Source of the DNA: Deltaproteobacteria bacterium | Lineage (GTDB): Bacteria > Desulfobacterota > Desulfomonilia > UBA1062 | Assembly: GCA_015486075.1 (NCBI GenBank) | Contig: WFSG01000040.1 | Location: forward strand, 4,647-68,646 | Length of the DNA stretch: 64,000 nt | Reading direction: 5' to 3' | Part shown: positions 1 through 64,000 of the stretch, piece by piece | How positions within the stretch are numbered: position 1 is the stretch's first letter | Layout: every line of letters starts with the position of its first letter | Notes under the pieces: model-generated | What the model saw: the letters and a program-made list of their open reading frames with translations, nothing else | Databases searched by the model: none | What the model was told of the DNA's origin: nothing | Made by a program: the position numbers and the translations under genes

Positions 1-72
1 TACTTGAACTGGTGGAGAAAGCCAAAAAATCAAAGACCTAGAACGTTACCCGGGCAATCCACCACCTTGAAG

Positions 73-1302
73 CTAAGAGACATCAGTACTACTTATAATT
101 GTGGACTCTTTCAAGACAGGGAACAAGACTAGGCCTAGGACCATGAGGCCAATTAGAATTAACATGGATGGCGTCATTGAGCCTGTTGCAGGTGACTTGA
201 ACCTATCCATGGCGAGTATAAATATTATGCCTGATATCTGGCCCATGAGTATGAGTAGCCCGTTTGACGTGCCTTCAGGCGCAGGATAGGTCACCTCGGC
301 CCCGTATTGAAATCCAATTGGTCCGGCACTCATGACAAAGAAACCAAAAATGAACCCGGACACAAGCAAGAGCCAGTAGCTCGTGGCAAAGGTAATCCCA
401 AGTAGCCCTGGTATTGCGCCTACCAGAGCCAAGAGTATAAAGGGCTTCCTTTTCCTGAAAAAGTCGGATAAAGGGGGCATCACAACAGCGCCTATTATGC
501 CCCCTATGATCATCAGTCCACCTAGGTTACCTGCCTGCACAACAGTAAAGCCCCTGGGCCTTATTATGTCCTCGATCCATGTGGTAACACCATTGAAGAT
601 ACCAAGGCCGATAAAGAATACAACCATGAGAATAATAAAGTCCCTCTGCCTTAGCATCTGCTTCAAACCGTCCAGCATCAGCGCCCTTTCCTCCTGGCCT
701 GGCAGGCATGGTGGTGTTGGAGGATTTTCCCTTGCAAGGACAATAAAGGTAAATGCCGATACCATGGCTACCACGCCGTAAATGTAGAGCATACCAGGTA
801 AGCCGTGCTTTATGGTGAGGTAAGGAGTGAGGGCCATTCCAGCTGCAATGCCAAGGTACATTGCAAGGGATCCAAGACCGGCGGCTGTTGCCCTCTCGTT
901 AATGGGAAACCACCTGGCTGCAACCTTTGTAATGGAGTTCAGTACAAATGGCTGGCCAACTGCGATGCCTATCTGTGATAGTAAAACAAGGTCGTAGTCC
1001 GATGCAAATATACCCCTGGTCAACGCGAAAACACCCGTCAGTACCGTGCCAATACCCACGCCTACCCTGAAACCATATGTATCAATGACCCAAGAGGCAG
1101 GGATGGACACGAATACATATACGACCATGAAGCTCATGGAGAATAGGCCTATCTTGAGATCAGATACCCCGTAGAACTGGGCTGCGTCCTTGGTGATAGG
1201 TGCAAAGGTTATCCATAGAAGCTGGGTCATCCCGAGTATGAACATGAATGCAGAAAGCACGACCCATCTGTACCCATAAACCTTTATCTCTGACTCTGCC
1301 AT
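73..1302 (-). CDS. MFS family transporter
   Basis: Twelve-TM-like hydrophobic profile across about 410 aa with MFS-type loops. The start was trimmed to the ATG at 1302 (MAESEIKVYGY), which is preceded by GGAGGT; the ORF track extends further 5' without an RBS. Confidence 0.7.
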   Translation of the reverse strand: MAESEIKVYGYRWVVLSAFMFILGMTQLLWITFAPITKDAAQFYGVSDLKIGLFSMSFMVVYVFVSIPASWVIDTYGFRVGVGIGTVLTGVFALTRGIFASDYDLVLLSQIGIAVGQPFVLNSITKVAARWFPINERATAAGLGSLAMYLGIAAGMALTPYLTIKHGLPGMLYIYGVVAMVSAFTFIVLARENPPTPPCLPGQEERALMLDGLKQMLRQRDFIILMVVFFIGLGIFNGVTTWIEDIIRPRGFTVVQAGNLGGLMIIGGIIGAVVMPPLSDFFRKRKPFILLALVGAIPGLLGITFATSYWLLLVSGFIFGFFVMSAGPIGFQYGAEVTYPAPEGTSNGLLILMGQISGIIFILAMDRFKSPATGSMTPSMLILIGLMVLGLVLFPVLKESTIISSTDVS

Positions 1303-1453
1303 TAAAGTGACCTCCTTCCAAGAAGTTACAATACAGATGACACTTATATATCGCATTCTCTGATAAATCCAGAAAAAACCACTGCAGCCTTGACCCTTGC
1401 CATGCCTATAGAGTAATAATAAGCTTACCACAAAATTGAAAGGAGGTTTATCC

Positions 1454-3097
1454 ATGTCAAAGAGAGTCTATCAACCAGGGGAGGCCTACGACTACCAGCT
1501 TACAATAGGTCAACTATTGGAAACACCAAAGTTCTATGCACCTAACCAGGAAATCGTCTACAGGGATAAGCTTAGGTACACATACAAAGACCTCTTCGTG
1601 AGAATCAACCAGCTTGCTAATGTACTGACAGACCTAGGTATAAAACAAGGGGATACGGTATGCGTTTTCGATTTCGACTCTCACCGATATCTTGAGAGTT
1701 TCTTTGCCATACCCATGATAGGTGCTGTCATGCACACCATGAACTGGAGGCTTTCCCCTGAACAGATAATATACACAATGAACCACGCAGAGGATGATCT
1801 TGTAATCATACACAAGGAATTCCTACCCATACTCGAACAAATAAAGGATAAACTCACCACGCTTAAGAAGATAGTTGTAATAGCCGACGATGGCAAGATG
1901 CCAGAGACCAAGTTAAACATTGAAGGGGAATATGAAGATCTTCTGGGCAAGGCCTCCCCAGACTTTGATTTCCCTGACCTCGACGAGAATACAAAGGCAA
2001 GCACTTTTTACACAACCGGGACAACAGGCCTCCCAAAGGGGGTATATTTTTCCCACAGGCAGCTCGTTTTACACACCCTGGGCCTCATCTCAATAGGTGG
2101 ATGCTATGACTCCCCAACTGGCCTTTCTGTAAGAGACGTCTACATGCCACTTACACCGATGTTCCACGTGCATGCCTGGGGTGTACCTTACGCAGCTACC
2201 ATGCTAGGCATAAAGCAGGTGTACCCAGGCAAATACGAACCTGCCATGCTGCTCAAGCTGTTGCTGGAAGAAAAGGTGACATTCTCCCATTGCGTTCCCA
2301 CTATACTCCAGATGCTTGTAGGCAGCCCTGTTGCAAAGCAGGTTGATCTTTCCCACTGGAAAGTAATAATTGGCGGCGCAAGACTCCCCAAGGGCCTTGC
2401 AAAGGCTGCAACTGAACTTGGGATAACTGTGCAGGCTGCATACGGTATGTCAGAAACCTGTCCACTGGTGAGCATATCTAATTTCAAGCCACACATGTTC
2501 GAATGGGACAAAGAAAAACAGCTCGACATACTGGTAAAAACAGGCATACCTGCACCTATGGTAAAGGTTGAGATTGTGGACCCAAGTGGCAATCCACTAC
2601 CCCACGACGGAAAGGTAACAGGAGAGCTGGTAATAAGAGCACCATGGCTAACGCCAGGATATTTCAAGGATCCAGAGAAATCCAAGGATCTCTGGAGGAA
2701 TGGTTGGTTGCACACAGGCGACGTTGCATACATAGACGAGGAGGGCTATATCCAGATCACGGACAGGATAAAGGACGTGATCAAGAGCGGTGGAGAATGG
2801 GTATCATCCCTTGACCTGGAGAACCTTATGAGTATGCACGAAGCCGTACTCGAGGCGGCTGCAATCGGCATTCCCGACGAGAAATGGGGGGAAAGACCCA
2901 TGATGCTGGTCACACTTAAGCCTGGATTCGAGGACAAGGTAAAGGAAGAGGACTTCAAGGAATACATGAAGAAATGTGCTGAAGATGGCAAGATACCCAA
3001 GTACGGAGTACCTGACAAGTACGTTATTGTAGACCAGATCCCCAAGACAAGTGTAGGCAAGATAGACAAAAAAGAACTCAGAAAGATGTATCACTAG
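1454..3097 (+). CDS. AMP-dependent acyl-CoA synthetase/ligase (fatty-acid--CoA ligase family)
   Basis: Adenylate-forming motifs are present: TTGTTGLPKGV (A3 P-loop-like), YGMSET, and GWLHTGDVAYIDEEGYIQITDRIKDVIKSGGEWVSS (A8), with a C-terminal K. AAAGGAGG lies upstream of the ATG at 1454. Confidence 0.85.
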   Translation: MSKRVYQPGEAYDYQLTIGQLLETPKFYAPNQEIVYRDKLRYTYKDLFVRINQLANVLTDLGIKQGDTVCVFDFDSHRYLESFFAIPMIGAVMHTMNWRLSPEQIIYTMNHAEDDLVIIHKEFLPILEQIKDKLTTLKKIVVIADDGKMPETKLNIEGEYEDLLGKASPDFDFPDLDENTKASTFYTTGTTGLPKGVYFSHRQLVLHTLGLISIGGCYDSPTGLSVRDVYMPLTPMFHVHAWGVPYAATMLGIKQVYPGKYEPAMLLKLLLEEKVTFSHCVPTILQMLVGSPVAKQVDLSHWKVIIGGARLPKGLAKAATELGITVQAAYGMSETCPLVSISNFKPHMFEWDKEKQLDILVKTGIPAPMVKVEIVDPSGNPLPHDGKVTGELVIRAPWLTPGYFKDPEKSKDLWRNGWLHTGDVAYIDEEGYIQITDRIKDVIKSGGEWVSSLDLENLMSMHEAVLEAAAIGIPDEKWGERPMMLVTLKPGFEDKVKEEDFKEYMKKCAEDGKIPKYGVPDKYVIVDQIPKTSVGKIDKKELRKMYH

Positions 3098-3105
3098 AAG
3101 ATAAG

Positions 3106-3155
3106 GGGTCGGGCCTGTTAAGCTAGAGAAGTCCCTGCGAATCAAGGCCCGGCCC
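3106..3155. terminator. candidate bidirectional stem-loop between convergent genes
   Basis: GGGTCGGGCC at 3106-3115 can pair with GGCCCGGCCC at 3146-3155, giving a 10-bp stem with one G-T wobble and a large loop. It sits between the converging acyl-CoA ligase and ADH 3' ends. The T-tract is weak. Confidence 0.25.
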
Positions 3156-3182
3156 TGTTGTAGCTTCCTGGTTACCTAGGCC

Positions 3183-4190
3183 TCATGCTACTCTGATCAC
3201 AGCGTTCTGAGTCTCAAGCTCACCCTTCTTCGCTGCAATAAGCACATCACACAGGTCCTCGAGGGGATATACCTTTATAGAGGGCTTCAGGTTGAGCCTA
3301 TCTGCAATCTCAAGGAAGGCAGTTGCATCCTTCCTGTTCACGTTGTATAGTGTCTTTATATCCTTCCCCCACAGGTTTTTACTGTAATCATTGATAACTA
3401 TTTCAGATGAGCTAACCGGTGCAAGGACTAGAGTGCCACCCCTTTCAATAGATGCCAGGGCCAGCTCAACCAGGTTACCTGCCGGGGGAAAGATTATGGC
3501 GGAATCAAGACTATTTGGCATGGTTTCCTTTGTGGCGTCTGCCACCCATGAGGCCCCTGAAAGCCTCGCAGCCTGGATATTCTTCTCAGACCTTGTACTT
3601 ACGTACACTTCAATACCCAGGTATTTAGCCACCTCGAGCACGTAATAGGCGGTCGGCCCAAATCCAAAGATGCCGAGCCTGTCACCCTTTTTAGCACCTG
3701 TCAACACCAGTGAGCAGTATCCTGCTATACCAGGGCACATGAGTGGAGCAATGATCTCCGGTTCCAGGTGCATGTCTCTTAGGGAAAGAGCAAATTGCTC
3801 TTTTATAACCATATACTCGGCATAACCACCATCCGCGTCCCAGCCCGTTGCCTTAAACTCAGGGCAGTAGTTCTCTCTACCTGATGTACAGTACTTACAC
3901 CTGCCGCAAGTACTGTTTAACCAGCTCACACCCACCATGTCGCCCTTCTTGTGATTCATCACGCCTTCACCCAGCTCGTCTACTATGCCCACAACCTCAT
4001 GACCCAGGATTACAGGTGACCTCTTCAGGTCGAGGTCACCTTCTGCAATGTGCAGATCTGTCCTGCAGACCCCGCAGAACAGGTTTTTTATCCTGATTTC
4101 ACCCCTTGATGCATGTGGCTCAGGAACCTCGGCGAGCCTTAGGGGCCTGTTTTCTATCTTGTCCTGCGACTCAAGTAACCATGCTTTCAT
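3183..4190 (-). CDS. zinc-dependent alcohol dehydrogenase (MDR family)
   Basis: Zn-ligand region GHEVVGIV plus CGVCRTDLH; structural Zn cysteines C..CKYC; GxGxxG Rossmann motif; 335 aa. Confidence 0.85.
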   Translation of the reverse strand: MKAWLLESQDKIENRPLRLAEVPEPHASRGEIRIKNLFCGVCRTDLHIAEGDLDLKRSPVILGHEVVGIVDELGEGVMNHKKGDMVGVSWLNSTCGRCKYCTSGRENYCPEFKATGWDADGGYAEYMVIKEQFALSLRDMHLEPEIIAPLMCPGIAGYCSLVLTGAKKGDRLGIFGFGPTAYYVLEVAKYLGIEVYVSTRSEKNIQAARLSGASWVADATKETMPNSLDSAIIFPPAGNLVELALASIERGGTLVLAPVSSSEIVINDYSKNLWGKDIKTLYNVNRKDATAFLEIADRLNLKPSIKVYPLEDLCDVLIAAKKGELETQNAVIRVA

Positions 4191-4194
4191 AGTT

Positions 4195-4700
4195 CAACTC
4201 CTGTATAGGAACATGGCATAAGGCGTAGGGCACAAGGTATAAGGTGTAGGGTATAAGGTTTATGATTCAGGTTCCAGGTGCCAGGTACCAGGCAAATAAC
4301 CTGAAGGCTGACAGCAGAAAGCTGAAAGTTAATCTAAAACTTTGTGCCTTTGTGCCTCTGTGCCTTTGTCCCTATCTTTTAATCTTTGTCCCTTTTCTAT
4401 GCTTTAGCCTAATGCTTTTTGCCTTCCGCCTTAAACCTTATACCCTATACCTTCTATTATTTTTTACCTGACACCCGGTACCTGATACCTGGCACCCTGT
4501 CTTTCCCTACGCCTTCCGCCTTCCGCCTTCCGCCTTAAACCTTGTACCCTACACCTTGTACCTTAAACCTTTTATTATTATATCTTTTCTTTTACTTGGC
4601 ACCTGATACCTGGCACCCGAGACCTTGTCTTCTTTACCTTAAACCCTATACCTTGTACCTTGTACCCTGTACCCCATACCTTGTACCATCTCTTTATACC
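4195..4700. repeat. intergenic heptamer-repeat palindromic element, copy A
   Basis: A purine-rich heptamer array (GGCATAA/GGTATAA/GGTGTAG...) at about 4215-4260, a conserved core at about 4270-4420 (GGTGCCAGGTACCAGGCAAATAACCTGAAGGCTGA...CTTTGTGCC...), and pyrimidine-rich heptamers (CCTTATA/CCCTATA/CCTTCCG/CCTTGTA) out to 4700. An internal inverted repeat pairs GGTGCCAGGTACCAGG at about 4278 with CCTGATACCTGGCACC at about 4480 and 4600. A second copy lies at 7665-8040. Confidence 0.8.
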
Positions 4701-6280
4701 ATCTCTACCCCATACTTTTTATCATCAACTTGCCCACGTCTTAAAACCTTCATGGCCTCTGGAAGGAAATCCATTATGTCCCTGGCAGTCATGCCGTCTT
4801 CACCTTTCTTGCTTGCAGCAAGGTCGCCTGAGAGGCCGTGCATGAATACACCCATCCTTGCTGCGTCCTCAAGTTTCAGTCCAAGTCCAAACATGGCTGC
4901 AATTGTGCCTGTGAGCACGTCACCTGAACCTGCCGTTGCCATGCCTGGATTCCCGGTCATGTTTATGAACATGCTTCCGTCCGGGTAGCCTACAAGGGAA
5001 TGTGCACCCTTTAGCACTATTATGCTATCAAACCTTGAACACGCATCTTTAAGCACCTGTATCCTGTTACCTGTAACCTCACGTATGCCCAGGCCTACCA
5101 GCCTTGACATCTCGCCTGGATGAGGGGTGAGTATGGTCTTTGCCTTTCTCTGCTTCAGGATCTCTGGCTTACTGGATACGGCTGTTATCCCGTCCCCGTC
5201 AACAAGTATTGGTTTTTCAATCTTTAGGACCAGGTCCCTTACAAGTTGCTGTGTCTCCTCATTTAGAGAAATACCAGGACCTATAACCACCATGTCAACC
5301 TTCTCCGAAAGTTCTAAGAGGAAGCTCATGTTTTCCATGGATATGCTACCAGAAGCTGTCTCCTTCAAGGGGACGAAAACAATTTCGCTACCCCTAGTAG
5401 CAACGGAAGATACCATGGAGGCAGGTAGGGCAAGTCTCGAATATCCTCCCCCTGCTCTTAGAAATGACATGGCAGCAAAATACGGCGCACCAAAATAGGT
5501 TGATGCACCTGCTATAAAAAGCACGTCCCCGAAGTCACCCTTGTGTCCGTCGGTAGCCCTTGAAACAAGGCCTACGGGTTCATTTGTCTCCACCTTAAGG
5601 GAATCAGAGTCGTAGAGCGAGGGCGGGAAGGATATGTGAGACACGTAGAGTCTACCGCATAGTTCGTACCCAGGAAAGAGCATGTTACCTATCTTGGGAA
5701 GTCCAAAGGTAACGGTATGATCTGCCCTTACAGCAGTACCCATGACGCTACCTGTATTGCCGTTTACCCCGGAAGGTATGTCTACGCTAAAGACCTTTTT
5801 TCTGCTCTCGTTTATGAGATCTATGGCATCTCTATATATGCCTTCAACATCTCTTGACAGGCCAGTACCAAATATCGCATCAACGATGGCATCCGAGTGC
5901 ATGGTCTCCTTTCTTGCGTCTTCCATGGTAGACTTAGTGCCAACCCTTACAATGTCGATCGCTAGCCTGGATACGATCTCGAAGTTCCTTTTTGCTGCAC
6001 CCTGGTACTTGCCTGGATCTCCAAGCATGAACACCTTGACCCTGCCGCCAGCCGAGTGTATCTTCCTGGCAACAACCAGGCCATCCCCGCCGTTGTTACC
6101 TATCCCAGAAAAGACAACAAACCTCTTTTCCTTTATACCGAGTTCTCTTAGTATAACAAAGTAGACTGCCTGGCCCGCGTTTTCCATGAGTATCTCGTCA
6201 GGTATGCCTAGGTTTTCAATTGCATGCCTGTCCATGGCCCTCATCTGTTCGACCGTGCTTATTTTCATGTCACCCTCCAA
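4694..6280 (-). CDS. nnr: bifunctional NAD(P)H-hydrate epimerase / ADP-dependent dehydratase (Nnr; YjeF-N + YjeF-C)
   Basis: The N-terminal YjeF_N domain carries GIGNNGGDGLVVAR. The C-terminal carbohydrate-kinase-like domain carries GPGISLNEE and a GSGDVLTG motif; 528 aa. Confidence 0.85.
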   Translation of the reverse strand: MEGDMKISTVEQMRAMDRHAIENLGIPDEILMENAGQAVYFVILRELGIKEKRFVVFSGIGNNGGDGLVVARKIHSAGGRVKVFMLGDPGKYQGAAKRNFEIVSRLAIDIVRVGTKSTMEDARKETMHSDAIVDAIFGTGLSRDVEGIYRDAIDLINESRKKVFSVDIPSGVNGNTGSVMGTAVRADHTVTFGLPKIGNMLFPGYELCGRLYVSHISFPPSLYDSDSLKVETNEPVGLVSRATDGHKGDFGDVLFIAGASTYFGAPYFAAMSFLRAGGGYSRLALPASMVSSVATRGSEIVFVPLKETASGSISMENMSFLLELSEKVDMVVIGPGISLNEETQQLVRDLVLKIEKPILVDGDGITAVSSKPEILKQRKAKTILTPHPGEMSRLVGLGIREVTGNRIQVLKDACSRFDSIIVLKGAHSLVGYPDGSMFINMTGNPGMATAGSGDVLTGTIAAMFGLGLKLEDAARMGVFMHGLSGDLAASKKGEDGMTARDIMDFLPEAMKVLRRGQVDDKKYGVEMV

Positions 6281-6319
6281 GATAAGTACTTCATGAAACC
6301 GAATGCTAGATTAAATACA

Positions 6320-6351
6320 CGTTGCATTCAAGAACTTATACGTATGCAACG
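6320..6351 (-). terminator. candidate hairpin downstream of ycaO
   Basis: CGTTGCAT at 6320-6327 pairs with ATGCAACG at 6344-6351 (8-bp stem, 16-nt loop), 66 nt past the ycaO stop. On the minus-strand RNA it is followed by GUGUAUUUAAUCU, which is only moderately U-rich. Confidence 0.25.
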
Positions 6352-6416
6352 ATGGTGTTGTATTTTCGTATCTTACTATTGTCGTGGCAAAGATAAATCT
6401 TAAAAGCCTTAACCAC

Positions 6417-7655
6417 CTAAGGTGTTGTATCAAATGTAACCACAGGCCTATAAAAAAGGTAGCCGTTTTTCATGCCGGACATGATGACGCGCACCACGGG
6501 TATACCCAGGTCCGGGTGCGTCAGGTCAAAGGCGAACACATCGTGACTTAAAGATAGCCTGTCCAGTATGCTTGTAAGATCACACGGATATGGATCCCCC
6601 GCATCTTTTATGGCCACAGGCCCCTTGCACCTGTTTATCCAGAAGTCTTCAGGCACGTATGCACTGTACCTCTCGGGTGGCACCCTGGTCTTTATGTACC
6701 TTACAATGGGCAAATACTGTCTCCTCGTCCTCCACTCGTAGAAGAAAGTGAATGCCCTTTGCTGGACGAGTTCCAGTATTGCCTGGTTAAGGGCTACTCT
6801 CAGGTCTACATGGGAAGCCGTACCCATGAAGAACGTGCGGCAGTACTCATCCCAGGCAGTTGCAGCAACCGAGTAGAATCCTTCGTCAAGGGAGGTATAA
6901 TAGAAGGCCCTCAGACCAAGCCCCTGGTCTTTGAACAGCTCCAGCCAGGTCTCGAAAAAATCGTCACCTTCTAAAGATAACTCAGTCGGTAGAGGTTCAA
7001 TTCCCCTAGAGATCGTGAACTGGAAATCCCTCTCTATCACCTCGCATATACCAGATATTATGGCATCATCCAGCGTGTTACCAGCTGCAAGCCCGTTGGA
7101 AAAGAAGAAACCCAGCCTCCTAGTCTCAAAGCCTTCAAAGGGATAGGCAGAGTCAGGTATATCCATGAGAACAAAGTCAACGGGTATGAATACCTGCCTT
7201 TCATGAAGGAGATCCGTGGCATAATACCACGTGAGTTCCTTGTCCTTTGAATATTCCACCCCTGGTGGCAGATACAATGTCTCTGGGTCCAGGGCATCTG
7301 GCGCAAATTCATTGTACGTCCCAACCTTGATGCGGCCCTCTAGAGGTGTGTAGGATGCAGTGTACCTCTCTATTGCCTCCATGATACAGGAAAGTCTTGA
7401 CTGGTCAGGGCTAAGCCCTTTACCCGAGTGCACGTAGGAGAAGTCTAGGTTACCCCACTCTTTAAGATTGCTGAAATCTACTGAGCCAAGCATGGAGGGC
7501 CTCAAGGTAAGGTGAACAGGGATACCAAGGCTGTCCACAAAGCTTATATCAATGGGATCCACTGCATTTATAACACCTAAGAGGGGCTCCACCCGGCCAA
7601 GGGTAGTTCCGACATCAGCTTTTCTCCAGTATAGTTTGGAATCGAGATTATTCAT
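6417..7655 (-). CDS. ycaO: YcaO-domain protein (standalone; no TfuA or E1-like partner in the window)
   Basis: YcaO ATP-binding signature region GKGLSPDQSRLSCIMEAIERY and a C-terminal ...GIPVVRVIMSG. The start was set at the ATG at 7655 (MNNLDSKLYWRK); the longer ORF-track N-terminus (MYLKPCTLYLVPWALCL) is an in-frame translation of the heptamer repeats. No clear RBS. Confidence 0.75.
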   Translation of the reverse strand: MNNLDSKLYWRKADVGTTLGRVEPLLGVINAVDPIDISFVDSLGIPVHLTLRPSMLGSVDFSNLKEWGNLDFSYVHSGKGLSPDQSRLSCIMEAIERYTASYTPLEGRIKVGTYNEFAPDALDPETLYLPPGVEYSKDKELTWYYATDLLHERQVFIPVDFVLMDIPDSAYPFEGFETRRLGFFFSNGLAAGNTLDDAIISGICEVIERDFQFTISRGIEPLPTELSLEGDDFFETWLELFKDQGLGLRAFYYTSLDEGFYSVAATAWDEYCRTFFMGTASHVDLRVALNQAILELVQQRAFTFFYEWRTRRQYLPIVRYIKTRVPPERYSAYVPEDFWINRCKGPVAIKDAGDPYPCDLTSILDRLSLSHDVFAFDLTHPDLGIPVVRVIMSGMKNGYLFYRPVVTFDTTP

Positions 7656-7664
7656 ATTATAAAA

Positions 7665-8040
7665 GCAGGACATAAGGCACAGGGCCCAGGGTACAAGGTA
7701 TAAGGTACAGGGTTTAAGGTACAAGGTGCAAGGTGTAAGGTACAGAAGACAAGGTTTCGGGTGCCGGGTATCAGGTACCAGGCAAATGACCTGGAGGCTG
7801 AGAGCTAATCTAACCCTTTGTCCCTTTGTGCCTTTTCTATCCTTGCGCCTTCTGCCCTACGCCTTCCGCCTTAAACCTTATACCTGGAACCCGGCACCTG
7901 AAACCCGATATCTGATACCTGTATCTTTTACCTTAAACCCTATACCTTAAACCCTATACCCTATACCTTAAACCCTATACCCTGTACCTTATACCTTGTA
8001 CCCTATGCCTTCCGCCTTATGCCTTATGCCTCTAACCTTA
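7665..8040. repeat. intergenic heptamer-repeat palindromic element, copy B
   Basis: A purine-rich heptamer array (GTACAAG/GTATAAG/GTTTAAG/GTGCAAG) at about 7690-7750. The core at about 7755-7870 is about 85% identical to the core of copy A (GGTGCCGGGTATCAGGTACCAGGCAAATGACCTGGAGGCTGAGAG...CTTTGTCCCTTTGTGCC...GCCTTCCGCCTTAAACCTTATACC). An inverted segment CCTGGAACCCGGCACC lies at about 7883. More than 15 CCYTRYA heptamers follow at about 7930-8040. Confidence 0.8.
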
Positions 8041-8892
8041 CACCCCAAAGTCCCTTACAGGCTTTAATTCTTCCATGGGATAGACCTGACCCTGCTTTGG
8101 AGGCATGGAGTTGTACACCCATTCAATATCAACACTACTAAGATTTATGCCCAAGTGCTTTTCTTCCTTTCTGTAAACACCCCTTACCAGCACGTCCTCC
8201 ATGTCAAGGCTCAGTGCAAAGATCGCGACCTCTGAACCATCGGGTATCCTGGATAGTTCCTCTGAATAGGCAAGTGGAGAGAAAACAAGTCTCGTGCTAT
8301 CTGCAGCCTGGCACTGGAGAACGGGTATTATGGCAGGGAAACCATCGTCATCCACGTACGATAGGAATTTCAATGCGTTCAGGCGGTTGAAAAGGCCTTC
8401 AGCCCAGGGTTTAAGGATGGTCCCGTTGCCATGGGAAGAGAAGGCGCCCTTTGCTAGTTTTGTCATGAGCAATGACAAGGCTATGCTTCCAAGGGGGAGT
8501 TTTTCTTTTCCATAAGTCTCTACCAGGTCCATGTAGTGTATGGTATGGATACCCATGTAGGCATTGTAGCGAAACATTGGTTTCTTATTAAACATCTCGT
8601 ATTCCTTGCCCTCTTTCTCCTCGTGGGTCCATCTGGCTTTGCCGCGCCACAGGTCACGCTTTAACGTCATTATCAAGAAACCTGTGTTAGGGTTAGTCTT
8701 CACGTTCTTCTTGCTCTGGCCCTCTGTAAACTGCCCCCATACGACTTCTGTTGGGGTCCTTGCCTGTAATGCCGTTATAAGCGTTACATGTGGTAGTCCC
8801 TGGGGATTTATTGTTGCCAACAGTCCTACCTTTACCTCAGGTTCGAATTCCTTCATGTCCTCTGGTTCAAACTCCCTTAGTATCTTTTTCAT
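8038..8892 (-). CDS. pyridoxamine 5'-phosphate oxidase-like FMN-binding split-barrel protein (two PNPOx-like halves)
   Basis: About 284 aa with two repeats of a PNPOx-like core (VGLLATINPQGLPHVTLI... / FLSYVDDDGFPAIIPV...). GGAGGATACC lies upstream of the ATG at 8892. Only the fold family is recognisable. Confidence 0.5.
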   Translation of the reverse strand: MKKILREFEPEDMKEFEPEVKVGLLATINPQGLPHVTLITALQARTPTEVVWGQFTEGQSKKNVKTNPNTGFLIMTLKRDLWRGKARWTHEEKEGKEYEMFNKKPMFRYNAYMGIHTIHYMDLVETYGKEKLPLGSIALSLLMTKLAKGAFSSHGNGTILKPWAEGLFNRLNALKFLSYVDDDGFPAIIPVLQCQAADSTRLVFSPLAYSEELSRIPDGSEVAIFALSLDMEDVLVRGVYRKEEKHLGINLSSVDIEWVYNSMPPKQGQVYPMEELKPVRDFGV

Positions 8893-8920
8893 GGTATCCT
8901 CCTTCGCTCTTTAGGGTATT

Positions 8921-9967
8921 TCAAGGAAGATTGCAGCTCTTCACCAGGCGTAGTTTTGGCCCGCTTTCTTCTTTTTCCTTCTCACCCTCCAGCTTTGTAA
9001 GACCTGTCCATACTATTATCGCAGAATTTACTCCGCTTTGCTTGGCCACATGGGCCATAGAATTCATGAAGTCCTTGGTGAGAAGTTCTTTTCCCTTGAA
9101 TTTCCAGTCAATACCAAGCCTTTCGTACTTGTCAACACACATGTTGTTGAAAGAGCATAGTTCCCAGCGGCTCACAACATCTTCCAGATTACTTTTTATA
9201 AACCTGCCTATGCCCTCTATGTTCTCAGGGGTTGCCGTGGCATCCGGTATTATGGGTGTTCTTATCCACATCTCTGAAGGTCTATCATGGTCTTTCATGT
9301 ATTCCCGTACGTATAGTACGTTCTCTAGGATCCTGGCATTGGAATGGCCCGTAAATTCCTGGTGTTTCTTTTCATCTATCTCCTTTATGTCAAATAGTAC
9401 GAGGTCAGTATAGGGCAGCACCATATCAAGTGCCTGCTTAGAGCACATGCCACATGTATCCAATGTTGTATGGAGACCCTTTTCCTTTAGAGCCCTGAAG
9501 AAAGCTGCCACGAACGGCGCCTGTAAAGTGGGCTCACCACCGGAGGCAGTGATCCCACCGCCAGAGTTATCAAAATATGCACGGTCCTTTATCACCTCGT
9601 CCAGCAGATCATCAAGCTTCCATTCCTTGCCTATCATCTCCATTGCCGTCGAAGGACATTCCTCAGTGCATATACCACATGCATCGCAGAGCTCCCTATC
9701 TATAACCATGCCGTCCTTTGTTAGCGTAAGTGCCTGCCTAGGACAGACATTAACGCATGTCATGCAACCTATGCACCTGTTACCCATCCACTGTATCTGG
9801 GGCATGGGAGAAATGGTCTCAGGGTTATGGCACCAGGTGCACTTCAAGGAGCAACCTTTAAAAAACACAGTTGTCCTTATACCTGGCCCGTCTTCAGTGG
9901 ACATGCGCTGTATGTTTGCGACCAAAGCACTCGGTATTCCAGCACTCTTATCCTTTGCCTTTACCAT
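8921..9967 (-). CDS. glycyl-radical enzyme activating enzyme (radical SAM, with two extra ferredoxin-type 4Fe-4S motifs)
   Basis: DGPGIRTTVFFKGCSLKCTWCHNPE (CxxxCxxC), plus CIGCMTCVNVCP and CDACGICTEECP inserts typical of non-PFL GRE activases. It lies immediately downstream of the GRE. Confidence 0.85.
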   Translation of the reverse strand: MVKAKDKSAGIPSALVANIQRMSTEDGPGIRTTVFFKGCSLKCTWCHNPETISPMPQIQWMGNRCIGCMTCVNVCPRQALTLTKDGMVIDRELCDACGICTEECPSTAMEMIGKEWKLDDLLDEVIKDRAYFDNSGGGITASGGEPTLQAPFVAAFFRALKEKGLHTTLDTCGMCSKQALDMVLPYTDLVLFDIKEIDEKKHQEFTGHSNARILENVLYVREYMKDHDRPSEMWIRTPIIPDATATPENIEGIGRFIKSNLEDVVSRWELCSFNNMCVDKYERLGIDWKFKGKELLTKDFMNSMAHVAKQSGVNSAIIVWTGLTKLEGEKEKEESGPKLRLVKSCNLP

Positions 9968-9980
9968 CTACAGATCTCCT

Positions 9981-12503
9981 TTAAAACTTGCTGTGACTTT
10001 CCCTGGCGATTATCTCGTCCTGGAGTTCGCGGCCTATACTTGTGAAGTATGCGTTGTAACCCGTTACCCTAACGAGGAGATTCCTGTAATTCTGGGGGTG
10101 TTCCTGTGCCTCCTTTAACATGCCTGCATCAACCATGTTTATCTGCAGAGATGAGCCACCGTTCTCAGCATATCCTCTCAGGAAGGCCTTAAATTTCTCC
10201 TTGTGATCCGGATCCCTTATAAGGGATGGGTTGAAGGTAATAGTGTGGCTTGCACCGTTGGGAAGGTTACTCAGGTATTCATTCCAGTCACCCTTGCCAT
10301 CCATGACCTTTCCACCAAGTGCCTTACCTACCGAGTTTGCATTGGCCGTGGGTCCATTTATGTCTGCCCCGTTGGATGGGCATATGGCATTGGATAAAAA
10401 CTCGCCTTTTCTCCTTCCATCTGGACTTGCAGGGAGTATAAAGCTATCTGCTATCCAGTAGTTCCAGCTTAGCATGCCTGGCCTGAACTGCCTGTTATTG
10501 CAGTGCGTCTTGTACTTCCATACCTCTCCTGACCACAGGTCCATTACCTTTGTTGCCATCTCGTCTGCCTCGTCGTCATCCCTTCCGTACTTAGGTGCCC
10601 TGTTCTTTGCCTTGGCCTGAAGTACCTCGTGGCCTTCCCAGTTATCTTTAAGTGCATTGATAAGTTCAGCCATGGTGCACTCTTTCTTGTCAAACACCAG
10701 GTACTTTATGGCAAGGAGAGAATCCACTGTGCTTGCAAATGTTACACCCTCAACCGTGGTAAAGAAGAGCTCCGGGCCTCCGCGAGTTACGTCAAGCGCC
10801 TTTTCAGCACAGCCCTTAACAAGGCAGGAAAGATAGGGAGTAGGCGAAAACTTTGTCCTTGCGGCTTCTGATGCCTCAAACAAATCCACGCATTTCTTTA
10901 CTATATATCTAGTTTGTTCCACGTAAGCATCCCAGAATTCTTCCCATGACCTGAACTTAGTTGCATCACCCGTGTCCGGACCATCCTGCCTTATACGATC
11001 CTTTTTACCAGTTATAGGATCAACAAAGGCCACCAGATCCTTGCCACCTGTCAGCGCAAGTTCAACTGCCTTCAGGAGGTTAAGATTGTTATCAACCGTG
11101 CCTGAGCGGTCATTACCTACCATGGTGTTCTCAAGGCAACCAACAGAGGCGTAGTCGTAAACATTATCCTCGTTTATGAGATCCTCTTTACCTGCCATCC
11201 TTGCCTCGCGTAGCATACCTGCCATAGAGCGCTCATCAAAATTCAATAGGAAAGGTGATCCCTGGCTGGTTGATATCATATCAACAACCTTGTCCAAGAG
11301 TTCGTCGGGACTGTTCCTGTGCAGACGTATATTCGGCTTTGGCTCAAGTATGGGAGAGAGCTCGTCTATTACTTCCAGCATTGCAAACGTAAGCTCATTG
11401 GTCATGTCCTTACCGCCTCTACCCAAGCCGGAAAGGCTTATAAGCTGGCCGTAGCCAGACGTGATTCCCTGGTTACCCCCGAGCTTCATCATGGCATCGT
11501 AGGCGGTATTGGCGTGTATCCAGAAACACTTGAGTATCTCCTTACCGAACTCCCTTGTCATGCCATGCTCTATCGAGTGCCTCCAGTAGGGGAGCAAATA
11601 CTGGTCTATTCTACCAAAGGACACGCCAGGTCCAGGATAGTTCTCGTCGCTCATTATAAGCATGTGGTTGAGCCACAGTGCCTGGACCGCCTCCCAGAAT
11701 GTCTCGGCAGGCTCCCATGGAACTTTATCCAGGTTCTTGGCCATTTGTATGAGTTCTTGCTTTCTTTGTTGATCTGTCTCCTTTTCACTGAGCTCCCTGC
11801 ACAGGTCAGCATACTTCTTTGCAAGGTCCCTTGGCATGGTAGCTGCTGTCATCATTGCCCTTAGCTGCTCACCCTTAGGGCCTCTTTTCTCCTCTTCTGT
11901 CAGATTCTCGTATCTCTCCTTAAGGTCAGCGTATATACCCTTGAATCCTATTTTCAGTGCATTTTCGTGGTCTGGTATAATATGGCCTGAAGTGGCACCT
12001 GCATTTCCGTATCCATGGTTATGAAACCACATCAGCTTTGCTCGGGCACCCTGTTTACCATCATATATCATCCTGTCTCGTTCCTTTGCCTCCTGCTCTG
12101 TCCAGCACCTTGATGCCAAGATGTTAAAGCGTGCACCTGCTATGAGATCACCTGGGAGTATCTCCTGCGGCACGTAGTTAACCATGACCTCTTTTATGAA
12201 CCAGGCCCTTCTCTCAGGAAGACTCCACTTCCAAAAATCTTCGTGGAGCTTTACCGGCCTTGCTGCCTGGTATGAAGACGACCTGAATGTCTGAAAAAAG
12301 GTATATGTCTCGGGAACCACGTACCAGCCAATCTCATCAAATAGTACATCCCAAGGTGTGCCTGTTGTCCACGTGGTGAATTCATTGTTCCACTCGCGCT
12401 CAACACCCTTGAAGTAATAATCCCTGAGCCACTTGATCCTCTCGGATAAAGGTCCTGGCTCCTTTAACTTATACATAGGTCTCTTGGCCGTGCTCGTATC
12501 CAT
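9981..12503 (-). CDS. glycyl radical enzyme, PFL2/glycerol-dehydratase-like family, substrate unknown
   Basis: 840 aa. C-terminal glycine-radical motif LLVRVTGYNAYFT; catalytic cysteine region YASVGCLENTM; N-terminal ...ERIKWLRDYY... typical of the DhaB1/CutC/HypD-class of GREs. Confidence 0.85.
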   Translation of the reverse strand: MDTSTAKRPMYKLKEPGPLSERIKWLRDYYFKGVEREWNNEFTTWTTGTPWDVLFDEIGWYVVPETYTFFQTFRSSSYQAARPVKLHEDFWKWSLPERRAWFIKEVMVNYVPQEILPGDLIAGARFNILASRCWTEQEAKERDRMIYDGKQGARAKLMWFHNHGYGNAGATSGHIIPDHENALKIGFKGIYADLKERYENLTEEEKRGPKGEQLRAMMTAATMPRDLAKKYADLCRELSEKETDQQRKQELIQMAKNLDKVPWEPAETFWEAVQALWLNHMLIMSDENYPGPGVSFGRIDQYLLPYWRHSIEHGMTREFGKEILKCFWIHANTAYDAMMKLGGNQGITSGYGQLISLSGLGRGGKDMTNELTFAMLEVIDELSPILEPKPNIRLHRNSPDELLDKVVDMISTSQGSPFLLNFDERSMAGMLREARMAGKEDLINEDNVYDYASVGCLENTMVGNDRSGTVDNNLNLLKAVELALTGGKDLVAFVDPITGKKDRIRQDGPDTGDATKFRSWEEFWDAYVEQTRYIVKKCVDLFEASEAARTKFSPTPYLSCLVKGCAEKALDVTRGGPELFFTTVEGVTFASTVDSLLAIKYLVFDKKECTMAELINALKDNWEGHEVLQAKAKNRAPKYGRDDDEADEMATKVMDLWSGEVWKYKTHCNNRQFRPGMLSWNYWIADSFILPASPDGRRKGEFLSNAICPSNGADINGPTANANSVGKALGGKVMDGKGDWNEYLSNLPNGASHTITFNPSLIRDPDHKEKFKAFLRGYAENGGSSLQINMVDAGMLKEAQEHPQNYRNLLVRVTGYNAYFTSIGRELQDEIIARESHSKF

Positions 12504-12538
12504 AACCCACCTCCCCTTTTGTTTCTACTTGTATTTTT

Positions 12539-13300
12539 CTAAGGCAAGGCTCGGCCTTGTTCGTGTTGGCCAGCCTTCTGTATCGCCTTCTTTAGATACC
12601 TTCTACCATGCTCGAGAAGTTCCTCCATTATGCCAAGTGCCCCGGGCGTATCCTTACATGCTATGGCCAAGACAATGTCTCTGTGATACCCGAATACCCG
12701 GGGTATAACAGATGAATCCTGAAAGAAGCGCCCGGATAGATTCGTGTACACGGGCTTGAAGGACCTAATAAGAAAAGGATAAACTATATTTCCTGAGGCA
12801 AGTGCGATCAGGTGATGAAACTCAAAGTCTATCTCTGTAACTGAATCCACGTCTGTTTTATCAAGCTCCTTTTCTCTCTCTATGATATCATTTAACGAGA
12901 CCATATCTTTTTTTGTCCGGTTCTGGGTAGCAAGCCTCAGCGTCTCCATCTCTACCAGGTACCTCATGTCCAAGAGACTGTCTAAAAGACCGGGCTCGAG
13001 GTCTCCCCTGTAATAATTAACAAGGGAATTGAGTAGCACGAGGGATCCCTCCATCCTGTAATCATTTACCACTGTACCTACCCTGGGCTTCATGGTGACA
13101 AGTCCCTTTGATGCAAGCTCCAACAGACCCTCGTGCACCACTGGCCTGCTCACCCCGAGTTGCAATGCAAGCTCCCTCTCTGATGGCAGCTTTTGACCTA
13201 TCGAGAGCTTCCCAGATAGTATGAGCTCTTCAAAACGTGTTACAAAGACGTCCTTTAGACTCGACCTCTCAATCGGCCTTAACATGTCTTTCATATGCAT
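12539..13300 (-). CDS. GntR-family transcriptional regulator (FadR-like, wHTH + FCD domain)
   Basis: N-terminal GntR HTH (LPSERELALQLGVSRPVVHEGLLELASKGLV) and a C-terminal FCD-like helical domain. It is the first gene of the minus-strand gntR-GRE-AE block. Confidence 0.8.
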   Translation of the reverse strand: MHMKDMLRPIERSSLKDVFVTRFEELILSGKLSIGQKLPSERELALQLGVSRPVVHEGLLELASKGLVTMKPRVGTVVNDYRMEGSLVLLNSLVNYYRGDLEPGLLDSLLDMRYLVEMETLRLATQNRTKKDMVSLNDIIEREKELDKTDVDSVTEIDFEFHHLIALASGNIVYPFLIRSFKPVYTNLSGRFFQDSSVIPRVFGYHRDIVLAIACKDTPGALGIMEELLEHGRRYLKKAIQKAGQHEQGRALP

Positions 13301-13305
13301 CTCCT

Positions 13306-13334
13306 ACTGGCTGGTGGTATTACCACCAGCCAGT
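13306..13334. promoter_or_regulatory. 29-bp near-perfect palindrome with a TGGT-N3-ACCA core; candidate GntR operator
   Basis: ACTGGCTGGTGGTA-T-TACCACCAGCCAGT is read directly at 13306-13334, 6 nt upstream of the gntR ATG and overlapping its RBS. The core TGGTATTACCA matches the GntR/FadR-type consensus (GT-Nx-AC). Confidence 0.5.
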
Positions 13335-13556
13335 ATGCACAATCAGAATTATTATTGCAAGCAAAAAATTGTGATGAGCCTATAAAAACATTAACGCTTG
13401 GCAGTCTTTATGTGCTATAAATAGTCACACTTACTAACATCAGGAAGACTAGTTGACCAGAATACCGTTCACACCATTAGAAAGAAAGATAGTGGGTCAG
13501 CTTCTGTTGCTACAATGTAATTTATCAAACGCACATTCATGCCTGAGGAATATTAT

Positions 13557-16325
13557 ATGAAGCGTAAAAAGAGCATGGCAGGCACGTTCACCTGGATTAT
13601 GTTCATCATGACCCTGGTTCCGGTTGCTATATTCGGTATCGCCTCGATAAGTGTGGAGTATCTCATGGGAGAACGTGAATGTCATGCACTGAGAGAGAGG
13701 TACATAGACTATCAGGAATCTATTGTCAAAAAAGAAGTTCAAGAGGCGGTAAAATACATAGAGTGGCGCAGGGCAAATTCAAGGATACCTCAAGAAGATC
13801 TCAAGAAAGAGATACTAAGATGGCTTTCCATGAAAAGGTACCGATCCCTTGGTAAAGAGGATGGCATCTTCTTTGTAAGAAATTTTGACGGTATACAGCT
13901 GATGAGTGTAAGCAAGCCAGAGATTGTTGGAAAGGACACGTCCAAGCTCACCGATCCTCACGGTATAAACACGCATAGACTTTTCATGGAGGTGATAAAA
14001 AATCCAGACGGTGGTTTTGCCGACTATTCCTGGTACGACCCGTACGAGAAAAGGATTACCCCTAAAAGGACCTTTGTTATGGCTGTTCCCGAGTGGAGAT
14101 GGTACATAGGCTCGGGATTTTGGTTTAACGACATCAATTCTGTTATCAACAAAGAAAAAAGCCGTATAGCACACACCCTAAGTATACAGGCCCTTGCAGC
14201 AATGGGGATAATACTTTTACTTGTGCCCTTTATATATGCGTTGTCCCGCTACATGGCAAAAAGCATTGACAAGAGCATGGCGAGCTTTACAGGCTTCTTC
14301 GATAGGGCCGCGACAGAGCTCACCCGTATTGACGAAAAAGCCATGGATTTCAGAGAGTTTGAGAGGCTGGCAACAAGTGCAAACCGTATGATAAAAGAAC
14401 TAAAGGTTGCCAGGCAGGGGATGGAAGACCTGCAAAGGATAGTAGACCTTAGTCCAATGGTGGCATTTCTGTGCCGTGCAGAGCAGGGATGGCCTGTAGA
14501 GCTTGTATCTAGGAACATCTCCAGCTTTGGGTACAGTCCTGAAGATTTTTATACCGGTAAACTCAACTACGCATCAATCATTCACCCTGACGATCTGGAC
14601 CGTGTCAATGACGAGGTCTCAAGGTTCAGCTCAGAAAAAGGCCGAAAGAGTTTCAGCCACGAATACAGGATACTTACTTCGTCAGGTGAGACACGCTGGG
14701 TGGATGATAGGACGCGTATAAGGAGAGATGCCACTGGCAAGGTTACCCATTACCAGGGCATAATACTGGACGTAACAGAGAGCAGGACAGCACAGCAAAG
14801 GCTGGTGGAAAGCGAGGAAAGGTACCGTACAGTGGTAGAAAACACGCACGATGGCTTGCTCATTGCAGATAATGAGTACCATATAACCTTTGCTAACAAA
14901 CAGCTCCTGAAAATCCTCGGCCGTACCGAAGAAGAGGTAATCGGCCATGACTTCAGGGACTTCTTGGACGAAGAAAGTGTTGGTATAGTTGCAGACCACT
15001 ACATGAGAAGGCAGATGGGTGAGAAAGTAGAGCCAAGGTACGAGTTCAATGTTGAAAGGAAAGATGGAGAGAGAAGGCGGGTCGAGATAAGCTCATCCAT
15101 TGTCCGGGATACGCAGGGTCATATTACGACCGTTGCCCAGCTAATAGACATAACTGACAAAAAACGGCTGGAGGAACAGCTGTTACTGGCACAGAAGATG
15201 GAGGCCGTTGGTACACTTGCAGGCGGTATTGCCCACGATTTTAACAACCTGCTTATGGGTATACTGGGCAATACCTCGCTCATGCTCATGGACATGGATC
15301 CCGACGATCCCCGTTACCAGAGGCTTAAGAACATCGAGCAGGCTGTGCACAGCGGGGCAGAGCTCACCAAGCAGCTCCTTGGCTATGCGAGAGGCGGAAA
15401 GTACGAGGTGAAATCAGCCGATCCTAACGATCTTGTAAAGGGCGCCCTTAACATGTTCGGCAGGACAAAGAAAGAGATAAGCATACATACCATGCTCCAA
15501 GAAGACGTGTGGAATATCGAGGTTGACAAATCGCAGATTGAACAGGTGTTGTTAAATATCTGTGTGAATGCCTGGCAGGCCATGCCAGAGGGCGGCGACC
15601 TCTACATACAGACACAAAACACGGTACTCGACGAGAACTACACCCGGGCCTACAACACGCAAGCAGGTAGATACGTGAAGATATCCTTTACCGATACAGG
15701 CCATGGCATGGATGACGAGACAAGAAAAAGGATCTTCGAACCCTTCTTCACCACAAAGCCAAAGGGGACAGGTACTGGCCTTGGCTTGGCCTCTGCTTAT
15801 GGGATTGTAAAGAATCATGGGGGCATTATAAACGTGTACAGCGAAAAAGGTAAGGGCTCTACATTCAACATATACCTACCTGCCTCGCAAAAGAAGGCAG
15901 TCAAGGAAAGGCTTATTGGAGATGCTATCACGACCATGGGATCAGCTACAATACTCATGGTAGACGACGAGGAGATGATACTAAAGGTTGGTTCTGATCT
16001 ACTCGCCAAGCTCGGCTACAAGGTACTTACAGCAACCAGCGGAGAGCAGGCAATAAACATATACAAGGGCAGGATGAACGAAATAGACCTGGTTATACTG
16101 GACATGATCATGCCCGGAATGAGCGGGCGGGATACATACAAGCGCCTCAAGAAGTTAAATGAAAATGTCAAGGTGCTACTTTCCAGCGGATATAGCGTAA
16201 ACGGCGAGGCAGAGGAATTATTGAGACTCGGCTGCAATGGTTTTATCCAGAAACCCTTCAGTGTAAGGGAGTTGCATGCAAAGACAAGCGAGCTAATAAA
16301 GGGAAAGAAAACCACCAAACCTTAG
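13557..16325 (+). CDS. hybrid sensor histidine kinase / response regulator with periplasmic sensor and PAS domains
   Basis: N-terminal TM segment, a Cache-like extracytoplasmic region and a second TM. Two PAS segments (...HPDDLDRV..., ...[19 protein letters not shown]...). HisKA H-box [13 protein letters not shown]; HATPase N/G boxes ([24 protein letters not shown]). A C-terminal REC domain ([10 protein letters not shown]...[14 protein letters not shown]). The alternative ATG at 13539 lacks an RBS. Confidence 0.85.
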
Positions 16326-16608
16326 CACACATGAGAGATGCATAGTAACAACCATGATATTGCCTCTATCCTGCCCAATCATCCCACCATCTACCAGTCA
16401 TATTTACCATTTATAAGTCAAAGTTTTGACTAAGAATACCCATATCTTGGTCTAATGTATTGATATCACTAGTCCTTCATTCAGGCACGCATATTGCTGT
16501 TTCCTGCAAGTAGGATAGTTGATTGGCATGTACTACATTAACCATTGCTGCTTTTAGCTTAGGGGTAAACATTTCACCCCAATGGGCGGAGCCTAATCTG
16601 TTATCAAT

Positions 16609-17580
16609 ATGCTAGATAATAAAACAGGAAGGATATTTTACATATGCCCTGACTTTGCACCACCATCAGGCGGTGTAAAGAGATTATACACGCATGTCCA
16701 GATACTAAGGGATAACGGTTATGAGGCGTATATAGTGCATTTTAACAAGGGCTTCAGGCCGAACTGGTTCGAGCACTCGGTTCCCATTATATATTTCTCT
16801 GATAACCCGAGCTTTTCTTCAACCGATGTCCTGGTAATCCCCGAGGTGTTCCCCGGATTGATGAAGACACTCAAGGATGTACCCAAAAAGGTAGTAATAG
16901 CGCTAAATCCCCATTCCATATTTCAGAACATGGACACGGGTGAAAACTGGAAAGACTACGGTGTCAGCTGGGTCATGACAAATTCCAGCACCATAAAAAG
17001 GTTTATAGAATGGAGCATGGGCATTGAGAACGTGCTTTTAATAGACACGGCCATTGACCGCCGCATGTTCTACTATTCTCCCGGGTTAAAGGAACTGAGG
17101 GTATCCTACATAAAGAGAAAGGATTCACTCTCTCCAGTTGTTGTGAAGATACTGAGTTCAAGAAAAGATGGTATGCCTCCCGTGGAATACATTAAGATAG
17201 AGAACCTAAGAGTCGAGGACTATGCAGCAATTCTCAGGCAGTCCGAGATATACCTTACCACATCAAGCTTTGAGGGATTCCCCAGGGCCATCATGGAGGC
17301 CATGGCATGTGGATGTATATGTATTGGCTCGGATGGCATATGCGGCAAAGACTATATCATTCCCTCAGGCGACACACAGAACTTCATAAAGGTGGAGTCC
17401 ATGAATTTCATTGAACTCGCAGAACGCATGGAGGAGCTGATCAAGAGAATAGCTAGAAAAGACCCTCTTGTGGAAAGAATCAGGAAAAACGCCATTATTA
17501 CTTCATCAAGGTTCACCGAAGAGGCCGAGAAAGAAAGCGTGCTCAGGTTCTGGAAAACATACTTTGAAGCCATTCAATAA
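16609..17580 (+). CDS. glycosyltransferase (GT4-like retaining fold)
   Basis: C-terminal EX7E-type region SSFEGFPRAIMEAMACGCICIGSDG; 323 aa; first gene of the glycan operon. Confidence 0.65.
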   Translation: MLDNKTGRIFYICPDFAPPSGGVKRLYTHVQILRDNGYEAYIVHFNKGFRPNWFEHSVPIIYFSDNPSFSSTDVLVIPEVFPGLMKTLKDVPKKVVIALNPHSIFQNMDTGENWKDYGVSWVMTNSSTIKRFIEWSMGIENVLLIDTAIDRRMFYYSPGLKELRVSYIKRKDSLSPVVVKILSSRKDGMPPVEYIKIENLRVEDYAAILRQSEIYLTTSSFEGFPRAIMEAMACGCICIGSDGICGKDYIIPSGDTQNFIKVESMNFIELAERMEELIKRIARKDPLVERIRKNAIITSSRFTEEAEKESVLRFWKTYFEAIQ

Positions 17581-17590
17581 GGAGGAAAAA

Positions 17591-18373
17591 ATGAAGGTAG
17601 TGATCCTTTGCGGCGGCATGGGAACAAGGCTCAAGGAAGAGACAAACTACCGTCCCAAGCCAATGGTAAACATAGGAAGCCGCCCTATCCTCTGGCACAT
17701 AATGAAGATATACGCCCATTATGGATTTAAACAATTTGTACTAAGCCTGGGATACAAGGGGGAAATGATCAAGGAATTCTTCTATAACTACGATCTCTTA
17801 AACAATGATGCAACCCTCAAGCTAGGCCATCCCGAAGAGACGCACATTCACCGAAACCAGGACAACGAAGACGGCTGGGAGATAACACTGGCCGACACAG
17901 GAGAAAAGGCGTTAAAAGGTGCCCGCCTGAAAAGGATTGAGAAATACATTGATGATGTTGAATTCATGGCGACCTATGGGGACGGCGTTGCAAACATCGA
18001 TATAAGAAGCCTCTTATCGTTCCACCACAGCCACGGCAAGCTAGCCACTGTCACGGGTATCAACCCGGCTTCACGTTTTGGAGAGCTGAAGATAAGTGGC
18101 GACAAGGTGGAATCTTTCAACGAAAAACCCAATAACGGTTCGGGCCTGATAAACGGCGGTTTCTTTGTCTTTAACAGGGCCATATTCAACTACCTCTATG
18201 ATGGGGATGACTGCGATCTCGAAGTCGGTGCCCTGGAACAGATTGCACGTGAGGGCCAGCTAATGGTCTATAAACACAGGGGATTCTGGGCTTGCATGGA
18301 TACAATAAGGGATATGGACTATCTGAATAAACTCTGGGCTGAAGGCAAGGCCCTATGGAAGGTATGGGATTAG
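17591..18373 (+). CDS. rfbF: glucose-1-phosphate cytidylyltransferase
   Basis: N-terminal MKVVILCGGMGTRL nucleotidyltransferase motif with CDP-glucose pyrophosphorylase-type architecture. The start was trimmed to the ATG at 17591, which is preceded by GGAGGAAAAA. Confidence 0.85.
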   Translation: MKVVILCGGMGTRLKEETNYRPKPMVNIGSRPILWHIMKIYAHYGFKQFVLSLGYKGEMIKEFFYNYDLLNNDATLKLGHPEETHIHRNQDNEDGWEITLADTGEKALKGARLKRIEKYIDDVEFMATYGDGVANIDIRSLLSFHHSHGKLATVTGINPASRFGELKISGDKVESFNEKPNNGSGLINGGFFVFNRAIFNYLYDGDDCDLEVGALEQIAREGQLMVYKHRGFWACMDTIRDMDYLNKLWAEGKALWKVWD

Positions 18374-18442
18374 CTTAGACTCTAGTTATAACCTGGGTAT
18401 GACATCCTAATCTAGAAATCTAGAATCAAATTAATAGCAGAT

Positions 18443-19540
18443 ATGTTCGGCAATATTTACAGAGGCAAGAGAGTACTCGTCACAGGTGATACCGGGTTCA
18501 AGGGGTCATGGCTTGCCCTCTGGCTTCTAGACCAGGGGGCAGATATTGTGGGTTATTCAAAAGACATCCCAACACATCCTTCCCATCACCATATTCTAGC
18601 CCTAGATTACGAGACAGTCTCGGGTGATATATGTGACCTAGAGAAACTCCAAAAGGTTATCAAATCTTTTAACCCGGACATTGTATTCCATCTGGCGGCC
18701 CAATCCATAGTTCGGAAATCCTACATAAGGCCCGTAGAGACGTTTGAAACCAATGTCATTGGTACTGTTAATGTCCTTGAGGCCTGTAGGGATACAGAAT
18801 CTGTAAGGGCTATTGTGAACGTCACGAGCGATAAATGTTACGAAAACAGGGAGTGGCCCTGGGGTTACAGGGAAAACGACAGGCTAGGTGGACATGATCC
18901 ATACAGCGCATCAAAAGGGTGCGCTGAGTTGGTAACAACATGCTTTCAAAAGTCGTTCTTTCCCCTTGAAGAGTACCAGAAAAGCCACCAGACACTTGTT
19001 GCAAGCGTTAGGGCCGGGAATGTTATAGGAGGCGGAGACTGGGCTGAAGACCGGCTTGTCCCGGATATCATGCGTGCCGCTAGCCAGAATAAAAGGGTTC
19101 AAATTCGCAACCCCCATGCAGTAAGACCATGGCAACATGTCCTTGAGCCCCTATCAGGATATCTGCTCCTAGGACAACTACTGCTCGAAGGAAACAAAGA
19201 GTTTTCCGGGGCATGGAATTTCGGTCCAATCGATTACGGGCATAGAGAGGTGCTTTCAGTTATCAGAGAGTTACAAGAACATTGGCCAGATATAGATTAC
19301 AATATAAAGGCAGATGAAGAAGATCTGCACGAAGCAAACCTATTAAAACTTGACTGCTCAAAGGCATATACAAGGCTAAAATGGAAACCGGTGTGGGATA
19401 GCTCCACAACATTTGCCAAGACCGCACAATGGTACAGGGCATACTATGAATCGGGGCTTGTTTTGAGCGAGGAACAATTGGCAGAGTATATAACTGAAGC
19501 CAAGCAGAGACAGGTATCGTGGTCTTCCGATGAGGGTTAA
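18443..19540 (+). CDS. rfbG: CDP-glucose 4,6-dehydratase
   Basis: Extended SDR: VLVTGDTGFKGSWL; catalytic YSASK; 365 aa. Typical RfbG length, located next to rfbF. Confidence 0.85.
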   Translation: MFGNIYRGKRVLVTGDTGFKGSWLALWLLDQGADIVGYSKDIPTHPSHHHILALDYETVSGDICDLEKLQKVIKSFNPDIVFHLAAQSIVRKSYIRPVETFETNVIGTVNVLEACRDTESVRAIVNVTSDKCYENREWPWGYRENDRLGGHDPYSASKGCAELVTTCFQKSFFPLEEYQKSHQTLVASVRAGNVIGGGDWAEDRLVPDIMRAASQNKRVQIRNPHAVRPWQHVLEPLSGYLLLGQLLLEGNKEFSGAWNFGPIDYGHREVLSVIRELQEHWPDIDYNIKADEEDLHEANLLKLDCSKAYTRLKWKPVWDSSTTFAKTAQWYRAYYESGLVLSEEQLAEYITEAKQRQVSWSSDEG

Positions 19541-20081
19541 ACTAGTCTCCATCCGGGATGCTTTTGTCATTGAACCGGAACCAATTGAGGATGACCGCGG
19601 ATTATTCACCCGCGTATTCTGCCAGAACGAGCTGAACGACATCCTTCATGGTGAAAACATAGTTCAGATAAACCACTCTGTTACCTGGCAGAAAGGGGCC
19701 ATACGCGGGATGCACTTTCAATATCCACCCAGAGCAGAGATCAAGATAGTCAAGTGCCTGCGCGGTAGCATATTTGATGTCATGATTGACCTGCGCAAGA
19801 AATCTCCCACCTTTCTGAAGTGGCATGGGGAGGTCTTAACCTCGGAAAACATGAAGATGATGTATATACCTGAAGGATTTGCGCATGGTTTCCAGACATT
19901 GGAAAAAGACTGCGAGATACTTTATCTTCATACCGAGTTTTATAGCCCAGAATACGAGGGAGGTGTACGTTACGACGATCCCATGATCGAGATCTCTTGG
20001 CCTCTCGCTGTAACGGATATATCGAAGAAAGACCAGAACTATCCTTTACTATCCCCGGCCTTCGAGGGCATCTCCTTATGA
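19530..20081 (+). CDS. NDP-4-keto-6-deoxyhexose 3,5-epimerase (RmlC/cupin family)
   Basis: RmlC-like cupin of 183 aa (IRGMHFQ..., ...HGFQTL...). It overlaps the rfbG stop by 11 nt. Confidence 0.75.
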   Translation: MRVKLVSIRDAFVIEPEPIEDDRGLFTRVFCQNELNDILHGENIVQINHSVTWQKGAIRGMHFQYPPRAEIKIVKCLRGSIFDVMIDLRKKSPTFLKWHGEVLTSENMKMMYIPEGFAHGFQTLEKDCEILYLHTEFYSPEYEGGVRYDDPMIEISWPLAVTDISKKDQNYPLLSPAFEGISL

Positions 20082-21304
20082 AATGCAGGTTCTGCGGCAA
20101 TTATCTTAAACATCAATTCATCGATATGGTTAGCGCTCCACCATCCAATTCATTCTTAACAAAAGAACAACTAGATAAGCCCGAAGTCTTTTACCCCTTA
20201 AGACTAATGGTCTGCGAGAAATGTTGGCTTGTACAGATCGATGAATACAAGAAGTCGGAAGAAATCTTTAATAAGGATTATACCTACTTTTCCTCATACT
20301 CAAAGACATGGCTCAGGCATGCAAAGAAATATGTGGACATGATCATCTCCAGGTTAAGTCTTAATGCCACCTCCCTGGTTATGGAGATCGCATCCAATGA
20401 TGGATACCTACTGCAATATTTTAAAGAAAAAGGGATCCCATGCATGGGCATTGAACCTAGCGTCAGTACCGCCCAAGAAGCAAGAAAGAAAGGGATTGAG
20501 ACATTGGAGGAATTCTTTGGCGTAGGACTCGCGGAGAAACTTTCCAATGAGGGCAGAAAGCCGGACCTGATCATAGGCAACAATGTACTTGCCCATGTCC
20601 CAAATATAAATGACTTCGTCAAGGGGCTAAAGATTATCCTGAAACCTGGTGGTGTTATAACCATGGAATTTCCTCACTTAATGCGCCTAGTTGAGGGAAA
20701 CCAGTTCGATACAATCTACCACGAGCACTTCTCGTATTTCTCATTACACACGGTAAACCGGATATTCTCAAGTCACGACCTTGTTATCTTCGATGTGGAG
20801 GAGCTCCCAACGCATGGCGGGTCCTTGAGGATCTATGCCAGGCATGTTGAAGACAACTCAAAACCTGTAGAGCAAAGAGTTGCTGCACTATTGGAAAAAG
20901 AGAAAACACGAGGGATGCTTGCGATAGATTATTATCTTGGTTTTCAGCATAAGGCGGACAAAGTGAAATATGCGTTTCTTTCATTTCTGGTGGAGCAGAA
21001 AAAACGTGGGAAGAAAGTGGTTGCTTACGGGGCTGCGGCTAAAGGCAACACCTTGCTAAATTACTGCGGGGTTAAAAAAGACTTGATAGAGTTTGTTGTG
21101 GATGCATCTCCTTATAAACAGGGCAAATATCTGCCTGGTAGCCACATACCAGTGGTTGCAGAAAAAGAGATCAAAAGGACAAAGCCGGATTATGTACTTA
21201 TCCTACCTTGGAATATCAAGGATGAGATCATGGAACAGCTAGGTTATATCCACGAATGGGACGGAAGGTTTGTGGTACCTATTCCAGAAATCGAGATATC
21301 TTGA
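20078..21304 (+). CDS. NDP-hexose C-methyltransferase (TylCIII-like; N-terminal Zn ribbon + class I SAM MTase + C-MT C-terminal domain)
   Basis: N-terminal CRFCGN...CEKC zinc ribbon; methyltransferase motif I VMEIASNDGYLL; C-terminal C-methyltransferase domain (VAYGAAAKGNTLLNYCG). The ATG at 20078 overlaps the preceding stop (ATGA). Confidence 0.8.
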   Translation: MKCRFCGNYLKHQFIDMVSAPPSNSFLTKEQLDKPEVFYPLRLMVCEKCWLVQIDEYKKSEEIFNKDYTYFSSYSKTWLRHAKKYVDMIISRLSLNATSLVMEIASNDGYLLQYFKEKGIPCMGIEPSVSTAQEARKKGIETLEEFFGVGLAEKLSNEGRKPDLIIGNNVLAHVPNINDFVKGLKIILKPGGVITMEFPHLMRLVEGNQFDTIYHEHFSYFSLHTVNRIFSSHDLVIFDVEELPTHGGSLRIYARHVEDNSKPVEQRVAALLEKEKTRGMLAIDYYLGFQHKADKVKYAFLSFLVEQKKRGKKVVAYGAAAKGNTLLNYCGVKKDLIEFVVDASPYKQGKYLPGSHIPVVAEKEIKRTKPDYVLILPWNIKDEIMEQLGYIHEWDGRFVVPIPEIEIS

Positions 21305-21321
21305 TTAAGGAAGGCGATGAT

Positions 21322-22215
21322 ATGAAGGTATTGGTTACTGGAGCAACTGGTTTTATTGGAGGTTATGTTGTTCGACAATTAATTAATCAAGGATATCGAG
21401 TTGTTGCAACTTCAAGAAATCCTGAAAAGGCAAAGGCCTTCGAATGGATTTCTCAGGTACAATACATTCCCTGTGATCTCAATGTGATGCGGAATGACTT
21501 CTTCCAATTTTTTCATCAACCTGATTTACTGATTCATTTGGCATGGGAAGGTTTGCCAAATTACGAAGACTTGTTTCATTTTGAGAAGAACCTGTTTTCC
21601 AATTACTCGTTTCTGAAAAACATAATCGAACATGGACTAAAACGCTTGGTGGTAACAGGTACATGCCTTGAATATGGAATGCAAAACGGAGCTTTAAGTG
21701 AGGACATGGAGGCTAGACCTGATAATCCTTATGGTTTGGCAAAGGATACCTTGCGAAGGTTCCTGGAACAACTGCAGAAAAAGATCAATTTTGATCTAAA
21801 ATGGATACGTCTATTTTATATGTATGGAAAAGGTCAGAGTCCCAATTCAATCCTATCTCAACTTGATAGATCGTTGGAAAATGGAGAAACCAACTTTAAC
21901 ATGTCGGGCGGAGAACAATTAAGAGATTATTTGCCGGTTGAAAGGGCTGCTACATACATAATTAGAATCGCGATGCAAGATAAGGTAAACGGAATTATCA
22001 ACTGTTGCAGCGGTAAACCTATCTCTATTAGAAAACTCGTGGAAAATTATTTAGAGAGGAAGCAAAAAAGTATCCATCTGAATTTAGGGTTTTATTCATA
22101 CACCGACTATGAACCAATGGCTTTTTGGGGAGATGCAACAAAGCTTAACATTGCTTTATCCAGTTTTGATCTTGATAAAGGTGATAGATCTTATGAACCA
22201 GATAGAACAATTTAA
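21322..22215 (+). CDS. NAD-dependent sugar epimerase/reductase (extended SDR; likely NDP-4-ketohexose reductase)
   Basis: MKVLVTGATGFIGGYV Rossmann motif; catalytic Y in YGLAKD; 298 aa. The start was trimmed to the ATG at 21322. Confidence 0.75.
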   Translation: MKVLVTGATGFIGGYVVRQLINQGYRVVATSRNPEKAKAFEWISQVQYIPCDLNVMRNDFFQFFHQPDLLIHLAWEGLPNYEDLFHFEKNLFSNYSFLKNIIEHGLKRLVVTGTCLEYGMQNGALSEDMEARPDNPYGLAKDTLRRFLEQLQKKINFDLKWIRLFYMYGKGQSPNSILSQLDRSLENGETNFNMSGGEQLRDYLPVERAATYIIRIAMQDKVNGIINCCSGKPISIRKLVENYLERKQKSIHLNLGFYSYTDYEPMAFWGDATKLNIALSSFDLDKGDRSYEPDRTI

Positions 22216-22927
22216 ACGTGAATGTATGAGGCGTATCAGGCAGTATGGAAAGAACAAGAAATTACTAGATGCGGCGAGACTTTTTGTACAAGAATCTACC
22301 ATACCCAAATACTCCTACAACTTCACCTGGCTTGGCCGTCCAATAATTCAGTATCCACAGGACATCATCGCAATGCAGGAGATTATATGGCAGGTAAAAC
22401 CCAACCTTATTATAGAAACAGGGATTGCACATGGTGGAGGACTTATCTTCTACGCGTCCATGCTTGAACTTCTGGGTGGAGATGGCCAGGTGCTTGGTAT
22501 CGACATTGATATCAGGGAACACAACAGGGTTGAGATAGAAAGACACCCCATGTTCAAACGAATTACAATGATAGAAGGTTCGTCTATTGATGAAGATGTT
22601 GTCCAGAAGGTCCGTGACTTTGCAAAGGATAAAAAGAGGGTTCTAGTTGCACTTGATTCCATGCATACACACGAACACGTGCTAAAAGAGCTTGAACTTT
22701 ATTCTCCCCTGGTAACAAAAGGTAGCTACCTTGTTGTCTTTGACACCATCATTGAAGACATGCCAGATGGCTTCTTTCCCGACCGACCATGGGGAAAGGG
22801 TAACAATCCCAAGACAGCGGTATGGGAATTCATGAAAAACAATGACCGTTTTGAGATCGACAAGGAGATTGAGAATAAATTGCTGATCACCGTTGCACCC
22901 GATGGATATCTAAGATGCATTAAGTAA
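22193..22927 (+). CDS. CmcI/cephalosporin-hydroxylase-family sugar O-methyltransferase
   Basis: CmcI-family motif IIETGIAHGGGLIFYA, of the rhamnosyl-O-methyltransferase-like family. The start at 22193 overlaps the preceding gene's 3' end. Confidence 0.7.
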   Translation: MNQIEQFKRECMRRIRQYGKNKKLLDAARLFVQESTIPKYSYNFTWLGRPIIQYPQDIIAMQEIIWQVKPNLIIETGIAHGGGLIFYASMLELLGGDGQVLGIDIDIREHNRVEIERHPMFKRITMIEGSSIDEDVVQKVRDFAKDKKRVLVALDSMHTHEHVLKELELYSPLVTKGSYLVVFDTIIEDMPDGFFPDRPWGKGNNPKTAVWEFMKNNDRFEIDKEIENKLLITVAPDGYLRCIK

Positions 22928-22958
22928 TGCCTATACTAAAATACAAAGGGGATAATCA

Positions 22959-25900
22959 ATGAGAACAAACAAGACACCATTTGTCAGCATAGGTATGCCT
23001 GTATACAATGGCGAGCGTTACATAAAGCAGGCACTGGATTCTTTACTATCCCAGGACTACGACAACTTTGAGTTAATAATCTCTGATAATGCTTCTACCG
23101 ATAGTTCGCCAGATATCTGTCTTGAGTATAAAAATAAGGATGGCCGTGTCAAGTTTTACCGCAATGATAAGAATATTGGACCTAATGATAACTTCAATCG
23201 TGTCTTTGAACTATCATCAGGCCAATATTTCATGTGGGCAGCGTGTGATGACCTATGGACACCTAATTACATATCATCACTTGTAAAAGCTTTAGCCTCT
23301 GATAAAAATGCAGTTCTAGCATTTTCACAACTGAACAATATTGACGAAAACGGTAATATATGCCGTGAATACCCGAACCTCCATCTTCTATCATCAAAGG
23401 CCCCCCTGCCTGACAGGCTAAATAATATAATATGGTTCAGGGAAGAGGATGGGAAGGCAAACCTAGTATACGGCCTCATCAGGAGTGATATCTTAAAGAA
23501 GATTGACATATTCAAATCTTACGGTTTTGGAAACTGGGGTGTTGATTATCTTTTAGTATTTAGACTGGCGTTGTTCGGCAAATTTTTATTTGTAAATGAT
23601 TCTTGTTTTTACAAGAGACTGACAGAAGAAAACATCTCGAGATGGGCAAACACTTCTCCTGAAGAGTACTGCCACCTTATTCAGGGTTACTTCCAGGGCT
23701 ACAGAACCATTATCAAAGAAAGCAATCTACGAGACATTGAGAAAGATACACTACTGATGTCCATCTCTGCAAGGGAAGGCCATTGGTACTCCCGCATCCT
23801 AGGTTCGAATACTATTGAAGATACAGCTTCCAAAATAAGATCCATGGTTGAGAAAACTCACGATTATACAGCTCCATCCATCATAAATAATAAACAACAT
23901 CAGCACACACCCAACATGGACAGGCAGGATACCAACACAAATAAGCCTTCCCAGATAATAGATAAGACAATACTATTTCTGAGTGTTGGTAGTATCAATT
24001 ACGATTGTAATATCAACTTTTATGAACCCCTAAAGGCCATCTTCAAGAAAGCAATAAACTACAACTACATGGAAAGGCTAGAAATCTTAGGTAAAAAAGC
24101 GATGAATGAAGAGATTATCCACATAGTAAAAAGCAAAAAGCCCGACTATGTATTCATTCACACCTATCAGGATCAAATAGAACTATCCACTTTGGACAAG
24201 ATAAACATGCTTGGTGTAAAAACAATTGCATGGTTTTCAGATGATCACTGGCGCTTTGATGATTATTCAAGATTCCTGGCACCGCATGTCTTTTGCTCAA
24301 TAACAACCGACAAATACGCGGTGGATAAATATAAGAGTCTGGGATTTAACGTCATAAAATCACAATGGGCCTCAAATCAACACCATTATAGAAAGACCAA
24401 TACTCCTCTATTGTATGACGTTACCTTTGTGGGACAAAACTATGGCAAAAGAAAAGATAACTTATTTTATCTAAAAACCAAGAATGTCCCACTTAGCGTA
24501 TTTGGAAGAGGTTTTGGGACATTCCTTGAGTTCGATGAGATCATCAAGATATTCAATGCCAGCAAGATCAATCTTAACTTTAGCGGCAGCTCCCGGGACG
24601 ATAACATCAAGCAAATAAAGGGAAGGATTTTTGAAGTCCCTATGTGTAAAGGCTTCCTGTTAACCGAGTACGCCGAAGGCATAGAGGAGTATTTCGAAAT
24701 AGGCAAGGAAATAGAGTGTTTTGATGATATAAAGGATGCCCTTGATAAGATCCAATACTACCTAAAACACGAAGACAGGCGTCTAGAGATAGCCGAGAAA
24801 GGCCATATACGTGCACTAAGGGATCACACATGGGAAAAGAGATTAAGGGATTTGTTCCTCGAAGTGGAAAGACTTGAGAAAAGCTCAAGCGTGCCTCACG
24901 GGCATGACTGGATAACTACCCAGAAAGACATGCAAAAAGAAATCAGCGATCACAAGAAACATAATATCCCTTACAGGAAAAAGTATGAGATGGGTTTTCA
25001 TGGCGACAGTTACCTGCTTACGCTCATAGACCATGTGCTTACAAGGTGTGATGCATTTATAGAAACAGGGACATACATGGGTGATTCCCTTGAATATGTA
25101 GCTCGAAACTTCAGCCATCTCCATATATTCTCATGCGAACCAAAGACAGAACACATAACAGTTGCCAGAAACAAACTCCGTCCTTACCTACATAATATTA
25201 CACTCGACCAGGTTAAGTCACCAGATTTCTTATATAAAATAGTGGAAGATCACCCCGATCTTGTCAACAAGGATGTGGCCTTCTGGCTTGATGCTCACTC
25301 ATTTGGATATAAATGGCCATTGAAAGATGAGATAAGGTTTATAACAGGGACATTCAAGAAGGCATACATCTTTATAGATGACTTCAAGATACCAGGCAGG
25401 CCTGAATTTCAGTATGACATCTACGATGGTCAAGAGTGTTCCTGGGAATTTATCCATGATGAGATGTGTACGGATAAGGAATATTTAATATATCTACCCA
25501 AATACAAAGAGAAAACATCCAGGCATCATCCCCTTGTAGGGTGGGCCCTTATAGAATTTGGCCACGCAACTATGCAAATACCAGACTCACTAAAAGATCA
25601 CCTCATCCAAACATCTGCCTATAGACTGCCAGCCGAGGGCAAGTTTGATGAAGAACATCATGATCATGATGTATACAATGAATCAGTGTCATACGGGGAG
25701 AACTCCAACAGTTATATGGCAGATCACTGGTCAGATAAATCCGTCCACCCTGGTAGCGAAAAGAATAAGAACGCTAAACACCCGATTCGTCCATCAGGGG
25801 GTAAAAAGTATGTGTCAAGAGAGCATATAAAGCATGTTCTTCTAACTACCTCGGCTGCACCTAACCAGTCTCCTTTCTCAACGACAGAGAAAAGACCTCC

Positions 25901-28900
25901 CATAGGTTTAGGCTTCCTCATATCGGTGTTAAGAAACGCCGGGCACAAAGTATTCTTCATAGACAATTACCTCAGGCCAGACAATTTCCTTGAAACAGAT
26001 TTTCTCCAGAGAAACAGGATTGATTACGTGGGGATATATGCAAACACCATCTGCTATAGGGATACGCTGAGGATGCTTTACAGGCTTGAATACCTCAGGC
26101 GCACCGGCAGATGGGGAGGTAAAATCATCGTGGGTGGCCCTCATACAACCGTTGCCTTGGATACAATACCTGATTTTGTAGATTACATAGTCCAGGGTGA
26201 AGGAGAGAAGGCCATCCTTGATATTGTGGAAGAAAGGATATCTGAACGTATTGTAAAGTACCCACGTATTAAAGACCTGGATAAACTTCCCATGCCTGCC
26301 TGGGATTACTTTGTCAGAATGCCGTATAACTGGGGGGTAGACTGGTTTCGGGAACAACCTGTGTTCACTATGAATACGAGTAGAGGTTGTCCATTCAGAT
26401 GCACTTTCTGCTCAGTTGGCTCTATCTGGGGAAAACAGTATACCTATTTCAGTGCTGAACGCATCGTCTCTGATATCGAATACCTAACCAGGGAATACGG
26501 TGCAAAGGGGATATATTTCAGGGAAGACAACTTTACCCTAAACAAAAAAAGACTCGTAGAGTTCTGCGAGTTGTTGCTCAAGAAAGGAATAAACATACCA
26601 TGGGCATGCGAGACAAGGGTCTCCAACCTCAACAAGGACATCGTTGAACTAATGTCTCGTGCAGGGGCATGTGGTTTTTATTTTGGCGTGGAGAGCGGTT
26701 CTCAAAGGATACTGGATTTCCTGAAAAAGGATATCAAGGTGGATCAAACAAGAAAGACCTTTGAGCTATGCCACAGGTTTGGTATCAATACAGCCGCAAG
26801 TGTGATAGTTGGAGTCCCAACTGAGACAGAGGATGACCTAAGGCAGACTTACTCACTGTTGAATGACATAAAACCAACAGTTACCTGGTTCAACGTTTTT
26901 GTAGGTATACCGAACAGCGAGCTGTACAAGTATACTATAAAGAATAGGCTTTATGAGTTCATCGATGATAGAGGCCTAGTCTACTTAAAAGGTCACAATG
27001 AACGGGTTAAAAGATTCTATGGTGGGCATATCAATGCAAGTATACCAGCAATACTGGACAATAACGAAAAAACGGCAAATCCAGAGATCACTGTTGTCAT
27101 GCCTGTGTACAACGCTGAGAGATACATAGATAAGGCCATAAAGAGTGTGCTGGCACAAACATATCAAGATTTCGAATTTATAATCATAGATGACGCATCA
27201 ACGGACAACACTAGTGAGATCCTAAAAAGATTTGACGATCCAAGGATTAGGACAATTAAGAACCCTAATAATCTTGGGTTAACAAAATCCCTCAACAAAG
27301 CCATACGTGAAGCAAAAGGTACGTACATAGCTAGAATGGATGCAGATGATATCTCTATACCGCACAGGCTTGAAACCCAGCTCAACTTCCTAAAAAAGAA
27401 CACGGATCATGCACTTGTTGGAAGTTCTTATTACCAGATAGATGATACTGGAAGGATAATCTCCCTGGTCAGGGTACTAAGCGATGATAACGAAATACGT
27501 GCTGGTTTAAAAAAACAGAACTGGTTTGGCCATGGTAGCATAATGATGCTGAAAAGCGCGTTCCTCCAATGCGGAGGTTATGATGAATCTTTTAAATACG
27601 CACAGGATTATGACCTCTGGCTAAGGATCTCAGAGAAGTACAAGGTGGCCAATATAGGAGAGCCTCTTTATCAGTGGAGATCTACTGCTGGAAATATCTC
27701 AAATGCGAGGATTCAAGAGCAGAAATATTTTGCCAGCCTCGCTGTCAAGAAAGCAGAGGAAAGGAAAAAGGCACGTATTATAGACAAAACAGATAAACCC
27801 TTGGTCTCTGTTATTGTCCCTACGTATAACCGTCCTGACATGCTTAGAGAGGCCTTAACGAGCATATTGAACCAGAGCTATCAGAACTATGAGATCATAG
27901 TGGTAAACGATGGAGGTATAAACATAGAAAGCATTATACACCAGCTAAACAGCAAAGGTAATATCACATATGTCAAACATAACATAAACAAGGGTCTTGC
28001 TGCATCAAGGAACAGTGGAATCAGCCTTGCAAAAGGCAAGTATATTGCTTACCTGGATGACGATGATGTGTTCTATCCCGATCACCTGGAGACCTTGGTA
28101 AACCTCCTGGAAGAAACCGACTACAAGGTAGCCTACACTGATGCCTACAGGGCTCACCAGGTATTGTATGACAATTCATATAAGATAACTGCAAGGGATA
28201 TCCCGTACTCGGTGGATTTCTCCAAGGACCTAATACTAATACGTAACCTCTCTCCTGTAAACTGCTTCATGCATGAAAAAAAATGCCTTGAAAAGGTTGG
28301 CCTTTTTGACGAGGCACTCACAACCCACGAGGACTGGGATCTCTGGATCAGGCTATCCAGGAGTTATGACTTCAAACATATAAAAAAGGTTACCACAGAG
28401 TTCAGGGACAGGAGAGACGGTTCAACAATGACAAGTTCCAAACTCCCAGACTTCCTTAGAACAACGCGTATCATATATAAAAGATACAGCAGCTATACAA
28501 TGGGTAGGCAAGATATTCAAAGGGCACAAGAACAAAATATCCATCTACTAGAAAACGAGATATCAAAATATAGTATTTCAGTCTCAATGAAATGCTCCAT
28601 CATCATCCCTGTTTTCAACCAGGTTGAATACACGAAGAAATGCCTCGAGGCACTCGTGGAAAACACGCCAGATGATCTCTACGAAGTGATTATCGTGGAT
28701 AACGGTTCAACCGACGGCACAAAAGAGTTTCTTAAATGCCTTGAAGGCGATGTAAAAATCATCACCAATCAAGAAAACCTAGGTTTTGCAAAGGCATGTA
28801 ACCAGGGCGCAAGAGAGGCAAGCGGCAAATACCTGGTCTTTCTGAATAATGATACCATACCCCAAAAAGGATGGCTGGAAGAGCTGGTCAGGGTAGCCGA

Positions 28901-31268
28901 TGCGGATGAAGACATTGCAGTGGTAGGCAGCAAGTTAATGTTCCCGGATGGTACCATCCAGCATGCAGGCGTTGGAATCGCTGATAGCAAGTTATTAGCT
29001 GGACACCTCTACAGGGGATATCCTTCTGACTTTCCTCCTGCAAACAAGCCAAGGGATTTCCAGGTAGTAACCGGTGCATGCATGCTCGTAAAAAAAGACA
29101 TATTCTTTAGCATAGGTGGCTTTGACGAAGCATACGTAAACGGGTGCGAGGACATCGACCTCTGCTTCAAGATTAGAGAGGAAGGCAAAAGGGTCTTCTA
29201 CAACCCCAGGAGTGTACTCACCCATTTCGAGGGAAAGACCGAGGGCAGACAGAATAAGATGGATGATAATGCAAAGATCCTGTTTGAGAGATGGGGAGGC
29301 AGGGTAAAACCTGACTACGAGAGATATCTTATGGATGATGGGTTCAGGATCGAGGAGACACCCGAAGGAGAGAAAAAATGGGTATACCACGAAGAACTAT
29401 CCAAGCCTGTGCTTAGTGTCGTGATAGTAACCTACAATTCCCTTGGCTATATTGGAAAGTGTCTTGACAGCATAAAGACTCAAACCCCTATTCCATACGA
29501 AGTCGTAGTAATAGACAACAACTCAAGTGACGGGACAAGGGACTTTCTTAAGGGCATGAAAGGTATAAAAATTATACTGAACGATGAGAACAGGGGCTTC
29601 TCAAAGGCCACGAACCAGGGAATTAAAGCAGCAAGAGGCGAACACATAGTGTTCTTGAACCCAGATACCGTCGTCACCTGGGACTGGGCATGGCACATGA
29701 TGCTCCACCTCAAAAAGGGTGTTGGGGCAGTGGGACCCGTGTCCAACTACGCGGCAGGCCTGCAGAGGTACGAGCTTTACATGAAGGAGAAAAACATGGG
29801 CAATATCGATGTAAACAAGCTCGCTGAAAAGCTGTACACCTGGAACATGGGTAAGGCCATGGATACAAGGCTACTCACGGGCTTTTGCATGATGACAAAG
29901 AAAGAGATAATAGACGAGGTGGGCATGCTCGATGAAGACCTGTTCCTAGGGAGCGACGACCTGGAATTCTCCTGGAGGCTAAAGGAGAAGGGATATAGGC
30001 TTGTTGTAGCCACTGATACCTTCATATACCACAAGGCACAGGCGAGCTTTGCCACCGAGCCCGAGGAAAAGATGAAGAGACTCACCCAGGAAAGCCAGGA
30101 CACGCTTTACCTGAAGCTAGAGAAGTACTACGGCAAGGGCAGGGTACCTTCCAGCAAGGAGCTATGGGGCATGGACTGGTTCAGGCCTTCCAGAAAATTA
30201 ACGCGTCCATCCCTTCCCCTCACGTCCATTATCATGCTCACGTTCAACCAGCTTGACTACACCAGGAAATGCCTGGAGAGCATAGAGAAACACACCAAGG
30301 CAAGGTACGAGCTCATAATCGTGGACAACGGGTCAACGGATGGCACGGTTGAGTTCTTAAAGGATTATGCAAAAACCCGCGCGAATGCAGAGCTCATTCT
30401 CAATAAAGAGAACCTGGGCTTTGCAAGAGGTAATAACCAGGGCATTGAGAAGTCAAAGGGCGACTACATAGTCCTTTTAAACAACGACGTTGTGGTGACT
30501 AAAGGCTGGCTGGATAAAATGGTCTCGTACATGGAGGAGAACCCTGATATCGGCATGGCAGGACCTGTATCAAACAATGTCTCTGGACCACAGAAGGTAG
30601 AGGATGCACCATCGGGCGAGGACATGGACAAGATACATGCCTTTGCAAGGCATATCTCAGAAGAGAATGCAGGTAAGGTCGAGGATGTCTTGAGGCTCGT
30701 TGGTTTTTGCCTGCTTATCAGAAAAGAAGTAATAGACCTCATAGGTCCCCTGGACGAGAACTACGGCAGCGGTAACTTTGAAGACGACGACCTGTGCCTT
30801 AGGTCTTCCATAGCAGGCTTCAGGCATGTAATCTTAAAAGACGTATTCGTACACCACTTTGGCAGCAAGACCTTTGAAGGGAACAACATAGATTACAACT
30901 CAAGCCTTGACAAAAACAGGGAATACTTTGCCAGGAAATGGGACGGCATAGTAGAGATGCAAGAAGGCAGCTACAAGGTAAGGCTCGAGCCCAAGGACAG
31001 GTTAAATGCACTCGTACGGATGGGAGAGATGGAACACGAAAAGGGTAGGATCAATACAGCTGTAAACATATTCAAGAAGGCACTCATGCTCGAACCCTTA
31101 AACAGCCGCGTTATGAATGATCTTGGTGCAATACAATGGGAACTGGGAGAAAGGGAGTCTGCTATCAGGACCTTCCAGAAGGCACTTAGTATAAACCCGG
31201 ACGACGAGGATGCGAGGTTCAACCTTGAGCAGGCACTTTCAACCGGCAAAAGGCCAGGGGCCATCTGA
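22959..31268 (+). CDS. 2769-aa multi-domain glycan-assembly mega-enzyme: GT2 - CgeB-like GT - MTase-like - B12-binding radical SAM - five further GT2 domains - TPR
   Basis: A single uninterrupted ORF with RBS AAAGGGGA. Approximate domain positions by nucleotide are as follows. GT2 #1, about 22990-23700 (MPVYNGERYI...ISDNASTDSS). CgeB-like glycosyltransferase domain, about 23965-24880 (...VTFVGQNYGKRKDNL...DHTWEKRL). Class I methyltransferase-like domain, about 24982-25510 (FIETGTYMGDSLEY). B12-binding radical SAM domain, about 25810-27000, with RGCPFRCTFCS at 26388-26412. GT2 #2, 27085-27760. GT2 #3, 27795-28560. GT2 #4, 28587-29390. GT2 #5, 29406-30200. GT2 #6, 30214-30960. TPR repeats, 30990-31268. 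Each GT2 domain carries D..DD/DxD-type motifs (e.g. IIVDNGSTDGT). Confidence 0.8.
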   Translation: MRTNKTPFVSIGMPVYNGERYIKQALDSLLSQDYDNFELIISDNASTDSSPDICLEYKNKDGRVKFYRNDKNIGPNDNFNRVFELSSGQYFMWAACDDLWTPNYISSLVKALASDKNAVLAFSQLNNIDENGNICREYPNLHLLSSKAPLPDRLNNIIWFREEDGKANLVYGLIRSDILKKIDIFKSYGFGNWGVDYLLVFRLALFGKFLFVNDSCFYKRLTEENISRWANTSPEEYCHLIQGYFQGYRTIIKESNLRDIEKDTLLMSISAREGHWYSRILGSNTIEDTASKIRSMVEKTHDYTAPSIINNKQHQHTPNMDRQDTNTNKPSQIIDKTILFLSVGSINYDCNINFYEPLKAIFKKAINYNYMERLEILGKKAMNEEIIHIVKSKKPDYVFIHTYQDQIELSTLDKINMLGVKTIAWFSDDHWRFDDYSRFLAPHVFCSITTDKYAVDKYKSLGFNVIKSQWASNQHHYRKTNTPLLYDVTFVGQNYGKRKDNLFYLKTKNVPLSVFGRGFGTFLEFDEIIKIFNASKINLNFSGSSRDDNIKQIKGRIFEVPMCKGFLLTEYAEGIEEYFEIGKEIECFDDIKDALDKIQYYLKHEDRRLEIAEKGHIRALRDHTWEKRLRDLFLEVERLEKSSSVPHGHDWITTQKDMQKEISDHKKHNIPYRKKYEMGFHGDSYLLTLIDHVLTRCDAFIETGTYMGDSLEYVARNFSHLHIFSCEPKTEHITVARNKLRPYLHNITLDQVKSPDFLYKIVEDHPDLVNKDVAFWLDAHSFGYKWPLKDEIRFITGTFKKAYIFIDDFKIPGRPEFQYDIYDGQECSWEFIHDEMCTDKEYLIYLPKYKEKTSRHHPLVGWALIEFGHATMQIPDSLKDHLIQTSAYRLPAEGKFDEEHHDHDVYNESVSYGENSNSYMADHWSDKSVHPGSEKNKNAKHPIRPSGGKKYVSREHIKHVLLTTSAAPNQSPFSTTEKRPPIGLGFLISVLRNAGHKVFFIDNYLRPDNFLETDFLQRNRIDYVGIYANTICYRDTLRMLYRLEYLRRTGRWGGKIIVGGPHTTVALDTIPDFVDYIVQGEGEKAILDIVEERISERIVKYPRIKDLDKLPMPAWDYFVRMPYNWGVDWFREQPVFTMNTSRGCPFRCTFCSVGSIWGKQYTYFSAERIVSDIEYLTREYGAKGIYFREDNFTLNKKRLVEFCELLLKKGINIPWACETRVSNLNKDIVELMSRAGACGFYFGVESGSQRILDFLKKDIKVDQTRKTFELCHRFGINTAASVIVGVPTETEDDLRQTYSLLNDIKPTVTWFNVFVGIPNSELYKYTIKNRLYEFIDDRGLVYLKGHNERVKRFYGGHINASIPAILDNNEKTANPEITVVMPVYNAERYIDKAIKSVLAQTYQDFEFIIIDDASTDNTSEILKRFDDPRIRTIKNPNNLGLTKSLNKAIREAKGTYIARMDADDISIPHRLETQLNFLKKNTDHALVGSSYYQIDDTGRIISLVRVLSDDNEIRAGLKKQNWFGHGSIMMLKSAFLQCGGYDESFKYAQDYDLWLRISEKYKVANIGEPLYQWRSTAGNISNARIQEQKYFASLAVKKAEERKKARIIDKTDKPLVSVIVPTYNRPDMLREALTSILNQSYQNYEIIVVNDGGINIESIIHQLNSKGNITYVKHNINKGLAASRNSGISLAKGKYIAYLDDDDVFYPDHLETLVNLLEETDYKVAYTDAYRAHQVLYDNSYKITARDIPYSVDFSKDLILIRNLSPVNCFMHEKKCLEKVGLFDEALTTHEDWDLWIRLSRSYDFKHIKKVTTEFRDRRDGSTMTSSKLPDFLRTTRIIYKRYSSYTMGRQDIQRAQEQNIHLLENEISKYSISVSMKCSIIIPVFNQVEYTKKCLEALVENTPDDLYEVIIVDNGSTDGTKEFLKCLEGDVKIITNQENLGFAKACNQGAREASGKYLVFLNNDTIPQKGWLEELVRVADADEDIAVVGSKLMFPDGTIQHAGVGIADSKLLAGHLYRGYPSDFPPANKPRDFQVVTGACMLVKKDIFFSIGGFDEAYVNGCEDIDLCFKIREEGKRVFYNPRSVLTHFEGKTEGRQNKMDDNAKILFERWGGRVKPDYERYLMDDGFRIEETPEGEKKWVYHEELSKPVLSVVIVTYNSLGYIGKCLDSIKTQTPIPYEVVVIDNNSSDGTRDFLKGMKGIKIILNDENRGFSKATNQGIKAARGEHIVFLNPDTVVTWDWAWHMMLHLKKGVGAVGPVSNYAAGLQRYELYMKEKNMGNIDVNKLAEKLYTWNMGKAMDTRLLTGFCMMTKKEIIDEVGMLDEDLFLGSDDLEFSWRLKEKGYRLVVATDTFIYHKAQASFATEPEEKMKRLTQESQDTLYLKLEKYYGKGRVPSSKELWGMDWFRPSRKLTRPSLPLTSIIMLTFNQLDYTRKCLESIEKHTKARYELIIVDNGSTDGTVEFLKDYAKTRANAELILNKENLGFARGNNQGIEKSKGDYIVLLNNDVVVTKGWLDKMVSYMEENPDIGMAGPVSNNVSGPQKVEDAPSGEDMDKIHAFARHISEENAGKVEDVLRLVGFCLLIRKEVIDLIGPLDENYGSGNFEDDDLCLRSSIAGFRHVILKDVFVHHFGSKTFEGNNIDYNSSLDKNREYFARKWDGIVEMQEGSYKVRLEPKDRLNALVRMGEMEHEKGRINTAVNIFKKALMLEPLNSRVMNDLGAIQWELGERESAIRTFQKALSINPDDEDARFNLEQALSTGKRPGAI

Positions 31269-31282
31269 CCCTGCCCCATTGC

Positions 31283-32590
31283 ATGGAGCCAGGATATACT
31301 TTCCCTGATCAAATGAAGTTTCTTACAGCAAAGGACAATATTGTGCTTACCTTTTTTGGCCAGGACTATGCACTTGGGCCCATATCCTACCCGGACGTGG
31401 ATATATCGAGGATACTCGTTGTGACAGATGACCTTGCAAAGGCCTTGTACAGGATATACCCCGAGTTCCTAGAGCCCGTGAGTTTCGATGCAACGAGGAT
31501 CCCATCTTTTCCCGAGCCACTGGTGGGTTCTCCATCAGGCATACCCGAAGGCAAGAGACTCATGATCATAAGGGATGCAGGCATAGGGGACATGATCATG
31601 CTGATACCTGCACTTAGAAAACTTAAGCAAATGGTAGGGCATAAGGTCGAGATAGGACTATCCACCTTGAAAGACAGGCACCCGCTGGTTGAAGGCCTTG
31701 GATACGTGGACAGGTTATATCCCCTCCCCTTGAGGCTCTCCGAGCTGGTCAGTGAGACAGATTACTTCGTGGGTTTCCCTGACATAAAGGGCATATACAA
31801 TAGGGTAAACATGACTGACTTCTACTTGGATTCAATGTGCATGGATCCAGGTTCCATACCTTCTGCAGACAAGTTACCCAAGATACCGGAAAGCCTACTG
31901 TTGCATGAGGATACAATCAGGAAGATAAGAAAACTCGCTGGCTATAGGTCTCTTAAGGTCTTTTATTCGCCGGGAGCAAGCGATCCCATAAGGCGACTGC
32001 CACCCTGTATACTATTGACACTTGCCACGTCTTTTACCGACATGATCTTCCTCACGCCCGAGAAGATCCCTGAAGAGGCAAAGGGGCTTGATAATGTTAC
32101 TGGTATAGATACGTCATCAGGCCTTGCATCCTTTGCAACAGCAATAAGTGAATGTGACATCCTGGTCTCATCGGATAGCGGTGCATACCACATAGCCGCT
32201 GCAATAGGTAAACCTTCCCTTGTATTCTTCGGGCCCATACCATCCATGCTCAGGTCAACCTATTATCCATATGTGATCAGCCTGGACCCCTTTGATTACA
32301 TGGGCGAGACATGCGTGCCACCCTGCGGTATACATGCCAGGACGCAGATGGCATCCTTAAAGCCCATTGGTGCGAACATGGTAAGGGATTTGAGGCAGGG
32401 CACCGAGATAATCACCTTCTCGGGCCAGATGTTCACTTACGATCCCTCACTGGGTTGTCCTGAGGCACAGGCCAAGGGCACTAGGTTTAGCCCTTGCCTG
32501 GAATCATTTTCTGATGAATCCATTTTACAAGGTTTTGAGAGGGTCTTAGAACTAAGCAATCAAATAGCACCCATAACGCACGCTAGCTGA
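31283..32590 (+). CDS. GT9-family glycosyltransferase (heptosyltransferase-like), paralog 1
   Basis: ADP-heptose:LPS heptosyltransferase-like fold (RLMIIRDAGIGDMIMLIPAL..., ...SSDSGAYHIAAAIGKPSLVFFGP). About 45% identical to the downstream paralog. The alternative start is at 31313. Confidence 0.65.
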   Translation: MEPGYTFPDQMKFLTAKDNIVLTFFGQDYALGPISYPDVDISRILVVTDDLAKALYRIYPEFLEPVSFDATRIPSFPEPLVGSPSGIPEGKRLMIIRDAGIGDMIMLIPALRKLKQMVGHKVEIGLSTLKDRHPLVEGLGYVDRLYPLPLRLSELVSETDYFVGFPDIKGIYNRVNMTDFYLDSMCMDPGSIPSADKLPKIPESLLLHEDTIRKIRKLAGYRSLKVFYSPGASDPIRRLPPCILLTLATSFTDMIFLTPEKIPEEAKGLDNVTGIDTSSGLASFATAISECDILVSSDSGAYHIAAAIGKPSLVFFGPIPSMLRSTYYPYVISLDPFDYMGETCVPPCGIHARTQMASLKPIGANMVRDLRQGTEIITFSGQMFTYDPSLGCPEAQAKGTRFSPCLESFSDESILQGFERVLELSNQIAPITHAS

Positions 32591-32615
32591 TACCTTCTGT
32601 AATTATGGATAAAAG

Positions 32616-33905
32616 ATGACATTAGCATACCTTGCATCAACAGCTGAGGGCCGTTTTTTCTACCACGGCCATTCATACAAGCTCTCCCCCATTACCTATC
32701 CAGACGTAAATATCCATAACATACTTGTTATGGGAGGCCCTAGCCTGGCAAGGTCAATATGCAAGGAAAACAGTGGGCTCATGACCGGTCTGAATTTCGA
32801 TGCCTCCTTGATTCCAGGTTTCCCCGAGCCACTTGGCATGGCCGTGTCCGAGATACCATGCGGGAAAAGGCTCATGCTTCTGAGGGCAGGAGGCATAGGG
32901 GACCTGATAATGCTCACCCCTGCATTGAGGCAGCTCAGATCAAGGTGCAGATCAGGGGTAAAGATAGCGCTTTCAACTCTCCAGGACAGAAAGGCATTGT
33001 TCGAGGACCTGGGCTTTGTAGATGATTTTTATCCACATCCCATAAGGCTATCAGACCTCGTGGACTCGGCTGATTTCTACGTTGACTTCTCAGACAAAAG
33101 GGGCATCTTCAACCACGTTGACATGATAGACTTCCACCTTGACTGCCTGGGTATAGACCCATCAAGTGTGCCCAAAGAACAGAAAATACCCGAGATATCC
33201 AAGGGACTTTCAAGAAACCATGCAATAAGGGAAGAGATGAAAAGGCTATCAAGGCATGGCCGCCCGCTTGTGATCTATTCACCTGGCGCAAGCGACAGGA
33301 TAAGGTACCTACCAGACGACATACTCGGGCTTCTTGCAACAAGTTTCAAGGGCATCGACTACGTTGTACCCGGTAGCATGCCTAAGACCTGTGAGGGCAT
33401 GGAGAACGTATTCAGTATTGATACGTCTTCTGGCCTGGATGCCTTTGTGACCGCAATCGCAGCATCACACGCTGTCATCACCACGGACAGCTCTGCTTAC
33501 CACATAGCATCGGCACTAAGCAAGCCATGCCTTGTTTTCTTTGGCCCTATCTCGTCGAGTATACGGAGCAAATACTATCCAACGATCGTGGCACTTGATG
33601 CTTGCTATTTCGGCAAGACATGTGCAAGTCCGTGCGGGATAAGTGCACTTACAGAGACACCACCTGTGATACCCATTGGAGCAAACAGGGTAAGGGCACT
33701 TGAAAAAGGGGTAAAGATAACTACTTACTCGGGCGAGTCATTCACCTTTGATCCTGGTAAAGGATGTCCCGAGGCACAGTACCTGGGCAGTAGCACAAGC
33801 CCTTGCCTCATGTCATTTAGCCCGGAAGACATAATAAAGGGATTCGAGAGAGTGATGGATATGGTGGAAAGCCCGGAGAGGGAAAGAAAGAGAGAATCGC
33901 TGTGA
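32616..33905 (+). CDS. GT9-family glycosyltransferase (heptosyltransferase-like), paralog 2
   Basis: Same architecture as 31283-32590 (RLMLLRAGGIGDLIMLTPAL, TTDSSAYHIASALSKPCLVFFGP). Tandem duplicate. Confidence 0.65.
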   Translation: MTLAYLASTAEGRFFYHGHSYKLSPITYPDVNIHNILVMGGPSLARSICKENSGLMTGLNFDASLIPGFPEPLGMAVSEIPCGKRLMLLRAGGIGDLIMLTPALRQLRSRCRSGVKIALSTLQDRKALFEDLGFVDDFYPHPIRLSDLVDSADFYVDFSDKRGIFNHVDMIDFHLDCLGIDPSSVPKEQKIPEISKGLSRNHAIREEMKRLSRHGRPLVIYSPGASDRIRYLPDDILGLLATSFKGIDYVVPGSMPKTCEGMENVFSIDTSSGLDAFVTAIAASHAVITTDSSAYHIASALSKPCLVFFGPISSSIRSKYYPTIVALDACYFGKTCASPCGISALTETPPVIPIGANRVRALEKGVKITTYSGESFTFDPGKGCPEAQYLGSSTSPCLMSFSPEDIIKGFERVMDMVESPERERKRESL

Positions 33906-36433
33906 GTACCATATCGTTCTGCATGATCGTAAAGAATGCCCAGGATGATCTGGGTGAAATCCTTCCTATAATGGCAAAGGTCTCGGACGAGGTCATAGTT
34001 GTAGACACCGGGTCAACAGATAACACCCCTGATGTTGCCAGGACACTCGGTGCAAGCGTTATTGAAATAACATGGAAGGATTCCTTTGCTGAGGCCAGGA
34101 ACACTTACATAGATGCTGCAAGGGGAGACTGGATCATATCCATAGACGCGGACGAGAGGATTGCAGAGAAAGACCTTCACCACATAGCAGAAGCAAAGCA
34201 AAAGCCCCCCCATGGTTTCCTTATGACTACGAGGAATTATGGCAATGATCATGGGGTTGAAGGCTTCAGGCCCTGCACTGGCGAATATCCTGAGTTTGAA
34301 AATGGCTTCAAGGGATGGAGCCCATCCACAAAGGTAAGGATGTTTCCCAGGGTAAAAGGGCTCTACTACACCGGGGAGGTGAGGGAGCTCATAGAGCCCG
34401 GGCTTAAAAGGCTTGGCATACCCTTGGGTGAGGTGCTCACGCCAATACACCATTTTGGAACGCAATCCAGATCAAAGCGCCTATACTACAGGCAACTACT
34501 AGAGAAAAAGGTGCGATCCACGCCCAAGGACCCCAGGGCCATGATAGAGCTCGCAGTTGAGGATTTTCACCTGGGGAGACTGGACAAGGCCATAAGCGAG
34601 GCGGAAAGAGCCATATCCCTCCATGAGGAGGGATATAGAGGCCTTTACTTTGACCTGGCAAGTGCCTATAACCTCCTGGGCGCTGCATACATGAAGGTAG
34701 GGAAGAAGGATAAAGCACTTGAGGCATTCGACGCAGGCATAAAGTCAGGCGGTAGAAACAAGGACGTGCTTAAAAAAAATAAAGGTATATTGCTCTCACA
34801 AGGTATGCGCCCCTCTCTGGGCGTGGTGATGATAGTAAAGGACGAGGAGAAAGACCTGCCGAATATACTGGGCGATATAAAAGATGTGGTAGACGAGATA
34901 GTGGTCGTTGACACGGGTTCCAAAGACCACACGGTAGACGTGGCAAAAGATTTCGGGGCAAAGGTGGGTTACTTCGAGTGGTGTGACGACTTTTCAAAGG
35001 CAAGGAATGCATCCATAGACATGGCTGACTCAGACTATTTACTTTGGCTGGATGCAGACGACAGGATACCTCCAGAGGAGGCGGCCAAGCTACTGAGATT
35101 AAAGAAGAGCCTAAAACCAGGCAAAGATGCTGCATGGATGCTAAAGATAGTCAACACGGACAGGCAAGGTGGAGATACAGTAAGCTACCAGCTGAGGATA
35201 TTCCCGAGAAGGGATGACATGAGGTTTGTAAACAGGGTGCACGAGCAGATATTAGAAGTGGTCCAGAAGGCCGGGATTAAGATAGAATCAGCGGATATCA
35301 CCATAAGGCACACAGGCTACGATGATGAGGCGTCAAGGCTCTTAAAGGCAAGGAGAAACCTAAGGATATTACTCGACGAGGTAGGCCAGGGTAATGTCTC
35401 AAGCTCCAGGTATTTCTTCATAGCTTCATCGTACTTTGCCCTGCACGAATACGAGAGATCCCTTGAATACATCGGGAAGGCAAGGAAGAATTCATTTGGA
35501 AGCGAAAACTGGCTAAAGTACAGTTACTCTCTTGCCGCTGACTGTTACCTGAGGCTGGGCAACAAAGAAAGGGCAGTCCAGGAGTTTGGAGAGGCCACCA
35601 GTATCTACGAAAAGAGCGGGCTCATGCATTATTTCCTAGCAATGACATGCCTTAATGCAGGAATGTTCGAGGATGCTGTAAAGGCCTTTGAAAAAACTGC
35701 ATCCCTTGGCATAGAGATAGAGACATACCCTGTTCCACCAGACATACAGGAGAGTGCACCCTATTACTATGGTGTTGCCTTGGAAAGGCTTGGCAGGACC
35801 AATGAGGCCATGAAGGCATTCAGGACAGCCATAAAGATAAATCCATCACACTTTTTGGCCACCAGGGATCTTGGACTCAGCCTTCTCAAGGCAGGAGATA
35901 TGGACCAATCCCTTTCCTTCCTCGAGAAGGCAAAGAGGCTTGCCCAGGGATACGACCGCGTGCTCTGGCTTAGCATGGCAAAGATATACGATAGGCTTGG
36001 GATGACATCAAGGGCACTTGAAATCTACAGGGAGTCCGTGGGAATAGACCCCTATGACACGGATGCCCTTACTGGCCTGGTGGAGGCAAGCATGAAGGTG
36101 GACGACGTGGAGAGCCTTGTCCTCGGCATGGAGGGTCTCATGAATAACCTTGGAATGGATACGAACATGGTACTAGAGACCGTGGAGGACATAGCAGGTA
36201 CATGCTCTGACATAGCCAGGCGTCTCTTTGAGTCCCAAGATACCTTTAATGCCGAGAAACTCGTCAACTGCGCTTTGAAGCTGGACAAGAAATGTGCCAA
36301 GGCATACCTACTCGCGGCCGATATAAAGATCGCATCAGGGCAAAGAGAAGCAGGTGCCGACTGGCTCGAGAAGGCATTAAGGGCGGGAACACCTACCGAC
36401 GAGATAAAAAAAAGGATGCAGGGACTTTCCTAG
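33902..36433 (+). CDS. tandem GT2 glycosyltransferase with TPR repeat regions (GT2-TPR-GT2-TPR)
   Basis: Two GT2 cores (FCMIVKNAQDDL...VDTGSTDNT at about 33902-34560; GVVMIVKDEEKDL...VDTGSKDHT at about 34810-35330). Each is followed by TPR-like helical repeats, with a long TPR region at 35330-36433. Its start overlaps the preceding stop. Confidence 0.75.
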   Translation: MSTISFCMIVKNAQDDLGEILPIMAKVSDEVIVVDTGSTDNTPDVARTLGASVIEITWKDSFAEARNTYIDAARGDWIISIDADERIAEKDLHHIAEAKQKPPHGFLMTTRNYGNDHGVEGFRPCTGEYPEFENGFKGWSPSTKVRMFPRVKGLYYTGEVRELIEPGLKRLGIPLGEVLTPIHHFGTQSRSKRLYYRQLLEKKVRSTPKDPRAMIELAVEDFHLGRLDKAISEAERAISLHEEGYRGLYFDLASAYNLLGAAYMKVGKKDKALEAFDAGIKSGGRNKDVLKKNKGILLSQGMRPSLGVVMIVKDEEKDLPNILGDIKDVVDEIVVVDTGSKDHTVDVAKDFGAKVGYFEWCDDFSKARNASIDMADSDYLLWLDADDRIPPEEAAKLLRLKKSLKPGKDAAWMLKIVNTDRQGGDTVSYQLRIFPRRDDMRFVNRVHEQILEVVQKAGIKIESADITIRHTGYDDEASRLLKARRNLRILLDEVGQGNVSSSRYFFIASSYFALHEYERSLEYIGKARKNSFGSENWLKYSYSLAADCYLRLGNKERAVQEFGEATSIYEKSGLMHYFLAMTCLNAGMFEDAVKAFEKTASLGIEIETYPVPPDIQESAPYYYGVALERLGRTNEAMKAFRTAIKINPSHFLATRDLGLSLLKAGDMDQSLSFLEKAKRLAQGYDRVLWLSMAKIYDRLGMTSRALEIYRESVGIDPYDTDALTGLVEASMKVDDVESLVLGMEGLMNNLGMDTNMVLETVEDIAGTCSDIARRLFESQDTFNAEKLVNCALKLDKKCAKAYLLAADIKIASGQREAGADWLEKALRAGTPTDEIKKRMQGLS

Positions 36434-38857
36434 ATGAGGATACTGTACTTCAGGTTTGACCTGACCCTGGTGGATGACGACATCATGGAGGGATTCAAGT
36501 CCCTTGGTGCATCCGTAGAGACGGTTGACGTAATAACCCGCGGCAAGAGCAAGTCAAGCCCCATCTACCTGGACGAGCTTGTGCACAGGGTGCATAGGTT
36601 TAGGCCGGATATCATCATGTGCTCAAACGAGAATGCCTTGGACGACGAGGGCCTGTTCTCCAGGGTATTCGCATATTACCACGTGCCCCTTGTCACCTGG
36701 TTCGTGGACAGGCCAGTGGTCTCGCCTGCCGCAAGGCAGAAGAAATTCCTTAAGCATGCAAGTATCATATTCGTTATAGACAGATCCCACATGCAAGGCC
36801 TGAAAAATGAAGGCTTCGACAATGTGCACCTTTTGCCACTTGCTGCAAACCCGAGGAGATCAAGGGAACCTATAGAGAAATGGAGCATGCCACCAGTGTT
36901 TGTTGGAAAGCTTGACCTGGCCAGGTCAAGAGAGGCACTATCAAGGCTCAGGGAAGAGTGGCCCAGCATGAACAGGCTGGACATGGAATTTATAGAGGGT
37001 GCCATTGAATACTACAGGCTCAAGTATTCAATGCATGTAGCAGCCGCAATAAAAGAGCTTATAGAAGAAACTGGCTTCAGGCCTGGCATACCCCCTGGTG
37101 CCATGAATGAGCTAGAGAGGTTCATGGAATACGAGGCAGGGCTCAGGAACAGGGTTGAGATTATATCAGGCATAAAGGACCTAGGCGTGACAACCGTAGG
37201 AGAGAGGGACTGGAGGCTTGTGGTGGGAGAGAACAACGCCCGGGGATACGTGGCCTACGGTTCAGACGAGCTTACAGACATATACAACAGGAGTCTTGCA
37301 ACCATAAACATAACCAGGCCACAGCTTAAAGACGCTGTTAACCAGAGGGCCTTTGACGTGCCCCTTGCTGGTGGCCTTCTACTAACCGATGCAAGGGAGC
37401 AGGTCTTCGAACTATTCGATGTGCCAGAAGAAATGGAGGTCTACACATCCATACAGGACTTGAGGCAGAAGATAATGCACTTCAAGGATAATCCTGGTGA
37501 GCGCCTGGCCAGGATAACAAGGGGCAAGAAAAGGATCATGGGAGAGCACCTCTACAGGCACAGGCTTGAAGACATGCTGGATATCATAGGTGCTACCAGG
37601 CTAAGCTTTGACATCCCGGAACATGACATGGCCTTTAAGAGGATAGAGCCCTACCTGCCGGGACCTGCCATGGAGATCCACGTGAACGAAAGACATGGAT
37701 GCATACTCTTTACGAGGCCCGGAGACCTGGTGTGCGAGGACATAGCCTGGGGCATGAGAAAGGCTGGCATTGCCTGCTCCCTGTACAACACATCCTTAAC
37801 AGACGGGCCAGGCGGGAGAACAGTCACCTTTGACATGGAAAAAATAAAGGCCATGCTGGAAGAACTCAAGCCTGACTTTGTTATATCCAATAATGGCCTC
37901 GGCGCTGATGCAAATGGGGCCATACAGGAATTACTGGCCATAATGGGTATACCCTTTGTAACGTGGTACACGGACGAGCCTAGCCTGGTGGAATCCGAAG
38001 GCATATTACCTTACCATGCGAAAAATACCATTGTCTTCAGCGTCGAGGGCACATATATCCCCATGCTCGAGAAAAGAGGGTTTGTACACGTGGGCCAGCT
38101 AGACCTGGCCGTGAACACGGATAGGTTCTACCCTCTAGAAGGAGAGGCCCCTATATCTGACATCGTGTTTGTCGGGTCCTCGGGCAAGAAACAGATAGAT
38201 GCAATAAAGGCAAGTCTAAAACGCATGGATGTAGATGTAGACAGCCTATCCTCCCACATTGAGCGCATTGTGCCTATTTACATGGCCAATTGGCAATCCC
38301 CGGTAGAAGAAGTGTTTGAACAGGCATGGGAAGGTGAAACATTGGAAGAAACCATAAGACGACCTGTACTTGCATGGATAGAGCACAGGGCCGGCCAGGA
38401 GCTGAGGCTTAAGGTGCTAAACAGCATAAGAGGACTGGACCTCAAGGTCATAGGCGAAGAACACTGGGCAGTACTCATTGGCCATGAGTACTATGGAGGG
38501 GAAATTGTTTATACAAAAGACAACCTTGCAAGGATCTACTCGACCACCCCGATAATTTTAAACATCTCGAGGCCACAGTTGAAGACCGCACTGAACCAGA
38601 GGATATACGATGTACCTGCATGCAATGGTTTCCTTGTGACTGATAAAAGGGAAAGATTACAACAGGTGTTCGGCGAGGACGAGATGGCAAGCTACGAGTA
38701 TTCATCCAACATATCCTCCCTGCTAAGGTACTACCTTGAGAGGCCTGGGCTCAGAAAGGAAATGGCCCAGAGTGCAAGGAAGAGAGTTCTAGATAGCCAC
38801 ACCTATGTCCACAGGGCAAAAGAAATACTCGACGTAGTAATCAGGATTATATCTTAG
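36434..38857 (+). CDS. internally duplicated CgeB-like (DUF3880 + Glyco_trans_1_2) glycosyltransferase
   Basis: Two homologous halves (about 36434-37625 and 37630-38857), e.g. ...VPLVTWFVDRP / ...IPFVTWYTDEP and ...NITRPQLKDAVNQRAFDVPLAGGLLLTD / ...NISRPQLKTALNQRIYDVPACNGFLVTD. The same family as the CgeB-like domain inside the 2769-aa protein. Confidence 0.7.
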   Translation: MRILYFRFDLTLVDDDIMEGFKSLGASVETVDVITRGKSKSSPIYLDELVHRVHRFRPDIIMCSNENALDDEGLFSRVFAYYHVPLVTWFVDRPVVSPAARQKKFLKHASIIFVIDRSHMQGLKNEGFDNVHLLPLAANPRRSREPIEKWSMPPVFVGKLDLARSREALSRLREEWPSMNRLDMEFIEGAIEYYRLKYSMHVAAAIKELIEETGFRPGIPPGAMNELERFMEYEAGLRNRVEIISGIKDLGVTTVGERDWRLVVGENNARGYVAYGSDELTDIYNRSLATINITRPQLKDAVNQRAFDVPLAGGLLLTDAREQVFELFDVPEEMEVYTSIQDLRQKIMHFKDNPGERLARITRGKKRIMGEHLYRHRLEDMLDIIGATRLSFDIPEHDMAFKRIEPYLPGPAMEIHVNERHGCILFTRPGDLVCEDIAWGMRKAGIACSLYNTSLTDGPGGRTVTFDMEKIKAMLEELKPDFVISNNGLGADANGAIQELLAIMGIPFVTWYTDEPSLVESEGILPYHAKNTIVFSVEGTYIPMLEKRGFVHVGQLDLAVNTDRFYPLEGEAPISDIVFVGSSGKKQIDAIKASLKRMDVDVDSLSSHIERIVPIYMANWQSPVEEVFEQAWEGETLEETIRRPVLAWIEHRAGQELRLKVLNSIRGLDLKVIGEEHWAVLIGHEYYGGEIVYTKDNLARIYSTTPIILNISRPQLKTALNQRIYDVPACNGFLVTDKRERLQQVFGEDEMASYEYSSNISSLLRYYLERPGLRKEMAQSARKRVLDSHTYVHRAKEILDVVIRIIS

Positions 38858-39077
38858 ATATCTAGGTTATTTCTATCCACCTATCATACCATCTTCTCAC
38901 CACTCGTAACACTCCATCCCTTACCTCGTTGTCTAAAAAGATCTAAAAAATCCATTGTATGTCATATAGTAACAGCTGAGCCTAGTGTCCCACCAAAGAA
39001 CTTAGCGACCTACCCTAGTTAGGTGTGCTAGGAATACGACTTTTTCACATCTTTGGTGAATTCCCTTTAAATGGTTA

Positions 39078-40433
39078 CTATTTAAGATATGACCCTGATG
39101 CAACGAGGACAAGATGTATGTCCATCACGTTTGTAAGAGTTGGACCTGTTTTTACGAGGTCTCCAGTAGTAGAAAGATAATGGTACGAATCATTAGTATC
39201 GAGGTAATGGTTAAGATCCAATCCTCTCTTCCTACCCCTTGATTCAGTAAGGGGATCCACTATGCCACCTGCGGCATCTGTTGGACCATCCGTACCATCT
39301 GTACCCAAACTTGCAATAACGACATCATCCTCAAGTCCAGATATTAAGCCTGCACTATAAAGGGCAAATTCCTGGTTCCTTCCCCCAAGTCCGTCACCTC
39401 TCACAACCACTGTGGTTTCACCACCACTTATAATACAGGCAGGTGCCTCCACAGGCATTGATGACCTGATAATTTCCCTTGCAATGGCAACATGTACTCC
39501 TGCCACGTCTACTGTATTCCCCTCTATCATGGAAGACAAAACAAGGGTATTGTAACCCATATCCTTTGCCTTTTCCAAGGCTGCCCTGCATGCAGTAATA
39601 TTACTGGCTATCACCATGTTTACCACGCGGTCAAAGACGGGATCTCCCAGCCCAGGTGTCTCCTCGATAGCGCCATCGGTACCCATCTCCAAATGTTTTA
39701 TAACGACTTCAGGCATGTCTTGCTCTATGTTGTACCTTTCTATTACCTTGAGAGCATCTGCAAATGTTGACCTATCTGGCACAAACGGTCCTGATGCTAT
39801 CACGTCAATGTCATCTCCAACCACGTCAGAAAGCATAAGGTTTACAACCGTTGCAGGGTAGGCAGCACGGGCAAGAAGCCCTCCCTTTGTCTTGGACAGG
39901 TGCTTCCTTACTGCGTTCATCTCGTGTATGTCTGCTCCACATGCAAGTAGTATTCTTGAAACCTTCTGCTTCTCTTCTAGGCTTATACCATTCGCAGGCA
40001 TAGGTAACAGTGCCGAGCCCCCGCCGGATATAAGCGATATAACCAGGTCTCCCTCTCCACAACCATCAAGCATGGATAGCACTTCCTCGGCCCCTTTAAG
40101 TCCTTCAATGTCAGGCACAGGGTGACCCGCCTCTTTTATCCTTACCTTCTTTAGATCCACTGAGTGGCCGTATTTAACCACAACAAGACCGTCAGAGATC
40201 CTGTCACCTAGTTCATGCTCAACCGCCCTTGCCATTGCAGCGGAGGCCTTACCCGCTCCCACGACTACTATCCTCCTGAAACGGGTAATATCCAGCTCGT
40301 GTTCACCGGCACACAGGATGTTTTTCTTAAGCCGTAGATTCCTTTTTACCGCGCTTTCCGGGGCAACCGCTGATATAGCCGCATCCATTATCTCCAGTGC
40401 ATGCCTTCTTAATCTTTGTATTGATCGCAACAT
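39078..40433 (-). CDS. glycerate kinase (MOFRL / glycerate 2-kinase family)
   Basis: 451 aa; VVVGAGKASAAMARAVE; C-terminal MOFRL-type domain. Confidence 0.8.
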   Translation of the reverse strand: MLRSIQRLRRHALEIMDAAISAVAPESAVKRNLRLKKNILCAGEHELDITRFRRIVVVGAGKASAAMARAVEHELGDRISDGLVVVKYGHSVDLKKVRIKEAGHPVPDIEGLKGAEEVLSMLDGCGEGDLVISLISGGGSALLPMPANGISLEEKQKVSRILLACGADIHEMNAVRKHLSKTKGGLLARAAYPATVVNLMLSDVVGDDIDVIASGPFVPDRSTFADALKVIERYNIEQDMPEVVIKHLEMGTDGAIEETPGLGDPVFDRVVNMVIASNITACRAALEKAKDMGYNTLVLSSMIEGNTVDVAGVHVAIAREIIRSSMPVEAPACIISGGETTVVVRGDGLGGRNQEFALYSAGLISGLEDDVVIASLGTDGTDGPTDAAGGIVDPLTESRGRKRGLDLNHYLDTNDSYHYLSTTGDLVKTGPTLTNVMDIHLVLVASGSYLK

Positions 40434-40600
40434 CGTTATCCTCCTCCTGAGATAACGCTCTGTAACAAGATCTACAACCTAGAACTGACAATACATAAAT
40501 AGCACCTACCACTAAACACCTAGAAAATATTGATTATATGGTCCCATCATCTTTAGATACCAATACAAAATCTCGTAGCATTAAGCCACCATGTTTTTAT

Positions 40601-40627
40601 CTAAAGAAAAAAAATCCATCTCCGATA
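40601..40627 (+). promoter_or_regulatory. sigma28 (FliA)-like promoter upstream of fliS
   Basis: TAAA at 40601-40604, then 15 nt, then TCCGATAA at 40620-40627, against the consensus TAAA-N15-GCCGATAA. It lies 35 nt upstream of the fliS ATG. Confidence 0.5.
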
Positions 40628-40661
40628 AATAACTTAAGTATCAAGTCGGGGGTATCTAAGA

Positions 40662-41033
40662 ATGAACACTACCGGGTATCAAGCGTACAAGAAGGCTCAG
40701 ATTCAAACCGCAGACCAGGGAAGACTTATAATCATGTGTTACGAAGGAACCATTGCGTTTCTTAAGCAGGGGAAGATGGCCATGCTGAACAAAGACGTAA
40801 AGGCATCTTCCGAGCTCTTCACAAAGGCACAGAACGTGCTGTGGGAACTCACCAACAGCCTCAACTTTGAAGCAGGAGAAATAGCCTATAACCTAGAAGC
40901 ACTTTATAACTACATGATAAGACGTATCATAGAGGCCCATTATCACAGCAAGTCAGAGCTAATAGACGAAGTCGTTAATTTTCTAGAGGAATTGAAGGAA
41001 TCATGGGAGAAGATCGTATACAAGAGCAGGTGA
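40662..41033 (+). CDS. fliS: flagellar export chaperone FliS
   Basis: 123 aa with an N-terminus typical of FliS (YQAYKKAQIQTADQGRLIIMCYEGTIAFLKQG) and a four-helix-bundle-type sequence. Confidence 0.75.
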   Translation: MNTTGYQAYKKAQIQTADQGRLIIMCYEGTIAFLKQGKMAMLNKDVKASSELFTKAQNVLWELTNSLNFEAGEIAYNLEALYNYMIRRIIEAHYHSKSELIDEVVNFLEELKESWEKIVYKSR

Positions 41034-41374
41034 TGCGTGATCTCGTGTCCTGGAGGTCTACCCTCAAGGAAGGTATAAAGGCACTTTCCCAGGGAAACAG
41101 CCAGGAACTGGAGAAAATAATCGAGAGAACTGGTATTATCCAGGCTCGCCTTGACATATCCTTACCACTAGCAAGAAAAGAATCAACGACCAAGGATTAC
41201 AGAAAGATTATGCTAGAGATAAAGGGCATAGAGGATACCCTGATACAGGAGCTAACAAAGGCTAAAGGCATTGTAAAACAAAAGCTGGACACATTGGCAA
41301 AGAACAAATCCCTCCTACAGGGTTACAGAAATTCGAGCAAGACCTTGCCCAGGTTCTTGAACAGGCTCACTTGA
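41033..41374 (+). CDS. hypothetical coiled-coil protein, FliT-like by position
   Basis: Start is translationally coupled to the fliS stop (TGATG); about 113 aa, helical and charged. A gene at this position after fliS is commonly fliT, but no sequence motif was recognised. Confidence 0.35.
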   Translation: MRDLVSWRSTLKEGIKALSQGNSQELEKIIERTGIIQARLDISLPLARKESTTKDYRKIMLEIKGIEDTLIQELTKAKGIVKQKLDTLAKNKSLLQGYRNSSKTLPRFLNRLT

Positions 41375-41565
41375 GATCTCCTGAACATTGCTTTGCCCCT
41401 TCCTTTCCATGCATGTAATTACACAGACCCTACCGTAGCATCATGCCCCCTGTGAATATCAGAACTTGCTTAATAGGGAAGATCTTTTTGCTTAGACTTA
41501 CCCTAAAGCCTTGTTATAGACTCATTGCAATAATCAACTATTTCTACAAAAAGGAGGTTCTGAAG

Positions 41566-41886
41566 ATGAGGCGCAGGCCACATGCTTTAAGGTGTATCAT
41601 GGTAATCCTAATAGCCATAACCATGTACTTCCCATCATCCTTGTTTGGCTTCGACAATACAGCTCCACAGGTGGCAAGCCTGGATCCAAAGACAATTGTC
41701 ATAGCAAAGGAGTGGGCAAGCGAGATAAGAGTATACCTGATCAAGGTGGAGAACAACAAGATGGTATTAAAAGATTCATACTCTATAGATTACATGACAC
41801 TCAAGACCAGGCATACAGGGAGCATCAATAAACACGAAAACAACGGCCCACTCGAGACATCCCCCATAATAGAGAAGACTAAATAG
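41566..41886 (+). CDS. hypothetical small exported/membrane-anchored protein
   Basis: AAGGAGG RBS 8 nt upstream of the ATG at 41566. N-terminal basic stretch plus a hydrophobic segment (MRRRPHALRCIMVILIAITMYFPSSLFG); 106 aa. No recognisable family. Confidence 0.45.
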   Translation: MRRRPHALRCIMVILIAITMYFPSSLFGFDNTAPQVASLDPKTIVIAKEWASEIRVYLIKVENNKMVLKDSYSIDYMTLKTRHTGSINKHENNGPLETSPIIEKTK

Positions 41887-41968
41887 GATTTGCGAATTAA
41901 ATTCAAACCAGAACAACATGCCCGGGCAGTGTTGACATGTGATATTATTTACCTTAATCATATCTACC

Positions 41969-42577
41969 ATGCAGATAATACTCGCCTCCTCATCGCCAAG
42001 GCGAAGGGAATTGCTTTCCCTCACTGGGCTGCAGTTTGACACCAGGGAACCGGATATCGATGAAATACCTCTAGAAGGTGAGAGCCCCCCTACATTTTGC
42101 CGTCGGGCAAGCCATGCAAAGGCCATGGCAATCGCCCCTGTCTTCAAGGATGCGCTCGTCATAGCCGCGGACACGATAGTGTCTATAAGAAACCAAATCC
42201 TGGGCAAACCAGAGGATAGCAGACAGGCATACAGGTATATAGAGTTCCTCAGGGGCAAGACACACAATGTATACAGCTCTTACACAATAGTACACCTTAC
42301 AGAAGGCATCGATATTACGCGTCTAGTGCAAACAAGAGTGCACTTCAAGGACATATCAGATTCCGAGATATCGTGGTACGTATCAACTGGAGAGCCCATG
42401 GGCAAGGCAGGGGGCTATGCCGTACAGGGCAAGGCATCTGTCTTCATAGACAGGATTGATGGATCTTATACAAATGTGATAGGCTTACCGCTTGCTGAGT
42501 TGTACGAAGACTTGCTTAGACTTGGGATTATCCACCTAACTGGACCGGGTAGAATGGAGGAAAGAAATGAATCGTAG
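41969..42577 (+). CDS. maf: Maf-like nucleoside triphosphate pyrophosphatase
   Basis: MQIILASSSPRRRELL N-terminus; Maf fold of about 200 aa. The alternative upstream ATG at 41939 would add a hydrophobic extension. Confidence 0.8.
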   Translation: MQIILASSSPRRRELLSLTGLQFDTREPDIDEIPLEGESPPTFCRRASHAKAMAIAPVFKDALVIAADTIVSIRNQILGKPEDSRQAYRYIEFLRGKTHNVYSSYTIVHLTEGIDITRLVQTRVHFKDISDSEISWYVSTGEPMGKAGGYAVQGKASVFIDRIDGSYTNVIGLPLAELYEDLLRLGIIHLTGPGRMEERNES

Positions 42578-44063
42578 ATACATTTTGGCAATAGACCAAG
42601 GTACCACGGGAAGCAGGGCAATGATAGTCGATGCCAAGGGAAAGATCTTATCAAGTGCATACAAGGAATTTCCACAGATATACCCCATGCCTGGATGGGT
42701 GGAACATGATCCGGACGTAATATGGGATACCACGCTAGATGTAATGAAACAGGCCATGGACAAGGCTGGTACAGGTGGCGATAACATAAAAGCCATAGGG
42801 ATAACAAACCAGAGAGAGACCACCGTGCTATGGGACAGGAACACCTTAAGGCCAATTGGCAATGCCATTGTGTGGCAATGCAGGAGGAGTTCCAGCATAT
42901 GTGATGACCTAAAGAGGCAAGGTCTTAGCCCCCTATTCCAGGAAAAGACAGGGCTCGTGATAGATGCCTATTTCTCTGCAACAAAGATAAAATGGATGCT
43001 GGATAACATCCCTGGTGCAAGAAAAAGGGCAAGGACCGGAGAGATAGCATTTGGCACTATAGACTCATGGCTCATAACGAAACTTACACGGGGCAAGGTA
43101 CATGTGACCGACTACACGAATGCATCAAGAACACTTATTTTTAATATACACGAAAAGCAATGGGATTCGGAACTGTTGAGGGTCTTCGACATACCCATTG
43201 AGATGCTGCCTAGGGTGGTGCCCTCGTCAGGTGTGGTCGGGCAGACTGACCCGGGTTTACTTGGTTCTGCAATACCCATTGCGGGTATTGCCGGGGATCA
43301 GCAGGCAGCCTTGTTTGGTCAGGCCTGCTTTGACCAAGGACAGGTTAAAAATACTTACGGTACAGGCTGTTTCATGCTACTAAACCTAGGAGACAAAAAG
43401 GTAGTCCCCAAGAATGGCCTGTTGTTGACACTTGCCTGTAACATAGAGGGAAAACCCTGCTATGCCCTCGAAGGATCGGTGTTTATAGCTGGGGCAGTGG
43501 TACAATGGCTAAGAGACGCCCTGGGACTGATCGAGTCTGCACCACAGAGCCAGGAAATAGCCATGCTTGTAGAAGACACCGGGGGAGTCTACCTTGTTCC
43601 CGCGTTTGCAGGACTCGGTGCACCTTACTGGGACATGTATGCAAGGGGCGCAATAACAGGCATAACAAGGAGCACAACAAAGGCCCACATAGTAAGGGCA
43701 GCACTTGAAGGCATAGCATACCAAGTAAAGGATCTGGTACAGGCATTCGAAGAGACAACAGGGGATACACTCACCGAGCTCAGGGTAGACGGGGGTGCAT
43801 CCAGGAATAATCTGCTCATGCAGTTTCAGTCTGACATACTGGGAATCCCCGTTGAGAGGTCAAGCTACATAGAATCAACGGGTATGGGCGCTGCGTTTCT
43901 GGCTGGCCTAGCCACTGGTATGTGGGAATCTGGCTATGACATAAATGCGCTGAGGACTGCAGAGAGCAGGTTTGAGCCATCGATAACCCAGGGTAAAAGA
44001 GATCAACTGTACGCAGGCTGGCTAGACGCCGTGGAAAGGGTTAGATCGGGCAGGGATATCTGA
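42567..44063 (+). CDS. glpK: glycerol kinase
   Basis: FGGY kinase: ILAIDQGTTGSRA, ...GTGCFML..., C-terminal ...LRVDGGASRNNLLMQFQSDILG; 498 aa. The start overlaps the maf 3' end. Confidence 0.9.
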   Translation: MNRRYILAIDQGTTGSRAMIVDAKGKILSSAYKEFPQIYPMPGWVEHDPDVIWDTTLDVMKQAMDKAGTGGDNIKAIGITNQRETTVLWDRNTLRPIGNAIVWQCRRSSSICDDLKRQGLSPLFQEKTGLVIDAYFSATKIKWMLDNIPGARKRARTGEIAFGTIDSWLITKLTRGKVHVTDYTNASRTLIFNIHEKQWDSELLRVFDIPIEMLPRVVPSSGVVGQTDPGLLGSAIPIAGIAGDQQAALFGQACFDQGQVKNTYGTGCFMLLNLGDKKVVPKNGLLLTLACNIEGKPCYALEGSVFIAGAVVQWLRDALGLIESAPQSQEIAMLVEDTGGVYLVPAFAGLGAPYWDMYARGAITGITRSTTKAHIVRAALEGIAYQVKDLVQAFEETTGDTLTELRVDGGASRNNLLMQFQSDILGIPVERSSYIESTGMGAAFLAGLATGMWESGYDINALRTAESRFEPSITQGKRDQLYAGWLDAVERVRSGRDI

Positions 44064-44065
44064 CA

Positions 44066-44833
44066 ATGGAATTCTTCGAGTATATAGGTACGGAGACCGT
44101 AAAGTTCTTTGAAGCACTAGGCACCATGACTGTCTTCGTGGTCAAAACCATGTACTGGTCTGTGAGAAGACCGGTATTTATCAAGGAAACGGTCAAGCAA
44201 ATGGACATAATAGGCGTGAAGTCGAGCCTGGTGATAGTCCTTACCGGAATGTTTACCGGCATGGTTACCGCCTTGCAGGCAGATTACGGTTTCAGGATGT
44301 TCAGCGCCGAGTCCATGGTAGGATCTGTAACCGCGCTGGGGCTTCTAAGGGAACTAGGGCCTGTTCTTGCCTCCCTCATGGTCACCGCAAGGGCTGGCTC
44401 TGCAATGACAGCAGAGCTAGGCACAATGCGCGTTACAGAACAGATAGACGCACTCACTGTCATGGGTGTGAACCCATACCAGTACTTGATATTACCCAGG
44501 ATTGTAGGCACCACAATAATGATGCCTCTTCTAACCCTGGTCTTTTGTGGTCTTGGAATGTTGGGATCTTACATAGTGGGAGTCGACCTCCTTGGAATAG
44601 ACAAGGGCCTGTTTATGTCCAGGATTGCCCAGTACGTGGACTACTCCGACCTCAATTCAGGACTTATAAAGGCGGTTTGCTTTGGTATCATACTATCCTT
44701 CGTGGGGTGTTTCAAGGGCTTCACAACAACTGGAGGTGCCGAGGGGGTTGGTAAGGCCACCACGTACTCGGTAGTAATCTCGTCGGTGAGTATACTGGTC
44801 GCAGACTACGTGCTTACGGCCATAATGTTTTAA
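44066..44833 (+). CDS. mlaE: MlaE-family ABC transporter permease
   Basis: 255 aa with a YrbE/MlaE profile (LGPVLASLMVTARAGSAMTAELGTMRVTEQIDAL). No adjacent mlaF or mlaD. Confidence 0.75.
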   Translation: MEFFEYIGTETVKFFEALGTMTVFVVKTMYWSVRRPVFIKETVKQMDIIGVKSSLVIVLTGMFTGMVTALQADYGFRMFSAESMVGSVTALGLLRELGPVLASLMVTARAGSAMTAELGTMRVTEQIDALTVMGVNPYQYLILPRIVGTTIMMPLLTLVFCGLGMLGSYIVGVDLLGIDKGLFMSRIAQYVDYSDLNSGLIKAVCFGIILSFVGCFKGFTTTGGAEGVGKATTYSVVISSVSILVADYVLTAIMF

Positions 44834-45096
44834 GCCGGGCCTCGGGCAACAAGTCAAAAACGCAATACCTTATGCCTTGTCTACTAGCTGACCACTAAGA
44901 GTCGAAAGCTAGTTAATAAAGACTTGATTTTCTCAACCCGGGGATTAAACTTACTATATTGATATCCTGGTTGAATAGGGTTTATAATAGCCAGACTTTG
45001 TAGGGCTTTTGTATTGGATTTTTGTTACATGTATGTTTAAGTGGCAATAAAAATGGGTAATATCTATTATACACATTAGCTGAAAAGGAGGGTTAT

Positions 45097-47061
45097 ATGG
45101 GTAAGGGTTACATGGGTAAAATCCTGTTCGTGGACCTGGGCAAAGGCACGTTCCAGGAAGAGGTCGTACCCGACGAGGTTTACGAGAAATACCTTTCAGG
45201 GCAAGGTCTTGGAGCCTACATCCTATACGACAGAATCCCAAAGGATGCCGATCCACTGGGCCCGGATAATATACTGGGCTTTGTCTCGGGGCTTCTCACA
45301 GGGACGGGGAGTCTTTTCACTGGCAGGTGGATGGTTGTAGGCAAGTCTCCCATTACGGGCGGCTGGGGAGATGCCAACTGCGGTGGAACTCTCTCCCCCG
45401 CAATAAAACGATGCGGATACGATGGCATATTCATAAAGGGCGTAAGCAAAAAGCCGGTATACCTCTTCGTTGACAATGGCAAGCCAGAGATCAGGGATGC
45501 ATCCCATCTTTGGGGCAAGGACACGGTTGAAACAGAAGAACTGCTGATAAAGGAGATTGGCAAGAAGAATACCCGCGTTGCATGCATAGGCCCAGCAGGC
45601 GAACGCCTATCACTGATAGCCGGTATAGCAAACGACAAGGGTAGGATTGCAGCGCGCTCTGGCCTAGGGGCTGTCATGGGTTCAAAGAAACTGAAGGCAA
45701 TAGTCCTGTCAGGGGCCAAGCGAATAACGCCAAGAAACAGGGATGAAATAAAGAGGTTAAGCTCAAAGCTCAACAAGATCGTCCAGTTGAAGCTCCCGTT
45801 CCCATCTGGTCCAATGACTGCGTACGTCGGAACCCTCATTGGAAAGATGCCAACACAAATGGTACAGGATGGCCTACTCTACAAGTCATTGTTACAGAAA
45901 TGGGGTACGGGGAGTATGAACCAGATGTCCATAGAGATGGGTGATTCACCAATAAAGAACTGGAAGGGAAGCAACGAGGACTTTGGGCTAAGCATCTCAA
46001 AGGCCACGAACCCGGACGTATTCAAAGAGAGAGAGATGGTGAAATACCACTGCTATTCATGCCCGCTAGGTTGCGGAGGCATATGTACCATGCCGAGCAA
46101 GTACGACAGTTATGAAGAGACTCACAAGCCCGAATACGAGACAGTACTTGTATTCGGAGGGCTTGTCATGAACAAGGACGCGGACAGCATCTTTTACCTT
46201 AACGAGCTTATGAACAGGGCAGGCATGGATAGTATATCAGCGGGTGGTAGCATTGCATTTGCAATCGAGTGCTTCGAAAACGGCATACTCACAAAGGATG
46301 ACACAGATGGACTTGAACTCACTTGGGGTAATACAGAGGCCATAATAGCACTTGCAAAAAAGATCATTGCAAGGGAGGGGATCGGTGACCTGCTTGCCGA
46401 CGGCCCAAAGGTAGCAGCAGAAAAAATAGGCAAGGATTCAATCAATTACGCAATACAGGCAGGCGGACAGGCACTTCCTATGCACGACGGCAGGAACGAC
46501 CCAGGCTTTGCACTTCATTATAGTGTGGAACCCACGCCCGGTAGACATACCATAGGTGCACAGCTCTACTACGAGATGTACCAGCTGTGGAAGAAGGTAA
46601 AGAGCCTGCCAAAGCCAAAGTTTATCTACCACAAGGATACCAAGTACGTGGCTGACAAGCAGAAAGCCATCATGGCGGCTGCGTGCAGCAAGTATAATCA
46701 ACTATACAACGGGGCTGGCCTGTGTCTATTTGGGGCATTTATCGGTGCGTCCAGGTTACCCATATTTGAGTGGCTGAATGCGGCAACTGGCTGGAGCAAG
46801 TCACCAGAGGAATACATGGAGATAGGGGAACGCATACAGACATTAAGGCAGGCATTCAACATAAAACATGGTGTTGACCCGAAGAACTTCAAGGCAAGCG
46901 AACGTGCCTTGGGAAGACCGCCTCTGGAAAAGGGTGTCAACAAGGGTAGATCGGTAGACATTGAGAAAATGATGGCTGACTACTGGGAGACCTTTGGCTG
47001 GGACGCGGAATCTGGGAAACCCACAAAGGAAACAATGGATAGGCTTGGCCTTAACCAATAA
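45097..47061 (+). CDS. aldehyde:ferredoxin oxidoreductase (tungsten/molybdopterin AOR family)
   Basis: 654 aa; N-terminal AFOR_N (ILFVDLGKGTF...); C-terminal AFOR_C with conserved cysteines (CYSCPLGCGGIC). Confidence 0.85.
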   Translation: MGKGYMGKILFVDLGKGTFQEEVVPDEVYEKYLSGQGLGAYILYDRIPKDADPLGPDNILGFVSGLLTGTGSLFTGRWMVVGKSPITGGWGDANCGGTLSPAIKRCGYDGIFIKGVSKKPVYLFVDNGKPEIRDASHLWGKDTVETEELLIKEIGKKNTRVACIGPAGERLSLIAGIANDKGRIAARSGLGAVMGSKKLKAIVLSGAKRITPRNRDEIKRLSSKLNKIVQLKLPFPSGPMTAYVGTLIGKMPTQMVQDGLLYKSLLQKWGTGSMNQMSIEMGDSPIKNWKGSNEDFGLSISKATNPDVFKEREMVKYHCYSCPLGCGGICTMPSKYDSYEETHKPEYETVLVFGGLVMNKDADSIFYLNELMNRAGMDSISAGGSIAFAIECFENGILTKDDTDGLELTWGNTEAIIALAKKIIAREGIGDLLADGPKVAAEKIGKDSINYAIQAGGQALPMHDGRNDPGFALHYSVEPTPGRHTIGAQLYYEMYQLWKKVKSLPKPKFIYHKDTKYVADKQKAIMAAACSKYNQLYNGAGLCLFGAFIGASRLPIFEWLNAATGWSKSPEEYMEIGERIQTLRQAFNIKHGVDPKNFKASERALGRPPLEKGVNKGRSVDIEKMMADYWETFGWDAESGKPTKETMDRLGLNQ

Positions 47062-47093
47062 CAAACTGATAAACATATGCGTGGAGGAGAAAC

Positions 47094-47519
47094 ATGCCAT
47101 ATACTATAACCGATGCCTGCACAGGCTGCACCGCCTGCGTGAGAAAATGCCCCGTAGGGGCAATCACTGGGGAAAGAAAAAAGGTACACAAGATAGACCC
47201 GGACCTTTGCATAGAATGTGGTGTATGCGGCAGGACATGCCCTGTAAACGGTGCTATCCTAGACCAGCTGGGTAATGCATGTACATTTGTCAAACCTGCA
47301 CTATGGCCAAAACCCATGATAAGCATAAAGGACTGCATGTCCTGCAACATTTGCATAGATGCATGCCCTGTGGGATGTCTTTCCCTTTCCAAGGGAGCTG
47401 GTCCTGGAAACAATCATGGCTACCCTTACCTCAGCGATGAAAAGGCATGTATAGGATGTAGTTTCTGTGCCGTTGAATGTCCTGTTGATGCAATAACCAT
47501 GACAGCTCCAATGGAATAG
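47094..47519 (+). CDS. polyferredoxin (four CxxCxxCxxxCP motifs; up to four 4Fe-4S clusters)
   Basis: CTGCTACVRKCP, CIECGVCGRTCP, CMSCNICIDACP, CIGCSFCAVECP. It sits immediately downstream of AOR, its likely electron acceptor. Confidence 0.85.
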   Translation: MPYTITDACTGCTACVRKCPVGAITGERKKVHKIDPDLCIECGVCGRTCPVNGAILDQLGNACTFVKPALWPKPMISIKDCMSCNICIDACPVGCLSLSKGAGPGNNHGYPYLSDEKACIGCSFCAVECPVDAITMTAPME

Positions 47520-47662
47520 TTCTATACACGGGCATCTAGTTTAAACACAAATGTCAGGTGCCAAAGAGGCCTTACAGGGGCGCCACTTGTTCCCATGTGC
47601 AAGTCTCAGGGTATAAGGCTATAACCCTGGTAACCAGTAAGGTAGGCAAGGGAGAGATATCT

Positions 47663-48871
47663 ATGAAGGCTATCTACTTTGACAACAACATACTAAAGAT
47701 AGCCATGTTGAACCTTACTTCTAAATTCAACAGGTATGCCGCACTAGGGAGTTTCTCTCCTACCAGGTATACTGACGTACCTGAGCCAGAGATTCCTAAT
47801 CCAAGGTGGATCAAGGTAAAGAATAAGAGCTGCGGTATTTGCGGGACTGACATACATTTCATATTCATGGAGATGGACCCAAGGTGTTTTCCGGCAGGCG
47901 TGCCAGGGATAGCAAGAAAGTACCTTGGACATGAGATGGTGGGTGAGGTTATCCAGGCGGGATCAGAGGTAGAGAACGTAAGACCTGGGGACAGGGTTGC
48001 ACTCAGGATTGACTGGCCTTCCTGCTTCCAGATGGAAATAGATCCCCCATGTGACCAGTGCAAGAAAGGGAACTACATGCTGTGCGAAAACCTAGGCAAG
48101 GGGCAGCTACCTATACTGGACACGGGTGGCGGGTTTTCGCCGTTCATGGTAATGCACAAAACCCAGCCTTATAAGATTCCTGACACAATAGATGATGATG
48201 ATGCCCTATTACTCGAGCCAACTGCATGTGCCGTGCACGGGGTATTCAAGCATAAACCAGAAAGAGGGGACAGGGTTCTGGTTATAGGCTGTGGCACCAT
48301 CGGGCTTATAACCATAGCAGTGGCAAGGGTAGAGCAAGAGGATGCCAAGATATTTGCACTGGCGCGCTATCCATTCCAGGGAGAGATGGCCAAAAGGCTG
48401 GGTGCAGACGAGGTACTTTTCGAAAATAAAAACATATACAGGGACATAGCAACCAAGACCAATGCAAGCTACTGGAAGGGACATCTTGGAAACGAGATAT
48501 TGCTGGGTGGTTTCGATGTAATATATGACAGCATAGGCAATGACAGGACAATAAATAATTCTCTCAGGTGGACAAAGGCTGGAGGCAATATAGTTATAGT
48601 AGGCATAAACTTTAAACCTGGCCGTATTGACTATACCCCTGTGTGGTATCAGGAAGTCAAGCTTACAGGTATGAATTGTCATGCCAACGAATTTGACGGT
48701 GAAACATCCTTTGACATTGCGGCAAGGCTTATCTCGGAGAAGAAAATAAACCTGAAGGGGCTTATAACCCATAGGTTCCCCCTATCAGAATACAAGGAGG
48801 CAATAAAAACCTTTCTCAACAAAGGGAATACTAAGGCTATTAAGGTGGTGCTTGACCATACAGCACCATGA
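47663..48871 (+). CDS. zinc-dependent alcohol/polyol dehydrogenase (MDR family)
   Basis: CGICGTDIH, GHEMVGEV, a CDQCKKGNYMLC structural Zn site, and VLVIGCGTIGL Rossmann motif. The start was trimmed to the ATG at 47663, which is preceded by GGGAGAG. Confidence 0.8.
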   Translation: MKAIYFDNNILKIAMLNLTSKFNRYAALGSFSPTRYTDVPEPEIPNPRWIKVKNKSCGICGTDIHFIFMEMDPRCFPAGVPGIARKYLGHEMVGEVIQAGSEVENVRPGDRVALRIDWPSCFQMEIDPPCDQCKKGNYMLCENLGKGQLPILDTGGGFSPFMVMHKTQPYKIPDTIDDDDALLLEPTACAVHGVFKHKPERGDRVLVIGCGTIGLITIAVARVEQEDAKIFALARYPFQGEMAKRLGADEVLFENKNIYRDIATKTNASYWKGHLGNEILLGGFDVIYDSIGNDRTINNSLRWTKAGGNIVIVGINFKPGRIDYTPVWYQEVKLTGMNCHANEFDGETSFDIAARLISEKKINLKGLITHRFPLSEYKEAIKTFLNKGNTKAIKVVLDHTAP

Positions 48872-48886
48872 TGATAGACCTTTTCC

Positions 48887-50164
48887 ATGCTTGATATTAA
48901 GACCATAAGACAGAACCCTGCCAAGGTGGAACTGGCACTTAAGACCAGGGGCGAGGTTATAGACATAAGGGGATTACTCAGTCTCGACAAGAAAAGAAGA
49001 GAACTCATCCAAAAGGCAGATGTCCTAAAGGCAAAAAGAAATACCTTCTCCCAGAAAATAGCAAGGTCCAAGGCAGAAGGCAAGGACTACCCCACTATGG
49101 ATACCAAACAAATGAGAGAAATATCCGAGACCATAAAGGATATCGATAGTGAAATACGACAACTCGAGGAAAAAATTAAACTGGTTCTTCTTGAAATACC
49201 TAACATACCACACGAAAGCGTACCCATAGGTGAAAATGAGGAACAGAACAAGATAAAAAGACACTGGGGCGATAAACCAGGGTTTGACTTTATACCAAGA
49301 CCACACTGGGAAATCGGCGAATCACTGGGTATGCTCGATTTTAAAAGGGCTGCAAAGCTATCTGGAGCCAGGTTTTGCCTTTACTGGGGCACTGGCGCAA
49401 GGCTTGAGAGGGCGCTCATAAGCTTCATGTTGGACGTGCATACGAGGGAACACGGCTATACAGAAGTGCTTCCCCCTTTTATGGTAAGTAAGGAGACCAT
49501 GACTGCAACTGGTCAACTCCCCAAGTTCGAGGATGACCTCTTCTCAACCAGAGACCAGTATTACCTAATACCAACAGCTGAGGTGCCGGTGACAAATATT
49601 TACAGAGCCGAGACCATCGACGAAGAGGACCTACCAGTAAAGCTGGTGGCCTACACGCCCTGTTTCAGGAGGGAGGCAGGATCCTACGGCAAAGATACCA
49701 GGGGGCTGACGCGACAACACCAGTTCAACAAGGTAGAGCTAGTGCGCTTTGCACATCCGTCGCACTCCTACGAAGACCTAGAGGAATTAACCTCTGAGGC
49801 AGAGGAGATACTCAGGAGGCTTGGCCTTCATTACAGGGTTGTTACACTATGCACTGGAGACCTCGGCTTCTCAGCGTCCAAAACCTATGACCTCGAGGTA
49901 TGGATGCCAGGTCAGAACAGGTACGTGGAGATATCATCGTGCTCTAACTTCGAGGACTTCCAGGCAAGAAGGGCAAGGATAAGGTATACATCGAGGAAGG
50001 CCAAGAAAAACGGGCTTTGTCATACCCTCAACGGCAGTGGCCTTGCGGTTGGTAGGACCCTTGCGGCCATACTTGAGAACTACCAGTTATCGGACGGCTC
50101 CGTGGAGGTTCCGGATGTGCTTAAGGGTTACATGGGTCTTGACCGAATAGAGGCTATAAGCTAG
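48887..50164 (+). CDS. serS: seryl-tRNA synthetase
   Basis: N-terminal coiled-coil arm plus a class II aaRS core (...FRREAGS..., ...[18 protein letters not shown]); 425 aa. Confidence 0.9.
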
Positions 50165-50182
50165 TTTATAGCACTAGTACTG

Positions 50183-50270
50183 GGAGGGATGGCCGAGTGG
50201 CTTAAGGCGGCGGTCTTGAAAACCGCTGTACCGTAAGGTACCGTGGGTTCGAATCCTACTCCCTCCGCCA
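50183..50270 (+). tRNA. tRNA-Ser (anticodon TGA)
   Basis: GGAGGGATGGCCGAGTGG...CTTGAAA anticodon loop...long variable arm...GGTTCGAATCC...TCCCTCC-G-CCA. The 7-bp acceptor stem is complementary, and the long extra arm is typical of tRNA-Ser. Confidence 0.85.
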
Positions 50271-50277
50271 ATATCAT

Positions 50278-50369
50278 GGAGAGATGGCCGAGTGGCTTAA
50301 GGCGCTCGCCTGCTAAGCGAGTGTGGGGCGAAAGCTCCACCGAGGGTTCAAATCCCTCTCTCTCCGCCA
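50278..50369 (+). tRNA. tRNA-Ser (anticodon GCT)
   Basis: GGAGAGATGGCCGAGTGG...CTGCTAA anticodon loop...long variable arm...GGTTCAAATCC...TCTCTCC-G-CCA. Confidence 0.85.
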
Positions 50370-50453
50370 GCAGAGAAGAACCGGGGTTATCTTCTGACTT
50401 AGTATAATAGACCAGAAATAATCCCGGTTTATCGTTATTGAAAGGAAGGATAG

Positions 50454-51530
50454 ATGAAGCTAGGAATAGTGGGACTGCCACTATCAGGTAAAACCACCAT
50501 ATTTAGAGCCCTCTCAGGCAAATCAAAACTGGCAAATACAGACGCGGGCAAAAAAGGGGTTGACATTGCATCTGTGGAAGTAATGGACCAAAGGGTGGAC
50601 AGGCTTTCTTCCATATATGAGCCCCACAAGGTGACTCGTGCCAGGTTCGAGGTGGTTGACTTCCCAGCCGTTGAAACAAAGAAAGACAAAAAAGAACTAT
50701 TCACTCCATCGGAGTTGGGCCTCATAAGAACCATTGATGCGTTGTGCATTGTTGTCAGGAACTTCAGGGATCCTCTAGTAGAAGGCTTGTACGGGATACC
50801 AAGGCCCGTTGACGACCTTGAGAGTCTGTACTCGGAGATCGTGCTATCCGACCTGGTTGTTATAGAAAACAGGCTATCTAGCCTTAATAATAAGAGGGAC
50901 AGGGGCAAGAACCAGCCGGACAGGACTACGGAGATGGAGTTACTTGAAAGGATAAGGCATAGCCTTGAGCTGGGCTTGGACCTAAATAACCTCGGACTCC
51001 AGGAAAAAGAAAGAAAAATCGTTTCAGGCTACCAGTTCCTGACCCTGAAGCCCACCATGGTCTTACTTAACTCGGACGAGGCCAACTTTGGCACTAACAG
51101 TGACCTTATAAAGGAAATAGAAAAGAGGTTCAGGACCATGGAGATAGCCGGAAGGTTCGAGATGGAGCTCTCAGACCTGGACAGTGATGATATCTCAGAG
51201 TTAATGGAAGAGTTGGGCCTTGATTTCTCTGCACTGGACAGGCTTACCACCCTGGCGTACGAGGTGCTGGGCTACATAAGCTTCTTCACCGTTGGAAAGG
51301 ACGAGGTAAGGGCATGGACAATAAAGAAAGGTGCCACTGCAGTAGATGCAGCAGGAGTGATACACTCGGACATCGCAAAGGGATTCATAAGGGCTGAGTG
51401 CTTCAGTTACGATGACCTAGTGGCAGCAGGATCGGAGAAAGAGTTGAGAAGAAAAGGTCTCATCCGGTTGGAGGGAAAGGATTACAAGGTAAAAGACGGG
51501 GACATTCTGAATATAAGGTTCAATGTATAG
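50454..51530 (+). CDS. Obg/YchF-family P-loop GTPase/ATPase with C-terminal TGS domain
   Basis: Walker A GLPLSGKTT at the N-terminus and a C-terminal TGS-like beta-grasp (GKDYKVKDGDILNIRFNV). Divergent from canonical YchF (GLPNVGKST). Confidence 0.6.
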   Translation: MKLGIVGLPLSGKTTIFRALSGKSKLANTDAGKKGVDIASVEVMDQRVDRLSSIYEPHKVTRARFEVVDFPAVETKKDKKELFTPSELGLIRTIDALCIVVRNFRDPLVEGLYGIPRPVDDLESLYSEIVLSDLVVIENRLSSLNNKRDRGKNQPDRTTEMELLERIRHSLELGLDLNNLGLQEKERKIVSGYQFLTLKPTMVLLNSDEANFGTNSDLIKEIEKRFRTMEIAGRFEMELSDLDSDDISELMEELGLDFSALDRLTTLAYEVLGYISFFTVGKDEVRAWTIKKGATAVDAAGVIHSDIAKGFIRAECFSYDDLVAAGSEKELRRKGLIRLEGKDYKVKDGDILNIRFNV

Positions 51531-51559
51531 ACCATTTAATAGAGTACTAACCTAGCTTC

Positions 51560-54109
51560 CTAGTGGGCATGGTACCAGCTCCCACCCATACCCATGTCTA
51601 CCTTGATAGGAACAGATAGTGGATATGCCCCCTCCATCTCCTCTTTTACCATGGAGGAAACTCTTTCTACCTCGCTTTCCTCTACTTCAAACACGAGTTC
51701 ATCGTGCACTTGGATTATCATCTTGCTCTTTAGCCCCTTAAGCCTGGAATGTATCCTTACCATAGCCATTTTTATTATATCGGCTGCACTACCCTGTACC
51801 GGGGTATTCACGGCTATCCTCTTGGCCGCTTCTCTCTCGTTGAAGTTCACGGAGTTTATACCGGGTATAGAGCGTCTCCTCCCTGCTATGGTGGTGACAA
51901 AACCCTCTTTCTTAGCTGTATCAACTATGCCATCTATATAGGATCTGACCCCTGGATACTTGTCGAGGTAGTTTTCTATGTAGCGCCTTGCCATGTCTCT
52001 TGGTATGCCGAGTTCTCCGGCCAGCCTGTGTGCACTCATTCCGTATATAATGCCAAAGTTTATCGTCTTTGCCTTTCTCCTCTCGTCCTCGTTTACCTGG
52101 TCCAGCGAGACGCCAAATATCTCTGATGCTGTCCTTGCATGAATATCAATATCATTTAGAAAAGAGTCCACTAGTGCCTTATCACCTGTTATATGGGCAA
52201 GCACCCTCAGCTCTATCTGTGAGTAATCAGCACTCAGTATCCTGAACCCAGCAGGTGCAACAAAGGCTTTCCTTATACGCTTACCTGTCTCTGTTCTCAC
52301 CGGGATGTTCTGAAGGTTGGGTTCAGACGATGATATGCGTCCTGTTGCCGTTACACACTGGTTGAATTTTGCATGAATCCTTCCTGTACGCGGGTTAACC
52401 ATACCGGCAAGCGCATCTATATAGGTATTCTTAAACTTCGTCAGCATCCTGTAATCAAGCACCAGTCCGGGTAATTCATGCCTATACCTTAAGGCCTCCA
52501 GCACTCCGCTATCCGTGGAATAGCCGGTCTTCGTCTTCTTCACGGCTGGAAGGCCCAGTTCTTCAAACAGGATATGTCCAAGCTGACGTGTCGAATTTAT
52601 GTTGAACTTTCTACCGCACATGGAATAGATTTCCTGCTCCAGCCGCTCTATGTCAGCCCTTGTCTCCTCGGATAGACGTGCAAGGATCTCTCTATCAACA
52701 AGTACGCCCCTTGTCTCCATAGCAGCTAGCACGTGCACCAGTGGCATCTCTATGTCCCTGTACACCTTCTCCACACCGAGCCTTTGCATGCATTCTTCAA
52801 GCCTTGACCTCAGAGGTAGCAGTACCTCGGCATGTGATGCAAGGAACACGGCAACATCTTCATTGGAGAGGTCCCTCAAGGAACGTGCGTCTCTCCCACT
52901 GCCCAATATGTCCCTTTTACTGTCGAGGCCAATGCCTAGGTATGCCTTGGATAGGTCTTCAATCTTTGTAACGTTCGAGGTCGCATCGCAGCAGTAAGAA
53001 CTTATCATTGTATCAAAAAACCTCGCCCTTGATTCAATGCCTGAACTCTTTGCCTCGACAATAGCCTGTTTTGCATCGTGGATGGTTATCTCCATGCCTT
53101 CTTCCCCGAGCAGGGCCAAGTACTTGCTAGCATCCAAGCATACAACGTTCTCTTGCCCGTTGTTCAGGGCCGATCCAAGCCCAGACACCACGTACATGCC
53201 TGCAGGCTTGGACACGTCCCACTGGCAATCGTATCTAAAGGTTGTCTCAATGCTTTCAGGCCGGTAGACAGATTTTAACTCCCTGAGTAATTCCTTGAAC
53301 TCGAGCTCCCTGAAAACATCTGCAAGTACATTCTCATCTCTCTTTCCCACCTGTAAATCATCAAGCCCAACATCAAGTTCAATGTCTCTATCAAGCCTTA
53401 CAAGCTCCAGCCCGGAGAGTGCCTTTTCTGCGCCTGCCTTCATCAATTCCCTGAGCCTGTCCTGTTTTATATTGTCAACACTATTCAGGATTTCGTCAAG
53501 GTGTCCAATCCCGTTTATAAGGGTTATAGCGCCCTTGGCACCTACACCGCTTACGCCAGGTATATTATCCGAGCTGTCTCCCATGATGGCTAGAAGGTCG
53601 GGTATGTACTCTGGATACACTCCGAACTTCTCCTTTACGGCATCGGCATCGTAGAACCTGTTCTTCAGCGTGTCCCACACCTTCACCCCATCTCCAACGA
53701 GCTGCATCAGATCCTTGTCCCCTGATACGATTATTATTTCAGCCCTATGCCTGAATCTCCTCGCAAGCGTGGCTATTATATCGTCTGCCTCGTACCCTTC
53801 TTTCTGTATGATAGGTATACCAAGGGCGCCGACGATCTTGAGTATAAAGGAAAATTGAGCCTCAAGATCTTCGGGCATCTTGTGTCTCGTTGCCTTGTAT
53901 TCCTTGTATACAAGGTGCCTAAGTGTGGGGCCCACGGAGTCAAGGACAAACGCCATGTGTGATGGATTCCTCTCCCTTTGTATCTTTAAAAGCATGCGAG
54001 TCAGGATATAGATGGCATTGGTGGGCAACCCACTAGAGGTGCTAAGCCCCCTCATGGCATAGAAAGCCCTGTATATGTAGGAACTACCATCCAGCAGATA
54101 TATTTCCAT
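51560..54109 (-). CDS. polA: DNA polymerase I
   Basis: 849 aa. N-terminal 5'-3' exonuclease (MEIYLLDGSSYIYRAFYA), a central 3'-5' exo-like region, and polymerase motifs (...RRRSIPGINSVN..., ...IIQVHDELVFEV). Confidence 0.9.
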   Translation of the reverse strand: MEIYLLDGSSYIYRAFYAMRGLSTSSGLPTNAIYILTRMLLKIQRERNPSHMAFVLDSVGPTLRHLVYKEYKATRHKMPEDLEAQFSFILKIVGALGIPIIQKEGYEADDIIATLARRFRHRAEIIIVSGDKDLMQLVGDGVKVWDTLKNRFYDADAVKEKFGVYPEYIPDLLAIMGDSSDNIPGVSGVGAKGAITLINGIGHLDEILNSVDNIKQDRLRELMKAGAEKALSGLELVRLDRDIELDVGLDDLQVGKRDENVLADVFRELEFKELLRELKSVYRPESIETTFRYDCQWDVSKPAGMYVVSGLGSALNNGQENVVCLDASKYLALLGEEGMEITIHDAKQAIVEAKSSGIESRARFFDTMISSYCCDATSNVTKIEDLSKAYLGIGLDSKRDILGSGRDARSLRDLSNEDVAVFLASHAEVLLPLRSRLEECMQRLGVEKVYRDIEMPLVHVLAAMETRGVLVDREILARLSEETRADIERLEQEIYSMCGRKFNINSTRQLGHILFEELGLPAVKKTKTGYSTDSGVLEALRYRHELPGLVLDYRMLTKFKNTYIDALAGMVNPRTGRIHAKFNQCVTATGRISSSEPNLQNIPVRTETGKRIRKAFVAPAGFRILSADYSQIELRVLAHITGDKALVDSFLNDIDIHARTASEIFGVSLDQVNEDERRKAKTINFGIIYGMSAHRLAGELGIPRDMARRYIENYLDKYPGVRSYIDGIVDTAKKEGFVTTIAGRRRSIPGINSVNFNEREAAKRIAVNTPVQGSAADIIKMAMVRIHSRLKGLKSKMIIQVHDELVFEVEESEVERVSSMVKEEMEGAYPLSVPIKVDMGMGGSWYHAH

Positions 54110-54120
54110 GTCAGACTATC

Positions 54121-54591
54121 TCATTTGTACAGGAGGCCCTTGTCCTCACCCTTTCTCCAACTAGAATAATCACCTATTATAATCGCATGGTCAAAGGCTA
54201 CATCCTGTGGAAGATTGTCCAAGGAAAAGATCCCTGCATTTGCAGCATCGTCACCTGCCGCTAGCCTACCCCGGCCCTGGGCCACGAATACGGTAGTAAT
54301 GGTATGTCCCCTCGGGTCCCTGTCCGGTGATGAATACACATGAAACATGCGCAAGTTCTCAAGCCTAAGTCCTGTCTCTTCCCTTGCCTCACGGATTGCT
54401 GCATGTTCAACGCTCTCACCGTAATCCACGAATCCCCCTGGAAGTGCCCAGCCCGCGGGTGGATTCTTCCTATATACCATAACGATGCCACCTTTGTACT
54501 CTATTATTATGTCAACCGTTGGTACAGGGTTACTGTAAACTACTATGCCATGCCCGCAATTCGGGCAAGTGATGGTCTTTGTCGCTGACAT
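54121..54591 (-). CDS. NUDIX hydrolase with N-terminal zinc ribbon
   Basis: CPNCGH N-terminus and Nudix box [24 protein letters not shown]; 156 aa. Confidence 0.8.
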
Positions 54592-55244
54592 CAGCCTTCA
54601 CTCATCCGAATGGACACGGAGATACCCTGGGAGTCATCTACGTATACATCTGCAATGGAGGCCAGGTCTCTGAAAATATTACCCAGTGCATCCTTGATCC
54701 TGGTTTCAGTCCCTGCATCAGGACACGTTATCTTCACGGTACACCCATCCAGGATAATCCTTATCACCCTACCCTTGTCCGTATTGTCTATTATAGTCTC
54801 TATCGCCTCCACAACAGCGGATGAGAGTACATTGTAATCTATCTTTACATAGCATGAACCCTGGGTGTCTATCTGTAGCTCCATCTTTGTATCGTGCTTG
54901 AACCTCATATCGGACATCAGGAAATCGGTCTCCATCCTTAGATATTCCCTCAGGTCTATTGCATCAATATCGCCCTGTGCCATCTGGATCTTGTAGCTAA
55001 TCGCCTTCAATATAGAGTTTATCCTCTCGGCCCCTTCAAGTATGGATGCCAGATCCTCGCTGTTCTTTTTTACTATCTTCTTTATCTCCTGGGCTTGCAT
55101 GCCGTCCATCTCCCCAAGCATGTCATTCCTTGCCTCTATGAGCTGCGACCTGCCCATTATCCACATGAGGGGTGTATTGAGGTTGTGTACCATCCCACCG
55201 AGAAGTGAGCCAGCCTGGTTGAGCACCCTCTGTTTCGGGTTCAT
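54591..55244 (-). CDS. histidine-kinase-like protein (HisKA-like H-box with short/degenerate ATPase domain)
   Basis: H-box-like [20 protein letters not shown], followed by an about 150-aa region with N-box-like ([18 protein letters not shown]) and D-box-like (VKITCPDAG) elements but no recognisable G2 box. The start overlaps the aminopeptidase stop. Confidence 0.4.
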
Positions 55245-56596
55245 TTCTCCTCCATGAATGCACGGTAAGCCAGGTATGTAGAGTATAGATCAACCTTTGA
55301 CGCTACCTCGAAGGGCGCATGCATGGATAGCAGCGCAGGACCCATGTCCACTATCTCCATGCCGTACTCAGCAAGGTACTTTGCAACCGTACCACCACCT
55401 CCCTCGTCAACCTTACCCAGCTCCCCTGTCTGCCAGGGTATGCTTCTCCTGTTAAGAATGGATCTAATCCAGGCCATGTACTCGGCCCTTGCCTCGCTTG
55501 AACCTGACTTACCCCTAGAGCCTGTGAACTTGGTAACGCAGACCCCATAACCAAGCTTGGCCGCATTTGTCTTCTCGTGCACTTCTGGATAATCAGGATC
55601 AAGGGCACCGTTCACGTCGGCCGAGATGGCAAGGCTCTTGAATAATACCCTGGAGGGCACAATATTCGACCCTAGTCGCTCCCCTATATCCCAGACAACC
55701 TCTTCCAAGAACCTGCTCTTTGCACCAGTGTTGCCCTCACTACCTATCTCTTCCTTGTCCACGAGCAGGACCACTGTGGTGTAAGGCAGATCCTTTGCCT
55801 CAATCAATGCCTTAAGCGCAGCCCATGCACATGACCTGTCATCATGACCGTAGGCCCCTATCATGGAAGAATCCAGACCTACCTCCCTGGCAGGTCCAGC
55901 AGGTACGATCTCCAGGTCAGCAGACACAAAGTCTTCTTCCACCATGTTGTACTTCCTTTTCAACAGATCCAATATTGCTTTTTTTACCTTGTCTTCCTTT
56001 GCGCCGGTATCTGGCCTGGACCCCACAATAAGGTTGAGCCTCTCCCCCTCAAAGGCATCGCTTACCTTTTTGTTGTACTGCTTCTGGGCAAGGTGCGGAA
56101 GCAGGTCTTCTATGGTAAAACATACATCTTTATCTCTCTCTCCTATAACAAGGTCTACAACGCTGCCATCTTCTTTGGCAATCCTACCATGCATCGCCAG
56201 TGGTCTTGCGAGCCACTGGTACTTTTTTATGCCACCGTAATAATGGGTCTTTAGCATAGCGATCTCTGTGTCCTCATATAGAGGGTTTACCTTAAGGTCA
56301 AGCCTGGGAGAATCAATGTGCGCAACCACTATACGTATGCCATCCATTGGGGTTATCTTGCCCTCTTTCCAGAGTGCTATGGCCTTTCCTCTGTTCTCAA
56401 GGTACACAATACCCTCCAAGGTATCCACCACCTTCTTGACGTAATCAACGGCCTCTCTCTCTGTCTTAACACCTGAGATAAATTTCATATACTCCTTGCA
56501 ATAGGCATCTATCTCTTTATACTTACCCTTGAGTTTCTCCCAGCCAGACATCTTCTCTTGCTTGGCTTTACTCTTGCTTGTCCTTTTCTCCACCAT
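55241..56596 (-). CDS. M18-family aminopeptidase (aspartyl/peptidase M18-like)
   Basis: VVAHIDSPRLDLK metal-binding motif; 451 aa; M18/M42-type dinuclear zinc aminopeptidase architecture. Confidence 0.7.
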   Translation of the reverse strand: MVEKRTSKSKAKQEKMSGWEKLKGKYKEIDAYCKEYMKFISGVKTEREAVDYVKKVVDTLEGIVYLENRGKAIALWKEGKITPMDGIRIVVAHIDSPRLDLKVNPLYEDTEIAMLKTHYYGGIKKYQWLARPLAMHGRIAKEDGSVVDLVIGERDKDVCFTIEDLLPHLAQKQYNKKVSDAFEGERLNLIVGSRPDTGAKEDKVKKAILDLLKRKYNMVEEDFVSADLEIVPAGPAREVGLDSSMIGAYGHDDRSCAWAALKALIEAKDLPYTTVVLLVDKEEIGSEGNTGAKSRFLEEVVWDIGERLGSNIVPSRVLFKSLAISADVNGALDPDYPEVHEKTNAAKLGYGVCVTKFTGSRGKSGSSEARAEYMAWIRSILNRRSIPWQTGELGKVDEGGGGTVAKYLAEYGMEIVDMGPALLSMHAPFEVASKVDLYSTYLAYRAFMEEK

Positions 56597-56726
56597 GCTC
56601 TTCCCCTATCTTCTCTGAGTAAACCTCGGTTATGGCCCTTACCTGTATGCCGGCAGCCTTGAGGGCTTTCCGCACATCTGCCTTGCTTGCATCGCTCACT
56701 TTAAGGATAAAACTCGAGTTCTTCAT
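56568..56726 (-). CDS. 52-aa small ORF translationally coupled to the radical SAM gene
   Basis: Hand-translated as MKNSSFILKVSDASKADVRKALKAAGIQVRAITEVYSEKIGEEHGGEKDKQE. Its ATG overlaps the upstream stop as ATGA, it is preceded by GGAGGT, and it overlaps the aminopeptidase start by 29 nt. Below the ORF-track size cutoff. Confidence 0.35.
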   Translation of the reverse strand: MKNSSFILKVSDASKADVRKALKAAGIQVRAITEVYSEKIGEEHGGEKDKQE

Positions 56727-57751
56727 AGAAACCTCCCTGGTATTAGCTTGTTACACTTGGTACACCTACCCTCTGTTATATTGTTTTGCCTTACAAAAAA
56801 ACCATTCCTTGAGATAAGAAGCGCCCCGCATTCAGGACAGTACGTGTCTTCACCCTTGCTTGACGCAATATTACCCGTATACACGAATTTAAGCCCTTCA
56901 GAAAGACCTATCTCGCGTGCCATCTCCACGGTTGACAAGGGTGTGGGTGGTGCCTTGTCATAGAGATATCTCGGGAAGTACCTGCTCACATGCCAGGGAA
57001 TGTCAGGGCTTACGGAGTATATGAACCTGGCGATATCCTTTAGTTCCTCCTTGGAGTCGTTCTCTCCAGGTATCACAAGGGTCGTTATTTCCAGCCAGAC
57101 ACCGCTATCATGGTATGCCTTTATTGAATCAAGAACGTGTTGCAGCCGACCAGCACATAGCCTTCTATAAAAACGATCAGAGAACGACTTGAGATCAATG
57201 TTTGCCGCATCTATAAGACCTTTCAGGTCTTTCCTTATGATGTCCGTGCTTACGTAGCCGTTTGTCACGAGTAGATTGAGCATGTGCTCCCTTGCTGCCA
57301 GCCTTGCCGTATCAATGACATACTCCATGAAAATAGTGGGTTCGGTATAGGTGTAAGCAATGCTTGAACAGCCACTTTCCCTTGCCAGCCTTACCACCTC
57401 CTTGGGTGGTAAGTCATCTCCCACTATCCTGCCCGTCAGTATGGGGTATTGCGATATGTCACTGTTCTGGCAGAACCTGCACCTGAAGTTGCACCCGACC
57501 GTTGCAATAGAATAGGCAAGGGTGCCGGGTAGGACGTGAAAAAATGGTTTTTTCTCTATGGGATCCACGTTTGCGGCAACTGCCTTGGGCCATACAAGGG
57601 TATAGAGTTCACCTCCAATGTTCTTCCTAACGCCACAAACGCCCACGCCACCTTCCTTGATTATGCACCTGTGGGGACACAGCTCGCACCTTACATCATT
57701 ACCCTTAAGCCTTCTCCAATAGCTTGCCTTCTTCACGCGTAGACCCCGCAA
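56723..57751 (-). CDS. AmmeMemoRadiSam-system radical SAM enzyme (PflA-like)
   Basis: CNFRCRFCQN CxxxCxxC motif after an N-terminal cysteine-rich CELCPHRC...GVCGVR region and a C-terminal CPECG...C..C zinc ribbon. These match the radical SAM member of the AMMECR1/MEMO1/radical-SAM triad. Confidence 0.75.
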   Translation of the reverse strand: MRGLRVKKASYWRRLKGNDVRCELCPHRCIIKEGGVGVCGVRKNIGGELYTLVWPKAVAANVDPIEKKPFFHVLPGTLAYSIATVGCNFRCRFCQNSDISQYPILTGRIVGDDLPPKEVVRLARESGCSSIAYTYTEPTIFMEYVIDTARLAAREHMLNLLVTNGYVSTDIIRKDLKGLIDAANIDLKSFSDRFYRRLCAGRLQHVLDSIKAYHDSGVWLEITTLVIPGENDSKEELKDIARFIYSVSPDIPWHVSRYFPRYLYDKAPPTPLSTVEMAREIGLSEGLKFVYTGNIASSKGEDTYCPECGALLISRNGFFVRQNNITEGRCTKCNKLIPGRFL

Positions 57752-57766
57752 ACCCTTAACATGTCC

Positions 57767-59425
57767 TTAGTCCCTGTACCTTGCCCCCTTGTCCGCAGAG
57801 AGACTCATACTTGCATATCTTTTTAGAACACCAGTGAGCGTTCTCTCCGGTTGCCTCCAGTTCTCACTCCTCTTCTGTATCTCTTCATCGCTCACCAGCA
57901 GATCTATTCTCCTCCCTGGGATATCTATCTCTATCACGTCACCTTCCTTTACAAGGGCTATGGGCCCACCCTCTGCTGCCTCTGGCGAGCAATGGCCAAC
58001 CGCTGCTCCTCTTGTTCCACCGCTGAACCTGCCGTCCGTTATAAGCGCAACATCAGTATCCAGCCCCATGCCAGCTATGGCAGAGGTAGGGGTAAGCATT
58101 TCCCTCATGCCAGGACCGCCCTTTGGTCCCTCGTAACGTATTACCACTGCATCTCCCTTCTCTATCTTGCCAGACATTATGGCCTCGGTTGCATCTTCTT
58201 CCGAGTCAAATACCCTTGCCCTTGCCTTTACCTTCATCATCTCCGGAAGTACGCCAGACTGCTTGACAACTGCACCGTCCGGGGCAAGACTACCCCTAAG
58301 GATGGCAATGCCACCCTCTTCGTGGTACGGGGAGGTGGTAGGCCTTATCACCTCTGAATTTGTTATCCTAGCTTGTTCAAGGTTTTTCTCAAGCCTTGAT
58401 CCTGTTACTGTCATGACCGAAGTGTCAAGCACTCCCAGACCTGAGAGGCGTTTCATGACGCCCATTACCCCACCCGCATAGTACAGGTCCTCTATGTGAT
58501 AGGGTCCAGCCGGTGACATGTTGCACAGGTGAGGGACCTTCCGACTCATGCGGTCAAAGTCATCAAGTTCGAGCTCAATACCAGCTTCGTATGCTATGGC
58601 AGGAACGTGAAGCACCGTGTTGGTGGAACAGCCGAGTGCCATGTCCACGGCTATGGCATTCATGAAGGACTCCTTCGTTGCTATGTCTCTCGGCCTTATA
58701 TCCTTTTCTAGCAGTTCCATGACCTTCATACCAGCGTGTTTTGCAAGCCTCAACCTTATAGATAACGGGGCAGGAATGGTACCGTTTCCTGGCAGGCCCA
58801 GACCAAGTGCCTCGGTTAGGCAGTTCATAGAGTTGGCAGTGAACATGCCAGAGCATGAACCACATGATGGACACGCTGCATCTTCCAGTTCCTTCAGGTC
58901 TTGCTCGGTTATTTTTCCCGCCTTGAGCTCGCCAACACCCTCGAAAACGCTTATAAGATCAACTGTCCTCCCATCAAGCCTGCCAGCGAGCATTGGACCA
59001 CCAGACACAACTATGGATGGTATGTTGAGCCTGAGACATGCCATGAGCATACCCGGGACTATCTTGTCGCAGTTTGGCACGAACACCATTGCGTCAAAGG
59101 CATGGCCCATTGCTATAAGCTCTATGGAATCCGCTATGATTTCCCTCGTGGGCAAGGAATACTTCATTCCCTCGTGGTTCATGGCGATACCATCACACAT
59201 GCCTATGACCGAGAATTCCATGGGCGTCCCCCCTGCGAGTCTCACTCCTGCCTTTACAGCAGATACTACCTGGTTCAGGTGCATGTGCCCTGGTATCAGT
59301 TCGTTTGCCGAGTTCACTATACCCACGAAAGGCCTAGCTATCTCCTCATCCGTAAGGCCCAACGCCTTCATTAAAGACCTGTGCGGTGCCTTTTCTACTG
59401 ATTTCTTGGTTTTGTCACTCCTCAT
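57767..59425 (-). CDS. ilvD: dihydroxy-acid dehydratase
   Basis: ILVD/EDD motifs ([47 protein letters not shown]); 552 aa. Confidence 0.9.
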
Positions 59426-59510
59426 CTAATATCACCTCTCAACTTGTGTTTTAGGCCGAAGTATTGCACCAAACATCTCTGTTTTCAAGGCCAGGTTGTC
59501 CTAACAAGGA

Positions 59511-59936
59511 TTACACGATGGTTATCACCACTTCTCTCTTTGACCTCGGGCCGTCGAACTCACAAAAAAATATGTTCTGCCACGTGCTGAGCAGTAGCTC
59601 ACCATTCCTTATGGGTATAACCTCGGAAGGACCAACTATCCCTGCCTTTATGTGGGCATCGGCATTGCCATCGACCCTATCGTGTAACCACTTACCTCTA
59701 GGTGCAATATTTCTAAGGCAGTTCAACACGTCAGTCTGTATGTTAGGATCCCAGTTTTCCTGTATCATGATGGCAGCTGTTGCACCCCTAGCGTAAAGAG
59801 CACACAGATCTTTCCCTTGTCCATGTTCTCTAACAATTCCCCTTATCTTTTCGGTGATATCAACCAGTTCCTCTCTGTGGGTTGTGGAAAACGTTATGGT
59901 TAACTGCATGGTATATCCATATAACACCTGGGGCAC
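59511..59936 (-). CDS. yjbQ: YjbQ/UPF0047-family secondary thiamine-phosphate synthase
   Basis: 141 aa; conserved DGNADAH...IPI..G.L.LGTWQ motif (DRVDGNADAHIKAGIVGPSEVIPIRNGELLLSTWQNIFFCEFDGPR). Confidence 0.8.
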   Translation of the reverse strand: MPQVLYGYTMQLTITFSTTHREELVDITEKIRGIVREHGQGKDLCALYARGATAAIMIQENWDPNIQTDVLNCLRNIAPRGKWLHDRVDGNADAHIKAGIVGPSEVIPIRNGELLLSTWQNIFFCEFDGPRSKREVVITIV

Positions 59937-60072
59937 ACCTGTATCAATATCTCAGTAACCTCTGCCATGTAGCCACGAGAGCGTGACACCTCGATATTAC
60001 TGGATTGCAACAAGATTATTAGGCTAACGATTAATCTTGCCTTGCCTTGAAAGATTCAGATGAGATAGATAC

Positions 60073-60708
60073 TTGAGAATGACGTTGACCTTGTTTTTCC
60101 TTAGTGCTGCATTGATAAGCCTTTCCGGGGTAATGGCACCCGGCCCTCTCACTGCTGCCACGGTTGCATACGGTAACAGAAACCCTAGCGCAGGTGCACT
60201 TGTTGCATTGGGTCACGGCATAGCGGAATTTCCCATCATGGCAATCATAGCACTCGGCCTTGGCAATATACTTAAAAACCCTGGAACGAGCATCTTGATA
60301 GGCTTAGCAGGAGGCATTCTCCTTATCTACATGGGTCTCAACATGCTGAGAAGTCATGCCAACAAAGACATTACACACGTAAAGGAGCCATCTAGAAATC
60401 CTGTCGTTGGTGGTATTGTACTAAGCCTTGGTAATCCATATTTCCTCGTCTGGTGGGCAACGGTAGGTGCCGCCTTGATAGCGACTTCCCTAAAGTTCGG
60501 CATCTTGGTCTTTTTCCTGTTTGCCGTCGTGCATTGGTCAATGGATCTATTCTGGTGTTACATCCTCTCTTTTACAACCTTCAGGGCAGGTAATATCTGG
60601 GGGGATAAGTTCTCAAGGGCCATTATCGCTTTCTGTAGTATCACCCTGGTATTCTTTGGAGGAATGTTTGTCTATCTTGCATTCAAGTCTATAATCTTTA
60701 ATACATAG
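60073..60708 (+). CDS. LysE/RhtB-family amino-acid exporter
   Basis: Six-TM protein of 211 aa with LysE-type N-terminal GPxxxxxxG (MAPGPLTAATVAYG) and NPYFLVWW motifs. Confidence 0.65.
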   Translation: MRMTLTLFFLSAALISLSGVMAPGPLTAATVAYGNRNPSAGALVALGHGIAEFPIMAIIALGLGNILKNPGTSILIGLAGGILLIYMGLNMLRSHANKDITHVKEPSRNPVVGGIVLSLGNPYFLVWWATVGAALIATSLKFGILVFFLFAVVHWSMDLFWCYILSFTTFRAGNIWGDKFSRAIIAFCSITLVFFGGMFVYLAFKSIIFNT

Positions 60709-60714
60709 TGGACA

Positions 60715-61548
60715 TCACCATGCATGTAGCATCACAGGTTCGCCTCTTTGGTCTTCAATACCCTTCATCCTGAAGTGGTATCCAGGGTTGAGATCTTTCA
60801 GCATTTGCATCAGGGCAGTAGCATCGCCTGGTTTGTGGTAAGTTGTAATAGCAATCCTTGGTTTTAATCTACTTATCGTATCCCTTGCACCTTCCAAAAG
60901 CTTCATCTCATACCCCTCCAGGTCTGCCTTTATATAAGAAGGCCTTGTTCTGGTCCTGCTACAGAAGTTATCAATGGTATCCAGCTCTATCTTGTAAGGG
61001 GTCTTTTCTTCTGTCACAGCCGAGACAATTCCGTCTTCCTTGAGGTACGCAATGCCAGTGCTGTTTCCCAGTGCACTTGCTATTATGGTAACATTGTCCA
61101 CGTTTCCGAATGTTTTCTCAAGGCAGGGGTGGAAATCTACCAGGGGCTCGAAACAGTATACATGTCTTGCCCTTTTGTAGACAAGGTATGCGAACAAGCC
61201 CTCGGCAGCACCGCAATCAAGAACAACGTCGCCATTTACCCTTGTCTGCTCTACCTCGTAGTAGTGCCATGTCCAAGGATAGAACTGCTCGGCAATTATC
61301 TGGTGCAGCATTAGCATGTCCATTTTAGAGGGAAAGAAGAAAGGCTCTGTGTATCCCTTGAAAAATATCTTGTGGCAGTCGCCTTCCTTGTTCATACCTT
61401 CTATGCGTCTTGAAGCCAGCACGCTGCACGTTGGGGCAAAAACGTTCATTATAAAATCAAAAAAGGAACCACCTAGTGTCTTTTTCGTCACGGCATGAGC
61501 AAGTATCCTTGTTCTTCTGTTGTTAAGGAGATTTACCATGACGCACAT
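60715..61548 (-). CDS. FkbM-family SAM-dependent methyltransferase
   Basis: VVLDCGAAEGLFAYLV motif I; about 270-aa FkbM-type fold. Confidence 0.65.
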   Translation of the reverse strand: MCVMVNLLNNRRTRILAHAVTKKTLGGSFFDFIMNVFAPTCSVLASRRIEGMNKEGDCHKIFFKGYTEPFFFPSKMDMLMLHQIIAEQFYPWTWHYYEVEQTRVNGDVVLDCGAAEGLFAYLVYKRARHVYCFEPLVDFHPCLEKTFGNVDNVTIIASALGNSTGIAYLKEDGIVSAVTEEKTPYKIELDTIDNFCSRTRTRPSYIKADLEGYEMKLLEGARDTISRLKPRIAITTYHKPGDATALMQMLKDLNPGYHFRMKGIEDQRGEPVMLHAW

Positions 61549-61609
61549 GTTACAACACTAGTCAGCTAACTACCACAGGAAATTCTTACTCCTAGGACGT
61601 CTCCAGGAT

Positions 61610-62500
61610 TTACACCTCGTGCTTGAGGCCCAGCCTCCTCCATAGGAACATTACTATCCAGTCACGCATGCGTTCCGGGGCAAACTTTGCTATCATGTAA
61701 GTGAGTTTTGCATCCCAGCCTACTATGTAATGATACCTTGGCCTCTCTGATGTAAGTGCATGTTCCACTGCCCTCGCAACCTTGGCTGCAGGGGTTGCGA
61801 CCCTCTCGATCCTTCGCGGATGATCAAGTACATTGAGCACAGCCCTTATGGCAGGACCGTAAAGGTCATGGGCATCCCTGGGAAAGTTCTCCACTGTCCT
61901 ATGGGCAGCATCCCTTGCCTTGTCCCACATGGGTGTCTTGACTATGCTTGGTTCTATTATGGATACCGAGATGTCCCACGGCCGAAGTTCCAGCCGAAGG
62001 GAATCAGTTATTGCCTCAAGGCCTGCCTTGGATGCCGAGTATAAACTTAAGAAAGGCTGAGGCATGACACCCGTTATCGAGCCCATAAACACTATACGGC
62101 CCCTACCCTCCCTTATCATGGGGAGAAATGTCTGCGTAACCCTTGTATGTCCAATAACATTCACTTCAAGCTGCCTGCGCACATCCCCCACGGTAAGAAA
62201 CTCGAAGAGCCCTCCAACACTTATACCTGCATTGTTTACAAGCCCCTGTATGCCTGCACCTCCAACCTTGGCACTTATCTCCCTTGAAGCTGACTTTATT
62301 GATCTCCCATTTGTTATATCGATGTGTATAGGTATCAGATTCCCAGACGATTCCTTTTCAAGTGCCAGGGCATCTGATTCCTTACGTACACCGGCAAAGA
62401 CCCTGAACCCCATCCTATCGAGGTGCAGGGCACAAACCCTTCCTATACCCGTTGACGAGCCTGTTATGAAGACGGCTCTTGAATCGCTGAAGTCATTCAT
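61610..62500 (-). CDS. short-chain dehydrogenase/reductase (classical SDR)
   Basis: VFITGSSTGIGR Rossmann motif, NNAG, and catalytic YSASKAGLE; 296 aa. Confidence 0.85.
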   Translation of the reverse strand: MNDFSDSRAVFITGSSTGIGRVCALHLDRMGFRVFAGVRKESDALALEKESSGNLIPIHIDITNGRSIKSASREISAKVGGAGIQGLVNNAGISVGGLFEFLTVGDVRRQLEVNVIGHTRVTQTFLPMIREGRGRIVFMGSITGVMPQPFLSLYSASKAGLEAITDSLRLELRPWDISVSIIEPSIVKTPMWDKARDAAHRTVENFPRDAHDLYGPAIRAVLNVLDHPRRIERVATPAAKVARAVEHALTSERPRYHYIVGWDAKLTYMIAKFAPERMRDWIVMFLWRRLGLKHEV

Positions 62501-62982
62501 GCTTACCTAGCTAACCTCCTTCTGCTTGATACATCAGGCATATATTTAATATACGGCATTATTATTAATAAATCATAACACACGTTAAGGGTATCTTTAT
62601 TACCACAGGTATCTTGTAATTTTAAACATCTCTCTATCCAGCCAGTCAATCTCCCGTCTCATAGGTATCGTCCATATGAACAAATTTAGACACTGTATGA
62701 AAAACTTTTCAGATAAATGGTAAATCTTTTCATACCCAGAAAACTATGCAAATTATTTCATAAATATTAACTAATTAATTATATTAATTATCTCCTCAGA
62801 AATACTAGATTATTAACTGGTAGTCTGCTCGTATTTATCCCGTGCTTTAGGCAACATTATCTGGCACAAATTGTGAAATGTCCATTTATCGTGTTTGGAC
62901 AGGGTATATTTCGTTCCATTTGGGCTAGGGACAAAACAATTTACCTACTTAACATTGAGACTAAAGGATGGAGGAGAGCATC

Positions 62983-64000
62983 ATGGTAAGAGGTTCAGTT
63001 ATTGAGAGTCTAGGCGTGTACATACCAGAGGGCAGGCTTACAACCAAGGAGTTACTCGAGGGTTGCAGGAACAAGCCTAATATAGACCTTGAGGGCATAA
63101 CAGGTATCAAGGAAAGGCCAGTGGTCGGCGAGAACGAGTATGTCCTCGATCTATCCAGGAAGGCTGTCTCAAAGTGCTTCGAGATATCTAGGTACTCTCC
63201 TGAAGACATGGATATGGTTATCTGTGCCAACATTTCAAGATATAATGGTCCAGATTACAAGGCCAACTTCGAGCCTTCAAACGCGGCGATCCTTGCAAAA
63301 GACTTTGATTTTTCCAATGCCATACTCTTTGACGAGCCGAATGCGTGCGCAGGCATGTTTACTGCCATATACGTGATGGACTCCTTCATCAGGGCTGGCA
63401 TAATAAGGAGGGGAATAATAATAAGCGGTGAGTACCTGACCTGCCTTTCACGCACGGCACAGAAAGAGATCAGCCAACCAATAGATCCGCAGTTTGCTAG
63501 CATGACGGTCGGTGATTCCGGTGCAGCACTCATACTTGATGGGACAAATAGCAAGGATATCGGTTTCCACGATCTTGACGTGTTCACCATTGCAAAGCAC
63601 TGCGACCTGTGCATAGGAACATGGAGCAAGCAGGAACACGGTGGTTTTGTCATGTATACTGATTCGGTTCGTATCCACTCGGTAGCTATTGGTCTTACTG
63701 CAGAGCACGTGGCCAGAAATGTTAAGGGGACAAAGTGGGAGCAGAGTAGCAATCACCATTACATCATGCACCAGACCGCTGTCAGAGCAATAGAGACCAC
63801 TACAAATAGCATAAACTCCAGTGCCGGAACCGAGGTATGCTCACCTGATAATACTATAGTCAACGTGATCCATAGGGGAAACAGTGCATCAACTGCTCAT
63901 TTCGTTGCACTCTGGGATCACATAAAGAACAGGACAATAAGAAAGGGCGAGAACATACTCTTTGCTGTACAATCGTCAGGGATAAACCTAGGTGTTGCAA
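62983..64000 (+). CDS. FabH-like 3-oxoacyl-ACP synthase III (KAS III) homolog, 3' end outside window
   Basis: Hand-translated from the ATG at 62983 (GGAGGAGAGCATC upstream). Cys in DEPNACAGMFTAIYVMD, His in IMHQTAVRAIE, and Asn in IHRGNSASTAHFVAL give a FabH-type triad. The ORF runs off the window end. Confidence 0.65.
   Translation, partial: MVRGSVIESLGVYIPEGRLTTKELLEGCRNKPNIDLEGITGIKERPVVGENEYVLDLSRKAVSKCFEISRYSPEDMDMVICANISRYNGPDYKANFEPSNAAILAKDFDFSNAILFDEPNACAGMFTAIYVMDSFIRAGIIRRGIIISGEYLTCLSRTAQKEISQPIDPQFASMTVGDSGAALILDGTNSKDIGFHDLDVFTIAKHCDLCIGTWSKQEHGGFVMYTDSVRIHSVAIGLTAEHVARNVKGTKWEQSSNHHYIMHQTAVRAIETTTNSINSSAGTEVCSPDNTIVNVIHRGNSASTAHFVALWDHIKNRTIRKGENILFAVQSSGINLGVA

Follow-up and report, generated by a model that had tools for sequence, protein, structure and literature searches.

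Two intergenic spacers of a deltaproteobacterium carry a mosaic variant of the bacterial G-rich heptamer repeats

Short tandemly repeated repetitive (STRR) sequences are heptamers of heterocystous cyanobacteria. TAACTGA repeats occur in Beggiatoaceae, Cyanobacteria and Bacteroidetes (MacGregor, 2015; PMC4679880). The G-rich heptameric SSRs of Xanthomonas and Nostoc (GGGAATC, GGGGAYT) are a subset of the long SSRs (Mrazek et al., 2007; Rehm et al., 2015; PMC4692102). Their G-rich strand abuts its 5' neighbouring ORF (PMC4692102). G-quadruplex formation was proposed for GGGNATC repeats. The two spacers analysed here, R1 and R2, which are unusually long, are a mosaic variant of this known and still unexplained class. 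Both have a 7-nt period with the consensus GGYNNAR and are the only two arrayed spacers in the window, i.e. the whole 64 kb stretch of DNA under study. A previous sequence-only reading assigned them to no known family. Indeed, R1 and R2 are not a riboswitch, have no Rfam match, and neither a CRISPR array nor an intrinsic terminator was found in them, but they fit the published intergenic G-rich heptanucleotide class (LSSR, STRR-like) including its strand and position rule (PMC4692102, PMC4679880).

Anatomy of R1 and R2

Across the whole window, TRF detected arrays with periods of 7, 14, 21 and 28 nt only at 4211-4687 and 7672-8031. The pattern (GGYNNNR)x6+GGY had 24 matches, all within R1 and R2, compared to 0.00 expected from 100 shuffles. 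The two heptamer-repeat elements that had been noticed on either side of nnr-ycaO are therefore real. Since the flanking genes lie on the minus strand, this is the sense strand of both spacers. On the plus strand, a G-rich arm is followed by a common core of ~85% identity and a C-rich arm.

R1 (4191-4693, minus strand), defined by ORFs with Pfam matches, TRF and folding, is the entire 503-nt spacer between nnr and the ADH gene. Its G-rich arm (4215-4263, plus strand) comprises seven heptamers from GGCATAA to GGTTTAT, begins 24 nt from the ADH start codon and is the C-rich 3' arm in the mRNA. The first part of the core (4264-4339, plus strand), for which a three-way alignment with R2 and a further copy, R3, was obtained, contains module B (GGYRCCN heptamers), then GGCAAATAACCTGAAGGCTGA and module D (CTGAAAG-type heptamers). 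It is followed by the octamer module C (4340-4400, plus strand; TRF period 8) with CTTTGTGC and CTTTGTCC units, which read GGSACARA on the sense strand. The C-rich side (4401-4687, plus strand) has three C-rich heptamer blocks (4421-4453, 4500-4574 and 4635-4687), kept apart by two inverted B modules (4466-4499 and 4597-4634) and AT-rich linkers. Read on the sense strand, it corresponds to three G-rich A+B units. The proposed tripartite architecture applies in outline, but R1 is not simple: one G-rich arm on the plus strand faces three C-rich modules.

R2 (7656-8037, minus strand) is the entire 382-nt spacer between a PNPOx-like gene and ycaO. Its G-rich arm (7672-7745, plus strand) has ~10 units, the first of them 17 nt away from the ycaO start codon. 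The core (7746-7845, plus strand) consists of module B (AAGACAAGGTTTCGGGTGCCGGGTATCAGGTACCAGG), module D (CAAATGACCTGGAGGCTGAGAGCTAATCTAA) and octamer module C (CCCTTTGTCCCTTTGTGCC...). The C-rich side (7846-8044, plus strand) comprises C-rich heptamers (7846-7884), an inverted B module (7885-7928) and ~16 consecutive C-rich heptamers (7929-8044). There, TRF reported an array at 7929-8031, and consecutive pattern matches in 7-nt steps cover 7930-8044, in accordance with the 15 or more units previously counted at 7930-8040. The array overlaps the end of the upstream gene (8038-8892), whose stop codon TAA (8038-8040) lies within the last C-rich units. In addition, the C-rich arm prolongs the ycaO ORF at its N-terminus by 23 spurious codons (7656-7724, minus strand; translation LYLKPCTLYLVPW...), which had correctly been attributed to the repeats before. 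Translation really starts with the ATG at 7655: from there a 412-aa protein is encoded, which agrees with both the Pfam YcaO match and the homologues.

The cores of R1 and R2 match in two blocks, 4266-4315/7756-7805 (84%) and 4321-4357/7797-7833 (86%), parted by a 14-nt indel, and GCCTTCCGCCTTAAACCTTATACC is common to both letter for letter. This agrees with the earlier estimate of 85% identity. The shared core, previously put at ~150 bp, is itself largely composed of heptamers (GGYRCCN, CTGAAAG) and octamers (CTTTGTSC).

The 57 units analysed fall into 19 types. G1, G2 and Y3 are invariant (57/57 each), A6 is present in 55/57 and R7 in 56/57 units, the search pattern having left position 6 unconstrained; positions 4 and 5 vary freely. 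The nearly fixed A6 and the invariant GG look like the result of purifying selection or sequence-specific recognition as opposed to a neutrally decaying microsatellite, which speaks against the explanation preferred below. The likeness to plant-type telomeric heptamers is one of composition only.

Recurrence, length variation and polarity

Two more copies, R3 and R4, are located in divergent-promoter contexts of the same genome, 4-6 kb outside the window. An A+B unit of ~100 nt recurs at 81-85% identity, and the 63-nt module C unit of R1 is 94% identical to an inverted copy in R3. With these units repeated in either orientation at 81-94% identity, the family is a mosaic. At least four copies lie within ~15 kb, a local clustering that may be a sampling effect as ~81 kb of this genome were examined; neither the other 56 kb of the window nor the 10 kb past its end contain arrays. 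The copies were counted in MAGs assembled from short reads, which are interrupted at these repeats: L003 begins in R2 and ends in R3. Similar arrays were found in a Syntrophaceae MAG, and a Chitinophagaceae genome carries GGTATAG and GCTGAAA units. At least 120 metagenome contigs, with a GC content of 32-70%, contain a 24-mer of the octamer module. This means, core and arms do recur elsewhere and are not a mere local duplication. Slippage private to one lineage does not predict such sharing of unit types and of the 24-nt octamer string among unrelated phyla.

Strain L001 and the window are separated by 59 SNPs over 14.1 kb. Internally, they differ by just two indels, one of 7 nt in R1 and one of 21 nt in R2; the latter, a deletion of three units in L001, maps to the C-rich side of R2. 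Two indels of 7 nt, both in the same spacer, also distinguish the sister-species strains L005 and L253. In the sister species, whose YcaO is 78% identical, GntR, PFL, activase, PNPOx, YcaO, Nnr and ADH follow one another in the same order. Its two orthologous spacers span 128 and 156 nt and are not devoid of the element but carry short homologous arrays: GGCATCAGGCGCCAGGCACCAGGGACCAGG follows the nnr stop codon and aligns to module B of R1, and at a third orthologous site module C matches in 24/25 positions. Thus, R1 and R2 expanded in situ relative to the sister species. The retention of arrays at the same sites across species hints at a function, which also counts against the preferred explanation.

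R1 and R2 obey the published positional rule for G-rich heptamers. Among our own loci, 64/83 heptamer arrays are nearer to the 5' ORF (median distance 19 vs. 143 nt, p = 3.7e-7). An inverted C-rich arm was found downstream of 4/90 heptamer and 37/120 octamer arrays, and upstream of none. Because the polarity rule acts on both strands, the arms are automatically reverse complements, hence the "compound palindrome". The inverted arms noted earlier are 70-80% complementary over 65-92 nt.

Predicted folds and explanations weighed

The sense RNAs are predicted to fold with -170.7 kcal/mol (R1, z -8.9) and -191.9 kcal/mol (R2, z -11.3). Both strands fold far better than shuffles (z -6.5 to -11.3), so the suggested long imperfect hairpin holds as a prediction, but cruciform extrusion is unlikely. 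The predicted R2 stem closes 3 nt past the stop codon at one end and 4 nt short of the ycaO AUG at the other, and in R1, 17 nt holding the AGGAG SD stay unpaired. Arm complementarity amounts to 64-80% at each 7-nt shift; according to the modelling, the sense RNA is a hairpin whose pairing does not need a single arm alignment. The sense folds contain 18 (R2) and 23 (R1) G.U pairs, the antisense folds 7 and 10. This excess may reflect selection on the RNA and argues against the explanation that we favour.

On balance, R1 and R2 probably belong to a lineage-specific mosaic family of intergenic short-period repeats that grow by slippage, are ruled by polarity and are tolerated due to self-folding. 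G-rich GGYNNAR arrays would lengthen and shorten by slipped-strand mispairing, and a second G-rich array would stand before the downstream start codon on the antisense strand. Inner modules, i.e. GGYRCCN heptamers, a short unique stretch with CTGAAAG heptamers and GGSACARA octamers, would fill out the element. They may have been copied among neighbouring spacers, the likeliest routes being array-mediated ectopic recombination or template switching, not transposition. Slippage and recombination are read from patterns, not observed directly. Since the flanking genes are co-directional, the element is presumably transcribed. Its RNA would fold back into a stem of ~135 pairs whose arms, because all units have an ARGGY core, could pair at every offset of whole units. 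At its base, the stem would set the upstream stop codon beside the downstream SD or start codon, which would remain free, and the surplus unpaired RNA would be G-rich and C-poor. Self-folding would allow the operon to tolerate an untranslated insert of 380-500 nt. Effects on mRNA processing or stability, if any, would be secondary and REP-like.

Alternatively, though less plausibly, the giant hairpin with its register-free arms might itself be the function, a selected cis-acting RNA element that serves as operon-internal insulator. It could keep the spacer double-stranded so that Rho cannot load, and juxtapose stop and start codons for coupled translation. It might also be a site of RNase III action or of stability control, through which the levels of PFL, activase and PNPOx are set against those of ycaO-nnr and ADH. 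The very stable sense folds, closing exactly at the stop codon with SD or AUG free, are consistent with this, as are the G.U excess and the G-rich, C-poor surplus of the sense strand (G/C 142/79 in R1, 108/73 in R2). The order G-arm before C-arm is absolute across 120 octamer loci, the conserved ARGGY core guarantees pairing in every whole-unit alignment, and arrays persist at orthologous sites between species. However, the arms are no more complementary to their own partner (74-80%) than to the arm of the other element (85%), z-scores are alike on both strands, and transcription-linked C-to-T mutation could account for the G.U bias. Furthermore, R3 and R4 are situated in divergent promoter regions outside operons, 128-156 nt suffice as spacers in the sister species, and no Rfam family matches. 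Given the position of R3 and R4 and the lack of a terminator-like site, the attenuator or terminator role considered before is not supported either.

A non-autonomous mobile element (MITE, REPIN or BIME-like), with heptamer arms as TIRs for a transposase encoded elsewhere in the genome, is unlikely. The copies are multiple and intergenic with inverted arms, and at three or more loci, in one orientation or the other, their cores show 81-94% identity. Assemblies are interrupted at the repeats, and related octamer hairpins abound in metagenomes. Against this, R1 and R2 have neither defined ends nor a detectable target-site duplication, their arms vary in length and run into a stop codon, and the "empty" orthologous sites of the sister species hold short homologous arrays. 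Copies are restricted to ~15 kb of the 81 kb examined, and no transposase, RAYT, integrase or reverse transcriptase is encoded among all ORFs of the window. The idea that a miniature mobile element imported ycaO-nnr as a cassette was rejected on the same grounds, above all the conserved synteny.

It is similarly improbable that the arrays act at the DNA level, with phased ARGGY units as cooperative protein-binding sites or G-rich arms as G-quadruplexes. Heptad iterons are bound by omega/RHH proteins, and 21 bp correspond to two helical turns. The best TRF match in R1/R2 is a 21-nt super-period (86%), the GG..AR periodicity is strictly conserved with positions 4-5 free, unit types are shared across phyla, and G4 formation in vitro has been reported for the known heptamer class (PMC4692102). 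However, both elements contain GG tracts only and lack the canonical G3+ quadruplex motif, no candidate binding protein is encoded nearby, and arrays occupy any kind of intergenic context. In addition, arms of 70-80% complementarity with loops of 90-170 nt are unfavourable for cruciforms. Finally, phase variation by inversion of the 3-kb segment is very improbable: although I1 (4588-4687 in R1 vs. 7690-7789 in R2; 100 nt, 85%) is the longest and best inverted match of the region, better than any within either element, and flanks nnr-ycaO exactly, all four independent assemblies of the species and all sister-species contigs show one orientation, 85% identity with short perfect runs makes a poor RecA substrate, and inversion would only uncouple housekeeping-type genes from their operon.

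Comparison with known repeat systems

MITEs (Correia, ERIC, RUP, Nezha) resemble R1 and R2 as small, non-coding, intergenic elements with inverted ends that are sometimes co-transcribed. They have a fixed length, defined TIRs, target-site duplications and clean presence or absence between strains, none of which was seen here. REP, BIME and REPIN sequences of Enterobacteria and Pseudomonas are likewise intergenic, multi-copy and built of modular units in both orientations, and they form mRNA hairpins that are tolerated in operons and have known effects on mRNA stability and processing (PMC3116915). However, REPs are discrete imperfect palindromes of 20-40 nt and not tandem heptamers, and REPINs are mobilised by RAYT transposases to hundreds of copies (PMC3116915). 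By contrast, R1 and R2 have no discrete palindromic unit, no visible RAYT and fuzzy ends, and vary in length by what appears to be slippage.

STRR and TAACTGA arrays combine several heptamer families in spacers near start and stop codons, share one unit among several phyla without a known transfer mechanism, and a post-transcriptional role was suggested but not shown (PMC4679880). Their unit sequences are different from those of R1 and R2. As a rule they consist of direct repeats alone, which are short (2-6 copies) in Beggiatoaceae; neither a conserved core nor inverted arms were described for them.

The closest relatives are the Xanthomonas and Nostoc heptamers (PMC4692102). They share with R1 and R2 the tandem 7-nt units, the mostly intergenic location, a location between identical neighbouring genes in sister species, where their length and sequence vary extensively, inverted pairs with stem-loop potential, an unexplained function and slippage as proposed origin. 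The GGYNNAR units of R1 and R2 contain GG instead of GGG or GGGG tracts and thus no canonical G4 motif, and the arrays show far greater degeneracy, with 19 unit types in 57 units. Their host is an uncultured deltaproteobacterium (Desulfobacterota). Moreover, both orientations occur in every spacer here, alongside an octamer module and a conserved core that is not repetitive; together they form a recurring mosaic element of 360-700 nt.

Architecture of the R1 and R2 spacers

The repeats occupy two spacers of a gene block that is entirely co-directional on the minus strand. It encodes a PFL-like glycyl-radical enzyme (9981-12503), its radical-SAM activase (8921-9967), a PNPOx-like protein (8038-8892), YcaO (6417-7655), Nnr/YjeF (4694-6280) and a zinc alcohol dehydrogenase (ADH, 3183-4190). 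R2 (7656-8037, 382 nt) is exactly the intergenic spacer between the PNPOx-like gene and ycaO, R1 (4191-4693, 503 nt) exactly that between nnr and the ADH gene. Using Tandem Repeats Finder on the 64-kb window, arrays with periods of 7, 14, 21 and 28 nt were found to be confined to R1 and R2, each of which also carries one period-8 array. All 24 matches of the pattern (GGYNNNR)x6+GGY lie within the two spacers; shuffles expect 0. Period-7 GG/CC autocorrelation revealed no further period-7 arrays in the window and low-stringency blastn no R1/R2 remnants elsewhere in it. The arrays are absent from the remaining 56 kb of the window and from 10 kb past its end.

On the plus strand, the first part of both elements is a G-rich heptamer arm (module A; R1 4215-4263, R2 7672-7745), followed by module B, which is made up of GGYRCCN heptamers. 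Next come a short unique sequence, GGCAAATRACCTGRAGGCTGA, CTGAAAG-type heptamers (module D) and CTTTGTSC octamers (module C). Additional C-rich heptamers, among them the 24-mer GCCTTCCGCCTTAAACCTTATACC that is identical in R1 and R2, and an inverted B module lead to the long C-rich arm (R1 4635-4687, R2 7929-8044), which in R2 extends across the upstream gene's TAA stop codon. The core shared by R1 and R2 comprises two blocks (84% identity over 50 nt, 86% over 37 nt) separated by a 14-nt, i.e. two-unit, indel. This confirms the existence of the two-copy element proposed in the sequence-only reading. R1 is, however, more complex than the tripartite structure described there: its sense (minus) strand displays three successive G-rich A+B units and a single C-rich arm.

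In 57 in-phase units, G1, G2 and Y3 are invariant (57/57 each), A6 is found in 55 and R7 in 56. Positions 4 and 5 are free, yielding 19 unit types with the consensus GGYNNAR. A coding role of the arrays was rejected, because 32 of the 57 units contain TAA or TAG and the 7-nt period cycles through all three frames. The N-terminal extension of the ycaO ORF, already suspected to be spurious, is indeed read from the array, and the real ATG is located at 7655. The resemblance to plant-type telomeric heptamers was not upheld: the GGYNNAR units vary at their middle positions and lie inside the chromosome.

A separate observation concerns a 2769-aa ORF at 22959-31268 (+), within a 39-44% GC stretch at 21-29 kb. 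It combines about six GT2 glycosyltransferase domains with a B12-binding/radical-SAM module, a GT1-like domain and TPR repeats. It forms part of a cluster for sugar modification, upstream of fliS, that also encodes an RmlC-like epimerase, a C-methyltransferase and further GT/TPR proteins. This may represent an island for glycosylation of flagellin or of the surface.

Further copies and expansion in place

This genome holds two further copies outside the window, at 4-6 kb from its position 1. On the same-species contig L001, R3 (18169-18863) is located between divergent aminotransferase and Asn/Asp-tRNA synthetase-type genes, and R4 (20246-20607) between a tRNA gene and a LysR-type gene, upstream of the tRNA promoter. 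All four copies lie within ~15 kb of the ~81 kb of this genome examined. R3 shows the complete order A, B, C, D, B', A' (primes denote inversion) and an additional inverted C module. The core can be aligned across R1, R2 and R3. The A+B unit of ~100 nt is 81-85% identical among the three in either orientation, and R1 and R3 share the 63-nt C unit at 94% identity, in opposite orientations. The finding is real and more than the local duplication that the sequence-only reading had considered as its alternative: R3 and R4 recur in the same genome, and short arrays are present in a sister species.

Four assemblies made independently of one another (a MAG from NCBI, two metagenome assemblies from ENA, one assembly from Logan) contain same-species contigs that carry the same elements. 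Over 14.1 kb, the window differs from L001 by 59 substitutions, and indels inside this stretch are limited to one of 21 nt in R2 and one of 7 nt in R1. Between L001 and a second same-species contig, L002, the R3/R4 region displays unit changes and a 14-nt deletion. Such steps, including those of the three-unit type, correspond to the unit-number polymorphism of G-rich heptamer SSRs, as far as a comparison based on short-read assemblies can be taken. Short-read assemblies break at the arrays or bridge them by runs of N, which renders unit counts in MAGs uncertain. A third same-species contig, L003, begins in R2, ends in R3 and contains an N gap in R1 (L003:3370-3470), and many heptamer matches in public genomes sit at contig ends. 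Since array spacers both interrupt metagenome assemblies and give rise to spurious ORF extensions, as in ycaO, annotators should mask them.

The comparison of orthologous loci in the sister species (contigs L005 and L253; YcaO 78% identical) revealed short versions of the arrays instead of empty sites. Gene order is exactly the same, and the two spacers, 128 and 156 nt long, already hold short homologous arrays. In the sister species, the sequence after the nnr stop codon, GGCATCAGGCGCCAGGCACCAGGGACCAGG, aligns to module B of R1, and the spacer orthologous to R3 contains module C with 24/25 identity. Of the four elements, three have a short homologous array at the corresponding site in L005, and only the R4 site lacks one. 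The sister strains L005 and L253 differ by two 7-nt indels within one spacer. Retention between the same genes in relatives, combined with variation in length and sequence, is typical of the SSR class. The 90% protein cluster of the sister-species YcaO has one member labelled "Deltaproteobacteria bacterium" by NCBI. The conserved cluster (8038-13300 and L005/L253) comprises a GntR/FadR regulator, a PFL-like glycyl-radical enzyme, an activase, a PNPOx-like protein, a stand-alone YcaO, Nnr and a Zn-ADH.

Because the sister species has the same gene order and resident short arrays, ycaO-nnr is not an imported cassette, and the earlier idea of a mobile cassette, and with it that of a mobile island, had to be abandoned. 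The pattern of shared spacers and seven-base indels indicates that the arrays are old residents of these spacers, expanded by seven-base steps in the lineage of the window. The ...GGTATAA stop region of nnr itself looks like the seed of a heptamer array. At this stop codon, a 13-nt tandem duplication was observed (4685-4712, minus strand: GAGATGGTATAAA GAGATGGTACAAG); the sister species has GGTATAAGG at the same site.

Strand polarity, predicted folds and wider occurrence

In the GGGAATC and GGGGAYT heptamers of Xanthomonas and Nostoc, the G-rich strand lies within ~50 nt of the 5' ORF, and inverted heptamer pairs are able to form stem-loops (Rehm et al., PMC4692102). R1 and R2 obey this polarity rule, i.e. 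the G-rich strand of the array abuts the 5' neighbouring ORF, on both strands: sense-strand arms begin 0-6 nt past stop codons, and plus-strand G-arms begin 17 nt (R2) and 24 nt (R1) from start codons. The rule was also examined in matches listed for a general 7-unit pattern in genome contigs, mostly perfect VNTRs from many phyla, a sample that serves as a polarity test and is no census of the R1/R2 family. Among these matches, 64 of 83 heptamer arrays are nearer to the 5' ORF (median 19 vs 143 nt; p = 3.7e-7), and a C-rich partner array was found downstream in 4 of 90 and upstream in none. If two arrays in one spacer each follow the rule, but on opposite strands, they must be reverse complements of one another. 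Therefore, arm complementarity follows from the rule and the "compound palindrome" requires no separate explanation; two arrays, each under one strand rule, offer a simple explanation for seemingly palindromic elements.

The long hairpins suggested in the sequence-only reading are predicted by folding on both strands (R2 sense -191.9 kcal/mol, z -11.3; R2 antisense -160.1 kcal/mol, z -10.6; R1 sense -170.7 kcal/mol, z -8.9; R1 antisense -138.2 kcal/mol, z -6.5). The predicted sense stem of R2 closes 3 nt past the stop codon of the gene upstream, at a distance of 4 nt from the AUG of ycaO. That of R1 leaves exactly those 17 nt unpaired that contain the ADH AGGAG Shine-Dalgarno sequence.

The best explanation, which we regard as somewhat probable, unites three processes. 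Arrays would grow by slippage constrained by the polarity rule, and their units would spread locally by recombination. The operon would tolerate such a spacer because its transcript could fold on itself, leaving the downstream start site free and exposing only G-rich RNA.

The main rival is a selected RNA function, with the elements acting as insulator, processing site or anti-Rho element. It is kept in play by the periodic unit conservation, the absolute G-then-C order among the listed loci and a unit vocabulary common across phyla, but we consider it doubtful. Arm complementarity amounts to 64-80% at every 7-nt shift; as the units share a five-base core, pairing is independent of one arm alignment. 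Each arm matches the arm of the other element better (85%) than its own partner (74-80%) and, therefore, provides no evidence for a specific, compensated structure. The sense strand of R1/R2 is rich in G and poor in C, and its predicted folds contain 18 (R2) and 23 (R1) G.U pairs vs 7 and 10 in the antisense folds. This excess fits an RNA-level constraint and, equally well, a transcription-linked C-to-T bias. Rfam searches yielded no relevant match at E <= 1 for 3900-8400 and only tRNA at gathering score for 15 related loci. Intrinsic terminator-like sites are lacking inside R1/R2. Their counts across 3000-13000 equal the shuffle expectation, as do those of promoters, the single weak -35/-10 match in R1 (9/12) not being meaningful.

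The unit types extend far beyond this genome. Syntrophaceae bacterium UBA3084 (L018) contains two G-arm-then-C-arm hairpins whose AAGGTNN heptamers include the GGTACAA unit known from the window. The first (5711-5830) occupies a divergent promoter region, the second (6815-6950) lies between convergent genes. This suggests that the hairpin habit is widespread in Syntrophales and Syntrophobacterales-like lineages. The 24-nt module-C string GGGACAAWGGCAYAGAGGCACAAA was found in at least 120 metagenome contigs (L130-L249), with those among the matches listed originating from sediment, wetland, groundwater and soil samples and ranging from 32% to 70% GC. Typically, 3-4 octamers are followed by a ~40-nt loop and inverted octamers, i.e. 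(GGSACARA)3-4, loop, (TYTGTSCC)n, as in L135, L154 and L163. The loop frequently reads GCAGAAA...TTTTTCTGC. In all listed cases the G-arm comes first, and among these matches the hairpins often begin directly after a stop codon. A C-rich partner array is located downstream in 37 of the 120 listed octamer arrays and upstream in none, and solitary listed octamer arrays have a median distance of 46 nt to the 5' ORF vs 149 nt to the 3' ORF. In the 120 listed octamer loci, A-, B- and D-type heptamer arrays are essentially absent, except for one D-type array in L135. An apparent B module in L133 proved to be the coding C-terminus of an OmpR-type regulator. No description of the octamer strings was found in the searchable literature; the string search returned unrelated primers only.

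In Agriterribacter (Chitinophagaceae, L045), arrays of GGTGTAG and GGTATAG precede GCTGAAA heptamers, the unit types of modules A and D, and a Chitinophagaceae-like octamer contig encodes an arginine decarboxylase ~80% identical to that of Flavisolibacter. Chitinophagaceae contigs also bear module-C octamers, and Flavisolibacter-like contigs (L146/L196) have repeat-unit types in common with the window across phyla. Beside an ORF start, L135 carries TCAGTTA, the reverse complement of MacGregor's TAACTGA, together with GCTGAAG heptamers. In the SDBU01 metagenome, a multi-copy element (L131, L132, L138, L152, L174, L199, L221) holds the 24-mer between conserved flanks (...CGAAAATAAATAAA, the 24-mer, GTTTCAGAGATGTAGGGGCAAACGGCGTTTGCCCCTCTTCGGATTCAACGACGAGTCAGGTTACTATTATTTTCAT). 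It has no Rfam match and could be a mobile-element end or an unrecognised ncRNA.

A bolder reading holds that heptamers and octamers form a sequence-constrained cross-phylum "vocabulary" (ARGGY-core, GCTGAAA, GGSACARA) written or read by a conserved factor and not produced by random slippage. The units would stand beside ORF ends in a constant G-arm-then-C-arm layout, and the factor could be, for instance, a protein that binds RNA or DNA, Rho or the ribosome, or an activity that adds repeats from a template. We think this unlikely; if true, R1 and R2 would belong, as exceptionally large composites, to a widespread system of regulation or insulation in intergenic RNA. Element mobility is less likely than the main rival: direct repeats flanking R1 or R2 are lacking, the only local duplication being the tandem at the nnr stop codon, and neither transposase, RAYT, integrase nor reverse transcriptase is encoded in the window. 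Lower still we place DNA-level binding or a G4, as the motif (G3+N1-7)x3 G3+ does not occur on either strand of R1/R2, where all GG motifs are of the two-tetrad type. Inversion of the nnr-ycaO segment is highly improbable: the best inverted repeat of the region (100 nt, 85%; 4588-4687 vs 7690-7789) exactly brackets nnr-ycaO, yet all assemblies show one orientation.

Comparison with known repeat classes

In line with the sequence-only reading, R1 and R2 match no CRISPR or riboswitch/Rfam family and lack defining traits of REP and MITE elements. CRISPRs have 23-50 nt repeats and unique spacers of similar length, whereas R1 and R2 consist of contiguous 7-8 nt units without spacers. REP/BIME/REPIN elements are discrete imperfect palindromes of 20-40 nt spread genome-wide. 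R1 and R2, in contrast, are composed of tandem heptamers and octamers, and their recurring ~100- and 63-nt units are not palindromes themselves. The likeness is one of layout only, mosaic units (A+B, C) being present in both orientations in R1, R2 and R3, and no RAYT (Y1 transposase) was found among 45 window ORFs of >=80 aa (Pfam scans and precomputed Pfam matches of matching contigs). MITEs have defined terminal inverted repeats, target-site duplications and clean empty sites; the arms of R1/R2 are variable and fused with a stop codon, and the orthologous spacers of L005/L253 hold short arrays.

A broader reading, by which the elements would be of no known kind, is not supported. R1 and R2 belong to a known, functionally unexplained kind, the intergenic G-rich heptanucleotide repeats (LSSR, STRR-like), with which they share head-to-tail 7-nt units far beyond chance length and the polarity rule. 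Such repeats were noted in cyanobacteria decades ago. Later, they were noted in Xanthomonas and Beggiatoaceae (PMC4692102, PMC4679880). According to PMC4679880, which summarises work by Mrazek, no class of long SSRs is more abundant than heptamers, perhaps owing to polymerase slippage. TAACTGA repeats are shared across phyla in a comparable way (MacGregor, PMC4679880). The heptamer subclass of Rehm et al. has G-quadruplex-forming G tracts, whereas R1 and R2 are devoid of the canonical motif. The fixed GG..AR positions around two variable ones, and a G-then-C order without exception among the listed loci, offer testable handles on function.

The present elements extend the heptamer phenomenon to uncultured sediment Desulfobacterota and constitute a new variant in three respects. 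Their units are highly degenerate apart from an unchanging ARGGY core. Arrays of both orientations join with a conserved core and an octamer hairpin module to form a mosaic of 360-700 nt. This mosaic is copied among neighbouring spacers of an uncultured deltaproteobacterium, which means that whole mosaic units, and an octamer hairpin module that also occurs in very different genomes, can be copied between spacers.

Follow-up and report, generated by a model that had tools for sequence, protein, structure and literature searches.

The ycaO gene of the window (the whole 64-kb stretch of DNA analyzed here) was predicted to encode a functional stand-alone ATP-dependent activator of backbone amides that probably thioamidates an unlinked substrate with free sulfide, a reading in which confidence was about even. 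The thioamide chemistry, the use of sulfide as the sulfur source, and the unlinked position of the substrate are the parts of this reading that we infer. The preliminary description of this DNA had suggested a post-translational or cofactor-related role for YcaO on the glycyl radical enzyme (GRE) encoded nearby. The adjacency was real, but a functional link failed in both directions, and the arrangement arose by chance from the gene order of one lineage, with no conserved link. The gene lies among the following features, numbered from the first letter of the window:

4211 to 4690, no strand assigned: repeat element, copy 2, between nnr and the Zn-ADH gene
4694 to 6280, minus strand: nnr
6417 to 7655, minus strand: ycaO coding sequence, 412 aa with start ATG at 7655, an intact, stand-alone single-domain YcaO
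7026 to 7043, minus strand: second motif of YcaO, residues 205 to 210 (E-V-I-E-R-D), from the family alignment
7107 to 7163, minus strand: clade-specific loop of YcaO, residues 165 to 183 (DIPDSAYPFEGFETRRLGF), almost invariant in the family
7365 to 7391, minus strand: first ExxER motif of YcaO, residues 89 to 97 (S-C-I-M-E-A-I-E-R), from the family alignment
7672 to 8031, no strand assigned: composite heptamer-repeat element, copy 1, located from TRF arrays and direct sequence reading and occupying the spacer that separates ycaO from the PNPOx-like gene
8038 to 8892, minus strand: PNPOx-like gene, from domain matches
8921 to 9967, minus strand: activase gene, from domain matches
9981 to 12503, minus strand: GRE gene, from domain matches, with the Gly815 loop (RVTGY) and a candidate Cys loop (GCLE at residue 455) (the GRE cassette spans 8038 to 12503)
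12539 to 13300, minus strand: gntR

The predicted protein matched PF02624 at 196.5 bits (cut-off, 25.7), with residues 77 to 395 covering profile positions 1 to 324 of 325, and its TIGR00702 score of 117.4 bits was above the cut-off of 75.65, placing it in the YcaO superfamily. If translation began instead at the in-frame ATG at 7673, the product would have 418 aa, as does cluster member P0268. The gene is under purifying selection (dN/dS of ~0.12), with similar values for neighboring genes; both comparisons were made against the L001 orthologue only (about 77 to 78% identical). In a full-length family alignment of 25 sequences (the window protein and 24 members), S89, E93, and E96 of the first motif were invariant and R97 was conserved in at least 90%; E205, E208, R209, and D210 of the second motif were invariant. 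These motifs aligned with MEAIER and EIIERD of MJ1094, respectively. The ExxER/ExxERD glutamates, which are established in YcaO structures as binding ATP and Mg2+ and are predicted to do so here, are present in both, and the ATP/Mg motifs of the window protein are intact. Conservation within the family peaked in the loop at residues 165 to 183, in which D168, S169, A170, F173, G175, F176, R180, G182, and F183 were invariant and which holds a 9-residue insertion relative to MJ1094. In an AlphaFold2 model of the protein (pLDDT 85, pTM 0.88), pLDDT was low across this loop, which may serve in substrate recognition or as a lid.

Profile, structure, and tree comparisons were used to place the protein within the superfamily. 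The best equivalog-type match was TIGR03266 (McrA-glycine thioamidation, also called "methanogenesis marker 1"), which was collinear over residues 15 to 396 but reached 146.5 bits against an equivalog cut-off of 365. The match to TIGR03604 (TOMM/SagD) was slightly weaker at 128.6 bits (cut-off, 219.25), and that to NF040716 (E. coli-type YcaO) was 28.4 bits against a cut-off of 700, over residues 183 to 303 only. Among six YcaO matches in a PDB sequence search, MJ1094 of M. jannaschii ranked best, MusD second, and E. coli YcaO weakest. The best fold match by Foldseek was M. jannaschii YcaO 6peu (TM-score of 0.72 normalized to query length and 0.77 to target length), and the M. jannaschii and M. 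kandleri enzymes ranked ahead of LynD (YcaO domain, 0.67 to 0.69, query-length normalized), MusD, TruD, EcYcaO, and McbD. MJ1094 corresponds to PDB entries 6pe3 and 6peu and M. kandleri YcaO to 6ci7 and 6cib. With an in-house McrA-type HMM, clade members scored 109 to 175 bits, compared with 450 to 690 for true members and ~200 to 350 for most other non-McrA YcaOs. Distances from the clade were 1.84 to McrA-type YcaOs and 1.98 to other YcaOs, and in a neighbor-joining tree the clade formed a long branch, without intermediates, with one divergent sequence as its only neighbor. Because the clade is nearly equidistant from the two groups, homology cannot separate thioamide, azoline, amidine, and peptidase activities, and phylogenetic placement was dropped as a guide to chemistry. 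The HMM and phylogenetic comparison proposed in the preliminary description left the protein below the cut-offs of all three subfamily profiles and assigned no chemistry to it. The nearest characterized relatives, by sequence and model matches, are the TfuA-independent archaeal thioamide-forming enzymes MJ1094 and M. kandleri YcaO.

The window protein belongs to a very small, isolated, and deeply divergent clade. In an exhaustive profile search, a single cluster (50% identity level) scored 680 bits, the next match scored 142 bits, and the nearest outgroups were archaeal McrA-type YcaOs. Named clade members were all Syntrophaceae/Syntrophobacterales or "Deltaproteobacteria" MAGs of anoxic habitats (carriers include GCA_053940165.1, QMLJ01, and GCA_020722315.1), and identity over the wider clade was 47 to 62%, with many invariant positions. 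The names of some MAGs (Guaymas, "SulCav") suggest a sulfidic habitat. Across 18 related loci, the family occurred in seven gene contexts, none with a recurrent partner, and the commonest of these was a housekeeping context (kdtA, ycaO, lipoprotein gene, rpe).

No TfuA (PF07812), ThiF/E1-like, or nitroreductase/SagB-type genes were found among the scanned real-looking window ORFs of at least 110 aa, and tblastn with the TfuA domain of the YcaO-TfuA fusion P0233 was negative. Genes for TfuA, E1-like, ThiF-like, or SagB-like/dehydrogenase proteins were likewise not found among the called genes of the 18 related loci (~250 kb in total), in which the sole nitroreductase-fold gene seen was 9 kb from ycaO and on the opposite strand, in L001. 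The earlier portrayal of ycaO as partner-less was upheld, except that its range of 50 kb on either side was overstated, as toward lower coordinates the window extends only 6.4 kb beyond the gene. Partner-lessness nearby is supported as a trait of the whole family: a single-domain protein without a conserved neighborhood partner in seven contexts corresponds to the stand-alone class. A conserved precursor peptide was sought by all-against-all BLAST of ORFs of 18 to 130 aa within 1.5 kb of ycaO at 13 loci, which returned only ORFs shadowing the adjacent genes, and the gaps in the window contained no credible small ORF. Promoter and terminator scans of positions 4100 to 8950 gave counts no higher than those in shuffled sequence and were uninformative on operon structure.

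Several neighboring genes were considered as partners and set aside. A 245-aa gene downstream of ycaO at six loci (L003, L004, L005, L008, L011, and L014) encodes a lipoprotein, as judged by its signal peptide and lipobox Cys, and also has a Gly-rich segment; it was rejected because it belongs with rpe to a housekeeping block and is absent from the window. In L017, a 95-aa Cys-rich zinc-ribbon gene beside thiE overlaps the start of ycaO, but it was near no other family member. POR clusters upstream of ycaO in L003, L005, and L017 were distinct paralogues (40 to 45% identity) and were missing from L008, L011, and L012.

As first described, gntR and the GRE, activase, PNPOx-like, ycaO, and nnr genes share one orientation; all lie on the minus strand. 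The two repeat elements do flank this region, but they enclose the ycaO-nnr pair rather than ycaO alone. The copies are 75% identical, and the window contains exactly two occurrences of their core 18-mer, compared with 0.07 expected by chance. Copy 1, a feature of the surroundings and not of the enzyme itself, abuts or overlaps the ycaO start and fills the 383 bp that separate ycaO from the PNPOx-like gene. In L001, the ~78%-identical relative, the corresponding gap is 129 bp and lacks the element, and both elements are missing from its orthologous gaps. No Rfam family was matched in the repeat elements, and the only gathering-threshold matches in the window were two tRNA-Ser genes.

The proposal that YcaO modifies the adjacent GRE post-translationally (for example, by thioamidation) or makes a GRE cofactor, analogous to MCR, draws on the co-oriented position of ycaO beside the GRE-activase-PNPOx-like cassette, seen in the window and shared by L001, L002, and L009 (YcaO about 78 to 79% identical), and on the fact that the nearest characterized homologues thioamidate a radical-chemistry enzyme. 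The check proposed earlier, for a GRE beside ycaO in related genomes, gave none beyond this one genus-level lineage: the adjacency is limited to YcaOs of at least 78% identity, and no GRE was found within 8 to 10 kb at at least 10 distinct loci of six other context types. The adjacency is a single evolutionary event and therefore carries no statistical weight. Conversely, YcaO was found at 0 of 80 metagenome loci carrying 68 to 91%-identical GRE orthologues, 46 of which extended at least 1.5 kb downstream of the PNPOx-like gene, enough to reveal a ycaO, and 31 at least 3 kb; L021 and L022 (80% identical) each had 6 kb downstream without YcaO. The activase was present at 67 of the 80 loci and the PNPOx-like gene at 62 to 64, more than 60 loci retaining all three genes together, and the conserved third gene of the GRE cassette is the one encoding this PNPOx-like protein. 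Gaps within the cassette are tight (13 to 35 bp, with 13 and 28 bp in the window), whereas ycaO is offset by the wider gaps given above. As a curiosity, E. coli ycaO likewise has a GRE operon as its neighbor, with focA-pflB-pflA immediately downstream on one strand with it, yet the E. coli enzyme acts on uL16 and not on PflB (PMC13063428); GRE adjacency is therefore no evidence of function. Modification of the GRE is largely refuted by comparative genomics and is very improbable.

Maturation of a RiPP is possible, though not probable: YcaO would act as a stand-alone azoline or amidine former or as a MusD-like ATP-dependent peptidase, on a short precursor that either lies elsewhere or escapes recognition through small size or divergence. 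Bottromycin- and streptamidine-type enzymes are stand-alone precedents (10.1101/2020.05.04.076059) and, like MusD, work without an E1-like or TfuA partner; MusD was the second-best PDB sequence match, the TIGR03604 score was only slightly below that of TIGR03266, and the rare, patchy occurrence of the clade resembles that of secondary-metabolite genes. Those enzymes, however, are encoded in clusters with precursor and tailoring genes, whereas the window family occupies unrelated, mostly housekeeping contexts without a conserved small ORF or a recurrent protease, transporter, dehydrogenase, or RRE/E1-like gene nearby. The level of clade identity, the many invariant positions, and the ordinary dN/dS (against L001 only) look more like those of an enzyme with a conserved protein substrate, an argument taken from PMC13063428. 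TOMM, cyanobactin, and microcin cyclodehydratases (SagD, LynD, TruD, and McbD) share the YcaO fold and ATP-dependent amide activation, which is predicted for the window protein, but no fused or adjacent E1-like/Ocin-ThiF protein, SagB dehydrogenase, or Cys/Ser/Thr-rich precursor was found nearby in the window or the 18 related loci. The PxPxP motif is typical of cyclodehydratases, and the C terminus of the window protein (...RPVVTFDTTP) lacks it, which would also count against a RiPP maturase of this kind. A conventional TfuA/ThiS-dependent thioamidase whose partner genes lie elsewhere in the genome was considered decidedly unlikely. The inspected part of the source genome was 64 kb, and tfuA and ycaO are not always adjacent, as no adjacent tfuA was found at the Methanoculleus and Methanothermus ycaO loci. 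Against this, the window and the ~250 kb of related loci contain no tfuA, adjacent to or overlapping ycaO or otherwise, and methanogen tfuA, where present, normally overlaps ycaO (PMC5589413). TfuA-associated RiPP YcaOs (thioamitide and others) share with the window protein the YcaO domain and the proposed thioamide chemistry, but the window has no adjacent tfuA, precursor, or biosynthetic cluster.

In the preferred reading, that of an unlinked substrate thioamidated with free sulfide, ycaO is probably transcribed alone or together with nnr, and YcaO would work without a dedicated partner gene, its protein or peptide substrate being the product of a distant gene. A nucleophile would attack a backbone carbonyl, as in other YcaOs; the resulting oxyanion would be O-phosphorylated with ATP, and phosphate would then be eliminated. 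The nucleophile would most likely be free sulfide, yielding a backbone thioamide. Free sulfide is favored because the TfuA-less MJ1094 and M. kandleri YcaO, as well as E. coli YcaO in vitro, use it. Thioglycine is present in M. kandleri and M. jannaschii although neither has tfuA (PMC5589413), and their YcaOs are active in vitro with ATP and sulfide, according to a passage in PMC7581889 that cites Mahanta 2018. Organisms of high-sulfide habitats can dispense with TfuA (PMC13063428). The archaeal McrA-type enzymes resemble the window protein in being single-domain proteins of ~400 aa that align collinearly with it almost from end to end, with conserved ATP/Mg motifs, no obligatory partner gene, and anaerobic, presumably sulfidic hosts, and they gave the best HMM, sequence, and fold matches. 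They differ in that identity is only 23 to 30%, the TIGR03266 score (146 bits against 365) is below the cut-off, the window clade sits on a long branch, and the loop at residues 165 to 183 is an insertion relative to MJ1094. Because the hosts of the window clade are bacterial and are not expected to have MCR, the substrate would have to differ.

A bacterial, partner-less precedent is provided by E. coli-type YcaO (NF040716), which has neither TfuA nor a nearby precursor ORF and acts on a protein encoded elsewhere, as is proposed for the window protein; its position beside a GRE operon is a coincidental likeness. This enzyme thioamidates Met82 of uL16 without any TfuA, so that the earlier statement, which named MCR alone as a protein that a YcaO thioamidates, is outdated (PMC13063428). 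The same study used a conserved, strongly acidic pI of ~4.4 as a criterion for E. coli-type YcaOs (PMC13063428). The window protein is acidic (pI 4.7), but clade values were mostly 5.0 to 6.2, with one at 8.2, and acidity does not appear to be conserved across the clade. The window protein is also shorter (412 versus 586 aa), lacks the C-terminal TPR-like domain of ~150 residues, and scored 28 bits against 700 with NF040716, and E. coli YcaO was above only McbD in the fold search. The protein is accordingly not an E. coli-type YcaO, the housekeeping placement that the preliminary description had named as refuting its reading.

To our knowledge, only two substrates with protein backbone thioamides are known, MCR and uL16. 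The 2026 study of uL16 held that further YcaO protein substrates probably await discovery (PMC13063428). A third might reasonably be sought in a compact, partner-less, well-conserved clade that is confined to syntrophic bacteria. A speculative and fairly unlikely extension is that the window protein represents a third, bacterial case of protein-backbone thioamidation by a YcaO, in a Syntrophia-specific lineage whose nearest relatives are the methanogen McrA thioamidases; it might have been anciently acquired from methanogen partners, its target might be a conserved protein of syntrophic metabolism encoded elsewhere, and the loop at residues 165 to 183 might serve as the recognition element. 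The practical value of the analysis is mostly negative, as it removes the appealing yet unsupported idea of a YcaO maturing the adjacent GRE, and it reveals the PNPOx-like protein as the real conserved companion of that GRE.

The ycaO reading frame extends on the minus strand from 7724 (TTG) to 6417. ATG 7655, the first ATG agreeing with the annotated starts of homologues, gives a protein of 412 amino acids (aa), while an alternative in-frame ATG at 7673 would give 418 aa, as in one near-identical database entry. The protein was matched end to end by Pfam YcaO (PF02624; 196.5 bits), and its alignment with 24 homologues spanned the entire sequence. The glutamate-rich ATP/Mg2+ motifs were conserved in the family alignment (E93, E96, and E205-x-x-E208-R209-D210 invariant; R97 nearly invariant), and both lined up with their counterparts in the YcaO of M. 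jannaschii (MJ1094). The dN/dS of ycaO relative to its orthologue in L001, the locus of a 78%-identical relative, was approximately 0.12, with dS near saturation, and values for neighboring genes were 0.04 to 0.11. The AlphaFold2 model was confident (pLDDT, 85; pTM, 0.88).

The generic YcaO kinase-domain model TIGR00702 was the only NCBIfam model passed by the protein (117 versus a cutoff of 75.65). No functional equivalog was passed, with scores below the cutoffs for McrA-glycine thioamidation (TIGR03266; 146.5 versus 365), SagD-type cyclodehydratases (TIGR03604; 128.6 versus 219), and E. coli YcaO (NF040716; 28.4 versus 700); the subfamily HMM comparison proposed in the preliminary description thus indicated a protein that is not of the E. 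coli type. When 5.8 billion proteins were searched with a word index, 29 close relatives (47 to 100% identity) were recovered, below which identity fell abruptly to about 30%. In an exhaustive HMMER profile search covering 1.84 billion cluster representatives, the family amounted to three fragments and a single full-length cluster (680 bits) at the 50%-identity level, and the next match scored 142 bits, confirming the isolation of the family. This next tier consisted of archaeal sequences carrying the annotation "YcaO-related McrA-glycine thioamidation protein," with Methanonatronarchaeum and Methanofastidiosa among their sources. All named clade members were from MAGs labeled Syntrophaceae, Syntrophobacterales, "Syntrophus aciditrophicus," or Deltaproteobacteria from Guaymas.

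Sequences in the PDB ranked in the order MJ1094, MusD, TruD, M. kandleri YcaO, LynD, and, last, E. coli YcaO. The top fold match was M. jannaschii YcaO (TM-score, 0.72 normalized by query length and 0.77 by target length), and the M. jannaschii and M. kandleri proteins ranked ahead of LynD, MusD, TruD, E. coli YcaO, and McbD. Clade members scored 109 to 175 bits against a McrA-type HMM built here, compared to about 200 to 350 bits for most unrelated non-McrA YcaOs, and corrected distances to McrA-type (1.84) and other YcaOs (1.98) barely differed. The clade is a long branch whose homology points to a "minimal archaeal-style YcaO" and does not fix its chemistry. The window gene represents a new, uncharacterized subfamily within an established enzyme type. 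Loop residues 165 to 183 (DIPDSAYPFEGFETRRLGF) are clade specific and nearly invariant and hold a 9-residue insertion relative to MJ1094; this low-confidence part of the model is a plausible substrate recognition element.

The genes around ycaO and their shared orientation were as first described:

Genes around ycaO (window positions)
12539-13300, minus strand: GntR/FCD regulator
9981-12503, minus strand: 840-aa glycyl radical enzyme (GRE)
8921-9967, minus strand: radical-SAM activase of the GRE
8038-8892, minus strand: 284-aa PNPOx-like protein
6417-7655, minus strand: ycaO, between the PNPOx-like gene and nnr
4694-6280, minus strand: bifunctional Nnr
3183-4190, minus strand: Zn-dependent alcohol dehydrogenase (Zn-ADH)

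No TfuA, ThiF/E1-like, or nitroreductase-type protein was found among the scanned real-looking window ORFs of at least 110 aa, and tblastn with a TfuA domain gave no match. The reported absence of partners within 50 kb on either side cannot be claimed, as the low end of the window lies 6.4 kb away. Loci carrying family members contained no TfuA, ThiF-like, or SagB-like genes and no conserved small ORF.

Two homologous repeat elements (4211-4690 and 7672-8031; about 75% identity, same orientation) each end at a minus-strand gene start, that of Zn-ADH (ATG 4190) or ycaO (ATG 7655). The elements enclose ycaO plus nnr, not ycaO alone as had been described. Read on the minus strand, they comprise arrays of AAGGTAT/AGGGTAC/AAGGCGG-type heptamers, a conserved core (TTAGATTARCT...CAGGTYATTTGCCTGGTACCTG), and reverse-complement heptamers, an arrangement that could fold into an imperfect hairpin of considerable length. 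The window holds just two copies of the core 18-mer, and Rfam gave no match in the elements. Both were missing from the matching ~130-bp gaps in L001, the closest relative with available DNA, and are therefore recent insertions unrelated to ycaO function.

Eighteen loci with family members were recovered and probed with window proteins. The order GRE-activase-PNPOx-like-YcaO-Nnr-ADH was found only in L001, L002, and L009 (YcaO, 78 to 79% identical), which together with the window represent one genus-level lineage; of the neighborhood features proposed for comparison in relatives, the GRE was thus present only there, and the repeats were absent from L001. The remaining members occupied six unrelated contexts, including contigs too short to judge:

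Other contexts of ycaO family members
L003, L004, L005, L008, L011, L014: kdtA / ycaO / 245-aa lipoprotein / rpe, whole or partial; commonest context, two subclades
L006: between AsnB-like amidotransferase and GH3 hydrolase
L007: between hybrid histidine kinase and sigma-54 activator
L017 (same locus as L013): preceded by thiE and a gene for a 95-aa zinc-ribbon protein
L018: between HAD hydrolase and phosphopantetheinyl transferase
Two contigs: context too short to judge

In L017, from a Syntrophus-like MAG, the Cys-rich zinc-ribbon ORF (9717-10004) lies downstream of thiE and overlaps the annotated ycaO start; no such ORF was found near other family members. The window acyl-CoA ligase (1436-3097; 553 aa) is represented by two ORFs (226 and 324 aa) in L001 and L002 (L001 14188-15833), suggesting a frameshift or pseudogene there.

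A functional link between YcaO and the neighboring GRE, as proposed in the preliminary description, has adjacency within one lineage in its favor. Among 80 metagenome loci with GRE orthologues (68 to 91% identity), the activase followed the GRE in 67, the PNPOx-like gene came next after the activase in 62 to 64, and a GntR regulator lay upstream of the GRE in 30, while YcaO was found in none; sequence extended past the PNPOx-like gene by at least 1.5 kb in 46 loci and at least 3 kb in 31. Relaxed tblastn (E up to 1) of all 835 kb of these loci likewise detected no YcaO. Counts from both sides thus show the cassette widely without YcaO and YcaO widely without the GRE. Within the window, cassette genes are 13 to 35 bp apart, and a 383-bp gap precedes ycaO. 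In E. coli K-12, focA-pflB-pflA is immediately preceded by a co-oriented ycaO (L099; NC_000913.3, 950340-956632), a second, independent adjacency and a cautionary parallel, since the YcaO substrate in that genome is ribosomal protein uL16. The proximity is a lineage-specific accident, and modification of the GRE by YcaO is very improbable.

The GRE, activase, and PNPOx-like genes (window 8038-12503) recur together as a conserved three-gene cassette, seen in over 60 of the 80 loci and often preceded by a GntR/FCD regulator. The GRE fell below all NCBIfam equivalog cutoffs (HypD, HpsG/HpfG, CutC, and PFL). Its PNPOx-like neighbor, the real conserved companion of this GRE, was matched by no NCBIfam model and, in Pfam, weakly and at the N terminus only. 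The GRE (9981-12503 versus L001 5419-7938) showed 91% aa identity and a dN/dS of 0.04, its conservation far above that of all neighbors (77 to 83%; 0.07 to 0.12).

Among characterized enzymes, the family-wide absence of a partner has clear precedents in M. kandleri, M. jannaschii, and E. coli. The two archaea lack tfuA yet contain thioglycine (PMC5589413), and their YcaOs thioamidate in vitro with ATP and sulfide (summarized in PMC7581889). E. coli YcaO thioamidates uL16 at Met82 without any TfuA (PMC13063428), rendering outdated the earlier statement that YcaO enzymes thioamidate no protein other than MCR. It was also noted in that study that organisms in high-sulfide habitats can do without TfuA/ThiS and that further YcaO protein substrates probably await discovery (PMC13063428). 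The clade occurs in strict anaerobes, several of whose MAGs bear names suggestive of sulfidic settings. The favored reading of the window YcaO is a stand-alone ATP-dependent backbone thioamidase that would draw on free sulfide and act on a substrate encoded away from ycaO. We give this statement as a whole an even chance, and thioamide chemistry on its own somewhat less.

Dependence on a distant tfuA is improbable, and a RiPP role with an unlinked precursor, while less so, is still unlikely. Family members retain 47 to 62% identity, evolve at ordinary rates as judged against L001, and mostly have housekeeping genes as neighbors, with no transporter, protease, or precursor nearby, a pattern that a conserved unlinked protein substrate fits better than a RiPP cluster. 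A third protein-thioamide substrate, if found, would substantially raise the importance of the clade.

In the Methanothermus fervidus comparison locus (L016), the McrA-type ycaO is overlapped at its 3' end by a gene (4190-5152) other than tfuA; the 320-aa product resembles PP-loop ATPases, with matches to the QueC, Asn_synthase, and argininosuccinate-synthase families, and could be an alternative sulfur delivery partner in that methanogen. Elsewhere in the window, a dTDP-sugar/methyltransferase/glycosyltransferase cluster (16609-38857) includes a giant 2769-aa ORF (22959-31268) that encodes, in addition to about six GT2 glycosyltransferase domains, one domain of GT1-like type and a B12-binding radical-SAM module, with TPR repeats at the C terminus.

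Follow-up and report, generated by a model that had tools for sequence, protein, structure and literature searches.

The locus described here raises the question of which reaction is catalysed by an oxygen-sensitive glycyl radical enzyme (GRE) encoded together with a regulator, an activase and a small protein built from two split barrels, and of what that small protein contributes. The cassette lies in a 64,000-nt stretch of DNA from a Deltaproteobacteria bacterium, the whole of which is called the window below. The reading that we favour, with a probability of roughly 0.4 for the chain as a whole, is that of an autoregulated unit encoding a C–O eliminase GRE that works with an obligate flavin-type partner on a glycerol-backbone substrate. 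Gene order, motifs and the conservation of the cassette are read directly from sequence, and the features concerned are the following.

7665..8031, no strand assigned: repeat-structured intergenic region with heptad/21-nt tandem repeats and ~100-nt imperfect inverted arms
8038..8892, minus strand: partner protein of 284 aa, a tandem split β-barrel of the PNPOx/FMN-binding-protein fold (fold, motifs)
8921..9967, minus strand: GRE-activating radical SAM enzyme of 348 aa (TIGR02494, 309 bits against a cut-off of 174)
9981..12503, minus strand: GRE of 840 aa, from an uncharacterised clade (PF02901, PF01228, motifs)
nt 10056-10070, minus strand: glycyl radical motif R812-V-T-G815-Y of the GRE (RVTGY, residues 812-816)
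nt 11130-11141, minus strand: cysteine loop G455-C456-L-E458 of the GRE
12539..13300, minus strand: gntR, a FadR-subfamily GntR transcription factor of 253 aa (Pfam domains, solved relatives)
13306..13334, no strand assigned: candidate GntR/FadR-type operator, a perfect 14+1+14 palindrome of 29 nt, ACTGGCTGGTGGTA-A-TACCACCAGCCAGT
13348..13375, minus strand: promoter-like site upstream of gntR (consensus scan, 9/12 match)

The genes for GntR, GRE, activase and split-barrel protein run head-to-tail on the minus strand with successive gaps of 35, 13 and 28 nt, which bears out the operon proposed in an earlier, sequence-only reading of this DNA. A scan of 7600-13700 returned no minus-strand site resembling an intrinsic terminator. 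The short gaps, the lack of an internal terminator-like site and the conserved operator argue for one autoregulated transcription unit, which we propose tentatively, under the figure given above for the whole chain. The repeat region borders the cassette at its downstream side. It is a possible transcript end or insulator, and no conservation of it was seen elsewhere in what was checked.

The regulator has the architecture of the FadR subfamily of the GntR family, an N-terminal GntR winged helix with an all-helical FCD/FadR_C effector domain, and all three Pfam scores exceed GA (PF00392 64.7, PF07729 62.8 and PF07840 46.6 bits). Public gene calls place its start two codons further downstream, giving 251 aa. 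Its closest solved relatives, at 58-74 bits to solved structures, are the Rv0494/FadR chimera 9wfi and E. coli FadR; FadR and Rv0494 are acyl-CoA sensors. FadR proper was rejected (NF003444 75 bits against 189, TIGR02812 73 against 249), and every NCBIfam equivalog falls below its cut-off, including the top matches NanR, LldR, PdhR and GlcC. With FadR and Rv0494 the regulator shares its domains and a palindromic TGGTnnnACCA-type operator that overlaps its promoter region; it differs from them in scoring below the FadR equivalog cut-offs and in that, within the 64-kb window, TGGTWWTACCA occurs in exact form only at the candidate operator of the cassette's own promoter. The palindrome immediately precedes the gntR ribosome-binding site and carries the core TGGTAATACCA at 13315-13325, of the TGGT-N3-ACCA type found near promoters under FadR-subfamily control; binding by the GntR protein is predicted. 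In ~43 of 52 distinct homologous loci gntR is preceded, at a distance of no more than 130 nt, by a TGGTWWTACCA box, and of the 53 unique sites in 2.0 Mb of related loci at least 30 are at gntR. Situated 14 nt upstream of the palindrome, the promoter-like site comprises a -35 element ATCACA, a 16-nt spacer and a -10 element AATAAT, a consensus match that suggests its function. A regulatory step supported by this phylogenetic footprinting is that the FadR-like repressor would bind the palindrome, which lies just past the -10 element, and be released by an acidic or acyl-CoA-type effector. The earlier claim of GntR control is thus strengthened by the conserved operator, but gntR lies upstream on the same strand in just 42 of 76 loci (~55%).

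The GRE combines a PFL-like barrel with a glycyl radical domain (PF02901 414 bits, GA 24.3; PF01228 73.7 bits, GA 22.2), and the GCLE region and RVTGY motif noted before are present at 455-458 and 812-816. C456 aligns with the catalytic cysteines of glycerol dehydratase (GDH, C433), HypD (C434) and CutC (C489). C456-L-E458 is invariant in 27 family members and places the enzyme in the 1,2-eliminase/isomerase class, the CxE motif being kept in all GRE eliminases and isomerases (PMC13450708). His174 aligns with GDH His164 and HypD His160, a position occupied by Asp in CutC and by Gln in IseG. The N-terminus, earlier called DhaB1/CutC-like, is instead clade-specific, and alignment to PDB relatives starts only at residue ~170. 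Further marks are the clade-specific loop N288-YPGPGVS-295 and an insertion at 730-743, invariant in the core family and missing from other GREs; the active-site elements are poorly modelled in the AF2 model. The cognate radical SAM activase typical of the superfamily is encoded nearby (TIGR02494). It has a CX3CX2C motif (39-46) and, as described before, two extra ferredoxin-type CX2CX2CX3C motifs (65-75, 94-104), and scores below the cut-off of all NCBIfam substrate-specific activase equivalogs. By homology, the activase with SAM and its [4Fe-4S] clusters would put a radical onto Gly815. The radical would then move to Cys456, which would take hydrogen from the substrate carbinol carbon, while Glu458 would deprotonate the carbinol hydroxyl and His174 protonate the oxygen leaving group on the adjacent carbon, a 1,2-elimination (dehydration or C–O cleavage) yielding a carbonyl product. 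Taken alone, regulation, activation and catalysis as outlined are probable, and the best reading of the GRE is a new clade of C–O-cleaving eliminase with an obligate flavoprotein-type partner.

Comparison with characterised enzymes places this clade apart from each of them. Every NCBIfam equivalog score is below cut-off, at about one third of it. HypD identity was rejected (375 bits against 1100, NF043068; the prolyl amine-holding Asp278 aligns with G291/P292), as were CutC (312 against 1050, TIGR04394; His174 occupies the Asp216 position after the conserved strand β1 Gly), the sulfonate GREs IslA/IseG/HpsG/HpfG (357-363 against 1000; HpfG 363, HpsG 358) and PFL (TIGR01255 82 against 994, NF007437 276 against 1109; a single Cys in GCLE and no adjacent Cys-Cys). 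The B12-independent glycerol dehydratase was likewise rejected, the PFL2/GDH subfamily model TIGR01774 giving 416.6 bits against 678.2. Among the glycerol-binding residues of GDH, H164 alone is kept; H281, S282, Y339, D447 and Y640 align with P292, G293, G352, V470 and L678, positions at which loop lengths differ and shifts of ±1 are possible (S295, Y351, D471). The Arg/Gln/Arg sulfonate-binding triad of IslA/IseG and their kin aligns with A170, H174 and G676. Apart from His174 and CxE, residues at the substrate-contacting positions of GDH, HypD, CutC and IslA/IseG differ, and with equivalogs so far below cut-off no exact match to a characterised clade is seen. The claim that the GRE falls outside such clades is upheld, also by clustering at 50%, where the family is isolated and characterised-type GREs all lie at 31-36% identity.

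Partial likenesses are nevertheless informative. Clostridium butyricum DhaB1/DhaB2 (PDB 1R8W/1R9D) likewise pair a PFL2-type GRE bearing a Cys-x-Glu loop with a three-cluster activase, His174 aligns with the His164 proposed to donate a proton to the leaving hydroxyl, and glycerol kinase and glycerol-3-phosphate dehydrogenase genes adjoin some cassette loci and one sister clade. However, DhaB1 scores ~323 bits in the profile alignment, its H281/S282 are replaced by a YPGPG loop two residues longer, and the split-barrel protein stands in place of a DhaT-type Fe-ADH. HypD (PDB 6VXC/6VXE), the best equivalog match and the best single-sequence match in the PDB, whose top relatives reach 303-362 bits, shares CxE and the His, and its Ser334 aligns with Thr348. 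In its pathway a dedicated reductase, ProC, acts after the GRE dehydration, much as in the GRE and flavoprotein pair proposed here, but Phe340, Tyr450 and Thr645 are replaced by Leu354, Asn473 and Trp680, Asp278 by Gly/Pro, and a conserved ProC is absent from cassette loci. The C–S lyases and dehydratase that act on 2,3-dihydroxypropanesulfonate (DHPS; HpsG, HpfG) and isethionate (IslA/IseG) are eliminases of the same class. Since DHPS corresponds to glycerol-3-phosphate with a sulfonate in place of the phosphate, they show by precedent how a C3 diol with an anionic group can undergo elimination, although cassette loci have no sulfite-reduction or sulfonate-transport neighbours.

Relatives of the GRE number 176 in species-representative genomes, all of them MAGs among the 80 loci listed. 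The activase gene lies downstream of the GRE gene in 70 of 76 loci, the partner gene is present in 68 of 71 GRE loci (96%) and, reciprocally, a GRE gene lies upstream of the partner gene in 40 of 43. The conserved unit is the GRE, activase and split-barrel protein, without gntR. This triad is kept, often with overlapping genes, in sister clades at 41-57% GRE identity that include the Asgard archaea Thor- and Jordarchaeales, and the pairing ranges from sediment bacteria to these archaea; the partner of a 50% sister is 34% identical across both barrels and retains the C-terminal motif. Overlap of the partner gene with the activase gene is seen in archaeal loci L177, L178 and L179, of which L178 and L179 encode one and the same protein. 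In L022, L059, L060 and L167 no activase gene intervenes, and the partner gene comes straight after the GRE gene or overlaps it. Sister P0242 keeps the partner while its GRE is missing the catalytic Cys, and the 10.8 kb read at this locus, beginning 260 nt upstream of the gene, contain no activase. More than 100 GRE clusters at 72-92% identity include none with a specific functional name; generic names are pyruvate formate lyase family, formate C-acetyltransferase and (JGI) trans-4-hydroxy-L-proline dehydratase. In the literature we found no characterisation of such a system, and no such split-barrel partner is among those listed in a June 2026 GRE review. Pairing with a double-barrel flavin-protein-like partner is not described for the GRE superfamily.

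The partner has a PNPOx-like superfamily fold with two FMN-binding-type split barrels (N-barrel ~10-126, C-barrel ~162-261). Its earlier description as a dual-PNPOx-like flavoprotein stands for the two barrels, while flavoprotein status is suggested at the level of fold and motif; flavin, F420, heme or no cofactor could be bound. The N-barrel has a conserved cofactor-type motif (T27/G32/P34-H35 with S60-K61-K62-N63). The top structural match is HupZ, which binds heme, and other relatives include D. vulgaris FMN-binding protein and flavoredoxin. Pfam gives a weak match to PNPOx_N only, and no recognisable NAD(P)H site was found in the protein. PdxH identity was rejected (no PdxH model match in NCBIfam, where the sole match is TIGR03618 at 20 bits against 79, and no PNP_phzG_C in Pfam). 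Identity is 7-17% to small FMN-binding split-barrel proteins (D. vulgaris FMN-bp, GSP26/COG3871, HupZ/HutZ, F420-dependent FDORs, PdxH); the FDORs compared are mycobacterial. Unlike these, the partner joins both barrels in one chain as a pseudo-dimer whose second site seems degenerate, and it has a family-specific invariant loop KPMFRYNAY and an invariant tail W258-VYNSMPPxxGQxYP-272. Loop 104-112 and the tail are invariant yet of low pLDDT, and look like docking elements. HPAD-γ, BSS-β/γ and MASS-β/γ/δ are also small proteins encoded beside a GRE and needed for function, some gating the substrate channel or glycyl radical domain. Known GRE small subunits are, however, HiPIP- or rubredoxin-like Fe/S proteins restricted to HPAD, BSS and MASS (PMC13450708), that is, to decarboxylases and X-succinate synthases, whereas the partner, in which one Cys is conserved, consists of tandem FMN-binding-type split barrels and accompanies an eliminase-class GRE. 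From fold and genomic context, our preference, held at somewhat less than even odds, is that the partner is obligate, probably carries one FMN-type cofactor in the N-barrel, and works with the GRE on the substrate or on the reactive carbonyl product, which it would reduce or handle, and that it possibly docks through its C-terminal tail.

The gene neighbourhood narrows the substrate in part. As claimed before, substrate-defining partners are absent: across homologous loci the cassette shows no conserved association with a BMC shell protein, a small Fe-S subunit, a dedicated transporter or an acid-activating enzyme. Metabolic genes that recur beside the cassette are few, and they encode glycerol kinase, glycerol-3-phosphate dehydrogenases, lipase-like hydrolases and acyl-CoA ligases. 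In 6 of 118 dereplicated groups (Desulfobacterota-type MAGs and Chloroflexota) the immediate upstream or divergent neighbour is a true glpK, Chloroflexota loci have glpD and a lysophospholipase-like hydrolase nearby, L005 has gpsA, and Smithellaceae loci have FadD with or without a PlsC-like acyltransferase. The window itself holds a FadD-type ligase, and in Jordarchaeales a carboxylesterase gene follows the triad. Sister P0248, with the same H / YPGPG / GCLEN / GTVD / LSWN signature as the cassette GRE, lies inside a glpK / glpA-like / DUF1667 operon that also encodes a fragment of the GpsA C-domain and a PNPOx_N protein. Such neighbours occur at a minority of loci, the majority of neighbourhoods being unrelated housekeeping genes. 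Together with a regulator akin to acyl-CoA sensors, they favour a glycerolipid or glycerol substrate over an organic acid. Loss of GDH H281/S282, Y339, D447 and Y640 means that plain glycerol is not clearly favoured, and a phosphate ester is weakened since no conserved Arg/Lys was identified at the sulfonate-binding positions of IslA/IseG/HpsG. On this genomic context we tentatively suggest that the substrate may be a glycerol-backbone compound from glycerolipid breakdown, such as glycerol, glycerol phosphate or a glyceryl ester/ether.

Organic-acid catabolism, proposed earlier, had been drawn from the regulator type, and the recurrent neighbours point elsewhere. A module for an organic (hydroxy-)acid or amino-acid-derived metabolite such as glycerate, a hydroxy-amino acid or a hydroxylated N-heterocycle, sensed by an FCD-type GntR and with the flavoprotein reducing a keto/imine product as ProC does after HypD, is unlikely. 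Carboxylate sensing is common in FCD/FadR-type GntR regulators, in line with the sub-cut-off matches to NanR, LldR, PdhR and GlcC, and HypD is the top single PDB and equivalog match, yet the amine-holding Asp278 of HypD is replaced by the G291/P292 loop and a conserved transporter or acid-activating enzyme is absent. GltS, glutamate dehydrogenase, NrpR, M24 peptidase, amino-acid ABC transporters or ProC do lie near some loci, but this is largely lineage-linked synteny because NrpR, GluDH and B12-rSAM appear together in one set of related loci, whereas the glycerol/lipid signal is met again in different phyla as well as in a sister clade with an identical active-site signature. Very improbable is a divergent orthologue of a characterised GRE (glycerol/propanediol dehydratase, HypD, CutC, IslA/HpsG/HpfG, YbiW/PflD) with an incidental partner: fold class and CxE are shared, His174 is common to GDH, PDH and HypD, and glpK adjacency in some loci is compatible with a glycerol dehydratase, but the low equivalog and subfamily scores, the distant PDB relatives, the isolation at 50% clustering and the retention of the partner at 96% of loci argue against it.

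It is a closer, if still rather unlikely, alternative that the split-barrel protein is part of the radical machinery rather than a metabolic enzyme, either as a dedicated FMN electron donor reducing the activase [4Fe-4S] or as a novel type of GRE accessory subunit gating radical installation or substrate access. Flavodoxin is the electron donor to PFL-AE and BSS-β a gating accessory subunit. The partner co-occurs with GRE and activase irrespective of surrounding metabolism, its gene directly follows or overlaps that of the GRE in four loci, and its kin include small electron-carrier-type proteins; its docking-like invariant segments and the invariant GRE surface insertion at 730-743 are also consistent with such a role, as is the overlap of its gene with that of the activase in L177 and L178, which an activase-linked role explains as well as a metabolic one does. 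To our knowledge, however, no GRE system encodes its own flavin donor, and the known small subunits are of other folds. P0242 retains the partner despite its lost catalytic Cys and with no activase in the locus read, and GRE clusters usually encode product-processing enzymes.

Beyond the favoured chain, in which the partner handles substrate or product, a bolder and doubtful reading is that the triad represents an unrecognised two-component glycyl radical system of anaerobic bacteria and Asgard archaea, with an integral flavin/heme partner and a reaction new to GREs on a glycerol backbone, for example one in which glycerol phosphate or glyceryl ethers/esters lose phosphate or alkoxide and yield hydroxyacetone. 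If so, the partner would inject or withdraw an electron, making for a net redox GRE reaction, or would dock to capture a reactive product. Such a system would provide an oxygen-independent route to lipid head-group or ether-lipid breakdown.

The glycyl radical enzyme (GRE) of the cassette is best read as an eliminase; its apparently obligate partner, a split-barrel (PNPOx-like) protein, belongs to a class without precedent among GRE systems. The cassette itself is real and was accurately observed from the sequence alone: gntR, GRE, activase and PNPOx-like ORFs follow one another on the minus strand within 8038–13334, separated by gaps of 35, 13 and 28 nt, and domain searches agree with the identities assigned to all four proteins.

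13306–13334: candidate operator, a perfect 14+1+14 palindrome with core TGGTAATACCA, directly upstream of the gntR ribosome-binding site
12539–13300, minus strand: gntR, ORF with GntR and FCD/FadR_C domains
9981–12503, minus strand: GRE, 840 aa, with PFL-like (414 bits) and Gly_radical domains
8921–9967, minus strand: activase, 348 aa, TIGR02494 GRE activase at 309 bits (cut-off 174)
8038–8892, minus strand: PNPOx-like protein, 284 aa, with a weak PNPOx_N match in the first half of the protein

Both GRE motifs are present, GCLE at residues 455–458 and RVTGY at 812–816, as are the CX3CX2C motif and two CX2CX2CX3C motifs of the activase. The GRE N-terminus had been read as DhaB1/CutC-like, which does not hold at the sequence level: residues 1–170 match neither the Pfam model nor any solved GRE.

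The motif TGGTWWTACCA has one exact site in the 64-kb window, the box at gntR, and a regulon search of the window returned no second. A promoter-like element, ATCACA-16-AATAAT, precedes the palindrome by 14 nt. Of 52 distinct homologous loci, about 43 have the box upstream of gntR and within 130 nt of it, and the position at gntR accounts for at least 30 of the 53 unique sites across 2.0 Mb of related loci. Its form is that of a FadR-subfamily operator, and the nearest solved relatives of the regulator are Rv0494 and FadR. Being unique in the window, conserved, site-enriched and FadR-type, the box is supported in an operator role. No terminator-like site interrupts the minus strand across the four cassette genes and, together with the palindrome data, this makes autoregulated co-transcription of the four genes via a putative GntR operator well supported. 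Divergent from gntR, a hybrid sensor histidine kinase with sCache/dCache, two PAS, HisKA-HATPase and receiver domains is encoded on the plus strand (13539–16325). Six dereplicated locus groups have related PAS-HK-receiver hybrids flanking the cassette; Spirochaetota are among them, and there the hybrid is co-oriented with and upstream of gntR. The kinase gene is followed by a sugar-nucleotide/glycosyltransferase cluster unrelated to the cassette (16609–21304), with genes for a glycosyltransferase, an NTP-transferase, an epimerase/dehydratase, a dTDP-sugar isomerase and methyltransferases.

The GRE falls far under all NCBIfam equivalog cut-offs, scoring 375 bits with the model for trans-4-hydroxy-L-proline dehydratase (HypD; cut-off 1100), 363 with HpfG (1000), 358 with HpsG (1000), 312 with choline TMA-lyase (CutC; 1050) and 276 with PFL (1109); TIGR01774, the PFL2/glycerol-dehydratase subfamily, gives 417 against a cut-off of 678. 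A library clustered at 50% identity holds about 7,000 relatives at E≤0.001, among which the family is isolated: one full-length representative is 66% identical, a few sisters at 41–50% share the N-terminal ~170 residues, and the remaining GREs are 31–36% identical and align only from about residue 165. Substrate-contacting positions were mapped by family-profile search against the PDB. Cys456-x-Glu458 is kept, and His174 aligns with His164 of B12-independent glycerol dehydratase (GDH) and His160 of HypD, a position held by Asp in CutC and Gln in IseG. In contrast, GDH His281/Ser282 and HypD Asp278 give way to an invariant loop, N288-YPGPGVS, that is two residues longer; GDH Tyr339, Asp447 and Tyr640 align to Gly352, Val470 and Leu678; HypD Phe340, Tyr450 and Thr645 to Leu354, Asn473 and Trp680; and the sulfonate-binding Arg/Gln/Arg triad of IslA, IseG and HpsG to Ala170, His174 and Gly676. 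The sequence-only reading had left the substrate open unless the active site matched a characterised GRE exactly; no such signature is matched in this alignment, and that position therefore stands. Modelled by AF2 on 27 aligned sequences, the GRE has a mean pLDDT of 69.9, with active-site strands, Cys loop and glycyl domain all below 50. A June 2026 review covering all characterised GREs and all accessory subunits holds nothing resembling the clade or its partner (PMC13450708), and targeted literature searches found no account of either; the benzene-activation, TRIP_1 and Pelobacter papers proved unrelated. No GRE has been reported with a partner of this split-barrel, flavoprotein-type class.

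Public MAG and metagenome contigs also contain the exact GRE protein, protein clusters at 72–92% identity number more than 100 and carry generic names only, and the family comprises thousands of sequences that share 67–92% identity across Desulfobacterota, Spirochaetota and Chloroflexota. Species-representative genomes yielded 176 relatives, and the best 80 of the 176 loci were examined by tblastn, with loci having room for the gene as denominators. These best 80 are all MAGs, at 67–91% identity, from Syntrophaceae/Smithella, Desulfobacterales, Spirochaetota/Leptospirales, Anaerolineae, Dehalococcoidia, Binatia and others. Among them the activase lies downstream of the GRE in 70 of 76 loci, the split-barrel gene is present in 68 of 71 (65 after the activase and three directly after the GRE) and gntR is upstream of the GRE in 42 of 76. 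The reciprocal search, from the partner in metagenome contigs, finds a GRE upstream in 40 of 43 loci. Partner loci lacking a GRE (L121–L124 and L132) belong to a single lineage, in which a fragment of an IS1595 transposase immediately precedes the partner gene, and are uninformative about the pairing. The invariant core is GRE, activase and partner, and GntR is an optional regulator. Across 118 dereplicated locus groups only the four cassette genes are widespread (92, 88, 80 and 45 groups), every other neighbour gene occurring in at most 10; the cassette is self-contained because only its four genes recur widely. Identities of 67–91% across several phyla suggest its horizontal spread. The earlier interpretation was largely right, with the unit now sharpened to GRE, activase and split-barrel protein, spanning Bacteria and Asgard archaea. 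Several seemingly recurrent ORF clusters from crude ORF calling have no Pfam match and look like artefacts antisense to the GRE or activase genes.

Five further genes of the window were considered as core operon members and rejected, as none recurs in that capacity with the cassette in other lineages.

6417–7724, minus strand: stand-alone YcaO, best NCBIfam match the methanogen McrA-glycine thioamidation YcaO (146 bits, under cut-off)
4694–6280, downstream of the cassette: bifunctional NAD(P)HX epimerase/dehydratase (Nnr), not recurring beside the cassette
3183–4190, downstream of the cassette: Zn-dependent alcohol dehydrogenase, not recurring beside the cassette
1436–3097, downstream of the cassette: long-chain-fatty-acid-CoA ligase (FadD-type), over its NCBIfam subfamily cut-off
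73–1455, downstream of the cassette: MFS transporter, not recurring beside the cassette

YcaO, here in a MAG that appears to be deltaproteobacterial, is not conserved beside the cassette in other lineages, has no TfuA among its annotated neighbours and is also set off by about 380 nt of repeat-rich spacer. This spacer (7665–8031, between the PNPOx-like and YcaO genes) consists almost wholly of degenerate 7-nt/21-nt tandem repeats of TACCCTA and GGTACAA types in two ~100-nt arms, 71–80% complementary, that could form a very long imperfect hairpin, perhaps a terminator, insulator or REP-like element. Because of this repeat spacer the listed YcaO TTG start (7724) is probably wrong; in public gene calls the protein begins about 23 codons later and has 412 aa.

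Every partner, whether it has one barrel or two, conserves the residues T27, G32, P34 and N63 together with a VY...(P)PxPG tail at the C-terminus. Core-family partners have an invariant tail, W258-VYNSMPPxxGQxYP, and an invariant loop, KPMFRYNAY, both of low confidence in the model; this combination is typical of segments that become ordered on a ligand or partner. We favour a role in which the split-barrel protein would act jointly with the GRE, on either the substrate or its reactive product, possibly docked to the GRE and replacing the microcompartment or Fe-ADH that accompanies other diol-type GREs. Under the main rival it would belong to the radical machinery, whether by supplying electrons to the activase as its dedicated FMN donor or by serving as an accessory subunit of a new kind; the overlap of partner and activase genes in the archaeal loci L177 and L178/L179 fits this rival. 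However, an overlapping tandem split-barrel gene also follows P0242, a 50% identical sister GRE (L167/L168) with GFHE in place of GCLE and RIFGQ in place of RVTGY; its product is 34% identical across both barrels with the tail motif kept, and the 10.8 kb read of this locus contain no activase gene. Retention of the partner beside a Cys-less GRE-like protein, in a locus without activase, fits the favoured GRE-linked role.

Other sister contexts extend the pairing. The P0399 locus reads GRE-activase-PNPOx_N with a 139-aa single-barrel partner, and Thorarchaeota (L177) and Jordarchaeales (L178/L179) encode GRE, activase and tandem PNPOx in overlapping genes. Sisters P0245 and P0248 have the signature H / YPGPG / GCLEN / GTVD / LSWN in common with the window GRE, and P0248 homologues are largely from Asgard archaea, Abyssubacteria and Dehalococcoidia. 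The sister-clade contexts show a GRE/split-barrel pairing that would be older than the core GRE family. None of the archaeal PFL-like GREs has a known function (PMC13450708). In L174, listed with Asgard-archaeal contigs, the triad sits within a bacterial-type glpK / glpA-like / DUF1667 operon. Four more sisters, P0246 (L171/L172), P0247 (L173), P0253 and P0261, have the clade-specific N-terminus but neither Cys loop nor glycyl radical domain, P0246 and P0247 adjoining an activase-like radical SAM gene and Fe-ADH; with P0242, these degenerate sisters could be pseudo-enzymes or non-glycine radical enzymes. In 13 loci (L019, at 14461–16830, L030, L043, L091, L092, L133, L134, L137, L140, L143, L144, L153 and L165) the split-barrel gene is immediately followed, in the same orientation, by the gene for a second, different PFL2-type GRE. 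This second GRE has ~790–824 aa (1004-aa ORFs in L030, L091 and L092) and is ~31% identical to the first GRE; the four tested, from L019, L137 and L153 plus a differently placed L016 paralogue, fall under all equivalog cut-offs. The sole activase seen in these loci is that between first GRE and partner, and a single activase and partner may serve both uncharacterised GREs.

We propose that the activase would install a radical on Gly815, from which a Cys456 thiyl radical would abstract hydrogen from a carbinol carbon, with Glu458 deprotonating the hydroxyl of that carbon and His174 protonating an oxygen leaving group on the adjacent carbon. The predicted outcome is a 1,2-elimination to a carbonyl product, as for GDH, PDH and HypD (PMC13450708). 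Most cassette neighbourhoods are unrelated. Those metabolic genes that are found repeatedly beside it in independent lineages form a coherent set. L005 (which also has gpsA), L010 and L154 each have a genuine glpK, scoring over its equivalog cut-off, immediately upstream in the same orientation, and the Chloroflexota/Dehalococcoidia loci L061, L064 and L084 combine divergent glpK with a lysophospholipase-like hydrolase and glpD; glpK is a minority signal, at 6 of 118 locus groups. Smithellaceae loci encode FadD-type acyl-CoA ligases, either alone or alongside a PlsC-like acyltransferase; the window has its own at 1436–3097, and this ligase type recurs beside the cassette in Smithellaceae and Chloroflexota. 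P0248 is encoded within a glpK / glpA-like / FAD-oxidoreductase / DUF1667 operon, accompanied by a GpsA C-domain fragment and a PNPOx_N protein, and a carboxylesterase is next downstream of the Jordarchaeales triad. An organic acid had been suggested as substrate; the recurring neighbours and the FadR-like regulator point to glycerol/lipid metabolism instead, and gene context favours a glycerol-backbone compound from glycerolipid turnover. Against a plain reading of this, the glycerol-binding residues of GDH are not kept, and the window GRE offers no obvious candidate for a phosphate-binding Arg/Lys.

GREs perform chemically hard anaerobic reactions, and entire clades are without assignment. 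The family described here is large, and its wider superclade extends to Thor- and Jordarchaeales with the split-barrel partner nearly always present. The conserved operator and compact four-gene unit make the system amenable to heterologous expression. If the partner acts in catalysis or activation, the known architecture of GRE systems would be extended; if the substrate is a glycerol-backbone compound, the cassette would represent a widespread route of anaerobic lipid/glycerol turnover in sediments, peat and digesters.
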